64,000 nt of DNA from the NCBI RefSeq assembly GCF_000143415.4, contig NW_003314291.1:1530517-1594516 (forward strand), written 5' to 3'. The notes beneath the pieces are model-generated. The model was not told the DNA's origin, did not search any database, and worked only from the letters and a program-made list of their open reading frames with translations. Of the stretch, positions 1-64,000 are shown piece after piece. How positions within the stretch are numbered: position 1 is the stretch's first letter; every line of letters begins with the position of its first letter. The position numbers and the translations under genes were made by a program. The stretch is from Selaginella moellendorffii (Eukaryota > Plantae > Lycopodiophyta).

Positions 1-72
1 TCTATCATATACATTTCCCACGCGCAGAATGTCAAGCAAGAAACGTGTTACAAATCGGGTCTGCATGAGACA

Positions 73-2330
73 TTGGCACGAACACGAAAGCTCTGGGTTC
101 AACTAAAGAAGCCACAAAAACCAGGACAAGGACGTGCACTAGCAACTAGCGTCTGGCAGGTAAGCCTCGTTGCATGTGGCATAGCATGTGGCCTCACACC
201 ATTTCCATTTCAGGAATTCTCGAGTCTTCTCTCGAAAACACTGGGGGTCAATGACACACTTAGCATCCATAACATTCTACTCGCGACAAAAGTTGTTTTT
301 GACAAATGGGTAGATGTGCTGAGGAGGTACCATGACGGGGAGTTGCTAAACTCAATGGGTGTGGAGGACGGCCGGAAGCCCAATGATTTGAAGCTCAACG
401 CCTTGCGTTTTTCGCGGTCTCTAGACGACGACGACCTTCTGACAGTGGCTAATGCTCTTCTACGTGGTGAGGTAGTCTTCAACAAGACCAAAATGACTCC
501 TGGCCATATTGTGACATACGAGGACTTGTGCACGACTCTGAGAGCTCGTGCGCTGTTGAAGGATTGGATCTTCGAGCAAGTGGCCGTGGAGAGGGTGAGC
601 ATCGACACCACGCAAGAGATGATGGAAGAGTTGGAGTTGTCAAATGAAGACATCGACGAGTACGTGAAGGGGGCCCCCAAGTTCATCGATCTACTGCGGG
701 ATGCCACGAAAAGTAAAGCTAAGAAGTTGGATCAGTATCCAAATTTCATTAAGAGGGATGTCGACCGCCGGCTTCAGAAACAGCTCAACCCCGCAGTAGA
801 GGCCTATCGAGAACCTTACCGGGTATACATGAATTCGGATGAGGATCAAAGGTGGAGGAGCATCGTTTCCCGTGGAGATGAGCAGGTCAAGAACATCTTT
901 TGTGTGATGGACTTCACAAACGAGGAGATCACTCATGCAGATGAACTCAGCTCCATCATTGACTTAATAGTGGGACTTGCGGAGGTGGAATCTTCAGTCC
1001 ACTATATGATCTACGACTCCGAATCCTATCACAAGTTCTGGAAGGCCTTGAACGAGGTGAAGGCTCGGTTGAAAGGCAAGGAGATGCAGGAGATCCATGG
1101 GATAATGGCTAAGAAGAAGATACCGACGAATGTCCGCATCTTCACACTCGCCCTTATTATTGGTCTTGCAGCAGAGTGGGACTGGAGTGACTTCCCAGCT
1201 TCATTCGACAAGGCCGATCAAATTGATCTGAGGGAGGTCAATTTACCCGTGCCTAAGGAACTGAAGACGGCTATGGAGCTTTTGAATCCAGAGAAAGCTC
1301 CAGGTGCAGCATGGGAAATGCTCAGCTGGGTCTTCAACGCAATAGCGGGTGGGTCATCTGCTTCCGACTCCAAGGGCAAATGCGTTGTCGAGTACAACTG
1401 CGGCGGACTATTCTTTCGAGCTGCACTACTCAAGGGTGTCCCGTGTGTTGCGGTGACAAACTCCATTGAAGAGGTGACTTCAATGGAGCATATAATTACA
1501 GTTGCCAAAGAAAAACAGTATCTTCTCTGTGAACCTGGTGAGTACGCACTTTAAGTTTAAATGTTATCTCACAAGCTCTGTATGCAAGAGCGTGGCCACC
1601 CCCAGATGCTGAAACGGCGTTAACAGCTACTGTTGAAGATACCCATGTTGGGCCGAGCTCACAACCTGCACAAGGTAAGGTCACGTGAGGCCTCACGCCA
1701 TTTTGATTATAGATCGTTGTGAATATTCAGACACGAGGACTGAAAAGCGCACTGGTGGCGCGTCGAAGAAGGACAAACAGACAAGCAATAGGAAAAAAGG
1801 AGGTACAAATTATATTTGCAATGGCGTGTGGTCTCATGCCATTCACGTTTTTCTCATCTCATCGTCTTCGAAGGGTGCAAGAACGTGCAGAAACCATGTT
1901 AAGACAGTTGGGTGAGGATACAGTCCTAGGTCACGCACTAAAACAGGCTATGGATGTCTTGTATTTTGAGATGGAGACTCGGCCAGATGATTTTCCCAAG
2001 ATGGTCCTAGAAGAACAAGTCATCCAGCCTGAGCAGCCTATGGAAGAAATGCAGGAGGGGGATGAGGAGCCAGAGAAAGATAATGAGCAGGAAGAGCAGA
2101 AGGACGAAGAGGAGGACAAAGAAGAGGAGGACGAAGAAGAGGAGGACGAAGAGGACTTGGATGGTCCTCACAATGGTGACGATCACAATAATGACGACGA
2201 CGATGATGACGACGATGGCCAGCCTGAGGTGGCCAAAGAGCAGCAGAGGAAGGTCATACAAGACAAACCATCAGGTAAATAATAGTACATCCATTCCTAA
2301 CGTTTTACCATTTCTAACATTGTCCATGTA
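73..2330 (+). CDS. Multi-exon gene of unknown function (5' end probably outside the window); central exon resembles a degenerate beta-class N4/N6 DNA methyltransferase fold, followed by an acidic E/D-rich region
   Basis: 493-aa ORF 73-1554 with a GT-AG intron at 160-213. C-terminus NPEKAP..MLSWVF..GKCVVEYNCGGLFFRAALLKGVPCVAV resembles the P.KP..L..LI...GD.VLDPFxGSG..AA...GR..IG pattern. Poly-E/D exon at about 2040-2220. Exon structure not fully resolved. Confidence 0.45.
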
Positions 2331-4103
2331 GGTCGCAGAGCAAATGGTAAGTAGAGATTATTCAGTTGAATTAAGATACAAACTCTAGCCTTTAGTGTCG
2401 AGGAAGGATAGTGCCAAGCAAGGGTCGAAACGTATGTCCAATCCTTCAGAATCAGCAGTGCGCCCAAGTGATATCGGTCCTAGTTCCTCAATAGCAGTTG
2501 ATGGTAAATACAGTATAGTCGATTCAATGTGCTAATGAGTTTGTTTTTAGTAGCCAGTAGGGAGGATACCATCTCAATCGAAGGGAGATATTTGGACATG
2601 CATATGGATCCGCCAGTGGACTCTACTTGCCTGCAAGAGTCATCAGAGCTGGTGGAGGCTACTATCCATATCAACGCCAAGCAAGCTGACCACGCTCCAC
2701 TTGATGCTGCCCATACCACTGAGTCAATCTTGTCCACGTATCCAACTGACGGTGACCAGGCGCCATTGGACCCGCATGAGGCCGCCCCAGCCGCCGAGTC
2801 GGTCGTATCCTCATTTCCAATGGACTCAACGTGTGCCTAATCGTCTGACTACGCGCCGTTGGAACCTCCCTACACCGCCCCTGCTGCCTGTTCGGTCATG
2901 TCCACTTTGCCAACAGAGGCACCAGCTGAAATGGCGTGTGATCACACGCCATCGGAACCACCCCATGCCACTGTTGAGCCAGTTGTACCAGAGTCTACAG
3001 CTGAAATGGCATGTGCCCACACGCCATCGGATGCGATTGACCCCACATTGCAGAGGAGAGTATTTTCGCCCTTCACGTTTCCTCGACCAAAACCCTCTCA
3101 ACGACCATCGGGAGCACCATTCGCTAATATTGTAGATGGTAAAATTGACTTGTACCATTTTTTATGCTGACGCATTTCATTTCAGAGTCACGGCGAAGGT
3201 ACTGTATCGTTTTTGATCTGAACGGTGTCCTTTTCTCCCATGAGCGTGGCTCGTCCTCGAATGTCACTGCACCCTCCAAAGCCTGCGGTCGCAAGTTGGT
3301 CAAAAGAGACAGATTCACATTAATCACACGGGAGAAACTGCGGAATCTAATAATGACCATGCGACACTTAAAACAGAGGGCCGGGTTCAATTTGCAATTG
3401 GGAGTTTGGACATCCATGATGCGCCACAATGCATTAACGTTGCTACAGATGATGCACGATCAGACGCGAGTAATATTACCATTTGACTTTCTCCTAACGC
3501 AGGAGGATTGCTTGACTATGGTCCATGTGAGGGGTAGCAAGCCCATCTTCGTCAAGCCAGAGGCTGTAGTGATGAACCAGACTGCTAGGTCAAGTGAAAT
3601 CCTCATCATCGATGACTCGCCGATTAAAACTGCAGCGAACACGCACACATATGCAGTGCACCCCATCTCTTGCAGTATGGAAACTAGGGAGAAGAAACCG
3701 TATGTTCTGGGGACCTTGCAAAACGGCTTGGAGCGATGGTGATAGAGAACCAGCCAGTCCAGTAGGTGGCTGCAGAAATCAACCAAATGGCAGATGGAAC
3801 GGTATATCAGAAGCCATTTGATCGAACAGACACCAGTCATCATTTATGGCATGTATATTGTCTAGCCAAGCACTATCCGCATCTCCATAATCTGCTCAAC
3901 CGGATGGGTTCTTCGACCACTGAACATGAGCGTGGACGTATTAGAGAAGAGATGGCATTACTATTGGGTTTAAATCCTGATAGTGTGGAGAGTGATGAAA
4001 TTCCAAGATTATTGTATAGGCGTTGGAGGCAAAAAATAACAGTCTAAGATGGCATGTATTTATTTAAAAATGTAACTTATTATGGCATGGGGTTCCATGC
4101 CAT
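181..4103. repeat. Dispersed 22-bp palindromic motif ATGGC(G/A)TGTG-NN-C(A/T)CACGCCAT
   Basis: Copies at 181-202, 1680-1701, 1821-1842, 2931-2952 (perfect palindrome), 3006-3027 and 4082-4103. Half-sites near 3846, 4049 and 4375. Confidence 0.75.
3164..3742 (+). CDS. FCP1/SCP (NIF) family HAD phosphatase-like domain, possibly the tail of the upstream gene
   Basis: IVFDLNGVL (motif I variant), LGVWTSMMRHNA, LTQEDC, KPIFVK and ILIIDDSPIKT motifs. Coding continues into 3766-4047 after a stop or frameshift. Confidence 0.7.
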   Translation: MLTHFISESRRRYCIVFDLNGVLFSHERGSSSNVTAPSKACGRKLVKRDRFTLITREKLRNLIMTMRHLKQRAGFNLQLGVWTSMMRHNALTLLQMMHDQTRVILPFDFLLTQEDCLTMVHVRGSKPIFVKPEAVVMNQTARSSEILIIDDSPIKTAANTHTYAVHPISCSMETREKKPYVLGTLQNGLERW

Positions 4104-4449
4104 TGTATCAATATTAAAAGACAATTCTTTGAGAGGATTTGCATTATACTAGAAGTGTTACAGCATGTTATTGGAAGTCTATGAAGTTGTTTTACTTTAT
4201 AAGGGGAAAGTAAAGATTGAATGGGGACTTGGGCTCCACCTAGACTCGGAGCAACTGAGCCAATATTAAAAGGATGGAAAGAAATTTGACGACGATGACA
4301 AGGAGAAGAGAGAGGTGAAGCAGTGGCAAGGGGAGGAGAAGTGATTGAGTAGACATTTCCTTGTTTAAAATAAAATGGCATGTGCCTCAATGCAGTTGAA
4401 TTTTGTTATATTTATATACTATATAAAGGTTTGGAAACCTTATTTTACA

Positions 4450-7400
4450 AGTGGGATAATGAAAATTCCCACTTTAACGAAATAGAGCTTAACAACCACT
4501 TTTCTACACCAACTCCAGACTCTATCTAACTCAATTGCCTTAGCCCCAAAAGTTAGCATCCCTTTAGGCCGCATCATACAAACTACATACTAAAGTTTAA
4601 GTTAACCAAAGTCAACTTCAACCCTTTCATTAGTTTGTATTGGTTTACAAAAACAGAATGGTTTTCAAGCAAAATGATCAACAGATTAACCATTGGAAAA
4701 GTTTAAGAAAATTTGTGGAAAATTTTCCATCCTAGAGAAAAAATGATTCTCAATCCAGGAATGCAAATTTTTTAGACTCAACTAACTTCTTCCTACTAAC
4801 AACTTCACATAGGTTCACCTCAACACAAATTCTTAAAACCCATATTATGCTTAAGCCTCAAACATCTTTGCCCATATCTCCAAATTTAACATCGACATTT
4901 ACAAAATGCAAAATGAACATTCAAGGCTTGATCATGAAGACTATAACTTCAGATAACAACATTGCACTAACACTCTTCTTCAATCACTTTCAAGATTTAA
5001 TGTGAAACCAAAACACTAACAAGAAAAATGATATGGAAAGTCAAGGTTTACATCACTCGAAATAATAATACCACTTCCACTAACACAAGTGCTAGTGATG
5101 TTAATGCCTCAACTATACATCTTCTTCATCCAACAATCTACTCCAAGTGCTAACGGATTAACTAATAAGCCATAGCAAGTGAATGCTATAACCCTTTTCA
5201 ATACCTCATGGGCAAATTCAAGGAACTAAAAAACCAACTAAAACTTAGCATAATGGACCACCATCGAGAATCCAATCAAAACTACTAGAATGCTACTTCG
5301 TGCAAGTAGACTAACTTCAATATCAACCACTTTGGGGTTGATCATTATTTAACCAAGCAACTTCTTAAACACATTGCTCATTGTTACATGGATATGCTAT
5401 AAGTATTATAATGACTTGATCATCAATTGAGCAACACCACAAACAATGCTAATATCATTACTTCAAATGTTTATGTGACTATCAAGTGCTAACTCGATTC
5501 GACAAAATGCAACATAAATACCACACTCCACTGATAGAGATTTACAACACCCAACACCACTAACTTTTGCTCACAACATGGACAAGCTCATGTCACTTTC
5601 TTTCCGACTAAACTCAAAACTAATCCAACACCTAGCTACTCAAGGAGCAATAGCAGATTCCCTGGAAAAGAATTGAACATTGTAACACAAGTCTTTTAAT
5701 ACCAAGTTTAGACAAAATGGTATAACACTTCACTGCTATCCATCTTATAACTCACCACTTGTAAGACCATCATAACCAATATGCATCAAGATAGGGTTTC
5801 TCGATTGCATAATGTGAACATGGGCAATGAGTCACACCTCGTTGCAAATCATCTCTCCAAGAAGAGAAAATGATTTACGTGCTTGATCCCTCGTCTCTGA
5901 TAACTCTTTTTTCAGTCTCATCTTTGACCAAACCTCAAGCTTGCATTAACACTGCCTTTAGTCCAATCCAAGAAAAGTTTTTGAAAGAGCACGGTAATAG
6001 CTATATGAACCAATAAACTAATCCCTATAGTTTTGATTGATCCACTTGTAATCATGCCTAGGAAAGATCCATTAGACCATGCTAAACAGCTACAGACTAG
6101 TATTTGCCACTTATAGCAAACCTAGAGAAGGTTTACTTTCTCCCATAGTACATGAAACAACTTATAGAACCACCAATACGCTAACATTAATCCTGTCAAC
6201 TCAAAGTGTAACCTTGAGTTACTAATGTGCCTCATTCATGAGCCCAAGTGCAAACTCACATTATTATGGTACAAAAAAGTAACTAAATCCATACCTAAGG
6301 AACGAATGTGAAGCCTTTGCACCCAAACGTATACCCTCTCAGATCATCATTTTCATCTCTGTGTATACAATGAGACTAGTTGCCCAATCTCATTGGATTG
6401 TACTCACTGAGACATTCTTGGATACCAAATATAGTGCACATGGTTTTTACCCTTTATCTTATGGTGATTTACCATAGGATAACCACGAAGCGGAACCTAA
6501 ACCCTTCATAAGCCATGTGTCATATGCCACGTATCACATGACATGTGTCCAAAGGACAGTGGTGTGGAACTTGAGTTTCAAGGCCTTGGGCCATTGAACG
6601 AAGGTATGATGCCAAACTCCCAAGCATGAAGCCAAGGAACAATGGCACTGGAGCACGGAATGACTCCTAAGCATATAGCCCAAGGAGCGAAGGGACAGGA
6701 GCACGGAGTGAATTTGAATAGTTCTAGAGTATCCAACATCCCAATACTAGGATCAGCACACAAAATAGAGCCAAACGGAGTCTAGCACTATTTCAGCATA
6801 CCAGTGACCTAACACAAAGATATGGTACTCCACCAGCTAGCATGGTGTAGAGCTTGGGCTTAGACCCAAGCCACACATAAAACAAGGACAAGCACGCAAA
6901 TGGGAGCTAGACTATGCCTCAAGGTGGTCAGCCATGCCCAAGCTACCCACTAATCCCTACTATACATTTAAAACCCCCCATAGCCCCCTCCCCTTGAGGA
7001 ACACATGCTTTGGGCTTTCACCCCAAGCCTCTCTTAGTATCAAGAGTTAGTCTTTAAGACAAGCTCAAAACTTATTAAATATGGAATATCCCTAGATTGT
7101 GAATTTGGACATGGGACAAACACTATTGTATTCAGAACAATCTCTACATTCCATAGATATGCCAAATGAGCAAATCTAGACACTTTCCATAAATAGCATT
7201 TGGGACCGAAATAAGACTAACACAAAGGGTATAATAGTGAGGGTGTTTGGCAAACACGGTAAGCTATCATCCAGTGATATTGAAGGACTAACCTCAATAT
7301 GCAAAGGTTTTTATCAAGCCAGTGCAAGACAGAGCAAAAGAGAACTAAAAGACAAGCCGAGTATGCTCAGCTAGAAACACATAGGAGTTCCTACCTTATA

Positions 7401-8508
7401 TAAGTACAGGTGCTAAGCCTAGTAAACTAACACTTGAACAAGAGGAGCTGATAAAGGGAACTAGCAATATCAACCTCCTGCCGTCATGGTAGTAAGGAAA
7501 GAATATTTGTAAGGACTGACCGACAAGTAACTTTCGATACCCGAAATGTTGCAAATGTGACTTCGGGTATCGAAAGCTACCTATCAGCCAGTCCTTACGA
7601 ACACTCTTTCCTTACTGCCATGATGGCAGAAGGTCGGTATTATTGGTTCCTTTTATCAGCCCCTCTTGTTCAAGTGTTAGTTTACTGGGCTTAGCATCTA
7701 TACTTAGCCAGATGGACATAAGGTAGGAACTTTTATGTATTTCTAGCTGAGCATACTTGGCCTAGCTCTTAGTCCTCTTTTGCTCTGTCTTGCATTGGCT
7801 TAACAAGAACCCTCGCATATTGAGGTTAGTCCTTCAATATCGCTGGATGATAGCTTACTGTGTCTGCCAAACACCCTCACTTTCATGCCCTTTGTGTTAG
7901 TCTCATTTCGGTCCCAAATGCTATTTATGGAAAGTGTCTAGATTCGCTCATTTGGCATACCTATGCAATGTAAAGATTTTCTTGAACACAATGGTATTCG
8001 TGTCGTGTCCAAATTTGCAATCTAGAGACATTCCATATTTAGGAAGTTTCGAGTTTGTCCTCCCACTTATGTTTAGTAAGTTTCAAGCTTGCCCTCTCGT
8101 TTCGAGCTTGTCCTCGTGTTAAGCCACTAGTATGCCAAAATAGTGCCAGACTCTGTTTTGCTCCATTTTGCATGTTGGTCCTGGCATTGGGATGCTAGTT
8201 GCTCTAGAACTGTTCCAAGTTGCTCCGAGCTCTTGTCCCTTCACTCCTTGGGCTGTATGCTTAGAAGTTGCTCCATGGTCTAGTTCTGTCACTCCTTGGC
8301 TCCATGCTTGGGAGTTTAGCACTGTTCCTTCATTCAGTGGCCCAAGGCCCTGAATCTCAAGTTCCAGACCACTGTCCTATGGACACATGGCATGTGACAT
8401 GTGGCATATAGAGGGTTTAGGTTCCGCTTCGTGGTGTTATCCTATGGTAAATCTCTATAGGATAAAGGGTAAAAACCACGTGTGCTACATGAAGTCACAT
8501 TTATGACA
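4450..8508 (-). mobile_element. Decayed Ty1/copia-like LTR retrotransposon: 5' LTR 6430-8508 (interrupted), PBS about 6417-6427, gag and protease remnants
   Basis: Minus-strand TGGTATC next to the LTR end, remnant WILDGG protease motif (about 5260-5275), CYN zinc-knuckle remnant (about 5680). The left boundary is uncertain. Confidence 0.55.
7547..8489 (+). mobile_element. Solo LTR of the same family inserted in inverted orientation near the end of the host LTR
   Basis: TG...CA ends. Decayed TSD CGAAA (7542-7546) / TGAAG (8490-8494). The host LTR terminus resumes at 8495-8508. Sequence is the reverse complement of 6430-7546. Confidence 0.8.
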
Positions 8509-9128
8509 ATCAATAACTCTTTGAGATCCATGAACGTCCGATCACAATTCAGAGACCAGATGAAAAATGACATTAATGACTTCAGTAATGTTCGCAACAA
8601 TGCTGTGCGATCAGAAAGATGATCCATAAAAAGACTAAGATACTACACTTTGCCCAAAAAGTGTTGCACATCATTTATACACTTCGGAGTAGGGAACTTT
8701 AGAACAGCCACAAGTTTGTCAAGATGAACTTACAAACCCTCATGAGAAATACAATACCCAAGATAAATCATATCCTTGGACCCAAACATGCACTTTGATC
8801 ACTTCAACTTTAAACCAATGTCCCGTAGCTAATTCAACACTTTACAAACATCACAGACATGCTCCTCCCACGTTCCCTCCGAGTAGATCAAGACATCATC
8901 AATGAAGTCAGCAGTCACCTCTGGCATATCACAAAAAACCTCATTCATCATCTGCTGGAAAGTTACTAAAGCATTGTTCAAACCAAATGGCATCACCAAG
9001 AACTCGTATAAACCAAATGGTATATGAAAAACAGTCTTAAGAATATCTTCTTCGGCCATCGATACTTACTAATACCCAGAAGCAAGATCTAAGTGGTGAA
9101 CTAATGACTTCTCCCCAAACAATCCCAA

Positions 9129-9827
9129 TGTAAGCAACCAAAAGGGAACGACTCGAGAGACGATCCATAGGGGTTCAAATATAGAGGGAAAGGGCCCATG
9201 AACAAGAGTGCACCCCCTTTTCCAATCGGTTAAGGGTCTTGGGATATTTGGGGTTAAGCGTCCTTGGGTGTGAATAGTACTGGGCTGGGTGACCTCCCGG
9301 GAAGTCCAAACTCAGGAGCTTACATTTGGTATCAGAGGGGTCTCGGGTCCGACTCTATTGGTTGGCTAGGGGAATCACACCACATGTTGATTGACATCTG
9401 GCTGGTCCAGTTTGCTCCCGCTGGGCTCGACCCGAGGGGTAGGGTGTCAAGAGAGCGGGGCTCTCGGGAGAGCTGCGGCTCTCAGCTTCCGTTCACGAGG
9501 GCGTGAACTTGCAGGGAAGCGTGGTGGATTGTAAGCAACCAAAAGGGAACGACTCGAGAGACGATCCATAGGGGTTCAAATATAGAGGGAAAGGGCCCAT
9601 GAACAAGAACTTGCAGGGAAGCGTGGTGGATTGTAAGCAACCAAAAGGGAACGACTCGAGAGACGATCCATAGGGGTTCAAATATAGAGGGAAAGGGCCC
9701 ATGAACAAGAGTGCGCCCCCTTTTCCAATCGGTTAAGGGTCTTGGGATATTTGGGGTTAAGCGTCCTTGGGTGTGAATAGTACTGGGCTGGGTGACCTCC
9801 CGGGAAGTCCAAACTCAGGAGCTTACA
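9129..9827 (+). mobile_element. Cassandra-type TRIM (non-autonomous LTR retrotransposon with a 5S rRNA-like domain in its LTRs)
   Basis: 196-bp LTRs 9129-9324 and 9632-9827 (TGTAAGC...GCTTACA, 1 mismatch seen), TSD CCCAA, PBS TGGTATCAGAG at 9327-9337, purine tract before the 3' LTR, non-coding internal region. Confidence 0.92.
9252..9307 (+). promoter_or_regulatory. 5S rRNA-derived Pol III internal control region (A box, IE, C box) in the Cassandra 5' LTR; second copy at 9755-9810
   Basis: GGTTAAGCGTCCTTGGGTGTGAATAGTACTGGGCTGGGTGACCTCCCGGGAAGTCC matches the central part of plant 5S rRNA. Confidence 0.88.
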
Positions 9828-11127
9828 CCCAAGAGATCAATAGTATGAGGAAGAGGGTATACATCTGGGATTGTCACTTCGTTTAATGGACAATAGTCGA
9901 TGCAAAAACAAATACTCCCATCAAACTTCATCACAATATGAAGTTCATATACTCAAGGACTCCGCAACTTCCGAATAACACCCTTTTCTAACATCTCCTT
10001 GATGTTTACACATAAAATTTTGATCCCTTTAGGTGACCAAAGATGAACAAGAACCTTGATTGAACAAGCATCCCTAGTAGGAATTGGATGACGTGTGGCA
10101 ATCTTGGCCCTAGACGATAGGTCAAATTCAAAGAGATCGGAATACTAATTCATGAGCCAGTCAATCATGCAACACAAAGACTGTCGAAGGGATAGGAAAA
10201 GGGAAGAATAAAACAAGACAGAAACATAGGAGGAAGTAGTGGAGGGACAAAAGCAATAGAAACAGAGGTAGAAGAAAAGGGACAAAGAGGTGCGGAAGTG
10301 AGAGGAATGGATGAAATATAAGGAAGTATGAGACAAAGGGGAGAAGCCTCAAAGTCACACTTGGCATGATTGTGCTGCAACCAATCCATACCAAGGATGA
10401 GGTCAAAAGCTTGACTCGGCACTACCCGTAATGACTACAACCCAAGCTCAAAATTGCCCACACACACAACTAAGTCCACCTCATCTTGTGCACATGTATG
10501 TGTACGGCCGTTGCCATAAACAATGAAAACTAGCTCCACTGCATAACGCAAGTGTAAATGGCAATGTGTGGCAACAGGTCAAGCAATAGAAGATAAACTC
10601 AAACCTGTATCAACCAATACAGAGAGAAGAATAAGAGACCGCTTGTTATAAAAACGAGCTTGGAAAGTAACACTAAATGAACTAGTGCCAAGTGAACCCC
10701 CTTGATAATACTCCCAAAAGAAAGATGGAGAGGTCACTAACTTATTTGCGTAAGGTCCCTCTGATACTCATGTGATTCCTCGTTTCTTAGATGCATCTTA
10801 GTGTCTAGACCTTCTATTGCAGCAGCACCAACAAGATGTTGTTGATGCCAAGGTCTCCACCCAGGAAATGGTGGCCGCCAATCTGGAAAACACCAACAAC
10901 GCTAAGAAGTTTGACCAACTTCATCATACGCTCAACAATAAACATCACGGCCACGACCACGTCCTCCCCCTTGTCCTTGGACTCAAGTAGCAGAAGTATC
11001 AACCTCCATTAGAACAAGATCATCACCCACAAAAAGTGGAGCTAATGTAAAGAACCAACTCACCAAGGTGTCGTAGGCTAAAGGATCCCTGAAAGCATGA
11101 CCAAAATGACAAAGAGTTCATCGGATG

Positions 11128-11389
11128 GGACTGAGTCAAAGATCGAGTCCAAGACCGACTCTGAGACCAAGTTCGAGATAGAGTCCGGGATCGAGTCCGA
11201 GGCCGAATCGGAGACCGAGTTCGAGATAGAGTCCGAGATCCAAATCGGGTCCAAGATCGAGTCCGAGGTGGAGTCCGAAGTCGAGTCCGAGATCGAGTCC
11301 AAGATCGAGTTCGAGATCGAGTCCGAGACCAAGTCTGAAGTCGCGTCCGAGATCGAGTCCGAGATCGAGTCCAAGACCGAGTCTGAGTA
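11128..11389 (+). repeat. Hexamer-based (GAGTCC/GAGATC/GAGACC) array inside family A LTRs; also about 17475-17700, 53265-53410 and 57435-57635
   Basis: Direct reading. Copy number differs between LTRs. Confidence 0.9.
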
Positions 11390-12228
11390 CTAATATGGGT
11401 CAAGGGGTGAAAGCCCAAAGCGTGTGTCTCCCAGGGGGGAGGGCTGCAGGGGGTTCCAAAAGTATAGTAGGGATAGTGAGGTCCAGGAACTAGTCTTAAA
11501 GGAACTGTGCTTCCAAATTGACTTGAGGTTGAGACTGGGGCCGAGGGGCCTTAGGTGGGAGTGAGCAGGGACTTGGGTGGTGCCGGAGGGGCCACCCTAG
11601 GAAGTGCTCAAGAGCAGCTCCCACTCCCGAAAGGGAAACCGACTGCAGTGCTCCCGGCTCATGTGGAGTGGTGCCCCACTTGAGTACCATGCAGCTCATT
11701 GGTCCTCCCCCTTCCTAGGGGCTTGCGCCTTCCTTTGGGATGGAAGTGGGGGGGTAGAGGTACCCATACCGGGTTGTTAGGCCATGGTATTTCGCTCCAG
11801 CATCCCAAGGCAAGTGTTGCACCCAAGGCTTAGGATTTAGAGGGTCCCATGATCAATCCTTGTGGTACCAAGGGGTATTAGGAACCTGGAGGCTTGGTGT
11901 GCTTGGCTACTTGTGCCTGCGGGGAGTGTAGCCGAACCTTAAGTCTAGTCTAACCTAGGGAGGGGGATTGAGAGAGATTTGGAAATCCGTGGATGGATGG
12001 CTAACGCTCTGTTACTCGTGCAGTGAGTAGCTGAAACCAAGTAGGCCCAGGTAGGAGCTGGTACCATAGGCGGGAACCTTGGCGAGGGAACTTAGCTAAA
12101 GCCAAGGCAGTGTTGGACGGGTAGACAAGGTAAGCTGGCAAATTGGAAAGGAAAAATTTGTGGCTTACAATTTGGTATCAGAGCCTTTTCCTTAGTTCTA
12201 GCGAAGGATAGAGGCAGATTGCTGGGAG

Positions 12229-15200
12229 ATGGCAAAGGCAGTGCAGAAGCGAACCAAGGCGAAGACGGAACCTCCTCCAGAGCTGGAGCCTCCAGTCAAA
12301 CGAGAGGCTATGGATGAGGAATCCTTGCATGAGAAGGACTTCAATGAGGAAACTTCCAAACAGGAGTCCGGTGGCAAGGTTCGGTCGTCCAAGGCTCGAT
12401 TGGACGTTCTAGAAGGACAGTTGGCACAAACCAATGCCCTGCTGGAGACTCTCGTACGCAAGCTAAAGCGTGACGAGAAGCGGAAGAAAAAGCGAAAGAC
12501 TGCGGATGCTGGCAGCACAGAAAGTGCGGACCCTTCGGTAGGGACTGAGGCAGAACCAAACAAGGTCGAACAGACCGAAGTGGAATCAGTCCCTCAAGCA
12601 GTTCCCAAGTACAAACCAAAGCCCCCACCGGTCTTCAAGGGAGTGAATGACTATAAGGTGGTGGAGGATTGGTTTTACGATATGGAGGACTACTTCTGAG
12701 CGTTGTGATTACCGAGCTCGGAGAAGGTCCCATGTGCAAAACCATACTTGGCAAATAATGCCAAATCTTGGTGGAGAATGACGGAGGCCAATGAAGGACC
12801 GGTGGCCACTTGGGACATGATGAAGGTGAGGATCCGCACAACTTACATTCCTCCGAATGCTACTCTGCATCTAAGAGACGAGCTGATTAGGCTGAAGCAG
12901 ACCAGAACCATTCAGAAGTATGTGAATGGGTTTATGGCAAAGAGGATATTTGTCACAGACATGGGGGATATGGATGTGTTCCATGCCTTCATATCAAGTT
13001 TACAAACCTAGGCTTGCAGTGAGATGATGCGCTGGAACCCGACCAACTACAAGGAAGCGTTGGATGCGGCCATCAAGGTGCATTTCAACGATAACCTGCG
13101 AAAAGGGAACGCGACAGGGTTGGGGTCCACATTTAGCAAAGGGGGCAAACCAAGGGGAATGTATAACAAAGGGAAATTCAAGAAGAGTTTCTCTAAGAAT
13201 GAGTCCTCGGGGTTCCGGAAAGGCAAATCCGGTGGTCAGCGAGCGAGTACGTGGGGGAGTCAAGCAAAAAGAGACAAACCCACGGATAAGAAGGCCAAGT
13301 CGTTTAACAGCATGGGAAACAACGTATGCTACAACTGTGGTGAAGCGGGACACTTTTCGAGGGAATGTCCCTACCCGAAGAAGGCCAGAGCCAATATGGC
13401 CATTAAGTCGGGTGAAATCTAAACTGAGGTATGTGATCCAGTCCCTAGCTCAAAGTTACTCATTACACGAGCAACTTTGGTAGAGAGTCGTTCGCGACAT
13501 CTACTAACCCTCCAAGGGAAGCTCGGGGGTAGCTTTGTTAAGATTCTTATTGACACGAGTGCTTTGGATAAAATTGTGGCTGCAAACATAGTCCGGCAAG
13601 CCGGACTAATGGTGTAGCGGCTGGGCAAACTGAGGACTATAGAGTTTGTTCAAGGTAGCCAAAGCACCGATGAGGTACTTCAACAAACAAGAGTCGAAGT
13701 AGGGACTTAGAAAGTAGACATGGATTTCACCGTGTTGGACATGGCGGGATTTAACGTGATCTTCGGGATGGATTGGTTCAATCGGTTCATGGTAGCCCTG
13801 CATGGACAAGGTAGGAACTTTGTGGTGCTAGCGAATGCCCAAGGAAGAAGATCTAGGGTGGAGGCCCAAGATCTAAAGGTAGGGCAATGCAAGGCCAAAA
13901 ATTCGTGCCTAAACTTGGTGTCCACGAGGGGACAACTCACTAAAAGGACCAAAGTTGCATTTTTGTGCTTACTCTCGGTGAGGAGTGACAAAAAGACAGG
14001 AACGAAAGAAGTACCTTTAGTGATCCAGCGGGTGTTGGACCAATTCCAGGATACCATGCCAGAGGAGCTACCAGCGGGGTTGCCCCCTGCACGACCGATA
14101 GAACATAAGATTGAGCTGGTCGAGGGTGCTGAGGTGGTGGTTCGTCCCCCCTATCATTTGAACGAAAAAGAACTCGCGGAGCTCAAGTGCCAACTAGAGG
14201 AGTTGGTGGACAAAGGGTATGTTAGGTTGAGCAAGTCGCCGTATGGGGCGCTGGTTCTATTTGTGAAAAAAAAATATGGATCTATGCGCATGTGCATAGA
14301 CTACCGGTTGCTCAACAAATATACAAAGAAGAACAAGTACCCTTTGCCAAGGATTGAGGACCTGTTCGATAGATTAGGAAAGGAAAAATACTTTTCAAGG
14401 ATTGACCTAAGTTTAGGATACTACCAGATCAAGATAGCAGAGGAAGATGTCGAGAAGACAACTTGTCGAATGAGGTATGGGAGCTTCGAGTTTCTTGTAA
14501 TGCCCTTCGGGCTATGCAATGCGCCGGCAACGTTTTCGGCGTTGATGAACCATATCTTTGTACCCTATTGGGATCACTTTGTGGTCGTCTATATTGACGA
14601 CATCCTGATCTATAGCAAAACACTAGAGGAGCATGCCAAACACTTGACGAAGGTGTTTGAGAAACTAAGGGAACACCAGCTGTATGCTAAAGAGAGCAAA
14701 TGTGACTTTGCTCAGCAAGAGGTAAAATTTCACGGGCATGAGGTGGGCAAGGACGGGCTCAAGGTGGACCCTGAGAAGGTCCAAGCGATCCAAGATTGGG
14801 AGCGACCATCGAATGTACACGAGTTAAGGGCATTCTTGGGGCTATGTAACTACTATCGAAAGTTTATCAGACACTATTTGAGAGTAGCCCTACCCTTAAC
14901 GGACCAAACGGGAAAAGAGAAGATGGTATGGACAGCGAAAGGCAAGGCAGCATTCGTTCACCTCAAGGGGAAGTTGAAAAAGGCTCCCGTGTTGGCGTTA
15001 CCAAACTTTGGTAAGGACTTTGAGGTAAAAACGGATGCTTCAGACTTTGCGTTGGGCGCAGTTTTGAAGCAAGACAACCATCCAGTAGCGTTCTTCTTGA
15101 AGAAGTTGGACAAGGCTCAACAGAAGTGGCCTACCCATGAGAAGGAATTGTTTGCTGTAGTCAAGGCGCTCAAGGAGTGGCGACACTACCTTGGGAGACA

Positions 15201-16954
15201 CTTCAAGGTTTACATGGACAATGTGGCAACAAAACACTTCTTGTCACAGCCCAACCTGAGGGGAAAATAAGATCGGTGGGCCAATGCTTTGGCCGAGTTT
15301 GATTGCGAGATTCTGTACAAGCCTAGGAAGAGGAACATCGTGGCAGATGCGCTAAGTCAAAAAGCAAGCTTGAAGTTGGCGATATCCAGCGCGACAACAA
15401 CCTTTTGGGATGATGTGCAGACCACATACGAGAACGATGGTCTAGCACAAGAAGTGTTGCTGAGGAATCTAGAGGCATGTGAAGCTCACCAGAGAGGTGA
15501 GCTACCAACGAAAGAGAAAACAGGCTATGCGGAACGCAACAGACTTATATATTACAAGCAAACAAGGGTGTATGTTCCAGAAGGGGAACTAAGGAAGGTA
15601 GTCTTAGAAGAGTGTCATGACGGACCTTTTGCGGGACACGGCGGAGTGCCCAAGACGATGGGCTTACTCAAGAGGAAGTACCATTGGCCAGATATGGCTA
15701 AGGACGTCCAAGACTATGTAAAGACATGTCCAACATGTTAGCAGGTCAAAGCTGTGACTAAGGCTAGTGGGGGCTTGTTACAAAGCATCCCAATTCCAGA
15801 TCGTCCGTGGAAATGTCTTACGATGGACTTCATCACGGGACTCCCTCCAAGCGAGGGGTTCAATGTGATATTCGTGGTGGTGGATCGATTTTCGAAGATG
15901 GCACATTTCATACCCACCATAACGGAAATGGATGCGGAAGGTGTGGCAAAGTTATTCTTCGAACAAGTGATTCGAGTGCAGGGAAGGCCAAAAGAGATTA
16001 TTTCAGATCGAGATAAGATCTTCACCAATAGGTTCTGGAGAACACTCCTAGAACAATATCGCACCAAATTGAAATTCAGCACAGCCTATCACCCACAAAC
16101 AGATAATGGGTATTAAGTCAAATTTGATGGCACTAACACTTCTTGACAGACAAACAAACGGAAAGGGTGAATAGGCAGCTGGAGGATTATTTGCGATGCT
16201 ATGTCTCGGGAGACCAGACCGATTGGGTAAGTCATTTGGGACTTGCGGAAATGTGTTATAACAACTCACCACATTCGAGCATCGGGGTGAGTCCATAGGA
16301 AGTCATCAATGGGCGAGCTATTGAAGGTCCTGTGGCCGAGTATCATGGAGAGTTACCCGCAGTGGAGGCATTCGCGGCAGAAAGACTCAACATTTGGAAT
16401 CTAGTGAGGGATTCCTTGGAACGGGCTCAACAAAGGCAAACCAAGTACGCGAACCAGAAGCGTCAGAATGTAGAGTTCCAAGTTGGGGAGAAGGTGTGGC
16501 TGAACACCAAGAACCTCAGGCTATCAAGTGGGATCAGCCGGAAGTTGACCCAAAGGTAAAAAAGCATGTATTCCTGTAAATGAATTGATCTTAAGTTCCT
16601 TAAGCAGATTCGTGGGGCCATTTGAGATTGAGGCTCGAATCGGTAAAGTGGCTTACTGTCTCTGACTTCCTCGAAAGATGGGGAAGATGCACCCCATGTT
16701 CCACGTGAACTTACTCAAGCCGTATTTTGAGGATCTGCTTCGCAAGGACCAAGTAAGGCCTTTACCTGAGGTTATCCAAGGGGAAGAAGAATACGAAGTT
16801 GAGGCCATCCTCAATGCGTGCAAGACCAAGCGACAAGGACGCGAGATGAGAGAGTTCCATGTGAAGTGAAAAGGATTTCCACACTGCGAAGCAACATGGG
16901 AACCGAAGGAGAACCTAGCGAACGCGCGAGGTCTAGTGGAGGAATTTCTGCAAG
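12229..16954 (+). pseudogene. gag-pol of family A copy 1; integrase interrupted by introns at 16103-16149 and 16556-16607
   Basis: In-frame ORF pieces from 12229 to about 16100, separated by C>T-type stops. Frame is restored across the two insertions only if they are spliced. Confidence 0.9.
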
Positions 16955-19659
16955 GCAGAACTCTATGTACTTATACAAAGTTCAATTAAAGTATTAATTT
17001 GTGAAGTTGAGCAATAGCATATGTTGGGACCCAAAGGCGCGCCGAAGGTAAGCTAATTAGCATGGGTTAGCTAGGTCGACCAGGCATAGGGAACTACGCC
17101 CGACTCCCTGCGGGGATGTCAAATCCGTAGACGTATTCTACGGAGGTTGGGTTCGAGTCCCAACCCCTTAGTAAAGCAAGGCTGGGTTCAAGTCCCGACC
17201 CCATACTAGGGCGTGGTGAGGTGAGAAGTATAGGGACACCTATATTCCGTTGTCATGGGCTCTTGGCCGGGGAGGCTAACTTAGGCACACCGCTAAGTGG
17301 GGGGATGCCCCCCGAGACATGGTCAATAAGTCATAGGATAAAAAAGAGACATTCGATGTGGGTATTGAACTTCTTCTATGGGTGGTGGAGTTGTAAGGAA
17401 CCAACTCGCCAAGGTGTCATAGGCTAAAGGATCCTCGAAAGCATGACCAAAATGACAAAGAGTTCAATGGATGGGACCAAGTCGAACATCGAGTCCAAGA
17501 CCAACTCTAAGACTGAGTTCGAGATAGAGTCCGGGATCGAGTCCAAGGCCAAATCGGAGACCGAGTTCAAGACCGAGTTTGAGACCAAGTTTGAGATAGA
17601 GTCCGAGATCCAAATCGGGTCCAAGACCGAGTCCGAGGTGGAGTCTGAGATCGGGTCCGAGATCGAGTCTAAGATCAAGTCCAAGACCAAGTCCGAGTAC
17701 TAATACAGGTCAAGGGGTGAAAGCCCAAAGCGTGCCTCTCACAAGAGGGGGGGGGGGCTGCAGGGGGTTCCAAAAGTATAGTAGGGATAGTGAGGTCTAG
17801 GAACCAGTCTTAAAGGAACTCTCCAGTGGTGTTTCCAAACTGACTTGAGGTTGAGACTGGGGCTGAGGGGCCTTGGGTGGGAGTGAGCAGGGACTTGGGT
17901 GGTGCCAGAGGGGCCACCCCAAGAAGTGCTCAAGAGCAGCTCCCACTCCCGAAAGGGAAACCAACTGCAGTGCTCCCGGCTCATGTGAAGTGGTGCCCCA
18001 CTTGAGTACCATGTGGCTCATTGGTCTTTGCCCTTCATAGGGGCTTGGGCCTTCCTTCGGGTAGAGATATCCATACCGGGTTGTTAGGCCACGGTATTTC
18101 GCCCCAACGTCCCAAGGCAAGTGTTGCACCCAAGACTTGGGATTGAGAAGGTCCCATGATCAAGTCTTGTGGTACCAAGGGGTGTTAGGAACCTGGAGGC
18201 TTGGTGTGCTTGGCTACTTGTGCCTACGGGGAGTGTAGCTGAACCTTAAGTCCAATCTAACTTGGGGAGGGGGATTGAGAGAGATTTGGGAATCCGTGGA
18301 TGGATGGTTAACGCTCCGTTGCTCGTGCGTGAGTAACTGAAACCAAATAAGCCCAAGTAGGAGCTGGTACCATAGGCGGGAACCTTGGCGAGGGAACTTA
18401 GCTAAAGCCAAGGCAATATTGGATGGGTAGATGAGGTAAGCTGGCAAATTGGAAAGGAAAAATTTGTGGCTTACAGCTAAATGACGTCTAACGAAAAGTG
18501 GAAGAGGTGACGTCTTATAATGTTATGCTAAGCGAAGAACATCATCAAAGGTGGTTGAAACAAGTGCATACATAACAAAATTTTGATGAAGTGCTAGCCA
18601 CAACATTCTTAGCTTGATATACTTCGACATATTTGGCTCTGCATGAAGCAAGAGGCTTTGGAAACAAATGCCAAATTGCATCACAGACTCAAATGGCACT
18701 TAACAAAGACAATGCAATTGTAGGAAGGCATCATCACAATCGTCGGCATGTCTGAATGCATGTTTGAAGACATTTGAGAGAACACTCCAATCCCCATAAG
18801 TGGTTGCACTCAAACCATTATACTACTATAACGCTATGCTTTGGAGACATGTGGGAAACTTACGCAAATGTCGAACACCATCCCAAAAATGATATGTGGC
18901 AGTCACCATAAAGTGATCGAATCAATGATACATATCATCCCTAGGATTCCCGCGAAAGAACTCCAGCCAAACGTGAGGATTGGCACAAAGAGCAGAAGGA
19001 GTTGTACCATGTGCTGTGAATGTTGCCATCAATTGAGTTTAGTTATTCAATTGCAATTGTATAACATCAAACGATTGCACCAATTGCTACTTTAGAGTCA
19101 AAGGAGGAGGAGATTGTTGATTTACCATGAAGATGAATGAAAATGAAAGAGCAAAAGAAGAGAAATGAAAAAAACTAAAAGGAAATGGAGATCTAGACAT
19201 TGCAAAAGCTAAATCTAAACCAAAATCCTGAAAGGAAAGAATAAAAGAAAAGAAATATAAAAAATTAAATCTAGACAATGTAAAAGTTAAATCTAAACTA
19301 AAATCATAAATCCAAACACTCCTTAGGGATAATCAAAGGTGCCCTTCACCTCCATCAATGTGAATGCATGGAATATAAAAGGGAAATACAAAAAATGTGC
19401 ACATCAATTAGCCCAAAAACCTTAGCTTATATACAAGAGCGAGTAATCCAGATTGAAATCAATCCAATGGCTACCAAAATCCCACTATGCTAATATTAGT
19501 ATACAACATTGTAGCCGTACACTTGGACCTCACAAATTTAAGTTTTAATATATATTTAGTAAATATATATATTATAATTTTAAATATTTTATTATTGTAT
19601 TTATTTTTCTAGATTCATTAAAGCAACTTTTTTCAGTTTCTTTAAAATGTATTTGAGAT

Positions 19660-20340
19660 TTTATTTAACACTCCTCATTATTCATCAGATTTTTATATAA
19701 TAGTTTTGTAAAAAGTGTTATATATAATGAATAATAATTTAATTATCAATATCTTTATCTTTATATAAATTTTATAACTGTCACAATATAACAATCACTA
19801 AAAGAAGAATACACACACTTGCATATGGTGTTAAATCTACAGTTATACATTAGTAACTTAATGGTCACCTATGTATGGGTAACATATATACAAAATTGTT
19901 AAGATAAAAATGTTTTTTTTTGTTAAAAATAATATCTAATTTTTTAAGTTTATAAATAAATAATAATTTTAATCTTTTATTACAAGAATTGTGATTGACA
20001 AAAAAATGATAAGATGTCAATTTATAACATTTTCAATTCCTTCTTTATATATTTAAAATTATATTTAACACTTTTCATTATTCATCAAATCTTGATATTA
20101 AATTTTTCTAAAAGGTATATATATATAATGAATAATAATTCTATATAAATTTTATAATTGTTACAATATAATAGTCACTAAAGGGAGAATACACATACCT
20201 GGTGATAGATCTACTAATAGTAACCTAATGTTCATTTATTTATTTACAGATTAGAAATAAACTTCTAGAATGAAAATATTGTTTACTTTTGGCTAAAAAT
20301 GATGTTTAAATCTTTAAGTTTATAGATAAATAAATAGTTG
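19660..20340. repeat. Degenerate AT-rich tandem duplication (units about 19660-19980 and 20060-20340)
   Basis: Shared TTTAACACT..TCATTATTCATCA..., TATATAATGAATAATAATT and CACTAAA..AGAATACACA blocks. Confidence 0.7.
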
Positions 20341-20879
20341 TTAATTTGCTAATTAGCTTTCTATAATTCAAATGGTGCAAGTGTACTGATCTGCACAACC
20401 AAGACAAAGCAAGGGATTGATGCATTCTTCCAAGTAGTGGCTAAGACAGATATTAAGAGATAGTTCTTACGTAGGGATAGTTAATTCCATCTTGACCTCA
20501 AAAGAGAATTTACATTCTTCTCGTACGGAGATGATTCGGAGCTTGAGCTTGACATGAATTACTTATTCTTTTTACATGAGAATGCAGATTACCTCGTAGA
20601 AACTAGCGAATCCATATAGCACTACTTATTTTCTTAGCATTTTCATTCATTTTAACCTGTAATTTGGGAATTAAACTTATGATATTTATCCACAAGATCC
20701 AGAGGGAAGCTTACCTGGGAAGCCTGACCCATGCCTCGGTCTTCACAATATCACCGTCATGGTGTTTCAAGCGCAAGCCACTCTCTCAAACAAAAGCTTG
20801 GCGCCCAGACAGCACAAATACCGCTACTGCGACATTCCAGGATACCACATCTTTGTCTGTCAAATTTTCAGTATGCTGA

Positions 20880-21420
20880 CATCAAAGAGTTCTACGAGAT
20901 TCTATATCACTGCATATGCCGAACGAGGGCATGTATGCGAAGCAAAGTGCTTGTTTGACACTGTAGAAGTTCTAAAGGAACTGCATGATCAGAGCGTACA
21001 GGCAAAATGGACACTTGGACGATGCTTGGGCATTGTTTCGATGCTGTTTATAGCCAAACATCATGAGTAGGAACATTCTTATTGTATCGTTTGCCCAGAA
21101 CCTACTGTGTCCATTCAGCTCTTTAAAGTCTTGAATCTCAAGAGTTTCATGGCCTTTTGATGGCTTGCTGCCACCTTGGGCTGGTAATCCCTGCTAGAGA
21201 CACTTTGGCTCCAATGGTTTCTGACTATGATCTAAGTCCCAAGTGAGATCACTATGCTGCTTGATGGGTGTTTTTGTGGGCTCTTGGATGATGCCGAGCA
21301 GATCATAAGTATAATGCTATTTGTTTCCAACTGGGGATGCTTCGTGAGTGCCTGTAAGATCCACACTGTTGAAGTTGAAAGGAGTGTTAGTGTTGCTCAC
21401 AATTCCATCGTGCTAAATAT
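20880..21420 (+). pseudogene. PLS-class PPR gene fragment; partial repeat at about 22998-23110
   Basis: ITAYAERGHV..AKCLFD and GLLDDAEQII...NWGCFVSACKIH..VER motifs, frameshifted. Confidence 0.75.
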
Positions 21421-21489
21421 TATTCTGTTTTTATTATTTTTTATAATAGAGATTCCTAGTTCATCTAACTCTTCTCACCTTATAGATAT

Positions 21490-22380
21490 ATCATGAGAAC
21501 CATAAATGATGACATCCTCAAGCTACAAAATCTGGAAAGTTTTCTGAAGGCACAAAGTTTTCCTACCTTCACATCAATATCTCTTGGGGTGTTAAAGCAC
21601 TAACAAATGTTATTCATATCTTTCTTGAATTTATCTTTCCTCACCATGTGGATATTGAAATCTGTGCCACCAACTTAATTCACTACATTTAAAAGTAACA
21701 ATGTGATTTCTAAAGTCAATAATTGCCCAATCTTTTCTAAGAAATATAGTCTCAGAAGAGTTTTTCATAGCACCAAATGTTCTCCTCTCTAAAAACTTTC
21801 CAAATTTCCAATTTATAAGGTAAATCTTCAATTACATACCCTTCTTTCAGCTGATCATTTGCATTTAGCCTCATTGCACTTGTGATTGTGAACTGTAGAG
21901 AGCTTAAATTTTTTTACTAGATCAAGTGATATGCCTGATGTTTGACAACTATTATCTATTTCAATTGTGATTTTGTAGTCATTAATTCCCCTAGGGTAAC
22001 ATACATCATAAAGTATTATATATATGCTGATTGATTTTTCCTAACCAAGATAAATTAGTGAGATAGTATACAATATTATCCATGTCAAAAATTATTTTAC
22101 TTTAATTTCGGTTGCAATCCAATTCTAGGTAGTGTTAGTGTATCCAAGGTGAACTTAATACTATATCATGACTTGAAATGAGTAACAACTTAGTCAGAAT
22201 CTCTTTAAGTTCACAACTCTGTATTGTGAATTTAAAATCCTTAATGTTCCCATGTCTATATTTAGTTAGTAAAATCCCTTTTTTTTGTTGTTTACCAAAT
22301 TCCTTGGAAAGTCCTGTTAAAATTTTTTTAGATTTGCATAGTGTTAACTTTCCCTTGTATTCTTTGACATAAATATTCTC
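21490..22380 (-). pseudogene. AT-rich decayed ORF with two tandem retropepsin-like segments; copies at about 23165-23700 (-) and 31070-31680 (+)
   Basis: FKFTIQ..SSHDIVLSSPWI.HYLELDC, then GRINQHIFNTLYD and TIFLGEDWLHKHVA.IDFRNHIVTF, read across the three copies. Confidence 0.5.
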
Positions 22381-23981
22381 AAGGAGCTAAAAAAGGATCA
22401 ATATAAAAGGGTTTATCAACTTAAATTACAAGAAGAGTTACTAGCTTTTTGGATACCTGATTTAAAAGAACGATTGAAGATTGACAGAAATATTCTCAAG
22501 GAGCTTAAGAAAGGATCAATATAAAAGGGTTATCAACTTTATAAATTGCAGGAAGAGTTACTAGCTTTTTGGAAGATGGTTCTCAAGGAATCTATGGGTG
22601 GTGCCAGGCTTTAGAATTTACTCTTCCTTTACCAGATTCGGTCTTTTGTATGGCTGCATGAATTTGCGGAAGATGTCATCAAGGGAGCAGCCAAGCTCTA
22701 GCCATGCTTTCGTTGCATCGTTGCTTGCTAGAATGACAAGCATCTTGTCTGTAGCAAAAGGAGACTTGGCAAACACAATTAAAATGGGATTAAATCGAAA
22801 CTTTGTACTATGAAGCCATTCCAGTCGCTTGGACACTCGCGTGGTCAAAATGGTGAAAGTGAAGAGCGTGTCTCCTGATAGAGCACATAAGCACACCCAT
22901 GAGTTTGACAAAAATTTCATTACCTTCAGCATCTTGCCAAGAGTCGTATAGGTAGGCAAATACAAGAGGGCGCTTGTCCTGTAACTGGATATACACACTT
23001 GGATGATGCTGAGGAGATCATAAGTATAGTGCTATTTGTTTCCAACTGGGGATGCTTCATGAGTGCCTGTATGATCCGCTCTGTTGAAGTTGAAAGGAGT
23101 GTTAGTGTTCTATCGTGATAAATATTATTCTGTTTTTATTATTTATTTATAATGGAGATTCCTATATACCATGTGGATATTGAAATCTGTGCCACCAACT
23201 TAATTCACTACATTTAAAAGTAACAATGTGATTCCTCAAGTTAATAATTGCCACATTCTTATGAAGCCAATCTTCCCTAAGAACTAAAAACTTTCCAAAA
23301 CTCATATAAATTTTCAATTCCATACCTTCTTTCAGCTGATCATTTGCATTTGGCCTCATTACACTGAGTTGTAGGGAGGTTAAGTTTGCTTACTAGATCA
23401 AGTGATATGCCTAACATTTGACAACCATTATCTATGATTTTGTAGTCATCAATTCTCCTATCATAAAGGGTATTACATAGATGCTGATTGATCCTTCCTA
23501 ACCTTCTTGACCAAGATAAATTAGTGAGAAAGTATACAATATTATTCATGTCAAAGATTATTTTACTTTTACTTCCATTGCAATCCAATCTAGGCAGTGT
23601 TGCTGCATCCAGGGTGAATTTAATACTATATCATGACTTGAAATGAGGGACCAACTTAATCAGAGTCTCTTTAAATTCATAATCCTGTATTGTGAATAAT
23701 TCACAATAATTCACAATCCCAAAAAAAACTTCAATCGTTCTTAAGTAGGCTGATAAACTTTTTTATATTGATCCTTTTTAACCTCCTTGAGAATATTCTG
23801 TCAAAGAATGCATGAAGAACAAGGGAAAGTTAACACTAGGGCCTCAACACAAGTTGATAATTTTTAACAAAACTTTTAAAAGCCTTAAAAATAAAATTCT
23901 AATTATTTCTAAAACATTAGAAACATTTATAAACTCAAATCTATCTTAAATCAAATAAATCTCTTTTGTTTGTTTGATTAA

Positions 23982-26900
23982 TGAAACGAACAAGAGAGCG
24001 AACCCTAGGCCAACCTCCCAACCCTTAAGGCGTTACGGCCTTAAATCCCACAGGCCATGGAATATTCTCGGAATATTCCCGTGGTTCGTGTCATTCTCCC
24101 CTCCCTCATGACCCAGCCACATACGGTAGCCTCGAGAAGCTAAACGAGCCTCAAATGAAGGGAGTCCAAGGCAATACGGCCATGGAGAAAAGATGTGCAA
24201 ACGGCAACACCAACGTCGCAACAAACGGTCACGAAAGAAAGAAAGCAATACAGCTTTCTCACATGACAATACGGTCATGGAAAACAAGAGAATGAGAATA
24301 GAACAAACGGCTCAAATCATATAGCAATCCTGCTATAAAACTCAATTCTCCCCTTCCTCAGGAATGTCATCCAAGTCATAACCAAAACTCAGAAACACTC
24401 TTTTCACGTCATCCTCAGTTTCCCATGTAGCTTCGTCCATGGAATAACCATTCCACTGAACTAACAACTCCCTAGTTGTTTTCCGGCGTGTTTTCACCAA
24501 TCTTTGAGCAAGAATATTGGCCGGACCAGCCTTCTCTGCATCAATCTCTGGAACCTGGATGATGGACTGATCCACAATATCACCAGAGTGCAAACACACT
24601 TTAAGCTTGCTCACATGGAACGTTGGATGAATCTTTGAACTAACTGGCAAGTCCAAAGTGTATGCAAGATCCCCTACACGCTGTAAAATTGTCCAAGGTC
24701 CACAATACCGTGGAGACAACTTAGCACTGCCACCTCCTTTTAGAGACCGTTGTGCATCCGACAGCTTAAGGAAAACCTTGTCACCAACTTTGTACTCTTG
24801 ATGACGACGATGCTCATCAGCCAATCTTTTGTCTCGTTCTTGAGCTTGCCTCATGTTCAATTTTGCCAACTCAAGCTTGTCTTGCATATCCTCCAGGAAA
24901 TCACAAGCATGAGGAACCCGAACCAAAACCAAATTCAAACTCACAGGAGACCTAGGCTCATAGCCATACATCGCCATAAAAGGAGACATGCCAATAGCCG
25001 ATTGATGAGCGCTATTGTGAGCAAACTGAAGCAAAGGCAAGTATTTTTCCCATACTCCCTGTCGAGTCAAGTTTCCCACAAAAGACCGTAGCATATCTTC
25101 TAATAGTTGATTCATGCGCTCTGTCTGCCCATTAGATTGTGGATGCTCACCACTACGCATGCTCAGTTTAGTCTCTAGTTTTTCAAAGACCGTTTGCCAA
25201 AACTTGGACGTGAACTTAGGATCCCGATCACTCACAATGTCACCTGGCAAACCATAGAGACTGAATAACCGGTCTACAAACAACTGAGCAAGTTCAGAAG
25301 CTTTTATCGTTGTCTTCACAGGGAAAAAGTGAGCCATCTTCGTCAAACGATCCACAACAACCCAAATAGCATCATTTCCTCGAAAGGTTTTGGGCAAACC
25401 AGTGATAAAGTCCATCGAGATGCTATCCCACTTATTCTTGGGTACACGTAAAGGATGATAGAGGCCAGCGAGCTTCTGATGATCAACCTTGACCGCCTGG
25501 CAGGTCAAACAACCACGTACATACTTCTCAACATCTGACTTCATCCCAGGCCAAAAGAAATGCCTCTTCACCAACATATACGTTCTCAATACCCCCGGAT
25601 GCCCAGCACTTGGCACATCATGACACTCAACCAAAATCCGTTTGATGAGTTTATCAACACGAGGAACCACAACACGTCCCTTCTTCACTAGGATTCCATC
25701 TCGTATTTCGAATGACGAAAACTTGTCACTCTTTAAATCTGTAGAGGCGTCCCTCAACAAAACCTTCGCGCGAATATCAGTGATGAAGGAGTCAAAGTCA
25801 ACAAACTCCTTAAGCTCATCCAAGAGATCGCTGGATAGCTTCACAAACGAGATAGAATTTACCATCCTGGATAATGCATCAGCCACCTTATTATCACCTC
25901 CATGCTTGTACCGGATCTTAATAGACATTTCCTGCAGGAACTCTTGCCAACGAGCAAGACGGCCTCGAAGATCCTTTTGTCGACTGAAATATTGGAGTGA
26001 TTGATGGTCTGAATCCACATGGAAGTCCGATCCATATAGATAATGTCGCCATTCCTTCACAGCAGCAATCACAGCATATAACTCTTTATCTCGAGTAGGC
26101 CAATTCCGCTGTGTGGCATCAAACTTATGGCTCATGTACGCAAGAGGATGCCCAACTTGAAGCAAAACGGCTCCAATAGCAATGTCACTTGCATCTGTCT
26201 CAACCACAAGAGGCTTTTCAGGATCGAAAATCTTCAACACCGGAGCAGAGATACAACACTGCTTCAAACGTAGAAATGCCACTTCACACTTCTCATCCCA
26301 ACCATAAATAGTAGCATGTTTTGACATATTCTGGAGAAGATCAGTTAAAGGGGCTGCTATCCCTGAAAAGTCCTTCACAAATCGTCGAAAAACTCTAGCC
26401 ATACCAAGGAAACTACGGAGATCATGCACTGTTGAAGGTATAGGCCAATCAACCACGGCCTGAATCTTTGCAGGATCAGCTCTCACTCCATGTACCGAAA
26501 TCAAATGCCCGAGATATCCAATCTCCTCTAAAAAAAACTCGCACTTGGATAACTTCGAGTAGAGCTTGTTGTCCCTCAAAAGTTGTAAAACACTTCGCAC
26601 ATGCATCTCATGTTCCTCCATGGAAGAGCTGAATACCAGGATATCATCAAAATAATCAATTGCAAACTTTCCCAAGTAAGGTTGTAGAACTTGATTCATC
26701 AATCTCTGAAAAGTTGCAGGAGCATTTGTCAAACCAAATGGCATCACTAAAAACTCGTAGTGACCTGTCCTTGTCCGAAATGCAGTTTTCGGAACATCCT
26801 CGGGCTTGACACAAATCTGATGATATCCTTGCCTCAAATCAATCTTTGAAAAATATCGAGCACCACGAAGACGATCGAGCAAATCATCAATACGAGGGAT

Positions 26901-29117
26901 CGGGAACATATTCTTCACTGTCCTATCATTCAATCCCTTGTAATTCACACAGAGACGCCATGTACCATCTTTCTTTTTGACCATCACCACCGGAGCAGCC
27001 CAAGGAGACTTGCTGATCCGTAACCACCCTTTCCGAAGGTATTCAGCAAGCTGCCTATTAATCTCCTCATCTTCAGCGGGACTAGTATGAGTCGGTTGTC
27101 GCTGAAAAGGAGTAGCTCCAGGAACCAAGTCAATCTCATGCTGAATTCCACGTTCTTGAGGCAAACCATCAGGTAACTCATCCGGAAATACGTCACGGAA
27201 CTCCTCGTGAATGGAATCCACCTGTGCCTCATGCCCACGAACGTACTCCAAATCAGACATGATCATATTAGAAAGAAACTGGTACACCACAAAAGAATTA
27301 GCTATCTCATGCATGCATGTCACCAACTCCAAAGCGTTAATCAATGGAGTATCACTATTGTCTGTCCCGACAATCTCTTTGATAGTGCCACCAACTTCGA
27401 TATGCAGAACATTACGCTCCCAATCGATTCTTGGCTTNNNNNNNNNNNNNNNNNNNNNNNNNNNNNNNNNNNNNNNNNNNNNNNNNNNNNNNNNNNNNNN
27501 NNNNNNNNNNNNNNNNNNNNNNNNNNNNNNNNNNNNNTGTCATAAAACCATTCCTTCCCAAGAATAACGTCTGTGCGACCAAGATCCATAACCTGAAACG
27601 AAGGATGGTCGAGAATCCCTTGAATCGTCAAAGGAACACTCGGAGCCCATTCACCGTAAACACGAGTGCTATGTCCATCTGCCATAACCACCTCGTAGAT
27701 TACTGAACTCTTTTCCACAGGCAAACCAAGTTTCTTCACCACCTTGGAGCTCAAAAAATTGTGTGTAGCACCTGGATCGAAAAGAATACTAACAGCATGT
27801 CCTTGAATGTCCCCCTTGGCCTTCACAAGTTGATTGCGCATAGAACCATTAATCTCTACAGAGTTGATACAAACTCGAGACTTAGATTCTTGAATTTTTG
27901 CCACAGGGTGTGGAAGAGCCACCACAGCAGATGCCTGAGCTGTATCCACGATGGATTCCACCACATTCACCTTAGCATTCTTTGATCCCTTCACAAGAGG
28001 ACAATCTTTGCCATGATGTCCAGCCTTATGACAACGAAAACAATTGCCCTCCACCTTGTCCTTCTCTCGTTGGTCTAACCGATGTCTTTTTGCCTCATTG
28101 CCATCTCCACTCTTCGAGCTACGACGAAGCAACGGCCGTTTCTTCCCTGAAAATGAAGTATTGGTGGGTTGGTCATCACGTTGACCACCCCGGAGACCAT
28201 CCTTTTGACCAAAGTTGACCGAGTTGACCGACGGTTTGGGCGAAAAGATTTGAGCCTTAGTGATAGCATCAGTCAATGTTGCTGGAAAATCCTTCTTGAC
28301 CTTCTGCTGCACATCCATCGAGCTCAATCCTTTGATAAAACATTGCACCTTTAGTAGCTCATTATAGGTGCCCGTGAGACTAAGGCAAAGATCACGGAAC
28401 TTGCGGGCATACGCATCCAAAGACAAAGTCCCCTGCCGGATCTTTAACAACTGATTCACGAGATCAACCTCTTCAAACTTCTTGACAAATGAAGCACGGA
28501 AAACCTTTGTCAAATTAGTCCAAGAAGTCGACGTTGGATTAGCTTTGATGTAGTTCTTCCACCACGAAGAAGCATGGCCCGAAAGCTTCGTCACAAAAAA
28601 ATCTATCTTTACCTTATCCTCACAAGGATTGTGAGACCAACAACTTTCCCACAATTCCAACCAAGAATCAACCTCTTGACTATCACAAACATCCGGTGAT
28701 GATTTCCATTCCACGATACCATAATCCTTGGCATGCTTGACATACCAATGGTAATCACGGACATGAGATTGATTCAACCCTTGAGGGTTCATGCGAAGCA
28801 AGAAATCCTTAATGAGATTGACAGAATCCTTAACCTCCTTTATGTCGCTCTGAACCGCAGAAATCTGGCGTCCTTGCCGCACAACGACATCATCAAGAGT
28901 CTCTTCCGCATCATCATGGCTATCCTCACTAACGCCATACTCCTCATCAAGATCAATATCTTGCTCACCCGCCATCCCCAAAAGAACGTGCTGCTCCGAT
29001 ACCAATGAAACGAACAAGAGAGCGAACCCTAGGCCAACCTCCCAACCCTTAACGCGTTACGGCCTTAAATCCCACAGGCCATAGAATATTCTCGGAATAT
29101 TCCCGTGGTTCGTGTCA
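23982..29117 (-). mobile_element. Compact, apparently intact Ty3/gypsy chromovirus (Reina-like), family B
   Basis: 112-bp LTRs 29006-29117 and 23982-24093 (2 mismatches seen), TSD ATTAA, PBS TGGTATCGGAGC at 28993-29004, PPT at 24094-24107. Confidence 0.96.
24342..28975 (-). CDS. Gag-Pol polyprotein (gag, CCHC, PR, RT, RNase H, IN, chromodomain); probably a single ORF across the N gap
   Basis: [43 protein letters not shown] and [16 protein letters not shown] motifs. No internal stops outside the 100-N gap at 27438-27537. Confidence 0.92.
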
Positions 29118-29344
29118 ATTAAAACCAGAAGGACAAAACGTGTCTGCTAGGCTTCAAGCCACATAGTAAAATTCTCATTTTTTATGGTTCCTATTGCCAA
29201 TCACAAAAACAGTGAAAGTCAAGACATAGAGGAAATAACAATGTCCAATTCAGCCATAAGTGCTGGTATCTCAAACGATCCATCAAAACTTTCTTTTTGA
29301 AAAGTTTCTTCTTTGTCCATGGGCTCTCTCTCGAAACTTCACGT

Positions 29345-30395
29345 TGTTCTCATCCCACTTCCAGCACAGGGAAGTTCTAATCATCTATCTCGCCCGCAAG
29401 ATCGCGCTCCTCGGAGTCACTGTGACCACGAAACTTTGCAGAAATCCTGGAAGAGCCGAGGACAATCCTGTGAATAATGGGCACGAGATTCGCCTCGAGT
29501 CCATCTCTATGGACTTGCGAGTTCCCAATGGCTTCCATGAGAAGAACTTCAACGCGCAGGCCGCCTTTTCCCAGGCCATCTTCCGAATGGAGGATCCACT
29601 CGCGGAGCTCTTGTCCCGGATCGATCGAGACGGCCCCAGAGTCGCGTGTGTCGTCTCGACTTTTACCATCTCAGTGCTCCACACGCTGCAAAGAAGGCTG
29701 GATTGGGCTTTTGGCCGGGAAACGCTGCTTGGGCTGCCATCGAATTCCACGTTCCAAAGCTCCTGGAGATAGCAGAGGTTCCTGTCGAAGGTAAAGCCTT
29801 GACCGATCTAGAAGTGTGTGCTAAGAAAACATGGAAGTTCTCAATCTTGTGATTGGCAGAGGGAGTTGACAAGCTGATTTCTTACATCCCTGGAATGCAG
29901 CTAAGATCGCAAGACATTCCACTCTTCATGCATGACAGAGAATTCCAGAAAGTCGGGGAAGAACAGTCACTGCATCGCTTCTAAGAGGATCGCACTGGAC
30001 TCTTGGTTTCTGATGAACGTTGTCCACGACATTGAGCCACGAGTTTTCGAAGCGATGAGGGAAAGATTCGGGGATCCTCCCAAGGGAGAGGCGATCTACT
30101 CGACTGGATTGAAAGAGGCTCCGGATGAATCATATCTTCCATGGCTAGACGAGCGTGATCGAGGCTCGGTCGATGTTTCGTTTGGAAGCATCTCCTTCAT
30201 GACTGCCAAGCAATTTGAGGAGATCGCGCTGGGATTGGAGGCAAGCAAGGTTCCTTTCGTCTGGGTAATACGATCAAACTCTAGTTCTACAAAGGTTTCG
30301 TGAGCAGGACTAGGATTGTTCGTGAGGTGGGCGCCGCAGCTAGAGATCTTGCAGCACGAATCAACAGGGGCTTTTCTTCACTGCAGATGGTTGGC
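29345..30395 (+). pseudogene. Family 1 UDP-glycosyltransferase pseudogene
   Basis: PRVACVVS, YLPWLDERDRGSV.VSFGS, EIALGLEASKVPFVWVIR and the PSPG-box start VRWAPQLEILQHESTGAFL; multiple frameshifts. Confidence 0.88.
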
Positions 30396-30399
30396 CATC

Positions 30400-30785
30400 T
30401 ACGAATGCCAAGCTGGTGCTGGAAGGCGAGGGCGTGGGAGATGTGGCAGCATCGAAGAGGCGCAATATCTCCATCCAATCGCCCAATCTCTTCTCCTGGA
30501 CGATCCTCCTCAATGGGGATCTCGCTCGGGCAATTGATTTCTTCGCAGGGATGCCGCTAAAAAACGCTGTCGCGGCAACGATCATGATCGTCACCTATGG
30601 CCAAGAGGGCGACGTGGGTTCCGCTAAGATGGTTTTCGATAAGAATCTCGTTTGCTGTATGTGATGCCCACAGCAAATGCCCAGAACGGGCATTTGCATG
30701 AACCAAAGCTTCTCTTTGATATTAAATGTTGCAATATTACAATATTATGCCAAAAATGGTAACTTGATAGATGCCGAGATGCCTT
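30400..30785 (+). pseudogene. PPR gene fragment fused directly to the truncated UGT
   Basis: PNLFSWTIL..GDLARAIDFFAGMP.KNAVA..IMIVTYGQEGDVGSAKMVFD. Confidence 0.7.
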
Positions 30786-31703
30786 ACAGTCTTTAAATCA
30801 TCTCACACTCTAGTTTTGCATGAGTGACTATTTTCGGCAGAAGCAAGCATTTCAAGAGCTTTGCCAAGTAAGTTGTCTAACTTTCATTTCATTGTCTTCA
30901 CTTCTGGACTTTTACTTCATGCAAGCATATTTACAAACTCTCAAGATGGTGCTAGAGTTAATATTGTGTTCTGGCATTTTTTGCCCAATTAAACAAGAAT
31001 ATTCTCAAAGGATCAATATAAAAGGGTTTAAATTGCAAAAAGAGTTAATTTTTTATATTTTGGGATTGTGAGAACTTATTGCGGATTGCAATGGAAATAA
31101 AAGTAAAATAATATTTGAGATGAATATATTATCTCAAGGTTGGGGAGGATAAACCAGCATATATTTAATACCCTTTATGATGTATGTTACTCTAGGAGAA
31201 TCAATGATTACAAAATCACAATTAAAAAAAATAATAGTTGTCAAACATCAAATACATCACTTGATCTGGTAAAAACACTTGACTCCTTATAGTTCACAGT
31301 CACAAATATTTTGCAAATGTAAATAATCAACTAGAAGAAGGGTATAGATTTGGCTTATAAATATAGAAAGTTTTTAGAGAGGAGAACATTTGGTGCTATG
31401 AAAAGCTCTTTTGAGACTATATTTCTTGGGGAAGATTGGCTTCATAAGCATGTGGCAATGATTGATTTTAGGAATCACATTGTTACTTGTAAAATGTAGT
31501 GAATCAGATTGGTGGCACAGATTTCAATATCCACATAGGATATGAAGTGAGTAAAGATAAATTCATGAAAGATATGAATAGCACTTCAAAAGATATTGAT
31601 TTAGCTGCTGGAAAATTTGTGCCTTGAGAAAACTTTCCAGATTTTGTGAGTTCAGGATGTCATCATTTGTGGTTCTCGCTGCAATGAAATCTCCTATGCT
31701 TCA

Positions 31704-32880
31704 TTAGGAATAATATTTATGCCTAGGATCAATTGTTATGGCATTGAATGCAACACCAACACTCCTTTCAAGTCCAACAGAGTGGATCTTACAGGTACTC
31801 ACAAAGCATCCCCAATTGAAAACATCTGGAACAAATAGTATTATACTTATGATCTCCTCGGCATCATCCAAGAGCCTGCAAGAACACCGATCAAGCAGCA
31901 ATAGTGATCTCACTTGGGGCTTAGATCGCAGTCAGAAACCATTGGAGCCAAGGCGTCTCTAGTAGGGATTACCAGCCCAAGGTGGCAGCAAGCGATCAAA
32001 AGGCCCATGAAACTCTTGAATATTCAAGACTTTAAAGAGCTAAATGGACACAGCACCATGTAGATTCTGGGTAAATGACAACGTTCCTGGTCACGATGTT
32101 TGGCTGCAAACAGCATCTAAAAAATGCCCAAGCATCGTCCAAGTGTCCTTTTTGCCTGTCGCTCCGATCATGCAGTTCGTTAAGAACTTCTACAGTGTCA
32201 AACAAGCACTTTGCTTTGCGTACATGCCCTCGTTCGGCATATGCAGTGACCATAACATTTTATGCTAAGAAAACTGTCCACGAGACAAGGTGTCTTTGAG
32301 GCATTGAATCAAAGAAATTGTGTAATTGATCGGTGTCACCTCATTGGGCGTCTGGTTGGAGCATTCCATTCCACACTATCAATCACATCATGCTGTGGCA
32401 TTCTGTCCAATGTTTCTTTTGCTAGATCACTGCAGCCATGCCGCACAAATGAGTTGATAAGTGTTGCCCATGACACGGAATCTCTCTGCATCATCCTTGC
32501 AAAGAACTTTCTTGCTTTGTCAAGATCTCTGCACTGGGCATGCGCAACAATCATAGAGTTCCATAAAACTTGATTGATGATCCTGTCGAACAGCTTCTTT
32601 AATCTCAAATGCTGAAATAATCACATTCCACAACACAAAATCTCTCTCGGCCATGTTGCCAAATTAGTTTCTAGCCTTGTTGATCATTCCAGCTTTCACG
32701 AATCCAGTGACAATAGCATACAAGGTAGCGCCATGCAAACTACATCCCACTCTGGAATTTGATTAAAAACAAGCCATGCAACGTACATTTGCCAGTTGAA
32801 GGCATTTGCCTAAAGAATCACATTCCATGTCACTACATTCTTCCCGGGCAGGAATAAAAAACGTGCAAAGCTGCATGTAA
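31704..32880 (-). pseudogene. PLS/E-class PPR pseudogene, inverted paralog of 20880-21420
   Basis: VLWNSMIVAHAQ..DLDKARKFFARM.QRDSVSWATLI and PDVFNWGCFVSTCKIH...AFNAITIDP...YYS. Confidence 0.82.
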
Positions 32881-34556
32881 GCTTGGAGCAGGTCTATGAA
32901 AAGGAGTTTGGGGCGGGAATGGAGTCCGCGTGCATCGCCAGACCTCCTGCATTTGCCATGCCTTGGAATCCTACACTCCTAGACTACACTACACTACATC
33001 CTACAGAATCCTACACTACACGGTGGTGTGGCAACGCCAAGATGCTCGCAAGATCCACGCTTTCGAAGGAACACATTACACGAACAACGTCTACATTGCA
33101 AATCTCCTTGTCCAAATACAATCATCCTGGTGAAAGAAGTTCTAGAAATATATAAAAGATTACTCCATAAATCTGAAATGGCTTTTGGTATTTAGATTGC
33201 CCATCCACCTTTCAATTTCTCCCTCCTCGCACGCGCGATCCAGTGGTGCTCGAGTCCAGCTAGACACGTTTACTGGGTCTCTACTCGTTAGGAAAATCTT
33301 CTCTCTTCACTCGATCTGCATGGGCTTTGTCATCCATCCATACGAGCCGCTGCGGGCGGCTCGTATATGGAATGCTTAGGTGATTTTCTTGTTATTGCTT
33401 TGCTTGCTGCGTTCACGACTACAGCTCTACTGCGAGAAACTTGGATATAACAGCTAGTTGTGTTTGAATTATAAAGACCATCCATCTTGGAGTTCTTTTC
33501 TTCTTTTCTTTCACGTTGCACCTTTCTATTGTGGGGGCAGGCTCTTTACCACCCAACGCTTGATCAAAACAGCCACGCAAAGTCCTTATGACCAGCATGG
33601 TGGCAGCTGTGGCAAATCGTCCTCAAGTCCATGAAATGGAAATTTTCGCTTGCTCCTGCTGCTTTGGATCCACAATGTTTGTTCTTGCACTATAAGAGGA
33701 GAACACCAAGGTGCGAGCTGGGCGGCTCGTCAATTCGTTTGGAAAGCTGGACAAAGCGAGAAAAGCTTTTCTTCTCGGCTCGCAAGAGATAAAAAACGAG
33801 GTGCAATGGCTTTCTTCTTCTGTTTGATTTCTTTTTTGTGTGTGGATTCCCCATGAAATCCACAAGGAGGAAGTCTTCTCTCCTCTAGAGCCTTCATCCC
33901 ACTTAGAAATGCCGCAGTGCGGGATGATAAGAGAATGAAATCTGCAGTGCGAGCCGGGTGCAGCGGTCTTTGCTGAAAAGATCGCACCTCGTTCAAGCTC
34001 TTTACTCGCTCAACAATATTCCTCAAAGGAAGGCCAGAGGACTCCTCTTTGGAGGAATACACACTACCGTGCCTTGTGGAAGTATGGTGATGAGTGGCGT
34101 ATTGTTAACAACATGCTTTCCTTCTTTTTTACTTCAGAAGGCATGCTCGCTTCCAGGATGCATGGATCGGAAGCAGATCCATCCGTGCCTCAAAAGTGAG
34201 AAAAGCCCCCGCTCCAATTCTTCTAATGAAAACATTAGAGGAATTGGAGCGGGGCTTTTCTTCCAAATGTGAGCAAAGAAACTAGCAAAGCAAGTTCACT
34301 AGACGTGCCAGCAGCGCGAAAAAACTTTGTCCATAGCTTGTAAACTTCTTTCCATTATTTGGTAGTTCGTGCGTGTAGCACTTGTTCTTCACTTGTTTCT
34401 GTTTTGGGTTCATTTGCACTTGTTATAATCTCCTCTCTCTTTCTCTCCCTCACCGGATCACACCACAATGCAATTGATCACTCTTGTCCCTCTAGTCATT
34501 GAGATTTGCATTGATATAGTAGAAGAAATTCGTCAAGCATAAAAAGGACGAAGTAT

Positions 34557-35495
34557 CTAGTAAAACTTAGGCGTCGCAGCCGAGCACGTCTTTGAATTCC
34601 TTATCGTAAACTTGGCTGTCCAAGCTCTTCTTGTACTCGAACAGCAGTACGTCATCTTCGAGTAACCGTAGTCATAGTCACGCTTCACGCTCCACGGCGG
34701 CGTTGGCGACAGGAACGGCGTGAGCGAACCCCCGGCACCTCCCGCGACTACGCGAATCGTCTCATTGAATTTCCCAGAGTAAACATTGGCCTCATTGCTG
34801 ATGTAAACCTCCTGCAAAGAACAGACTTTTAGTTCTTCCAAACGAATAGAAAAAACAAGAAAGAGCTCATACTCACATCATAAACCGGACAGGATCGCTC
34901 GTAGTTGTGGACGTGGCAGAAGGTGTACTTTTGCCACAAACTGCAGGCTTTCCCTGCTAAATGGCTCCGCAGTTGCGTTCTCGCTGGCTAAGTACCACAT
35001 AGAGTAGCCAAGGACGCGTATCAACCATGGCTGCTTTTCCCTGTCCGCGCTAGGGAGGCATTCCTCGATCCACTTGTACTGCCCGCTTTTTTCGCGCCAG
35101 TCGTGCTCCGAGTCGGCAATGCAGAAGTGGAAAAGCCCGTAATCCGTCGAATACCTGCAAAAGAAAATGTTTCTTAGACCTACTAGAACTTTTCCTATGA
35201 TTAAAAGATCGAAAGCACCGTCACTTCCGGAGTCCTGTGTTATAAAAAGAACCGAGTTAGGCCAATCCCGTTAATGATATCCACTTCAAAAGGATAATTG
35301 TAATTTTATGTATAGTATACCTGGCCGTCATATAAGGGACACGTGAAGTCATTCCTTCAATCTGTTCCGTGAACTGATCCCATTGAGAAATATACCCTGT
35401 TGCATAGGATAAGTCTCCAATGTGGAAAATAATGTCAATGTCGTCTCTTTCTTTTGTGATCGTGTCGGCTGTGTTCAGTGAGCCAAAATGAAATC
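34557..35495 (-). pseudogene. Purple acid phosphatase (NPP/PAP1-24-27 type) partial pseudogene with introns
   Basis: IDIIFHIGDLSYA.GYISQWDQF, RDWPNS, YSTDYGLFHFCIADSEHDWRE, HVHNYER.CPVY and GGAG..WSVKRDYDYG motifs; stops, frameshifts and missing 5' part. Confidence 0.88.
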
Positions 35496-35543
35496 ATCGT
35501 ACATCATTGATCCATCTCTTTCGCGCTGTGTGATCCGTTAGAT

Positions 35544-35567
35544 GAGAGAGAGAGAGAGAGAGAGAGA
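35544..35567 (+). repeat. (GA)12 microsatellite
   Basis: Direct reading. Confidence 0.9.
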
Positions 35568-38072
35568 TAGCCGCCTTTGAGTTACCTTTCCCAGATCTCC
35601 AAATATGACAACCAGTTTTCACCGATTTAAAATATTTTATCGGACTCATCACGACCAAGTTATCTAATAACTTATGACCAACGCGATAGCTATATCTGAA
35701 CAAGTATTGCAGAAGTCAAATAAATAAACATGACACTAGAGATGGTGATTTACCTTGTGTTGGGCAATAAATCCTTCATTGATCCAGTATGAATTTGGCC
35801 GGGATCACGCCAGCCAACAGTGGACACTCGAGGTCCTGAAGAAAAGTTTTGCTATATTACGCACAAAAATTAAAATAGCCACTGACCACACGTCTCCACG
35901 AGACAATGAAAGCGTGCTGGCCGCAGAGAATAACGGAATCTTGTGAAGTGCAATGTGATCCGCAACCTCATATGAAACGAACGGAATTGCTTCGCTGGTT
36001 CGATAACCACTACTCCACGTTGATTTGTCTCTTCCCAGTGCTGACGTAATCGGGTGAAGCGGAAGCATTTTGGAAATGCACGCACAAACAAGCAAAGCTA
36101 GAAGAGAAGAAAAAAACTCCTAAAACAATGAGGAAAAGACCTTCCACGAGAACAAAGAAAATATAGAAAACAATCGAGTAGAATACAATGAGATCGAAAT
36201 GTGGGAGCAGTGCACAAATTCTGAGGATATTCCCTGACGAACTGCACACATCACACACGAGAAAGATAATTTTGCTCGAGAGCTCCTCTGTTCCTACATA
36301 CTTGAACTTTGATGGCGAGAAAACACCAATCCAATTGTTGGCTCCAGAAGACCTTTGGTGAAAGAAAACGTAGCAGCTTTACCTGCCCTAAAATATTCTT
36401 CCCGTTTATGAAAAAGGGTTCTCTGCGACCTTGCCAGTATATTTTATTATGCTACAGAGTATCTGAAGCAAGCCATACAATCGCCTTCCACTCTGCCAAC
36501 AAGATGAGTCTTCAACAATGTAATCAGTTGGGCCCGAATTGGTTGACACTCATTATATTTAAAAATGCATTTAACTATTAATAGATTTTTGTAAAGGTAA
36601 GAAATAGTAAATGAATTGTTAATAAGATTTCATAATGTGAAAATAAAAAATGTTATACTTTTGAAACATATTATTCACAATTTTAATCTAAATTATTAAT
36701 TTAGATAAGACTTAACAAACTATCATTTTAAATAAAATATGAACAAATATGCACATCATCACAAAGAAATCTAACTGATAAATAAATTTAAATTTTTCAG
36801 TGTACTAGAATGTTATCACTTTTTTTTGTGAGACAACAAAAAAATGTTTTATAAATTGTTATTTAAGAGAGTTAAATCTTGCTTTCATTTATATCTGGAC
36901 TCATTGGTTAGGGGCATGCTTGTGTTTGGATAACCAAGACAGGGCAAGGGATTGAAGCATTCTTTTTAAGTGGTCTTCCTTAAAAAGTGATATTTTCTCC
37001 TTTTTGGTTTGCTTAAGCAAACTTGCAAGGGATAGTGAATATACCTAAAATATGCTTGGATATTTTAGAATATTCTACCATCTAATGGTTCTTATTCATT
37101 TAGATTAATCTTGTATTTATAATTTATAAACATGATTATAATTTATAAACTTTCTTAAACACTTTCTAGTATATTTTATTTTGTTCTATCAGGTTGATAT
37201 GAAATAAGATTAATCTTGTGTTTATAAATTACAAACATGCTTATAATTATAAACTTTTATTTGATCAATTAGATTAATAAGTAGGAATCACACTACTATT
37301 AAACAAACCAAGCATTGCTACATGCAATGCATAGCAATTTATTTAAAAATATATCTGAAATTCTAAAGTGTAATTGGCAAAATTGATATTGAGGGGAGGA
37401 TTGATCAATGAGCAAAGTGTGTTGTGTCAGGTTGGATTTAATGGAGATATTGTTAAAATGCTTCACAATACTATACTAGTTCATAGTTTAGATGTTTTTA
37501 AGCTTTCACTGGCTAATAATGTTATTAGGTGCCTAAAGGCTGTCCTGTTTTTATGAAGGGCAGCTCAAGCTGGAGGTTGTGAAAACACAAGTGCCTATAA
37601 ACTTTGTAGGAAATTTTTCTATGAAGCAAAAGCCAATATCTCTCAACACTACAGCGGACATTGGCCAGCAAAAGGCAGCAACAATTCTTCAAGCTGCATA
37701 CTAATCCACCCTTCTCATAGCAAACAACAACAAATTCTCCAAACTGCATACCATAATCCACTGGTCCATGTAAAAAACAGATGAATGAATGAATGTTTTC
37801 CTTTTGCGGACACTAAGCCATGCAATTTCAATGTGTAGCGTGCACCTAACAATAGCAAGATTTTCAATTGAGTCTATTAAAATAATAATTTACTGTGTGT
37901 TGCATGAAGCAATATTTAATTTCATTAATAGTAGTATTATTTTTATTTATTGATCTAATTAATCAAATGAAAGTTTATAATTATAAAACCCACCTTCAAA
38001 CCTAAAGGAGATAAGAATCAATTTGCACGGTGCCTTTTGACTAACTTTTTCCTGTCAAACTACAAGATATGA

Positions 38073-40096
38073 TTATTTCTCTAAAACAAAATGCAGTCTT
38101 ACTAGAGATTGGATCGGTTGTGATGTTCGTTGTGCTATGTATATTTCCACCAGAATTCCCTGCATTCACAACATGTGATAAATTCGTTGCCACAAGTAGA
38201 AGCTCACCTCCATGTCAGCTTCGTATTGCTGCAAAAGCTTCAAGTATGTTGTGCTCTCCATTTCCTGCTTCATTGCTTTGCCTTGCGACATAAGAACAGC
38301 AACACCTGCGGCACAGGGAACTCCCGATCCGAGAGGCGTAAATAAATTATGCCGACTCACCAGTCTCTTGTCTTAATACGCGTGCAATCTGAAGCAAAAC
38401 AAAGTTTCTTCACACATCAAACAAGGAGAAAGAAAATACAAAGTAAACTACCTCCAGAGTAACTTTTGGACAACGCCAATCGCGAGCCTGTGTACTTCCT
38501 AATACAAAACACAGAATCAAACGCAGCCATGCGTGAAGTGTGAGACTTCTTACCACAGCGAACACCAAAGGGCATGTCACAGATGACCCAGTCCACACAT
38601 CCGGATCGCAAAGGCATGAAAGTAGCATTCCACTGAAGTATATCGCATGCGTCACTTCCTGTAATAAGAAGAAAAGCAACAAACCAGTTGAGCTCAAGAA
38701 TACCTCGAGCATTTTCTCCAGCTGCAGCCACAGCGGACGGAGAAATATCCCCACCCAAGCACAAAACTTGTCCACGGAAGCAATCCGCCGCTTCTAGAGG
38801 TATAGTTCCACATCCACACCTAAGGAGCACACCACCGTAGAATAGAAAACAATCACAATCTATAATTCACGTACATGGGGTCCAGAACGACGTCTCCGCA
38901 TTTGATGTGTCCAAGTTGCACAAGAGCATACGCCACACTGCGTTAAAAACTGTCACAATTGCGGCTCAAGCAGTATAAATCTCGGCAAAAGCTCGCCACA
39001 CACACCTAGGCCTCAAGGACGTTGGAACCAGCGCCTTTCTGTAGAGCCTTTTTGAGTAGAGCTAAACGAGATCACCAAATCAGAATTGGACACTAGATGC
39101 TAGGAAAAAACGTGATTGCTGACCTGAGAATCTGAGCGACTGGGCCTAGGAGCTTTCCTGCCATCGACAACTTGCTCGGTTGGTTTACTATAGAGCGAAA
39201 GAACCAGGTAGAATAAAACAACAAAAACGTTTATCTCTTACCCGTAGAGAAGTCCAATCGCTACAAGAAGCTCGGAATCTCTCAGCCATGCAAACACTTC
39301 CACTGCAAACAATGTACTTGAAGACGAGGCAAAACCAGGCATCCACACAAACCGTTATAGCACCTCATGTCCGCCGGCCAGTTATGGAGATTATAAACAC
39401 TTTCTCCCAGCGCAGCTGCGATTAAGTGAAAGCCGCACTGCGTTTCTTGTCATTTTGATGAAAACGAACATACCTGCAACATCCACCGACGAGAATGGGT
39501 GTTTCTTCATCTTGAGGCACTTCCGTTCACAGGTTACTCGAAACGTAAGCGGTGATTGTAGCATCCTGTCTTGCATCGCCTGCCACTTTTGAAAGAGCAG
39601 CAAAGCCGGCTCCCATGAAATCTGCAAAACGCAGTGAGCTCTGAGTGATTTGAGTTACATTACCTTGGAAGCCAAGCTTTTCAAGTAAGAAAGAGCGCCA
39701 TCCTTGTGCACAGGAACATCCTTTCAAACAAGTTCATGTCAATTATACCTCTTCTTTTTCTCTATTGAAACTTACGAAATCACACACACACCTTGAAGTG
39801 TCCGAGATAAGCGTACACATTGTCTGCCGCTCTCAGCTTGAAAACATCCTACCATTCATTCAACAATGTCAGCCAATCACGAGAAAGTTCTCTTCGACCT
39901 CTGGCGACGATTCAGTTTGGAAAAGAATGCCTCCATAAAAGCTCACTGTGGCCTCTTCGATTCTCGTCCCTGGTAGCCTTTCAACCTGGAGTGGTCGCGA
40001 TTTGGGATGAATGGATCGATGAAAGAGAAAAAAGATTACCTCCGAGACGAGCACTCTCTCGACCCCCGCCGCGCAGGACGCATAATAGAGCTCCAT
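38073..40096 (-). CDS. THUMP-domain RNA guanine-N2 methyltransferase (THUMPD2/THUMPD3/Trm14-like), multi-exon
   Basis: MELYYASCAAGVE, TFRVTCER..HPFSS, LRP..AYAL, VVLDPM-CGCGTIPLEAA, VDWVICDMPFG and ARVL motifs on short GT-AG exons. The 3' end is approximate. Confidence 0.82.
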
Positions 40097-40195
40097 AGCT
40101 AACTAGCTAGGGCTCTTGATAAGCTAGGAACTTCCTTTCTTTCAAACAAAAATAGAAATACATGGTCTCGCGAGAGAAAATCACAGTAAGGAGGC

Positions 40196-42624
40196 CTAGA
40201 GCACCAATGGAGCTCCCAAGTGCAACGTTGGCTCTGCCGCCACGCGCTCCAGAATGTCGGGAAAGTGGAAGACTTCCTTCCTCTCAAATCCTGGGAATGA
40301 CGAGCAACTCTCCTCAGCTGGCTCGTTCAAATCAATCCCACCACTGCCACCACCGCCGCCACTGCCACTGCTCTCCGGCATCAGCTGGAGCGGCTCCGAC
40401 GAGTCTTCGTTTAGATCGATCCCGCTGGTGCTCAGATCAAGATCAATCCCACCGCTACTGCTCTCTGGCATGAGCTGAAGAGCGCCTCCTGGTTCAGCTC
40501 TTGTGAAAGGCAGCGAAGAAGCCTCGGAGAGAATCGAGTCGAAGCGGTGGATAAACCATGGAGTGTCGTCGCGGGGCTCTGTGAGTGAATGGTATGCCAG
40601 GATCTGCCAGTGGGAGCAGCTGAGCGAGAAGCGGTGCTGGTCCTCGCAAGACTCGTCCGTGCACGAGTACCTGTGCTCCTCCAGGCACCGCCCGTCTTTA
40701 CAGCCAATCACTTCCACGTAGAACCTCGAGTTTGTGTGCTTGGCCCGGTAAGCCAGGCTGCTGAGCCCATCGATCGTCACTTCACACCCTTGGACGAACA
40801 AGTGCTTGAGATGCAGCTCGCTGTTCAAAGCGATTTCTTGCATGCCTGCGTAAGAAACCAGTGTTAGTTTCGCGTCCCCACATAGTTACCACTCACTTTC
40901 ATCACCGAAACGGCACTTCCGGATTTCAAGCCTCTGTAGTTTGTTGCAGCCGCGAAGAACTGGTACCAATCCCATGTCGCTGCTGCCACAGTGGACAAGG
41001 GTCAGCACCCTGATCTTCTTTCCATATTCGCCAATTGCAGCCACGCCCGCGTCGGTGAGGAACTCAACATCCGCCTGGACGTCGAAGCAGAGCGTCAAAC
41101 GGTAGAGCGATCTGCATTCCCGGACGAGTGCGGTCACCCCTTCGTCCAGGCACTCCCATGGCATCTGCGAGAAATACCAATGTAAGAGCTTCCAAACACA
41201 CTAGTAACTTACGTTCTCGCCCGTGCTACTTGACTGGATGAGACATATTCGCACGTCCATCAAGTTCGGGCAGTTGTAAGCGAGCGCATAAAACGCTTCG
41301 TTGGTGATGAAAGATGGATAGAAAATGAGCTTCTGCAGGTTTCTACAGCCTTGTGCAACCGCCATAAGGCCGGCGTGTGTCACCACCCCACCGTCAATTG
41401 CAGAAGGACTCTCAACGACAAGCCTGTGTAAGTCTTTGCAAGAGTTCCCCAGCGCTTGCAACCCGTGGTCTCCAGCCAAGTCTAACACCTGGAAACATGA
41501 AAGGAACATGGAGGTGATCAATGAGACCTGGACCTGGAAAGTTGAAACACTTACCCGAAGATACTGCAGGTTAGGACAGGCTCGAAGCACCTCCGCTATC
41601 TCCACCTCGGTAAGGTTGGAGTAAGATAGGTCGAGCCTCGTCAAACGAGAACTGACCGACATAAAAGCGTGCATTCCATCGTCCACTAGATCGAAGATGC
41701 CGGACAGCCCCTCCAGTGCAGTACACTTTGCCAGTAACGACGTCTCGGAGTTGCTGTTGATCCGCTCGATCCCAAGGTCACTTAAGTTGGAAGAGCACTT
41801 TTGCAGCACAGGCAAAAACCGCTCGGAGTTTTGAGTCTCGGACTCCCACAGCTTTAGCAGCTTGCAACGCTCGGCCAACTTCACCAGCACCGCTTCATCC
41901 ACGTCGCCCATCTCTATAAGTGACAAGTCCAGGTATTCGAGGGCGGGACACGAGTTTACCAGGTCCTTGAGCCATTTGGTATCACTAGTGTTATCAATCA
42001 TCGACTGTGCAAGGCCCAAGTGGGTAAGATTCCTAGAAAAAGAAAGAAAAAAAATCAGAACTTGGAATGAGCTCTAAGAAACACAAAGGAAGAGAGGAAG
42101 AGTAGGAAACCAAAAGCGACAACTTACTTGCAAAACTTGGCGAGTGCTTGGAGACCCTTGGTGCTAAAGCCGGAGCACTTGTCAAACTGCATGATCTTGA
42201 GGTTGGGACCACAGGCAGCACAGAGCTCCTCGATCTGAGAGTCGGTGATCGTCATCCTCTTGATCCGGAAGCGGTTAAGCTGGGGATGAGCTTTGATAGC
42301 TGCAATCCAAGGTCCTGCGTGGCCGGCCCAATCCCTGGGGAGTATGTCGAAATCCACGAGCCGAGGATTCCCTTTGATGGTAATCGATCTCACGCTGGGA
42401 AATCGCTCGAACAGCTTCATGGGGTTGACAGCGTACATGTTGTAGACCAGGACATGATGCCTCGTGCGAGCTTCCAGCTCGTGAAACCGCTTGCACACTG
42501 CCGAGATAGCATTTCTCTCCACGGGCTTCTTGATGTAGCCAAAGATCTTCTCCAGGACGTCGTCGATGCAGCACAGCAGGCCCCTGGAATCGTCAGGCAC
42601 CCGCCTCCTGGTGGATTCAACCAT
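40196..42624 (-). CDS. Divergent TIR1/AFB/COI1-family F-box LRR protein (COI1-leaning) with a C-terminal EAR-like extension; exons 42624-42128, 42032-41555, 41488-41213, 41164-40897, 40845-40196
   Basis: F-box DDVLEKIF..ERNAISAVCKRF, KGNPR..F..W.GHAGPWI, IKRM, CSGFSTKGL, AVAQGC, ITNE, LEIR.C, LFVQG and ILAYHSL...R.D.P. All four introns are GT-AG and frame-consistent. Confidence 0.9.
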
Positions 42625-42670
42625 CTCTCCCCGGTCAAAAAACCCCTATGCCTCCAAATCTCGGCTTCCT

Positions 42671-42805
42671 ACACCACACAACTCCTGGACATCGCGAATC
42701 GACACTCAAATCTCACCCCTGGCAGACCTACACCACAGAACTCCTGGACACCGCGAATCAACACTCAAATCTCACCCCTGGCAGAAGAAATCTCACCCCT
42801 GGCAC
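42671..42805. repeat. 59-bp tandem repeat (2 copies plus a partial) just upstream of the F-box ATG
   Basis: ACACCACA.AACTCCTGGACA.CGCGAATC.ACACTCAAATCTCACCCCTGGCAGA repeated. Confidence 0.85.
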
Positions 42806-43310
42806 AGAACCTCGCCTGGAACACGGCGCTACACACCAGATCCTTGGAGATGGCCAGCTTACTCCATAGCGCCCACGGAATCCCACCCTCTGCTAGCAAT
42901 CGAGCGAATCCGCTTGAGTATCTAGAAAGCGCCACATTCCCCTCGACCCCTTCCCATCTATCTTCATCCACAGTCCCCTACCGTACTCTTCCAGCCAGTC
43001 CATGAGACGAGCGCCATATGGCCCAATATCGTACTAGCTATGTCTTTAAAGAACTCTTTTACCAATTCATTTTTCCGGACATGCGCAAGGGACCACCACT
43101 CATATGAAAACCCGTCTTTTTTGCGGGGTGGTAAATACGTCGCGAGCTCGATTCCCTAGAACACCATATTCCCTTTGATCAGATTTTCTCGCCGAGAACA
43201 AAGCTTCGTCTACCAATTTCTCAAGGAAAAGTCCAACTACAAAGAAATAAGCGTGTGTTAAGTAGCTCGATATAAAAAAAAGAGTTCTTTTTTTTCTTTT
43301 CCTTACACCT

Positions 43311-45631
43311 TCAAACACGGGTGTCAAGGAGCTGCTTGTACTCCATCAAGAGCGGGCCAATGTCGTCAATTCTCACCTGGAAATTTATCCATTCTAAGGT
43401 GAGTTCAAGGAGTTGAATTTTGCAAAAATCACAGGCGTCGATACCTGGTTTGATGTTTGGAGATGATAAAAGCGGTGCACCTTGATTTTTTCTACACCTC
43501 CCGATCTTTTCCCTTCCCTGTGTTTCATAAAGAAAGATAAAGTTTAAAGGCCGGACGATGGAAAAAAGCGAGAGGAGTTTTGGCGGCATACTTTTCCTCG
43601 GTGGCAATCAACCATTGGTAATCTCTCAAGAGGATATCCAGCTCTTTGAAACGAATCGAACGGGCGTCACATTTTCTCCAGTGCTCGCGCAAGGACTGAA
43701 AAATATTCGACACCGTGAGGAGCCACAAGAAGCATGTGTTTTCTTACCTCTAGCGTGCTTCGGCCATGAGGATCTATGGCTTGGGCCAAGTCATTCAAAG
43801 CACCTTCAGTCTTGATGGATTCATGCACGGCTGGTTTTGCAGGAGGAAGGCCTATGCGACTTCTCAGTATGTTGAATGGCGATACCAGTTGTTCCTCGTC
43901 TCTAGCCTGCAAAAACAAGTTGAAGATAATCAACCGACTACATGGTTGCCAACACATACGTTATTGTCGCTGCCTACATCTGGCAAAGTAGCAACCAAGG
44001 GCGACGAGACACGGCTGGAAATGGGATCATCTGCAAGATCACTGTGTCACGAGGCGTCCACACATAATCGACAGTGACAACTGACCTTCAAGCACAAGCC
44101 ACCAAGTATCTCCAAACGTCGATTTCCCGTCAAAGCCACCGAAGAGGAGGAAGCGGGAGCCGATCTGCGTTAACGAGTGGTATGCCCGAGCCGGAGGCGG
44201 TTCATTGGTCACGGAGAGACGCTTCCATTGAACAGAGGCTACACACACAATGACATCAAGGCACGGAAGACTTGTGCACAAGAAAACAAGCTACCTCGGT
44301 CAAGAACGATACAATCGTTATGGTAGATATCATAACGGGTTAGCCACCCAGCTGTCCCATGACCTCCAAAAACCAATAACTACAACAAAGACAAGCAACT
44401 TATAGAATGCTTAGAAAAAGAAAACAAAATGGACAATAGTGTCACTCACCTGCGGCCCTCCACTTGTCGTCGTGTGTCCACAGCGAGGAGCTGGAGCCGA
44501 GCCCGGAAGCTTGAGAAGAGTCCACGCCGCGGGCTCTCTCTCTTCCCTAGTCCCATTAGTAATCAGGATACAAGTCATCAAACGCAAAACTAGCTCTAGT
44601 CACCTTCGTCAAACAGCCCTTTCAGGGCCCAGAGGTCACCAAGAACAGGGCCTCCACCACCTGCAGGAAACATGGTAAGCATGTCTGGTCCTCGAATCGC
44701 ACCTCCTGTGCGTCGTACGTACCTCTTCCACCGAAAACGAGCAGCCGTTTCTCGACCATCGTAGCCGTGTGACCACATCTAGGAGGAGGTGAAGGACCGA
44801 CTACTGGTAGCTGCCTCCATTCCAGAGACACTGAAATGAGAATGATGATCAGTCTAGATGTTTGTGAAGTTGGAACTTACTGGTGTCGAGCACAAAAACA
44901 TCTGAGAGCCATTTCGAGCCATCCCATCCGCCATATCTGCTCAAGAAGATGAGTGGTAAACGTAGCAAAAGAGATTCCCGTGAACACACTCACATGACAA
45001 TCTTTCCATTCCCCACAGACGCCCCGGCGGCAAAGTCCCGAGCGCAGGGAAGTTCGCCAAAACCAGTGAGCTCGGACCACTGCCATGTATCTGCGACAAG
45101 CTTTTACAATCGGCATCCGAATTAGACAGACTCACCAGTGTCTAGAACCCAAAAATCTCCAAGTCTACAAACAAAATCACGAGCTTAAACCACGAAGAAG
45201 AAAAGATCAGTATGTACCTCTTGCGACCACATCGACCTCCAAAGACAAACAAGTTACAGTCCATGGCAATGGCAACGTGAAAGGCTCGAGGGCAAGGCCC
45301 CGCCACTCCATCGCTGCCACTTCCAGAGCACTCGGGCTGAAACCACACATTGTTCTCTACATGCAAGTAAAAATCATCGAGCCCAGAAGTGGAAAGAATT
45401 CACAGAAAATGCGGCTATACCAGTGTCTAGAACAGTCAAATCCTGCAAAAACTTCTTGTCCACGAGCCCTCCAAAGACGACGACGTGAGTCTTGCGGATG
45501 CGAGTCGCGGTGTGACCGCTGTAGGCGATTGATTCACTTGCATCGTCTAAGAAAACGCAGCAATTCAAGTACCTGCGAGGCGATGGCGCCGCGCCCTTGA
45601 AGTCGCCCTCGGCCGATCGCACCCACTTCAT
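43311..45631 (-). CDS. GPA3: Kelch-repeat protein, homolog of rice GPA3 / Arabidopsis At2g36360, multi-exon
   Basis: [85 protein letters not shown] and IDDI..LL.EYK motifs. Confidence 0.88.
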
Positions 45632-45784
45632 AGATCCAAGCCCTAAAATATATTTACCATATGCTATTGTTCTTTGTGCGAACCCTTCTTTTTCGTCAGA
45701 ATTCGAATCGAAAGAAGTGAAGAAGCTACATGGGATTGCAACATTCTACCACACTTAAGTTCTTCCTTTTGCTCAGACTCTTTT

Positions 45785-46109
45785 CTAGAATCCTCGGTCT
45801 TCGAATCGCTGGACGTGGCGCTGCCGGGCGATGATCCACAGCGCATCACCGCCGTCGGCAGAGAGATCACCAAGAGCCTGGTGGAGGGAACGAATTGCGA
45901 GTGCCCGGAGAAGCAGCGCGAGTGGCAGCGATGCATCGATGGCGCGGGGCTGTGGAGCGGCGCTGAGCCACTACACGGTGAGCCAGGCGCGATTGCTCCT
46001 CTGGCTCTACAACAAGAGTGAGAATTTCACGCTGCTTCAAGGGCCTGGGAGCTTGTCTCTCGGCTGGCTTGGCACCTCCATCGTCACCGTCTCGGCATGG
46101 TACTGCTAG
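45785..46109 (+). pseudogene. GRAS transcription factor C-terminal fragment (PFYRE-SAW region, SCL4/7-like), frameshifted
   Basis: SSVFESLD..LP.DD..R..GREI..EG..E.PE..W..AG, then SHYTVSQARLLLW.Y...SLSLGW...VTVSAW. Confidence 0.82.
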
Positions 46110-46152
46110 CTAGGCAATTCTTCCTTCTTCTTCCATCTCCTTCCATCTTGCC

Positions 46153-46298
46153 CTCCACTTGTCGTCGTGTGCCCACAGCGTGGAGCTGGAGCCGAGCCCG
46201 GGAGCTTGAGAAGAGTCCACGCCGCGGGCTCTCTCTCTTCCCTAGTCCCATTAGTAATCAGGATACAAGTCATCAAATGCAAAACTACCTTCGTCAAA
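46153..46298 (-). repeat. Duplicated internal exon/intron fragment of the adjacent Kelch gene (source about 44458-44613)
   Basis: Near-identical CTCCACTTGTCGTCGTGTG...GATACAAGTCATCAAA.GCAAAACTA block. Confidence 0.9.
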
Positions 46299-47160
46299 AT
46301 GAATAAAGTGAAATTTCTTCTTTTGAAAAATAATAATTACTCTTCAAAATGATGCATAATTAGTATTACAAAATTGTAAAACCTAAACTGAATTTGCCTC
46401 ATGTAGTTTTCTCACCTTGGAAGTCTAGTTAAATTTGAAAACTACATTAGTGGGCTTAATATGAACTGAAAGCAGACCACAGAATGCTAGACTGAAAATA
46501 TTGCAAAGCCAGAATCCACTAAGACCATGTGGTGAATGGAGAAGACCAACATAAATTGTTCATCCTCCATCAATTCTATACCACAAGCTGTGGAAGAAAG
46601 TAGATGAAGAAATAATAGGACAACACTTTTTATCCAATAGTCAAGACATAATGAGATATATCTTATTATCTGTGTATGTTAGAGGAGATAACCCTTTGAA
46701 ACTTTAAACACATCCATTAGTTTTCTCAATGATTGATATAAAACATTTCAACATCATTATCGTTATCTTTAGATACAATTACCTGACAATAATTCTTACT
46801 TTCTGCTGCAATATATCCTCAACCCTAACAGGCATATGTTGACATGAAACCACAGAAATATTTCCCATGGTATGTGGGATTTAAGGCCGTAATGATTTAA
46901 GCGTCAAGAGGTTAGCCTAGCTTGTTTGTTTCATTGGTATCGGAGCGTCATGTTGGCAGGTGAGCAAGATATTGATCCTGATAAGGAGTATGGCATTAGT
47001 GATGATAGCCATGACGATAAGGAAGAGGCTTTTGATGATGTTATTATGTGGCAAAGACATCAAATTTCTAAGGTTCAGAGCAATATAAAGGAGGTTAAAG
47101 ATTCTGTCAATTTCATTAAGGATTTTTTGCTTCATATGGACCCTTAAGGGTTGAATCAAT

Positions 47161-47180
47161 CTAAACCCTAAACCCTAAAC
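47161..47180 (+). repeat. Short interstitial plant telomere-type repeat (CCCTAAA, about 3 units)
   Basis: CTAAACCCTAAACCCTAAAC at a deletion junction. Confidence 0.65.
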
Positions 47181-47184
47181 TAGT

Positions 47185-50100
47185 CAACATCAGTCAAAAG
47201 GAAGCTTAAGGGTATATTAAGACATATTAGGGTAAGGGACTTTGGAGCGGGGAGCTTTTGAGGTAGCTCGGGGGTGGTTGGGTGGTGAGGAACCTCAAGA
47301 GGTGGCATAACATAGTCTAGGGCGACTAAATCTCTGTCTTTTTGCACCGGATTATAACATTCATATTAGAAAAGTTGATTATAATGGTTGACCAAGCTAA
47401 ATGTTGGAATCTTATTGTCGATGGTGGTGCTGAAGATGGTGCCAATAGAGCTACGGAGATTTGGACCATTCAAGATGTTGTTTAGGAGCTGTAAGTCCTT
47501 AATCAAAATCAACAATAAATTCAAGACGAGATATATGGCATGATGGATACTATGCATTAGTTTGTTGAGGCACTCGAGGCTGGATGTGGTAGTGTTCCAA
47601 GTAAGCCTTCCTTGGTAGATTGACTCAAAATTCTAACTTTTTCCAATGATGGTGGTGTGGACGAGTGTCTCGCTTGGCTAGCCAATGTGAAGAAGGGGAA
47701 CTCTAGATGCAAAGGCTTTAGTGGCTATTCCAATGGTTTTGCATGATGCGGGCTTTCAGCAGTAAAATTGGCTTAAAGAGTCTCGTGTTGCGAATAAAAA
47801 ACTACCAGTGTCAACCATGGATGAGTTTAAGGTTGCTTTTCATTTACATTTTGCCCCTCACTACGATGTGGAAAATGCTTGTACAGAACTTCGACATTTT
47901 TAGCAAGGGAAAATGATGCTTGGGGACTATATTGAAAAGCTTACTTGCTTGATTAGCTGTGTTCTAACGAAGGATCCAGATCAAAATAAGTCCTACTTCA
48001 TTAATGGCTTTCATAGTGAGAGCATGCGGCAACACTTGCATCATTCTCAGCTTACAAAGAGCTCTTTGATGCGGTTTGTCGACTTGACAATGACAAGTAC
48101 AAGTCTCGCAAGTGTTTGCAGAGTCCTTTTATCGAGAATCGTCATAATGAGCACTGTGGACACAAGGATGGGAACAAGCACCACAAGTTGAAGTTTCTGA
48201 TGACTACTTCAGATGCAAAGAGGTCAAAGAAGCAGAAGTTCTTTGTGAAGAATTATAAATAGGGTTGTCATCATTGCAGTGAGCTTGGACACTACAAAGT
48301 TAATTGTCCATAGCTAAAGAACAAGTAGTAGAGCAAGAAGAATGGCTAATCTTCTACTGACGGTAAATTAGATACTAAAAAGTTGCAAATTTTGTAGCAT
48401 GAGGATGACGGGGATGACCATTCCGATTGGAGGGAGAGTCTTTCGATTGTTGCTCGTCAACTCAATTGTGTGTGGAACAAAATGGAGCTCGAGAATACTC
48501 GTGAATTAACTTTAATGTTGGAAGGTGTGTTCCATGGCAGTCTAGTGTGGATTTTACTGGATAGTGGGAGTGATGACAACTTTGTTTTGGCAAAGTTTGT
48601 TGCGGAGCATGGCTTGGTGACACGAAGAGTTTTTCTATACACGGTGGAAGCTATAGCTATCTTTGCTTAGCATTTCGATACTTGTGTAGAGAGGGTAGAA
48701 GTGTTAGTTGGCAAAACCACACTTGTGGAGATTTTTTATTTCGCGAATATCCATTGTGTGGATCTCATTCTTGGGATGCTATGGTTGGTGAAGGTGAATC
48801 CGGAGATAAAGTGGAGTATAAAGCGTGTCTTGCTATAGTATGATTATGTTAAAAATGTGTGGTTTAAAGAAGGAGTTCAACCTCCAGTTGTTATACTCTC
48901 CACTACATCTTTGAAGCAGGCTTGTCATAATGGAAAAGCACTTTTGGGTTACTTGTTATTTGTTCGTGACTTGGGAGAGAAGTAGCAATACAAGATGTAC
49001 TCGATAAGTTTTTTGATGTTTTTCCATCTGAACTTCCTTATGGGTTGCCTCCATTACAAGGTGTGGAGTATGGGATTATGTTGGAGCTAGGGATGTGGCC
49101 AATTTACCAACATCTATTTCGGTTAAGTTATGCAGAAGAGCAAGAAGTTCAATGACAAGTCAAGGAATTACTTGAGTTTGGATTTATTTAGCCAAGTAAG
49201 TTTCCATTTGGTGCTTTGGTTTTGCTTGTGAAGAAGGATAGTTCAATATGGATGTGTATTGACTACCATGTCTTGAACAAGAAGATAGTGAAGGATAAAA
49301 TGCCGATGCCATGTGTGGATGATATCTTAGACAAGTTTAATGAAGCATGAGTGTTTACCAAGATTGATTTAAGGAGTGGATATCATCAAATTGCAATGGA
49401 TGATGCATCTATCTCCAAGATGGCATTTAACACAAGCTTCGGACATTGTCACAGAATTTTTACAAGGCCTATGTGAGACTTCTACAGAACAGAAAGGGCC
49501 ATGAGGTGAAGAAGGAGCTTGAGCAAGCTGCAGAATTTGATTTCCAGCAGAAATGTCCATTTAGACCCATGGTAAAAACATAAATCATTGAAATATGTAA
49601 TAATTATTTCAGTATGTTTAGACCTTCTCGTCCTTGGAAGGGGAAAAACCAGTTCTTCGAAGTAAGTTTTTGGAACGACTGCAATTATAGTTATGCCGTT
49701 TGGTTTGACGAATGCACCAGCCACATTTACTCGGTTGATGACAGAGGTATTTTGGCATTATCTTCATGAGTTTATGGAGATTTTCTTGGATGATATTCTT
49801 GTTTTCAGCAAAAATATAGAGGAGCATAAGGTGCATTTGCACAAGGTTCTTTTGTTACTCTGTGACAACAAACTTTATGTGAAGAAGAGCAAATGTGAAT
49901 TTGCAAAGTCGGAGGTGGAATATTTAGGCTATATTGTGACATCTAAGGGTGTCAAGATGAATCTAAGGAAGGTGGTTGTGGTGGAGAGTTGGCCTACACC
50001 AACTTTAGTGGCCGAGTTATGCAGCTTTCTTGGAATGGCTAGTTATTATTGACATTTCCAACATAAGTTTGCGGAGGTGNNNNNNNNNNNNNNNNNNNNN

Positions 50101-51088
50101 NNNNNNNNNNNNNNNNNNNNNNNNNNNNNNNNNNNNNNNNNNNNNNNNNNNNNNNNNNNNNNNNNNNNNNNNNNNNNNNNNNNNNNNNNNNNNNNNNNNN
50201 NNNNNNNNNNNNNNNNNNNNNNNNNNNNNNNNNNNNNNNNNNNNNNNNNNNNNNNNNNNNNNNNNNNNNNNNNNNNNNNNNNNNNNNNNNNNNNNNNNNN
50301 NNNNNNNNNNNNNNNNNNNNNNNNNNNNNNNNNNNNNNNNNNNNNNNNNNNNNNNNNNNNNNNNNNNNNNNNNNNNNNNNNNNNNNNNNNNNNNNNNNNN
50401 NNNNNNNNNNNNNNNNNNNNNNNNNNNNNNNNNNNNNNNNNNNNNNNNNNNNNNNNNNNNNNNNNNNNNNNNNNNNNNNNNNNNNNNNNNNNNNNNNNNN
50501 NNNNNNNNNNNNNNNNNNNNNNNNNNNNNNNNNNNNNNNNNNNNNNNNNNNNNNNNNNNNNNNNNNNNNNNNNNNNNNNNNNNNNNNNNNNNNNNNNNNN
50601 NNNNNNNNNNNNNNNNNNNNNNNNNNNNNNNNNNNNNNNNNNNNNNNNNNNNNNNNNNNNNNNNNNNNNNNNNNNNNNNNNNNNNNNNNNNNNNNNNNNN
50701 NNNNNNNNNNNNNNNNNNNNNNNNNNNNNNNNNNNNNNNNNNNNNNNNNNNNNNNNNNNNNNGGCTATGGAAGATGGACCAAGAGATTGAACAAGATTCC
50801 CCAAAAAGGGTGATCACCGGTACAACTCATCCTTAGGACAAGAACTTCATTGGGGGGGAAGAATTGTTAAGTGCCAATTTTGACCACTTGGTCAATTTTG
50901 GTCAAAGGGAAGCTATCAAGGCATGTTAGGGTAAGGAATTTAACCTACCCTAGGGCTCACAGTGGAGCGGCGGTGTAATGGAGCTTTTGAGGTAGCTCGG
51001 GGGTGGTTGGGTGGTGAGGAACCTCAAGAGGTGGTGTAGCATAGTCTAGTGTGACTAGATCTCTGTCTTTTTGCGCTGGATCATAACA
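47185..51088 (+). mobile_element. Decayed Ty3/gypsy element (family C) nested in the family B gag
   Basis: Truncated 5' LTR about 47185-47358, 3' LTR 50865-51088 (TGTTA...TAACA) after a G-rich PPT, ILLDSGS protease, [18 protein letters not shown]. Assembly gap at 50080-50762. Confidence 0.82.
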
Positions 51089-53183
51089 ATAAAACATGCC
51101 AAAGATTATGGTATTGTGGAATGGAAGTTAGCTAAGAGGTTAATTCTTGGTTGGAATTATGGGAAAGTTGCTGGTCTCACAATCCTTGTGAGAATAAAGT
51201 GAAGATTGATTTTTTTTGTGATGAAGCTTATAGGCCGTACTTCTTCATGGTGGAAGAGCTACATCAAAGTTAATCCAAAGCCAATTTCTTAGACTGATTT
51301 GACAAAGGTTTTTCTCACTTCGTTTGTCAAGAAGTTTGAAAAGGTTAATCTCGTGAACTAGTTGTTAGAGATCTGGTAAGGGACTTTATCTTTGGATGCG
51401 TATGCCTGTAAGTTTTGTGATCTTTGCCTTAGTCTCACGGGCACCTATAATGAGTTACTCAAGATGCAATGTTTTATCAAAAGTTTGAGCTCGGTGTATG
51501 TGTAGCATAAGGTTAAGAAGGACCACCCTTTCCAAAGACAGGTCATTATGAATTTTTGGTGATGCCATTTAGTTTAACAAATGCTCCTGCAACTTTTCAA
51601 AAATTGATGAATCAAGTTCTACAGCCTTGCTTGGGAAAGTTTGCAATTAATTATTTTGATGATATCCTAGTATTTAGCTCTTATGTGGAGGAACACAAGA
51701 TGCATGTGCAAAGTGTTTTACAATTTTTGAGGGACAACAAACTCTATTCGAAGTTATTAAAGTGCGAGTTTTTCTTAAACGAGATTGGATATCTTAGACA
51801 TTTGATTTCAATACATGGTGTAAGAGTTGATCCCGCAAAGATTCAGGTTGTGGTTGATTGGCCTATACCTTTGATAATACATGATCTCCCTATACCTAAA
51901 ACGTCATCCTCAATTTTTCCCCTTCCTCAGGAATGTCATCCAAGTCATAACTAAAACTTGGAAACACTCTCTTCACGTCATCCTCAGTTTCCTATGTAGC
52001 TTGGTCCATGGAATAACTATTCCCCTGAACTAACATCACTCTAGTTGTTTTTGGCATGTTTTCACCAATCTTTGAGCAAGAATATTGGCTGGACCAGCCT
52101 TCTCAACATCAATCTCTAGGATCTAGATGATGGACTGATTTATGACATCACCAAAGTGCAAATACACTTTAAACTTGCTCACATGGAACGTTGGATGAAT
52201 CTTCAAATTAGTTGGCAAGTCCAAAGTGTATACAAGATCTTCCACACGCTGTAAAATTGTCTAAGGCCCACAATATCATGGAGACAACTTAGCACTGCCA
52301 CCTTCTTTCAGAGACCATTGTGCATTTGACAGCTTAAGGAAAACTTTGTCACCAACTTTGTACTCTTGATGACGACAATACTCATCAGCCATTCTTTTGT
52401 CTTGATCTTGAGCTTGCCTCATGTTCAACTTTGCCAATTCAAGCTTGTCTTGCATATCCTTTCAGGAAATCACAAGCATGAAGTATCTGAACCAAAGCCA
52501 AACTCAAACTCATAGAAGACTTAGGCTTATAGCCATACATTGCCATAAAAGGAGACATGCCAATAGCCGATTGATAAGCACTATTATGAGAAAACTGAAG
52601 CAAAGGTAAATATTTCTCCCATACTCCTTGTCAAATCAAGTTTCCCATAAAAGTCCTTAGCATATTTTCTAATAGCTAATTCATGCACTTTGTTTGCCCA
52701 TCTCATTGTGGATGCTCACCACTACTCATGCTCAGTTTAGTCTCTAGCTTCTCAAAGACCATTTGCCAAAACTTGGACGTGAACTTGGGATCCCGATCAC
52801 TTATAATGCCACTTGGTAAACCATAGAGATTGAATAACCAGTCTACAAACAACTAAGCAAGTTCAAAAGCTTTTATCGTCATTTTTACGAGGAAGAAGTG
52901 AGCCATCTTTGTCAAACAATTCACAACAACCTAAATAATATCATTTACTCGAAAGGTTTTGGGCAAACTAGTGATAAAGTCCATCGAGATGCTATCCCAC
53001 TTATTCTCGGATACACGTAAAGGATGATAGAGGCTAGTGAACTTCTGATGATCAACTTTGACTATTTGGTAGATAAAACAACTATGTACGTACTTCTCAA
53101 CATCTAACTTCATCCCAGGCCAAAAGAAATGCCTTTTCACTAATATATATGTTCTCAGTACCCCTGGATGCCCAGCACTTAGC

Positions 53184-56100
53184 TGTAAGGAACCGACTCC
53201 CCGAGGTGTTGAAAGCTAAAGGATCCCCAAAGGCACGACCAAAATAATAAAGAGTTCATCGGATGGGATCGAGTCTGGGATTGAGTCCAAGATCGACTCT
53301 AAGAGTGAGTTCGAGACCGAGTCTGAGATCGAGTCTGAGACCAAGTCTGAGACTGAGTTTGAGATTGAGTCCGAGATCCAATATTGGGTCCGAGACCGAG
53401 TCCGAGATAGAGGGGGTGGCTGCAGGGGGTTCCAAAAGTATAGTAGTCTAGGAACCAGTCTTGAAAGAACTTTCTAGTGGTGCTTCCAAACTGACTTGAG
53501 GTTGAGATTGGGTCTGAGAGGCCTTGGGTGGGAGTGAGCATGGACTTGTGTGGTGTTGGAAGGGCCACCCACGGAAGTGCTCAAGAGTAATTCCCACTCC
53601 CAGAAGGGAAACTGACTATGGTGCTCTCGACTCATGTGGAATGGTGCCCCACTTGAGTACCTTGCGGCTCATTGGTCCTCACCCTTCCTAGGGGCTTAGG
53701 CCTTCCCTTCGGGATGGAAGTGGGGGGTAGAGATACCCATACCAGGCCGTTAGGCCACAGTGTTTTGCCCCAGCATCCCGAAGCAAGTGTTGCACCCAAG
53801 GCCTGGGATTTAGAGGGTCCCATGATCAAGTCTTGTTGTACCAAGGGATATTAGGAACTTGGAGGCTTGGTGTGTTTGGCTGTTTGTGCTTGCGGGGAGT
53901 GTAACCTAATCTTAAGTCCAGTCTAACCCGGAGAGGGGGATTGGGAGAGATTTGGGAATTCATGGATAGATGGCTAACGCTCTATTGCTCATGTAGTGAG
54001 TAGTTGAAACCAAGTAGGACCAAGTAGAAGCTGGTACAATAGGCGAGGAACTTTGGTTAGGGAACTTAGCTAAAGCCAAGGAAGTGTTGGTCAGATAGAT
54101 GAGGTAAGCTAGTTGGTAAGATTGAGTTGGTCGAAAGTGCTAAGGTGGTCTCGTTTGAACGAAAAGGATCTCGAGGAGCTCAAACACCAACTATAAGAGT
54201 TGGTGGACAAAAGGTATGTTAGGTTGAGCAAGTTGCTATATGGGGTGCCGATGTTATTTGTGAAAAAGAAAGATGGTTCTATGCGCATATGCATAGATTA
54301 CCGATTGCTCAACAAGTATACAAAGAAGAACAAGTACTTTTCAAGGATTGACCTAATGTCAAGATACTACCAAATTAGGGTAGCAGAGGAAGATGTCAAG
54401 AAGACAACCTATCAAACAAGGTATGGGAGCTTTGAGTTTCTGGTGATGCCTTTCGGGCTATGCAATGTGTCGGCAACATTTTCGACTTTGATGAACCACA
54501 TCTTTGTACCCTATCTGGATCACTTCGTGGTCGTTTATATTGACGACATCCTGATCTATAGCGAAACACTAGAGGAGCATGCCAAACTCTTAACGAAAGT
54601 GTTTGAGAAACTAAGAGAACACCAGCTATATGCTAAAGAGAGCAAATGTGACTTTTCTCAACAAAAGATAAAGTTTCTCGGGCATGTGATAGGCAAATAT
54701 GGGCTCAAGGTGGACCTTGAGAAGGTCCAAGCGATCTAGGAATGGGAATGACCATCAAATGTACATGAGTTAAGGGCATTCTTGGGGCTATGCAATTACA
54801 ACTGAAAGTTTATCAAACACTATTCGAGAGTAGCCCTACCTTTAACAAACCAAATGGGAAAAGGGAAGATCGTATGGATAACGGAATGCGAGGCAGCATT
54901 TATCCTCCTCAAAGGGAAGTTGATGAAGGCTCCTATGTTGGCGTTACTAGATTTTGATAAGGACTTTGAGGTAGAAACGGATGCTTCAGACTTTGCATTG
55001 AGCGCAGTGTTGAAGCAAGACAACCATCCAATAGCGTTCTTTTGGAAGAAGTTGGACAAGGCTCAGTAGAAGTGGCCTGCCCACAAGAAGGAATCGTTTG
55101 TGGTGGTCAAGGTGCTCAAGGAGTGGAGACACTACCTTGGGAGACACTTCAAGGTTTATATGGACAATGTGGCAACAAAACACTTCTTGTCATAGCCCGA
55201 ACTGAGAGGGAAAAAGGGTCAGTGGGCCAATGCTTTGGCCGAGTTTGATTGCGAGATTTTGTACAAGCCTGGGAAGAGCAACATCGTGGTGGATGCTCTA
55301 AGTCAAAAAACGAGCATGAAGTTGGTAATATCCAGCGCGATAACAACCTTTTGGGACGATGTGCGGACAGCATATGAGAATGATGGTCTAGTACAAGAAG
55401 TGTTGCTGAGGAATCTAGAGGCACAGGAAACTCACCAGAGAAGTGAGCTGCCATTGGAAGAGAAAATAGGCTATGCAGAAATGCAATGGACTCATCTATT
55501 ATAAACAAACGAGGGTGTATGTTCTAGAAGGGGAACTAAGAAAGGTAGCATTAGAAGAGTGTCATGACGGACCTTTTGCGAGACACAGCGGAGTGCCCAA
55601 GACAATGGGCTTACTCAAGAGGAAGTATCACTGGCTAGGTATAGCTAAGGATATCCAAGATTATGTAAAGACATATACAACATGTCAACAGGTCAAAGCT
55701 GTGACTAAGGCTAGTGGGGGCTTGTTACAAAGCATCCCAATTCTAGATCATCAGTGGAAATGTCTTACGATGGACTTTATCACGGGACTCCCCCCAAGTG
55801 AGGGGTTTGATGCAATATTCGTGGTGGTGGACCGATTTTCGAAAATGGCACATTTCATACCCACCATAATGGAAATGGATGCGGAAGGTGTGGCAAAGCT
55901 ATTTTTCAAACAAGTGGTTCAAGTGCGGGGAAGGCTAGAGGAGATCATCTTAAATCGAGATAAGATCTTCATCAGTAGGTTTTAGAGAACTCTCCTGGAA
56001 TAGTATCGCACCAAGTTGAAATTTAGCACAACCTATCACCCATAGATAAGTATTGGGTATTAAGTCAAGTTGGATGGCACTAACACTTTTTGACAGATGG

Positions 56101-59100
56101 ACAAACGAAAAGGGTGAATAGGCAGCTGGAGGATTATTTGCAATGCTATGTCTCAGGAGACCAACCCAATTGGGTAAGTCATTTAGGACTTGCGGAAATG
56201 TGTTATAACAACTCACCACATTCGAGTATCGGGGTGAGTCTATGGGAAGTCATCAATGGGCGAGCTATTGAAGGTCCTATGGAACTCGGCGTGGCCGAGT
56301 ATCATGGAGAGTTACCCGTGGTGGAGGCATTCACGGCAAAAAGACTCAATATTTGAAATTTAGTGAGGGATTCCTTGGAACGGGCTCAACAAAGGCAAAC
56401 CAAGTACGTGAACTAAAAGTGCCGGGATGTAGAGTTCCATTTGGGGAGAAGGTGTGGCTGAACACCAAGAACCTAAGGCTACTAAGTGGGATCAGCCAGA
56501 AGTTGACCCAAAGGTATAAATGCATGTATTCCTGGAAATGAACTAATCTTGAGTTCCTCAAGCAGGTTCGCAGGGCCCTATGAGATTGAGGCACGAATCA
56601 GTAAAGTGGCTTACCGCCTCTGACTTTCTCGAGAAATGGGGAAGATGCACCTAGTGTTTTATGTGAACTTACTCAAGCCGTACTTTCAGGATTCGCTTCG
56701 CAAGGACCAAATAAGACCTTTACCTGATGTTATCCAAAGGGAAAAGGAATACGAAGTTGAGGCCATCCTCAATGTGTGCGAGAGCAAAAGACAAGGATGC
56801 GAGGTGAGGGAGTTCCATGTGAAGTGGAAAGAATTTCCGCACTGCGAAGCAACATGGGAACCGAAAGAAAACATAACAAATGTGGAAGATCTAGTGGAGG
56901 AATTTCTGTAAGGTAGAACTTTATGTACTTATGCAAAATTCAATTAAAGTATCAATTTGTGAAGTTGAGCAATTGCATATATTGGGACCCAAAAGCGCGT
57001 CGAAGGTAAGCTAATTAGCATGGGTTAGCTAAGTTGACAAAGCATAGAAAACTACGCTTGACTCCCCACGGGGATGTTAAATCTATAAACATATTCTACG
57101 GAGGTTGGGTTCAAGTCCCAACCCTCTAGTAAAGCAAAGCTGGGTTCAAGTCCTAACCCCATACTAGGGCATGGTGAGGGGAGGGATGTAGGGACACCTA
57201 TACTCTGTTGTCATGAGCGTTTTTGGCCGGGGAGGCTAACTTAGGCACACTGATAAGTGGGGGGATGCCCCCGGAGACATGGTCAACAAGTTGTAGAATT
57301 AAAAAGAGGTGTTCAATGTGGGCATTGAACTTCTTTTATGGGTAGTAGAGTTGTAAGGAACCAACTCCCCGAGGTGTCGAAAGCTAAAGGATCCCCGAAG
57401 GCACGACAAAAATGATAAAGAGTTCATCAGATGGGACCGAGTCCGAGACCAACTCTAAGACTGAGTTTAAGACTGAGTTCAAGATCAAATTTGAGACCGA
57501 GTTCGAGACTGAGTTCGAGACCGAGTCCGAGACCGAGTTTGAGACCGAGTCCGAGATCCGATATTGGGTTCGAGACAAAGTCCAAGGTCGGGTCCGAGAT
57601 CAAGTCTAAGATCAAGTGCGAGACCGAGTCCGAATACTAATACAGGTCATGGGGTGAAAGCCCAAAGCATGTATCTACCAGGGGGGGGGGGGGGGGGGGG
57701 TTAAGGATAATGAGGTTTAAGAATCAATCTTGAAGGAACTCTCTAGTGGTGCTTCCAAATTAACTTGAGGTTGAAACTGGGGCCCAAGGGTCTTGGGTGG
57801 GAGTGAGTATGGACTCCTGTGGTGCCGGAGGGGCCACCCATGGAAGTGCTCAAGAGCAACTCCCACACCCGGAAGGGAAACCGACTATGGTGTTCCCAGC
57901 TCATGTGGAGTGGTGCCCCATTTGAGTACCTTGTGGCTCATTGGTCCTCGCTCTTTCTAGGGGCTTAGGCCTTCCCTTCAAGATGGAAGTAGGGGGGGTA
58001 GAGGTACCCTGTAAGCGACTAATTTTCCATTTTACTTTAGTTACTTAACCACATCTCCGACCACTTGGAAGAGTCTCATTCACAACCTCCATAAGTCCCA
58101 GTTAGGACTTGGGGCCTGCTAGCCTCGAGAATGGCATCCATGCCACTCAACCTTTGCACTTGGTCCAAGTGCTCCACGTGTCCGATCCCATGACTGACAC
58201 CCCAAGGTACCACCGACATATCGGCCTGTTATGCTAAGGCCATGCCCATTCACCTTGGTCACACCGGTGGTCTAACACCACCTGCATCATAGTCCCGTCT
58301 CTCAAAGACTGGGCCATCCATCCGTGAGTGATCATCCCAAATCTAGTTAGCATCCTTAAGATGCCCACAGACATGGGGAATAGCCTTCCCCGACAACTCT
58401 TTTCCAGTCCCCACCAAGTCCTTTTTTTTCCATTTCCGTGTTCGCCAACACTGCCACTAGATCAAGGCCCGCAAGCCCGACCTCTAAGTCCCACTATCCT
58501 TTGGGACTTCCTCACCATATGACCATATCCTTGGTCACTGCACTAGAGGATTGCTCCTCTTCCCTTTCACCATTTGGGACTTTGGGATAACATTTCGGAA
58601 TACTATGGCCTTACGCAAGCCTCATGGGTACTCTCCCCACCTTTCGCCTTTAGGTGCTTTAGCCATAGGCCTAGAGCGAAGTTCCATTGAGCCACGTCAG
58701 GTATCCAAGTAGGTAGTGCCACTTACACTTGGATTGAGAGCATCAGCTAGTCAATCTCCCGGGGGAACTAGAGCCGGCTCTTGAACACTTCACCAAACTA
58801 CCCCGCTTGTTGGTCCATGTTCACTCTAGTCTTGGACTTCCCAGTGGGCAGCTCATCATCCAACACTGGGTACAGCCTTCCTAGGCCAAACTAGCCTTTC
58901 CTGGCCAAACTGGCTCCATTACAGTCCTCCCCCTCACTATACTTTTGGAGCTCACCAAATCCCCCAGGGTCTGGGAGATGAATGCTTTGGGCTTTCACCC
59001 TTTCAAACTCGAACTCGGACTCGGACTCGGACTCGGACTTGGACTTGGACTCGGCCTCGGTCTCGGCCTCGGCCTCGGCCCCGATCTCGGTCTCGGTCCC

Positions 59101-60081
59101 GATCTCGGTCTCGGTTTCGGTCCCGGTCCCGGTCCCGGTCTTGGTCTCGACTTCAGACTCCATCTCAGGTCCATCTCGGACTCCATCTCGGACTCCATCT
59201 CAGACTCCATCTCGGGTCCATCTCGGACTCCATCTCGGACTCCATCTCAGATCCATCTCAGACTCCATCTCGGACTCCATCTCGGGTCCATCTCGGACTC
59301 CATCTAAGACTCCATCTCAGGTTCATCTTGGACTCCATCTTGGACTCCATCTCGGGGTCCTTCTTGGACTCCACTTCGGACTCCATCTCGGGGTCCTTCT
59401 CGGACTCCACTTTGGACTCCAACTCGGATCCATCTCGGACACTTCCACGTGTCATGTGTTGGTCTTTTTGGGTCCCTTTTTGGAGCCTTGCTTATTGCTC
59501 GCCTCATGCTCATTCCTCAAGCACTTTGTTGGGAGTTCCACTCCCGCTCTCGACCTTTCAAGTCAGAGCTTTTAGTCCAAACGTGTTACGCTCGTTTGGT
59601 TTTCGCTTCGGCCACCACCACATGACACCCTTCCGGTTCCACTTTGGGGCCTAGGGATTTTGTGTCTCACATACCCATACCAGGCCATTAGGCCATGGTG
59701 TTTTGCCCTAGTGTCCCGAAGCAAGTGTTTCACCCAATGCTTGGGATTTAGAGGGTCCCATGATCAAGTCTTGTTGTACCAAGGGATATTAAGAACCTGG
59801 AGGCTTGGTGTGCTTGGCTGCTTGTGCTTGCGGGGAGTGTAGCCTAACCTTAAGTCTAGTCTAACCCGGGGAGGGGGATTGGGAGAGATTTGGGAATCCG
59901 TGGATGGATAGCTAACGCTCTGTTGCTTGTGTAGTGAGTAGTTGAAACCAAATAGAACCAAATAGGAGCTGGTACAATAAACGTGGAACTTTGGCAAGGG
60001 AACTTAGCTAAAGCCAAGGAAGTGTTGGTCGGATAGATGAGGTAAGTTGGCAAATTGGAAAGGAAAAATTTGTGGCTTACA
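53184..60081 (+). mobile_element. Family A chromovirus copy 2 (gag and PR deleted), retaining the integrase introns
   Basis: 5' LTR 53184 to about 54110, pol 54117-56910, 3' LTR 57352-60081 (interrupted), TSD TTAGC on both sides. Introns at 56050-56096 and 56514-56565. Confidence 0.92.
58010..59671 (-). mobile_element. Solo LTR (family D, related to family A LTRs) inserted in reverse into the 3' LTR of copy 2
   Basis: TG...CA ends, TSD TACCC at 58005-58009 and 59672-59676, GGACTC/CATCTC hexamer array at about 59005-59440. Confidence 0.9.
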
Positions 60082-62692
60082 TTAGCACGTCATGACACTC
60101 AACCAAAATCTGTTTGATGAGTTTATCAACACAAAAAACCACCACATGTCCCTTCTTCACCAGGATTCCATCTCATATCTTGAATGACACACCCTTCAAA
60201 TCTGTAGAGGCATCCCTCAACAAAACTTTTGTGCAAATATTAGTGATAGAGGAATCAAAGTCAACAAACTCCTTCAACTCATCTAATAAATAGTTGGATA
60301 ACTTTATGAACAAGATAGAATTTACCATCTTGGATAATGCATCAATCACTTTATTGTCACCTCTATGTTTGTATCGGATCTTAATAGATATTTCTTGTAG
60401 AAACTCTTGCCAATGAGCAAGACGACTTCGAAGATTCTTTAGATTATTGAAATATTGGAGAGATTGTTGATCTGAATTTACATGGAAGTCTAATCTATAC
60501 AGATAATATTGCCATTCCTTCACAGCAGAAATCACAATATACAACTTTTTGTTATAAGTAGGCTAATTCCATTGTGTAGCATCAAATTTGTGGCTTATGA
60601 ACTCGTGTCAAAAGGGATTTTCCAACAATATTGACTGATGCCTATCACTAAGGCTTAGATCTTTTTGCTGAAACCATCAGTCAACTTGGTCAACTCTGGT
60701 CAATGGGGTAGTCAATGTGATGACCAACCCACCAATACTTCATCTTCAGGGAAGAAACAGCCATTGTTCTATCGTGGCTCAAAGAGTGGAGATGGTAATG
60801 AGGCCAAAAGACATTGTTTGGACCAGCGAGAGAATGACAAAGTGGAGGAAGGAATGACAAAGGAATGGTTTTATGACGGGAAACTAGGGATTGATTGGGA
60901 GTGTAATATTCTACATATCAAAGTTGGTGGCATTATGAAAGAGATTGTTAGAACAAACAATAGTGATACTCCATTGATTAACGCTTTGGAGTTGGTGACT
61001 TGCATGCATGAGATAGCTAACTCTTTCGTACCCATTTCTTTCTAATATGATCATATTTGATTTGGAGTACATTTGTGGGCATGGGGCTTGGTTGGATTCC
61101 ATTTAGGAGGAGTTCTATGATGTATTTCCGGATGAGTTGCCTGATGGTTTACCCTATGAATGTGGAATTTAGCATGAGATTGACTTTGTTCCTAGAGCTA
61201 CTCTTTATCAATGACAACCAACTCGCTTTAGTCCTAAAGATGAGGAGATTAATAGGCAGCTTATTGAATATCTACAGAAAAGGTAGTTACGAATCAGCAA
61301 GTCTCCTTGGGCTGCTCTAGTGGTGATGGTAAAGAAGAAAGATGGTATATAGTGTCTTTGCATAAACTACAAGGGATTGAAAGATCAAATAGTGAAGAAT
61401 ATGTTTCCAATCCCTTGTTTCGATGATTTGCTCGATTGTCTTCATGGTGCTTGATATTTTTTGAAGATCGATTTGAGGCAAGGGTATCATCAGATTTGTG
61501 TTAAGCTAAAGGATGTTTTGAAAACTACATTTCAAACAAGGACAGGTCACTACAAGTTTTTGGTGATGCCATTTGGTTTGACAAATGCTCCTGCAACTTT
61601 TCAGAGATTAATGAATCAAGTTCTACAGTCTTACTTGGGAAAGTTTGCAATTGATTATTTTGATGATATCCTAGTATTCAATTCTTCAATGGAGGAACAT
61701 AAGATGCATATGCAAAGTGTTTACAACTTTTGAGGGACAACAAGCTCTGCTCAAAGTTATCAAAGTGCAAGTTTTTCTTAGAGGAGATTGGATATTTTAG
61801 ACATTTGATTTTGGTACATGGAGTGAAAACTAATCCAATAAAGATTTAGGTTATGGTTGATTGATTTATACCTTTGACAGTGCATGATTCCTTGGTATGG
61901 CTAGAGTTTTTTGACGATTTGTGAAAGACTTTTCAGGGATAGTAGCCCCTTTGACCAATCTTCTCCAGAATATGTTGAAACATGCTACTATTCATGGTTG
62001 GGATGAGAAGTGTGAAGTGGCATTTCAACATTTGAAGCAGTGTTGTATCGTTGCTTTGGTGTTGAAGAATTTTTATCTTGAAAAACCTTTTGTGGTCAAG
62101 ATAGATGCAAGTGACATTACTATTGGAGCCGTATTACTTCAAGTTGGGCATCCTCTTGCATATTTGAGCCATAAGTTTGATGCCACACAGCAGAATTAGC
62201 CTACTCGAGACAAGGAGTTGTATGCTATGATTGTTGTTGTGAAGGAATGGCGACATTATTTGTATGGATTGGACTTCCATATGGATTCAGACCATCAGTT
62301 TCTCTAGTATTTTAGTTGACAAAAGGATCTTCGAGGCTGCCTTGCTCGTTGGTAAGAGGCTTGCAGGAAATGTCTATTAAGATCTAATACAAGCATGGAG
62401 GTGATAATAAGGTGGTTGATGCATTATCCAAGATGGTAAATTCTATCTCATTCATGAATTTATTTAGTGATCTCTTAGATGAAGCACTCTTTTCCACAGG
62501 CAAACCAAGTTTCTTCACCATCTTGGAGCTCAAAAAGTTGTGAGTAGCACCTGGATTGAAAAGAATACTCCCTAAATGTCCCTCTTGGCCTTCACAAGTT
62601 GATTGCATATAGAACCATTAATCTCTACAGAGTTGATATGAACTCAAAACTCAAAATCTTGAACTTTTGCCACAGGGTGTGGAAGAGCCACC

Positions 62693-63776
62693 TGTAAGCG
62701 ACTAAATTTTCCATTCTACTTTAGTCACTTAACCACACCTCTGACCACTTGGAGGAATCTCATTCACAACCTCCATAAGTCCAATCCAGGACTTGGGACT
62801 TGCTAGCCCCGAGAATGGCATCCATGCCACTCAACATTTGCACTTGGTCCAAGTGCTCCACGTGTCCGATCCCATGACCGACACTCAAAGGTACCACCGA
62901 CATAGCAGCCCATTACGCTAAGGCCATGCCCAATCACCTTTGCCACACTGGTAGTCCAATACCACTTGCATCACCGTCTTGGCTCTCCAAGACTAGGCAA
63001 ACCATCCGTGAGTGGTCATCTCAGATCCACTCCTTAGCATCCTTAGGATGCCCACCGACAAGGGGAATAGCCTTCCCCAATATCCCTCTGTCAGTCCCCA
63101 TTAAGTCCCTTTCTGCCCCTGGCCGTGTTTGCCAACACTGCCACTGGATCGAGACCCACAGGCCCGACCACTAAGTCCCACGGTCCTCTGGGACTTCCTC
63201 ACCACACGACTGTGTCCTTGGTCACTACCCCAGAGGACTGCTCCTCTTCCTTTCCATAGTCTGGGCCTTTGGGACAACATTTCGGAACACCGTGGCCTTA
63301 CGTGAGCCACCTGGGTACTCTCCTCGCCTTCTACCCTTGGGTGATCTAGCCATGGGCTTAGAGCGGGTTCCGTTGAGCCACGCCAGGTATCCAAGTAGGT
63401 AGTGCCACCCACACTTGGACTGGGAGCATCGGCCAGTCGATCTCCCGGGGGAACTAGAGCCGGCTCTTGAACAGTTCACCAAGCTACCCCGCTTGTCGGT
63501 CTGTGTTCACTCTAGTCTTGGACTTCCCAGTGGGCAGCTCATCACCCAACACTGGGTCCGGCCTTCCTGGGCCAAACTGGCCTTTCCTGGCCAAACTGGC
63601 TCCACTGCAGTCCTCCCCCTACTATACTTTTGGAGCTCACCAAACCCCCCAGGGTCTGGGAGACGAACGCTTTGGGCTTTCACCCTCTCAGGCTCCGGAC
63701 TCGGACTCGGACTCGGACTCGGACTCGGACTCGGATTCGGGCTCGGGCTCGGTCTCGGCCTCGGTCTTGGTCTCGA

Positions 63777-63808
<32 letters not shown>

Positions 63809-64000
63809 CCGGTCTCGGTCTCGACTTCGGACTCCATCTCGGACTCCATCTCGGGTCCAGCTCGGACTCCATCTCGGGTCCAGCTCGGACTCCATCTCGG
63901 ACTCCATTTCGGGTCCATCTCGGGTCCACCTCGGACTCCATCTCGGACTCCATCTCGGACTCCATCTCGGGTCCATCTCGGGTCCACCTCGGACTCCATC
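62693..64000 (-). mobile_element. Second family D LTR, running off the window end
   Basis: Starts TGTAAGCGACT as at 58010, is colinear with it, and has the hexamer array from about 63695. Confidence 0.88.

Follow-up and report, generated by a model that had tools for sequence, protein, structure and literature searches.

The window analysed here is a stretch of 64,000 nucleotides of Selaginella moellendorffii DNA, and it contains two copies of one LTR retrotransposon. Copy 1 spans 11046-18475 (+; 7430 bp) and is flanked by the target-site duplication (TSD) GCTAA, and copy 2 is flanked by TTAGC and nested in another gypsy element; the separate TSDs reported in the original prediction were confirmed, in agreement with two independent insertions. 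The LTR-LTR divergence (K2P distances of 0.118 in copy 1 and 0.17 in copy 2) implies that both copies are old relics. The two TSDs (11041-11045 and 53179-53183) are mutual reverse complements, which may reflect chance or a target preference. The features of the element are the following:

11046-12169 (+): 5' LTR of copy 1, 1124 bp, TG..CA, with 12-nt tandem repeats, a poly-G tract and TSD GCTAA
12130-12195 (+): leader intron, 66 nt, with ends GTAAGC..CCTTAG; it covers the 3'-terminal 40 nt of U5 together with the primer-binding site (PBS) and is skipped in one transcript contig
12173-12184 (+): PBS of tRNA-Met type, within the leader intron; tRNA assignment from the available part of PMC3350952
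12229-16102 (+): coding exon 1, with Retrotrans_gag, CCHC, protease (PR), reverse transcriptase (RT), RNase H (RH), integrase (IN) zinc finger and the first two catalytic Asp
16103-16149 (+): integrase intron 1 of copy 1, 47 nt, phase 1, five codons 5' of the catalytic Glu
16150-16555 (+): coding exon 2, with the catalytic Glu and the remaining integrase core as far as the KL..R motif
16556-16607 (+): integrase intron 2 of copy 1, 52 nt, directly 5' of the GPF/Y motif, with an in-frame stop at the donor
16608-16989 (+): coding exon 3, with the GPF motif and chromodomain; includes the published 309-bp ORF3 (16678-16986)
17378-17391 (+): polypurine tract
17392-18475 (+): 3' LTR of copy 1, 1084 bp
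53184-60081 (+): copy 2, lacking the U5 end, PBS, gag and protease; its 3' LTR is interrupted by a solo LTR (58010-59671)
56050-56096 (+): integrase intron 1 of copy 2, 47 nt, GT..AG
56514-56565 (+): integrase intron 2 of copy 2, 52 nt, GT..AG

The TG..CA LTRs, the 5-bp TSD, the PBS, the polypurine tract and the Pfam domain order gag-PR-RT-RH-IN with a C-terminal chromodomain are those of a Ty3/gypsy chromovirus, in agreement with tblastn searches using intact relatives. The protease match is weak (E=0.0098), the Chromo domain is found in exon 3 of copy 2 with E=3e-14, and stop codons are scattered through coding exon 1 of copy 1. Protein searches gave no close relative, the best matches being at most about 60% identical and carrying no clade label.

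By its anatomy, set against the published description, we assign the element to SM1-Galahad of S. moellendorffii. The available part of that description places the family in the Galadriel clade and presents a consensus rebuilt from many of hundreds of copies, with an ORF1 of 3885 bp that lacks the chromodomain, followed by two shorter ORFs, one of 316 bp and one of 309 bp that carries the chromodomain (PMC3350952). The studied element shares the size (7430 bp against about 7.5 kb), the poly-G LTRs of more than 1 kb (1124/1084 bp with G7-G20 tracts, against 1076/1146 bp) and the Met PBS. From the gag ATG at 12229 to the stop codon within insert 1 (16114-16116) there are 3885 bp (1295 codons), ORF2 measures 306 bp in copy 1, or 318 bp with 12 nt that are present in copy 2 and in the sequencing runs, and ORF3, with the chromodomain, is 309 bp. 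As the figures for ORF1 and ORF3 equal those of the published consensus, the inserts described below are family-wide. The same source states that its authors found no intact copy, and that SM2-Galahad is an intact single-ORF sister family in the same species (PMC3350952).

Elsewhere in the window, long exact blocks matching an S. moellendorffii protein and split by introns define an F-box gene (TIR1/AFB/COI1-like) at 40199-42624 (-). Judging by eye, we take 29260-30300 (+) to be a glycosyltransferase-like host gene and 34560-36380 (-) to be a decayed, purple-acid-phosphatase-like one. A second gypsy family, whose RT-RH-IN-chromodomain frame is unbroken, is present at 24345-29056 (-), 51909-53183 and 60082-62482, and one of its copies hosts copy 2. 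The solo LTR that splits the 3' LTR of copy 2 (1.66 kb, TSD TACCC) is related to the LTR at 62691-64000; both contain reverse-oriented 12-nt repeats with about 70% similarity to the repeats of the studied LTRs, and possibly represent a sister family. Minus-strand RT fragments at 8500-10003 and 9129-9827 are accompanied by a 196-nt direct repeat (99%) and, at 9327, by a PBS-like site; these may mark a small young LTR-like element nested in an older one.

Two inserts interrupt the integrase core

The four inserts, one of 47 nt and one of 52 nt in each copy, were found exactly where the original prediction had placed them. Both have GT..AG ends in copy 2. The donor of insert 1 in copy 1 has decayed, as had been noted: it reads AT, and GT is present in copy 2 and in the public runs X11 and X5. 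The branch-like motifs are also there, CTAAC at -17 of insert 1 in both copies and CTAAT at -23 of insert 2 in copy 2. The inserts are AT-rich (GC of 0.31-0.38 versus 0.43-0.50 in the exons), both hold in-frame stops, and their host-like size is borne out by the introns of the neighbouring F-box gene (95, 66, 48 and 51 nt; n=4). In these respects the inserts resemble U2 spliceosomal introns. For an arbitrary skip, with the observed slip allowed, GT..AG ends are expected by chance in 2.9% of cases (47 nt) and 1.1% (52 nt).

Insert 1 had been described as splitting the motif YHPQTDGQTER. The insert does lie at this site, but the literal motif is found in neither copy, as the copies differ from it by separate substitutions and copy 2 has a stop inside it. 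Insert 2 lies immediately ahead of GPF/Y, a motif that is unbroken in all 36 homologues having it. That the inserts break the frame was evident from tblastn of intact relatives on copy 1, which align as three pieces with the frame changing at the inserts only: the frame used from gag to 16104 gives way to a second at 16137-16556 and is resumed from 16600. The approximately 4.7-kb gag-pol of copy 1 contains no frameshift besides the two inserts, and their removal restores the integrase, with a D-to-E spacing of 35 codons (the canonical value) without insert 1 and of 50.7 with it. The stop in intron 1 precedes the catalytic Glu, and a complete integrase can be made from this family only via spliced RNA, as originally proposed.

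The unspliced form is kept in both window copies, in X11 and in the published consensus, and the presence of the inserts in all of these led us to reject an assembly or sequencing artefact. Intron 1 is one base shorter in X11, with GT, CTAAC and AG unchanged. Between X11 on one side and copy 1 and X5 on the other, 5 of 47 intron-1 positions differ, against 3 of approximately 519 exon positions (p=1.5e-4), a count made by hand from 26/29 differences in which some of the five are perhaps one event. The length and interior of intron 1 thus vary between lineages, with the signals kept. In the family form, direct repeats of 5 nt (16098-16102/16145-16149) and 4 nt (16554-16557/16606-16609) flank introns 1 and 2, respectively, a sequence feature hinting that the introns arose either through an insertion that duplicated its target or through the doubling of a proto-splice site. 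The intron sequences have no other match within the 64-kb window, and no donor element was found there.

The integrase introns are removed in transcript assemblies

Eight of 23 public runs were aligned to the element; the contig runs were taken as RNA by guess, and the kind of X11 is unrecorded. The RNA junctions that had been proposed as a check were found. For insert 1, contigs of X1 and X3 and a single raw read of X17 show a skip of exactly 47 nt, which amounts to 3/8 runs from three studies (P1, P2 and P7); for insert 2, X1 and X3 show one of exactly 52 nt (2/8 runs), and a single X1 contig skips both. In the aligner output these joints are shifted by 5 and 1 bases relative to the GT-AG register, owing to the short direct repeats that flank the introns and to substitutions of copy 1 beside the junctions. 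Given the exact skips in RNA-type contigs, we rejected chance frameshifts as an explanation.

Insert 1 is kept in X5 and X11, and insert 2 in X11; contig ends of X5 fall inside insert 2 from both sides. With insert 1 retained in X5, the RNA-type runs include both the spliced and the unspliced form. In X11 a contig of depth 44 runs through both inserts and none of the 40 aligned records has a joint of 47 or 52 nt, though a deletion variant of depth 2 was detected; the run is small and covers this repeat at high depth, which suggests that X11 is shallow DNA. Six X1 contigs are listed, with similar depths (6.7-9.4), and none keeps either integrase intron or the leader intron described below. Raw reads aligned from X17, X18 and X19 number 12, 3 (partly fitting) and 0, with one spliced read among the 15, and expression of the element is low. 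The alignment of X9 (organism B) stops short of the introns. X1 contigs over 12194-15773, with small gaps in cover, show no gaps or joints that would mark an intron at the gag/protease border. Splicing of the Ogre or EVD type at that border was rejected, given the single reading frame from gag to integrase and the lack of an X1 joint there.

These results leave hardly any doubt that the two inserts are real introns of the spliceosomal type, removed in transcript assemblies and inherited unspliced by the family, as the original prediction held. Very probably they are family-wide and have passed through reverse transcription, and spliced RNA is likely to be the source of integrase for the family.

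Integrase could instead be supplied in trans, by SM2-Galahad or by a rare intron-less master, the SM1 introns being tolerated and spliced by the host by chance. The report of the family, in its available part, accords with this in that SM1 was never found intact by its describers and SM2-Galahad is intact with one ORF (PMC3350952). The synonymous-change test between copies 1 and 2 also bears on it: RT-RH (p=0.004) and integrase exon 1 (p=0.02) are constrained, and exons 2 and 3 together show a synonymous excess of 0.42 versus 0.33 under neutrality, which is not significant (p=0.08). Trans supply is nevertheless decidedly unlikely, as both introns splice to exact conserved motifs and to the 35-residue D-E spacing, exons 2 and 3 are still 40-44% identical to intact relatives, and the stops of copy 1 in exons 2-3 are absent from the aligned runs covering them.

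Some further features of the 3' region and of the runs were noted. After the chromodomain lies an AT-rich stretch (16955-17017) that holds the stop codon and starts with GT in copy 2; the X1 and X3 contigs stop 9-14 nt short of it, with no joint seen. A second donor-like AG|GTAAGC in the 3' untranslated region (17048 and 57006) is kept in both copies. Compared with run X1 over 12170-17380, copy 1 has 121 A-for-G and 62 T-for-C differences, a roughly twofold excess for which the purine-rich plus strand accounts in part.

A probable leader intron over the primer-binding site

One X1 transcript contig carries a further joint, 12129^12196, not foreseen in the original prediction, in which 66 nt with GT..AG ends are removed, corresponding to the last 40 nt of U5 plus the PBS. 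This gag contig fits the element from 12194, leaving 12170-12193 uncovered, and 30 loose letters of it match the LTR at 12098-12127 (26/30), ending directly before AG|GTAAGC. This donor is near-consensus and kept in 4/4 LTRs, and a search of 5764 element positions gave a single 66-nt GTRAG..YAG window. The joint is present in 1/4 runs aligned over that stretch, in one contig that is separate from those with the integrase splices. Among the 11 PBS sites of related loci, none has a comparable donor/acceptor pair.

The leader joint bears on the idea that the skipping contigs represent intron-less genomic copies, derived from retro-copied spliced RNA or from an older intron-free subfamily, with splicing not needed at all. 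Room for such copies is left by the guessed run types, by the loss of rare variants in contigs and by a genomic evidence made up of the two window copies, X11 and the consensus. However, X11 has no skipping contig and the published consensus keeps the break, an X1 transcript that lacks the U5 end and PBS at GT-AG borders is not a normal product of LTR replication, and retro-copied spliced RNA would itself prove splicing. We regard this explanation as highly improbable.

How the integrase introns persist admits two readings. In one, to which we lean slightly, they persist because the leader intron removes the PBS; a leader intron over the PBS offers a simpler reason for intron survival than selective packaging. 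In the other, the introns are needed for integrase but persist because unspliced RNA is selectively packaged by Gag, as the original prediction proposed, or exported by the cell, the leader splice being an optional side event. Selective packaging would give identical splicing and retention data, the leader joint was seen once, and Ogre and EVD keep their introns with no PBS removal mentioned in the available parts of their reports. It is rather unlikely, considering the near-consensus leader donor in 4/4 LTRs, the fact that precisely the PBS is removed, and that no X1 contig among those listed keeps the leader intron.

Discussion

Minus-strand synthesis requires a tRNA on the PBS, and integration requires the D,D(35)E residues. 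With a probability of roughly 60%, we propose that the family divides two jobs between two RNAs, the spliced form serving as integrase mRNA and the unspliced form as the genome. Unspliced RNA would act as the genome and also supply most of the Gag and RT, and its product would consist of Gag-PR-RT-RH and an integrase stub that ends five residues before the catalytic Glu, without chromodomain. Fully spliced RNA would yield the complete polyprotein and be the sole source of active integrase; leader-spliced RNA has no PBS and hence would not be primed, so the spliced RNA could not be reverse-transcribed. Both RNAs, or their proteins, would have to enter one particle. If the three introns are usually spliced together, few RNAs should carry the PBS and lack the integrase introns, and intron-less daughters would be rare, as they could arise only from a partly spliced RNA or by a template switch. 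The splicing rate would then set the dose of active integrase per particle, either as a fixed ratio or as a regulated switch. The chances are about even that the PBS-excising leader intron makes the integrase introns heritable, and that host splicing, by leaving either a genome with dead integrase or a sterile mRNA, thereby controls integration.

By textbook accounts, retrotransposition is recognised by the introns that are lost when an element is copied. This expectation is contradicted by a high-copy chromovirus whose integrase core contains two ordinary introns. A PBS-spanning intron provides a concrete and testable answer to how a retroelement keeps introns. Relatives were checked for the same inserts, as the original prediction had advised, and none has them (0/83 loci at site 1; 0/72 covering loci at site 2): site 1 is bridged in 81/83 related loci and site 2 in 70/72, the other four being simple frameshifts. 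The integrase of the second gypsy family of the window is likewise unbroken. None of 247 HP(Q/E)T motifs in 387 proteins points to a homologous intron, with two proteins ending two residues past the motif, and an exact 30-nt pattern gave 0 matches in metagenome contigs. Searches of open-access full text yielded no description of an LTR retrotransposon with introns in its integrase, nor of splicing of SM1-Galahad. Rice CRR elements are said to splice in the RT region.

The introns appear to have been missed in an already described family: SM1-Galahad was published as three ORFs, whereas here its breaks are spliced and a leader intron is added, and neither 'intron' nor 'splic' occurs in the available main text of its report (PMC3350952). 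A 2025 review, in its available part, names only Ogre and EVADE as notable exceptions among plant LTR elements (PMC12786077). What is new is the presence of integrase-core introns with RNA support and of a PBS-spanning leader intron, which together are a variant of splicing-controlled LTR expression. Annotation pipelines will take families of this kind for dead or multi-ORF elements, as in the present case, and others may be hidden. The family also offers a case of intron gain, its sister family having been reported as a single uninterrupted ORF.

Related arrangements are known in several systems, which we compare on the available parts of the reports cited. In Penelope-like elements introns also survive retrotransposition, but these are not LTR elements and the route of retention is unexplained (PMC8557442). 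The Ginger1 DNA transposon has 1-4 introns in a gypsy-like integrase, but it carries TIRs and has neither RT nor an RNA step (PMC2836005). The identity of our element as a Ginger transposon was rejected, as LTRs and RT are present.

In foamy viruses the major splice donor is located within the LTR, ahead of the PBS. Foamy viruses resemble the studied element in that Pol comes from a spliced RNA distinct from the genome, and differ in that a single long splice removes gag, with no small integrase introns (PMC7828637). In EVD/ATCOPIA93 and BARE1, too, spliced and unspliced RNAs coexist and splicing sets protein ratios; the logic is the opposite one, unspliced RNA giving Pol and splicing giving short Gag only (PMC5580714, PMC12786077), whereas here complete integrase requires splicing. 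Ogre (Ty3/gypsy, Tat) likewise keeps its intron in the genome, splices a subset of its transcripts and requires splicing for translation of downstream pol (PMC6317226, PMC4408406). Its single intron of about 270 bp, however, lies between the gag-PR and RT-RH-IN ORFs and gates RT, RH and IN together (PMC6317226, PMC4408406), whereas the element studied here has two host-sized introns that interrupt only the catalytic core of the integrase.

What the first reader, a model, noticed from the sequence alone, without database searches (positions are those of the whole stretch)
40196..40520. COI1/TIR1-like receptor with a novel tail of tandem EAR-like motifs
Seen: after the normal family C-terminus (ILAYHSL..R.DTP.F) the ORF continues for over 100 aa with a duplicated unit LQLMPESS followed by GIDLDLS, GIDLNED and, after a Gly/Ser linker, GIDLNEPA. 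Known: DLNx(x)P and LxLxL are EAR motifs that recruit TOPLESS co-repressors. They normally sit on the repressor side (Aux/IAA, NINJA, some JAZ), not on the F-box receptor. Inference: an F-box that recruits TPL itself, either as a receptor-repressor fusion or by targeting TPL complexes for ubiquitination.
Basis: partly seen in the sequence, partly recalled or inferred. Interest (0 to 1): 0.78.

Follow-up and report, generated by a model that had tools for sequence, protein, structure and literature searches.

The report
Orphan F-box receptor with EAR-like tail
The spikemoss gene SmXFB1, an orphan cousin of the auxin and jasmonate receptors, really does carry an expressed 117-residue floppy tail whose repeated short motifs resemble co-repressor docking sites, but whether they bind the co-repressor is untested.

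Summary
On the minus strand lies a five-exon gene whose RNA-supported model (722 aa) is letter-for-letter Selaginella moellendorffii XP_002976462.2. This is SmXFB1 of Prigge et al. 2020, a member of the XFB clade, a third branch beside TIR1/AFB and COI1 whose function is unknown.

After the family's C-terminal cap (residues 588-605) the last exon runs on for 117 residues. It holds LQLMPESS twice and GIDLDLS, GIDLNED and GIDLNEPA. Spliced transcript contigs from four studies cover the tail without a joint. Both alleles are transcribed.

The tail is predicted disordered and matches no Pfam family. It has no detectable relative except its own allele. Two moss XFB proteins have shorter, unrelated extensions. 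Nineteen distinct TIR1/AFB-type genes end 21-24 residues after the start of the cap.

The motif copies differ by 7 nucleotides, all silent. This suggests selection on the peptides.

By strict definitions only one EAR motif (DLNEP) is present. IDLDL is IxLxL, and LQLMP only resembles a WUS box. TOPLESS docking is the best guess (about 0.35-0.4) but is not shown.

This scan had already noted the same feature on the other haplotype (s1-402718).

The parts
42127..42624 (-). Exon 1 coding part (ATG at 42624; residues 1-166): F-box and TIR1-type 'Transp_inhibit' domain
   Evidence: Pfam F-box_5 E 3e-13 and Transp_inhibit E 3e-13. PDB TIR1 3e-35 and COI1 7e-35. Exon ends come from the RNA contigs.
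41553..42031 (-). Exon 2 (LRRs)
   Evidence: Joints 42031/42127 and 41486/41553 appear in contigs of 4 runs. TIR1 1.6e-9.
41213..41486 (-). Exon 3 (LRRs). It holds the Arg equivalent to TIR1 R403 / COI1 R409.
40897..41164 (-). Exon 4 (LRRs)
   Evidence: The old 509-aa model EFJ22722.1 stops in the intron after this exon.
40550..40845 (-). Exon 5, body part: last LRRs, a Cys/His-rich insert (40598-40703, residues 555-589) and the family C-terminal cap ILAYHSLTEPRDDTPWFI (40550-40603)
   Evidence: Alignment A1. AF2 pLDDT is below 50 for residues 555-589.
40199..40549 (-). Exon 5, tail: residues 606-722. Acidic (pI 4.1), rich in Ser, Gly, Glu and Pro, predicted disordered.
   Evidence: Continuous in RNA contigs of 4 runs. 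pLDDT is below 50 from residue 615. No Pfam family beyond residue 512. No relative other than its allele.
40457..40480 (-). LQLMPESS copy 1 (residues 629-636)
40430..40450 (-). GIDLDLS (residues 639-645), an IxLxL EAR-like site
40403..40423 (-). GIDLNED (residues 648-654), DLN without the proline
40367..40390 (-). LQLMPESS copy 2 (residues 659-666). It differs from copy 1 by 3 nucleotides, all silent.
40316..40339 (-). GIDLNEPA (residues 676-683). It holds the only strict EAR pattern, DLNEP (DLNxP), and follows a Gly/Ser run (40340-40366).
40196..40198 (-). Stop codon TAG. It is CAG in the other haplotype, which adds 5 residues.
40135..40195 (-). 3' UTR as far as the RNA contigs reach
   Evidence: Contig ends at 40135 (X2) and 40150 (X1)

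Best explanation
The gene is SmXFB1 of Selaginella moellendorffii, an F-box/LRR substrate receptor of the TIR1/AFB-COI1 family that belongs to the orphan XFB clade.

Shown:
- It is transcribed and spliced as a 5-exon mRNA encoding 722 residues.
- The body has the F-box, the TIR1-type domain, an LRR solenoid and the family cap.
- The last 117 residues are an extra, acidic, predicted-disordered tail built by internal duplication. It carries two LQLMPESS and three GIDL(D/N) sites.

Inferred from silent-only divergence of the copies: the motifs are kept by selection as short linear docking motifs.

Inferred from resemblance only: they dock a TOPLESS/TPR co-repressor. GIDLNEP matches DLNxP, IDLDL is EAR-like, and LQLMP resembles the TLxLF WUS box. 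The order 'WUS-box-like, linker, EAR-like' is the one seen at the C-terminus of WUS-type proteins. Docking would bring the co-repressor, or a complex holding it, directly to the SCF-XFB ubiquitin ligase, instead of through an EAR-bearing substrate such as Aux/IAA, JAZ/NINJA or SMXL.

My odds: tail real and translated 0.9. Motifs functional 0.7. Partner is TPL/TPR 0.35-0.4.
For: - Gene model: spliced GT-AG joints in contigs of 4 runs from 4 studies, with the last exon unbroken from 40844 down to 40135-40242 in three runs and, in X4, covered by two abutting contigs.
- The joined model equals XP_002976462.2 (P0001) exactly.
- Family.
- XFB identity: the locus is named SmXFB1 in supp5.nex of PMC7048394. 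The best non-self hits are XFB-clade moss proteins at E 1e-116 to 1e-123, against 4e-82 for an AFB-like protein.
- Both alleles are expressed: all 16 RNA variants are alleles of the other haplotype, two of them inside the tail.
- There is no indel in the 2169-nt coding sequence between haplotypes, against 141 gap columns in 651 aligned flank positions.
- Disorder: pLDDT about 21-36 (means of 10-residue blocks) over residues 621-722.
- Selection: the LQLMPESS pair and the GIDLNE pair differ at 7 of 42 nucleotides, all silent. P is about 2-5e-5 under neutral change. The linkers between the motifs have diverged beyond alignment.
- Literature: EAR is defined as LxLxL or DLNx(x)P (PMC9956375). LxLxL, DLNxxP, R/KLFGV and TLxLF all recruit TPL/TPR (PMC3443911). 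A WUS box plus an EAR-like motif jointly bind TPL (PMC6305195).
Against: - No binding or repression data exist.
- There is only one strict EAR pattern and no strict LxLxL or TLxLF.
- EAR patterns are frequent by chance (PMC6283911).
- The motifs are absent from the C-terminal extensions of two moss XFB proteins. BLASTP of tail against tail gives E 0.25.
- No other lycophyte sequence could be obtained, so conservation across species is unknown.
- The silent-change test was made on stretches chosen because they are identical, which inflates its significance. After a rough correction, P is near 1e-3.
- The stop codon is polymorphic, so the extreme C-terminus is not constrained.
- The AF2 alignment had only 5 rows, so low pLDDT is weak evidence for disorder.
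Confidence: 0.38

Rival explanations
1. The tail is a functional array of short linear motifs, but its partner is not TOPLESS. It could be another docking partner. It could be a SUMO-like binder, as in the tandem SIMs of RNF4-type ligases. It could also act within the molecule as a pseudo-substrate that folds back on the LRR pocket and gates substrate access.
For: The evidence for selection on the motifs says nothing about the partner. The sites fit the strict EAR and WUS-box definitions poorly. Tandem acidic, Ser-flanked hydrophobic motifs in a disordered region of an E3 subunit recall SIM arrays (own knowledge).
Against: IDLDL and IDLN place hydrophobic residues at positions 1, 3 and 5. That is the amphiphilic EAR pattern, not the 3-of-4 hydrophobic core of a SIM (own knowledge). 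AF2 gave no confident docking of the tail on the body, although no PAE was available.
Confidence: 0.27
2. The tail is a neutral, fast-evolving disordered extension with no specific function. It arose by read-through or stop shift and by slippage-type duplication, and its EAR likeness is coincidence.
For: C-terminal extensions in the XFB clade vary in length (48, 88 and 137 residues from the cap) and in sequence. The tail has low-complexity Gly/Ser runs and short tandem repeats. The stop codon is polymorphic. No relative of the tail was found in 1.8 billion representatives. EAR patterns are common by chance (PMC6283911).
Against: Seven silent and no replacement differences in the 14 motif codons, with silent-site divergence so high that neutral copies would not keep 14 identical residues. 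A 117-codon open frame is retained in both haplotypes without indels, even across the Gly/Ser run.
Confidence: 0.22
3. The tail is an annotation or assembly artefact. It is not part of the mature mRNA or protein, because it is spliced out, lies in the UTR, or results from a sequencing frameshift.
For: An older gene model (EFJ22722.1, 509 aa) lacks the last exon altogether.
Against: Contigs of four independent RNA data sets join exon 4 to exon 5 and run through the tail to beyond the stop without a joint or indel. The second haplotype has the same frame. The RefSeq model agrees. The old model simply read into intron 4.
Confidence: 0.03

Closest known systems
XFB clade of F-box/LRR proteins (PpXFB1/2, Ceratodon, Pohlia, Sphagnum, Takakia, Selaginella acanthonota; Prigge et al. 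2010 and 2020)
   Same: This locus is the SmXFB1 row of the published alignment. It is 39% identical to a Ceratodon XFB (P0005) and a second moss-like XFB (P0004), both over about 82% of its length. It has the same domain order and cap motif.
   Different: The moss proteins end 48-88 residues after the start of the cap, and their extensions are unrelated (they share YC[ST]PLYSE) and lack EAR-like sites. Selaginella has 137 residues with five repeated sites and an extra Cys/His-rich insert.
TIR1/AFB auxin co-receptors (with Aux/IAA and TPL)
   Same: F-box_5 and Transp_inhibit domains and the LRR solenoid. The equivalents of TIR1 K74, F82, K113/R114, R403 and R436 are kept. RefSeq even names the protein 'AUXIN SIGNALING F-BOX 2'.
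   Different: It is equally distant from TIR1 and COI1, and an AFB-like protein scores lower than the XFBs. TIR1 R344 is Val and S438 is Thr here. In the auxin pathway the EAR motif sits on the substrate (Aux/IAA), not on the receptor. TIR1/AFB genes end 21-24 residues after the start of the cap.
COI1 jasmonate co-receptor (with JAZ, NINJA and TPL)
   Same: The same fold family. The equivalents of COI1 R85 and R409 are kept.
   Different: COI1 R348 is Val here. COI1 has no tail, and TPL is recruited through NINJA or the EAR motifs of JAZ proteins.
C-terminal repression module of WUS/WOX proteins (WUS box TLxLFP followed by an EAR-like motif)
   Same: The order of a Leu-x-Leu-hydrophobic-Pro site, a short linker and an EAR-like site in an acidic, disordered C-terminal region. 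In HDL both sites together bind TPL (PMC6305195).
   Different: LQLMP has Ala or Pro in place of Thr and Met in place of Phe. The carrier is a ubiquitin-ligase subunit, not a DNA-binding protein. The similarity covers only a few residues and is untested.
MAX2/D3 with D53/SMXL (strigolactone pathway)
   Same: An F-box/LRR receptor pathway that ends in removal of an EAR-bearing TPL adaptor. MAX2 gave weak PDB matches to exon 3.
   Different: The EAR motif is on the substrate D53/SMXL, and MAX2 belongs to another F-box/LRR family.

Membership tests
TIR1/AFB-COI1 superfamily of F-box/LRR receptors | N-terminal F-box of the TIR1 type (PF18511) | tested here: met
   E 3e-13 on exon 1 and 1.5e-12 on P0001, above the curated cut-off
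TIR1/AFB-COI1 superfamily of F-box/LRR receptors | Transp_inhibit domain (PF18791) after the F-box | tested here: met
   53 bits against a cut-off of 33
TIR1/AFB-COI1 superfamily of F-box/LRR receptors | LRR solenoid and C-terminal cap motif (hydrophobic-Y-x-S/T ... PR-x-D-x-P) | tested here: met
   The AF2 model shows a regular strand/helix repeat over residues 57-553 with pLDDT mostly 70-95. The cap aligns with relatives.
TIR1/AFB-COI1 superfamily of F-box/LRR receptors | Basic residues that hold the inositol phosphate and the ligand carboxylate | tested here: inconclusive
   Equivalents of TIR1 K74, K113, R114, R403 and R436 and of COI1 R85 and R409 are kept. TIR1 R344 / COI1 R348 is Val and TIR1 R401 is Asp, as in COI1. 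Read from pairwise HMMER alignments only.
XFB clade | Groups with moss and lycophyte XFB proteins rather than with TIR1/AFB or COI1 | tested here: met
   The best hits are XFB members P0004 and P0005 (E 8e-123 and 2e-116), against AFB-like P0006 (4e-82). P0005 equals the Ceratodon XFB row, and this locus is the SmXFB1 row, of the published alignment. UniProt calls the allele 'XFB'. No tree was built here.
TIR1/AFB auxin receptors proper (the RefSeq name 'AUXIN SIGNALING F-BOX 2') | Closer to TIR1/AFB than to other clades | tested here: not met
   TIR1 and COI1 score alike exon by exon. All 73 environmental TIR1/AFB loci score higher with AFB-like P0006 than with this protein.
EAR-motif proteins that recruit TOPLESS | LxLxL pattern | tested here: not met
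   None in the tail. IDLDL is IxLxL.
EAR-motif proteins that recruit TOPLESS | DLNx(x)P pattern | tested here: met
   One site, DLNEP at residues 678-682. It appeared in 0.3% of shuffled tails. GIDLNED lacks the proline.
EAR-motif proteins that recruit TOPLESS | Motif conserved in orthologues | tested here: inconclusive
   Absent in two moss XFB proteins. The allele is identical at all sites. No other lycophyte sequence was reachable. The paralogous copies within the tail differ only by silent changes.
EAR-motif proteins that recruit TOPLESS | Physical binding of TPL/TPR and repression activity | not testable with these tools
   No multimer prediction or experiment was available.
WUS-box (TLxLF) repression motif | T-L-x-L-F(-P) | tested here: not met
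   ALQLMP and PLQLMP keep L-x-L and P but have Ala or Pro for Thr and Met for Phe. The pattern is taken from PMC3443911.

The most novel reading that the evidence does not exclude
SCF-XFB docks the TOPLESS/TPR co-repressor directly through five tail motifs. The receptor itself, rather than an EAR-bearing substrate, would then link a (still unknown) ligand to the co-repressor. It could do this by ubiquitinating TPL complexes or by acting as a ligand-gated repressor adaptor. That would be a short-circuited version of the auxin, jasmonate and strigolactone signalling design, and a first functional handle on the orphan XFB clade.
Probability: 0.25. Interest if true: 0.8.

Novelty: new variant of a known kind. 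Interest (0 to 1): 0.55.

Why it matters
The XFB clade is the third branch of the TIR1/AFB-COI1 receptor family and has no known ligand, substrate or phenotype (PMC7048394). In all three well-understood F-box hormone pathways, the receptor removes an EAR-bearing adaptor that tethers TOPLESS to transcription factors. A receptor that carries such motifs itself would point to the process XFB touches, namely co-repressor complexes. It would also give cheap, direct tests: two-hybrid assays with TPL, and motif mutants. If the motifs bind something else, they still mark a selected docking region that could be used as bait to find XFB partners.

Tried and rejected
- The word search with the last exon alone found nothing. 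The length filter excludes full-length kin.
- The whole-library HMMER search with the last exon returned only the protein itself and two unrelated repeat proteins, P0002 and P0003.
- The word search restricted to tail residues 596-722 returned only the protein itself.
- The protein atlas search on the tail gave no usable hit.
- The PDB search with the last exon gave no hit.
- The metagenome scan gave 73 plant loci. All are of the TIR1/AFB type and none is XFB. They served only as a control for normal C-terminal length.
- Literature searches for XFB, PpXFB, gene ids, TLP1A and the motif strings found nothing on XFB function or its tail beyond Prigge 2020. Prigge 2010 is not held.
- The published alignment file is stored with its rows cut, so the C-terminus of the S. 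acanthonota XFB could not be read.
- MAFFT's apparent match between the Ceratodon and Selaginella tails (PGFGELQ... against PGGALQ...) is not significant.
- Haplotype dN/dS has no power in the tail, which holds only 4 differences.
- The SIM (SUMO-binding) reading was considered and ranked low because the hydrophobic spacing does not fit.
- A first version of the simulation script timed out and was rerun.

Full report
**What is there.** The finding lies on the minus strand. The ORF at 40196-40843 reads through the family's C-terminal cap (ILAYHSLTEPRDDTPWFI) and continues for 117 residues to TAG at 40198-40196. The tail contains LQLMPESS at residues 629 and 659. It also contains GIDLDLS (from 639), GIDLNED (from 648) and, after a Gly/Ser run, GIDLNEPA (from 676).

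At the DNA level the motifs sit in an internal duplication. There is a 32-nt repeat at 84% identity spaced 90 nt apart, and a 15-nt repeat at 93%. Three [ILV]DL[DN] sites never arose in 20,000 shuffles of the tail. Given the duplication, that shows common descent of the copies rather than function.

**Gene model and expression.** Contigs of four runs from four studies, all 'organism A', were laid on 39000-43200. They carry four GT-AG joints on the minus strand, so they derive from RNA.
- The exons are 42709..42127, 42031..41553, 41486..41213, 41164..40897 and 40845..40135.
- The last exon has no joint and no indel. One contig runs through it in three runs; in X4 two abutting contigs cover it.
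- The tail is therefore transcribed and not spliced out.

**How the searches were done.** I searched the exons one by one by reference. I sent no hand-joined sequence to any search tool. The joined translation was made only inside a script, to count residues. It proved letter-for-letter identical to database protein P0001, which I then used by its id.

**Identity.**
- P0001 is XP_002976462.2 of Selaginella moellendorffii, automatically named 'AUXIN SIGNALING F-BOX 2'.
- Its cluster holds P0007 (727 aa, UniProt D8TEP2, gene 'XFB') and an old 509-aa model that stops in intron 4.
- P0007 lies on another scaffold, with a Kelch gene upstream and a UPF0020 gene downstream. Its downstream flank aligns with the window, so it is most likely the second haplotype.
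- The coding sequences differ at 22 sites with no indel. Six residues change and the stop becomes CAG, adding 5 residues.
- All 16 variants seen in the RNA contigs are alleles of that haplotype, two of them inside the tail. Both alleles are therefore transcribed.

**Family.**
- Pfam finds F-box_5 and Transp_inhibit.
- TIR1 and COI1 structures match exons 1-4 about equally well.
- The best non-self relatives are XFB-clade proteins: a moss-like transcript P0004 and Ceratodon P0005, both 39% identical. They score ahead of an AFB-like protein.
- The alignment published with Prigge et al. 2020 contains this locus as 'SmXFB1'. Its other XFB rows are S. acanthonota, Physcomitrella XFB1/2, Ceratodon, Pohlia, Sphagnum and Takakia.
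- The paper calls the clade 'of unknown function' and says it is conserved in mosses and some lycophytes.
- Several pocket and inositol-phosphate residues are kept: TIR1 K74, F82, K113/R114, R403 and R436, and COI1 R85 and R409. TIR1 R344 / COI1 R348 is Val. A small-molecule pocket is therefore possible but not shown.

**Is the tail unusual?**
- Nineteen distinct TIR1/AFB-type genes recovered from plant DNA in metagenomes end 21-24 residues after the start of the cap motif.
- The two moss XFB proteins run on for 48 and 88 residues by the same count. Their extensions are unrelated to this tail and have no EAR-like site.
- SmXFB1 has 137 residues by that count.
- No Pfam family covers anything beyond residue 512.
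- A HMMER search of 1.8 billion representatives with the last exon found only the protein itself and two unrelated repeat proteins. A tail-restricted word search found only the protein itself.
- AF2 models the solenoid with confidence. It gives pLDDT of about 21-36 (means of 10-residue blocks) for residues 621-722 and about 30-36 for most of a Cys/His-rich insert at 555-589. The alignment had only 5 rows, so this is weak evidence. The tail's composition (pI 4.1; rich in Ser, Gly, Glu and Pro) points the same way.

**Are the motifs under selection?**
- The two LQLMPESS copies differ by 3 nucleotides, all silent.
- The GIDL copies use ATT/ATC/ATT for Ile and CTT/CTA/TTG for Leu.
- GIDLNE copies 2 and 3 differ by 4 nucleotides, all silent.
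- Seven silent and no replacement changes in 42 nucleotides has a probability of 2-5e-5 under neutral change.
- The stretches were chosen because they are identical, so the true significance is lower, perhaps 1e-3.
- The silent divergence is high enough that neutrally drifting copies would not keep 14 residues. The linkers between the sites have diverged beyond alignment.
- I read this as conserved islands in a variable disordered region, which is the signature of short linear motifs.
- Comparing the haplotypes adds nothing. The tail holds only four differences: one replacement, two silent and the stop.

**What the motifs might do.**
- By the usual definition (LxLxL or DLNx(x)P; PMC9956375, PMC6283911), only DLNEP qualifies. 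IDLDL is IxLxL, and GIDLNED lacks the proline.
- LQLMP resembles the WUS-box repression motif TLxLF. PMC3443911 lists TLxLF with LxLxL, DLNxxP and R/KLFGV as TPL-recruiting sequences.
- The order 'LQLMP, linker, IDL(D/N)' occurs twice. The comparison with WUS is my own lead, not a test.
- Raw EAR patterns are very common by chance (PMC6283911, Table 1).
- TPL docking is therefore the most specific hypothesis, but I put it at only 0.35-0.4.
- Rival readings are another partner or an autoinhibitory role (0.27), a neutral extension (0.22) and an artefact (0.03).

**Earlier work in this scan.** A note on another piece of the same genome (s1-402718) reports the same feature on what I take to be the other haplotype, and reached a similar reading. 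It gave me the lead 'spikemoss XFB'. I then checked the identity, transcription and silent-change evidence independently.

**Verdict.** The gene is known but orphan. The tail is not described in the literature I could search. Its co-repressor reading is plausible, testable and unproven.

Noticed in passing
window 40598-40703 (minus strand; residues 555-589): A Cys/His-rich insert of about 20 residues lies between the last LRR and the cap. The region carries 5 Cys and 3 His, with C-x4-C and C-x4-C spacings. The insert is absent from the moss XFBs and the AFB-like protein, and AF2 models it with low confidence. It could be a metal-binding knuckle. Four of the 22 coding differences between the haplotypes cluster here (D575N, Q576H, R578A).
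   Followed up: partly
window 40196-40198: The stop codon is polymorphic between the two haplotypes. TAG here is CAG in GL377745.1, which adds the 5 residues QASLL.
   Followed up: yes
window 40846-40896 and protein EFJ22722.1 (P0008): The original 509-aa gene model of this locus reads into intron 4 and lacks the whole last exon. The RefSeq name 'AUXIN SIGNALING F-BOX 2' is also misleading, because the protein belongs to the XFB clade.
   Followed up: yes
window 42668-42785: A 59-nt tandem repeat (2.0 copies, 94% identity) lies in the 5' UTR or promoter just upstream of the ATG. The RNA contigs break there.
   Followed up: no
window 41487-41552: Intron 2 (66 nt) is in frame and has no stop codon, so ORF 41201-42019 reads across it. 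If retained it would insert 22 residues. No retention was seen in the four RNA assemblies.
   Followed up: partly
window 39000-40100 (minus strand): The neighbouring gene starts within about 40-100 nt of the XFB 3' end. It has at least eight very small introns (42-71 nt, all GT-AG). On the other haplotype its counterpart is a 439-aa UPF0020 (PF01170) protein.
   Followed up: partly
L003-L075 (metagenome contigs): Seventy-three contigs in JGI and ENA metagenomes carry TIR1/AFB-type plant genes, so host plant DNA is plentiful in these 'metagenomes'. All of them end 21-24 residues after the start of the cap motif.
   Followed up: partly
window 24342-29017 (minus strand): Two long ORFs of 1000 and 558 aa lie end to end, probably a retrotransposon polyprotein. 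They were not examined.
   Followed up: no
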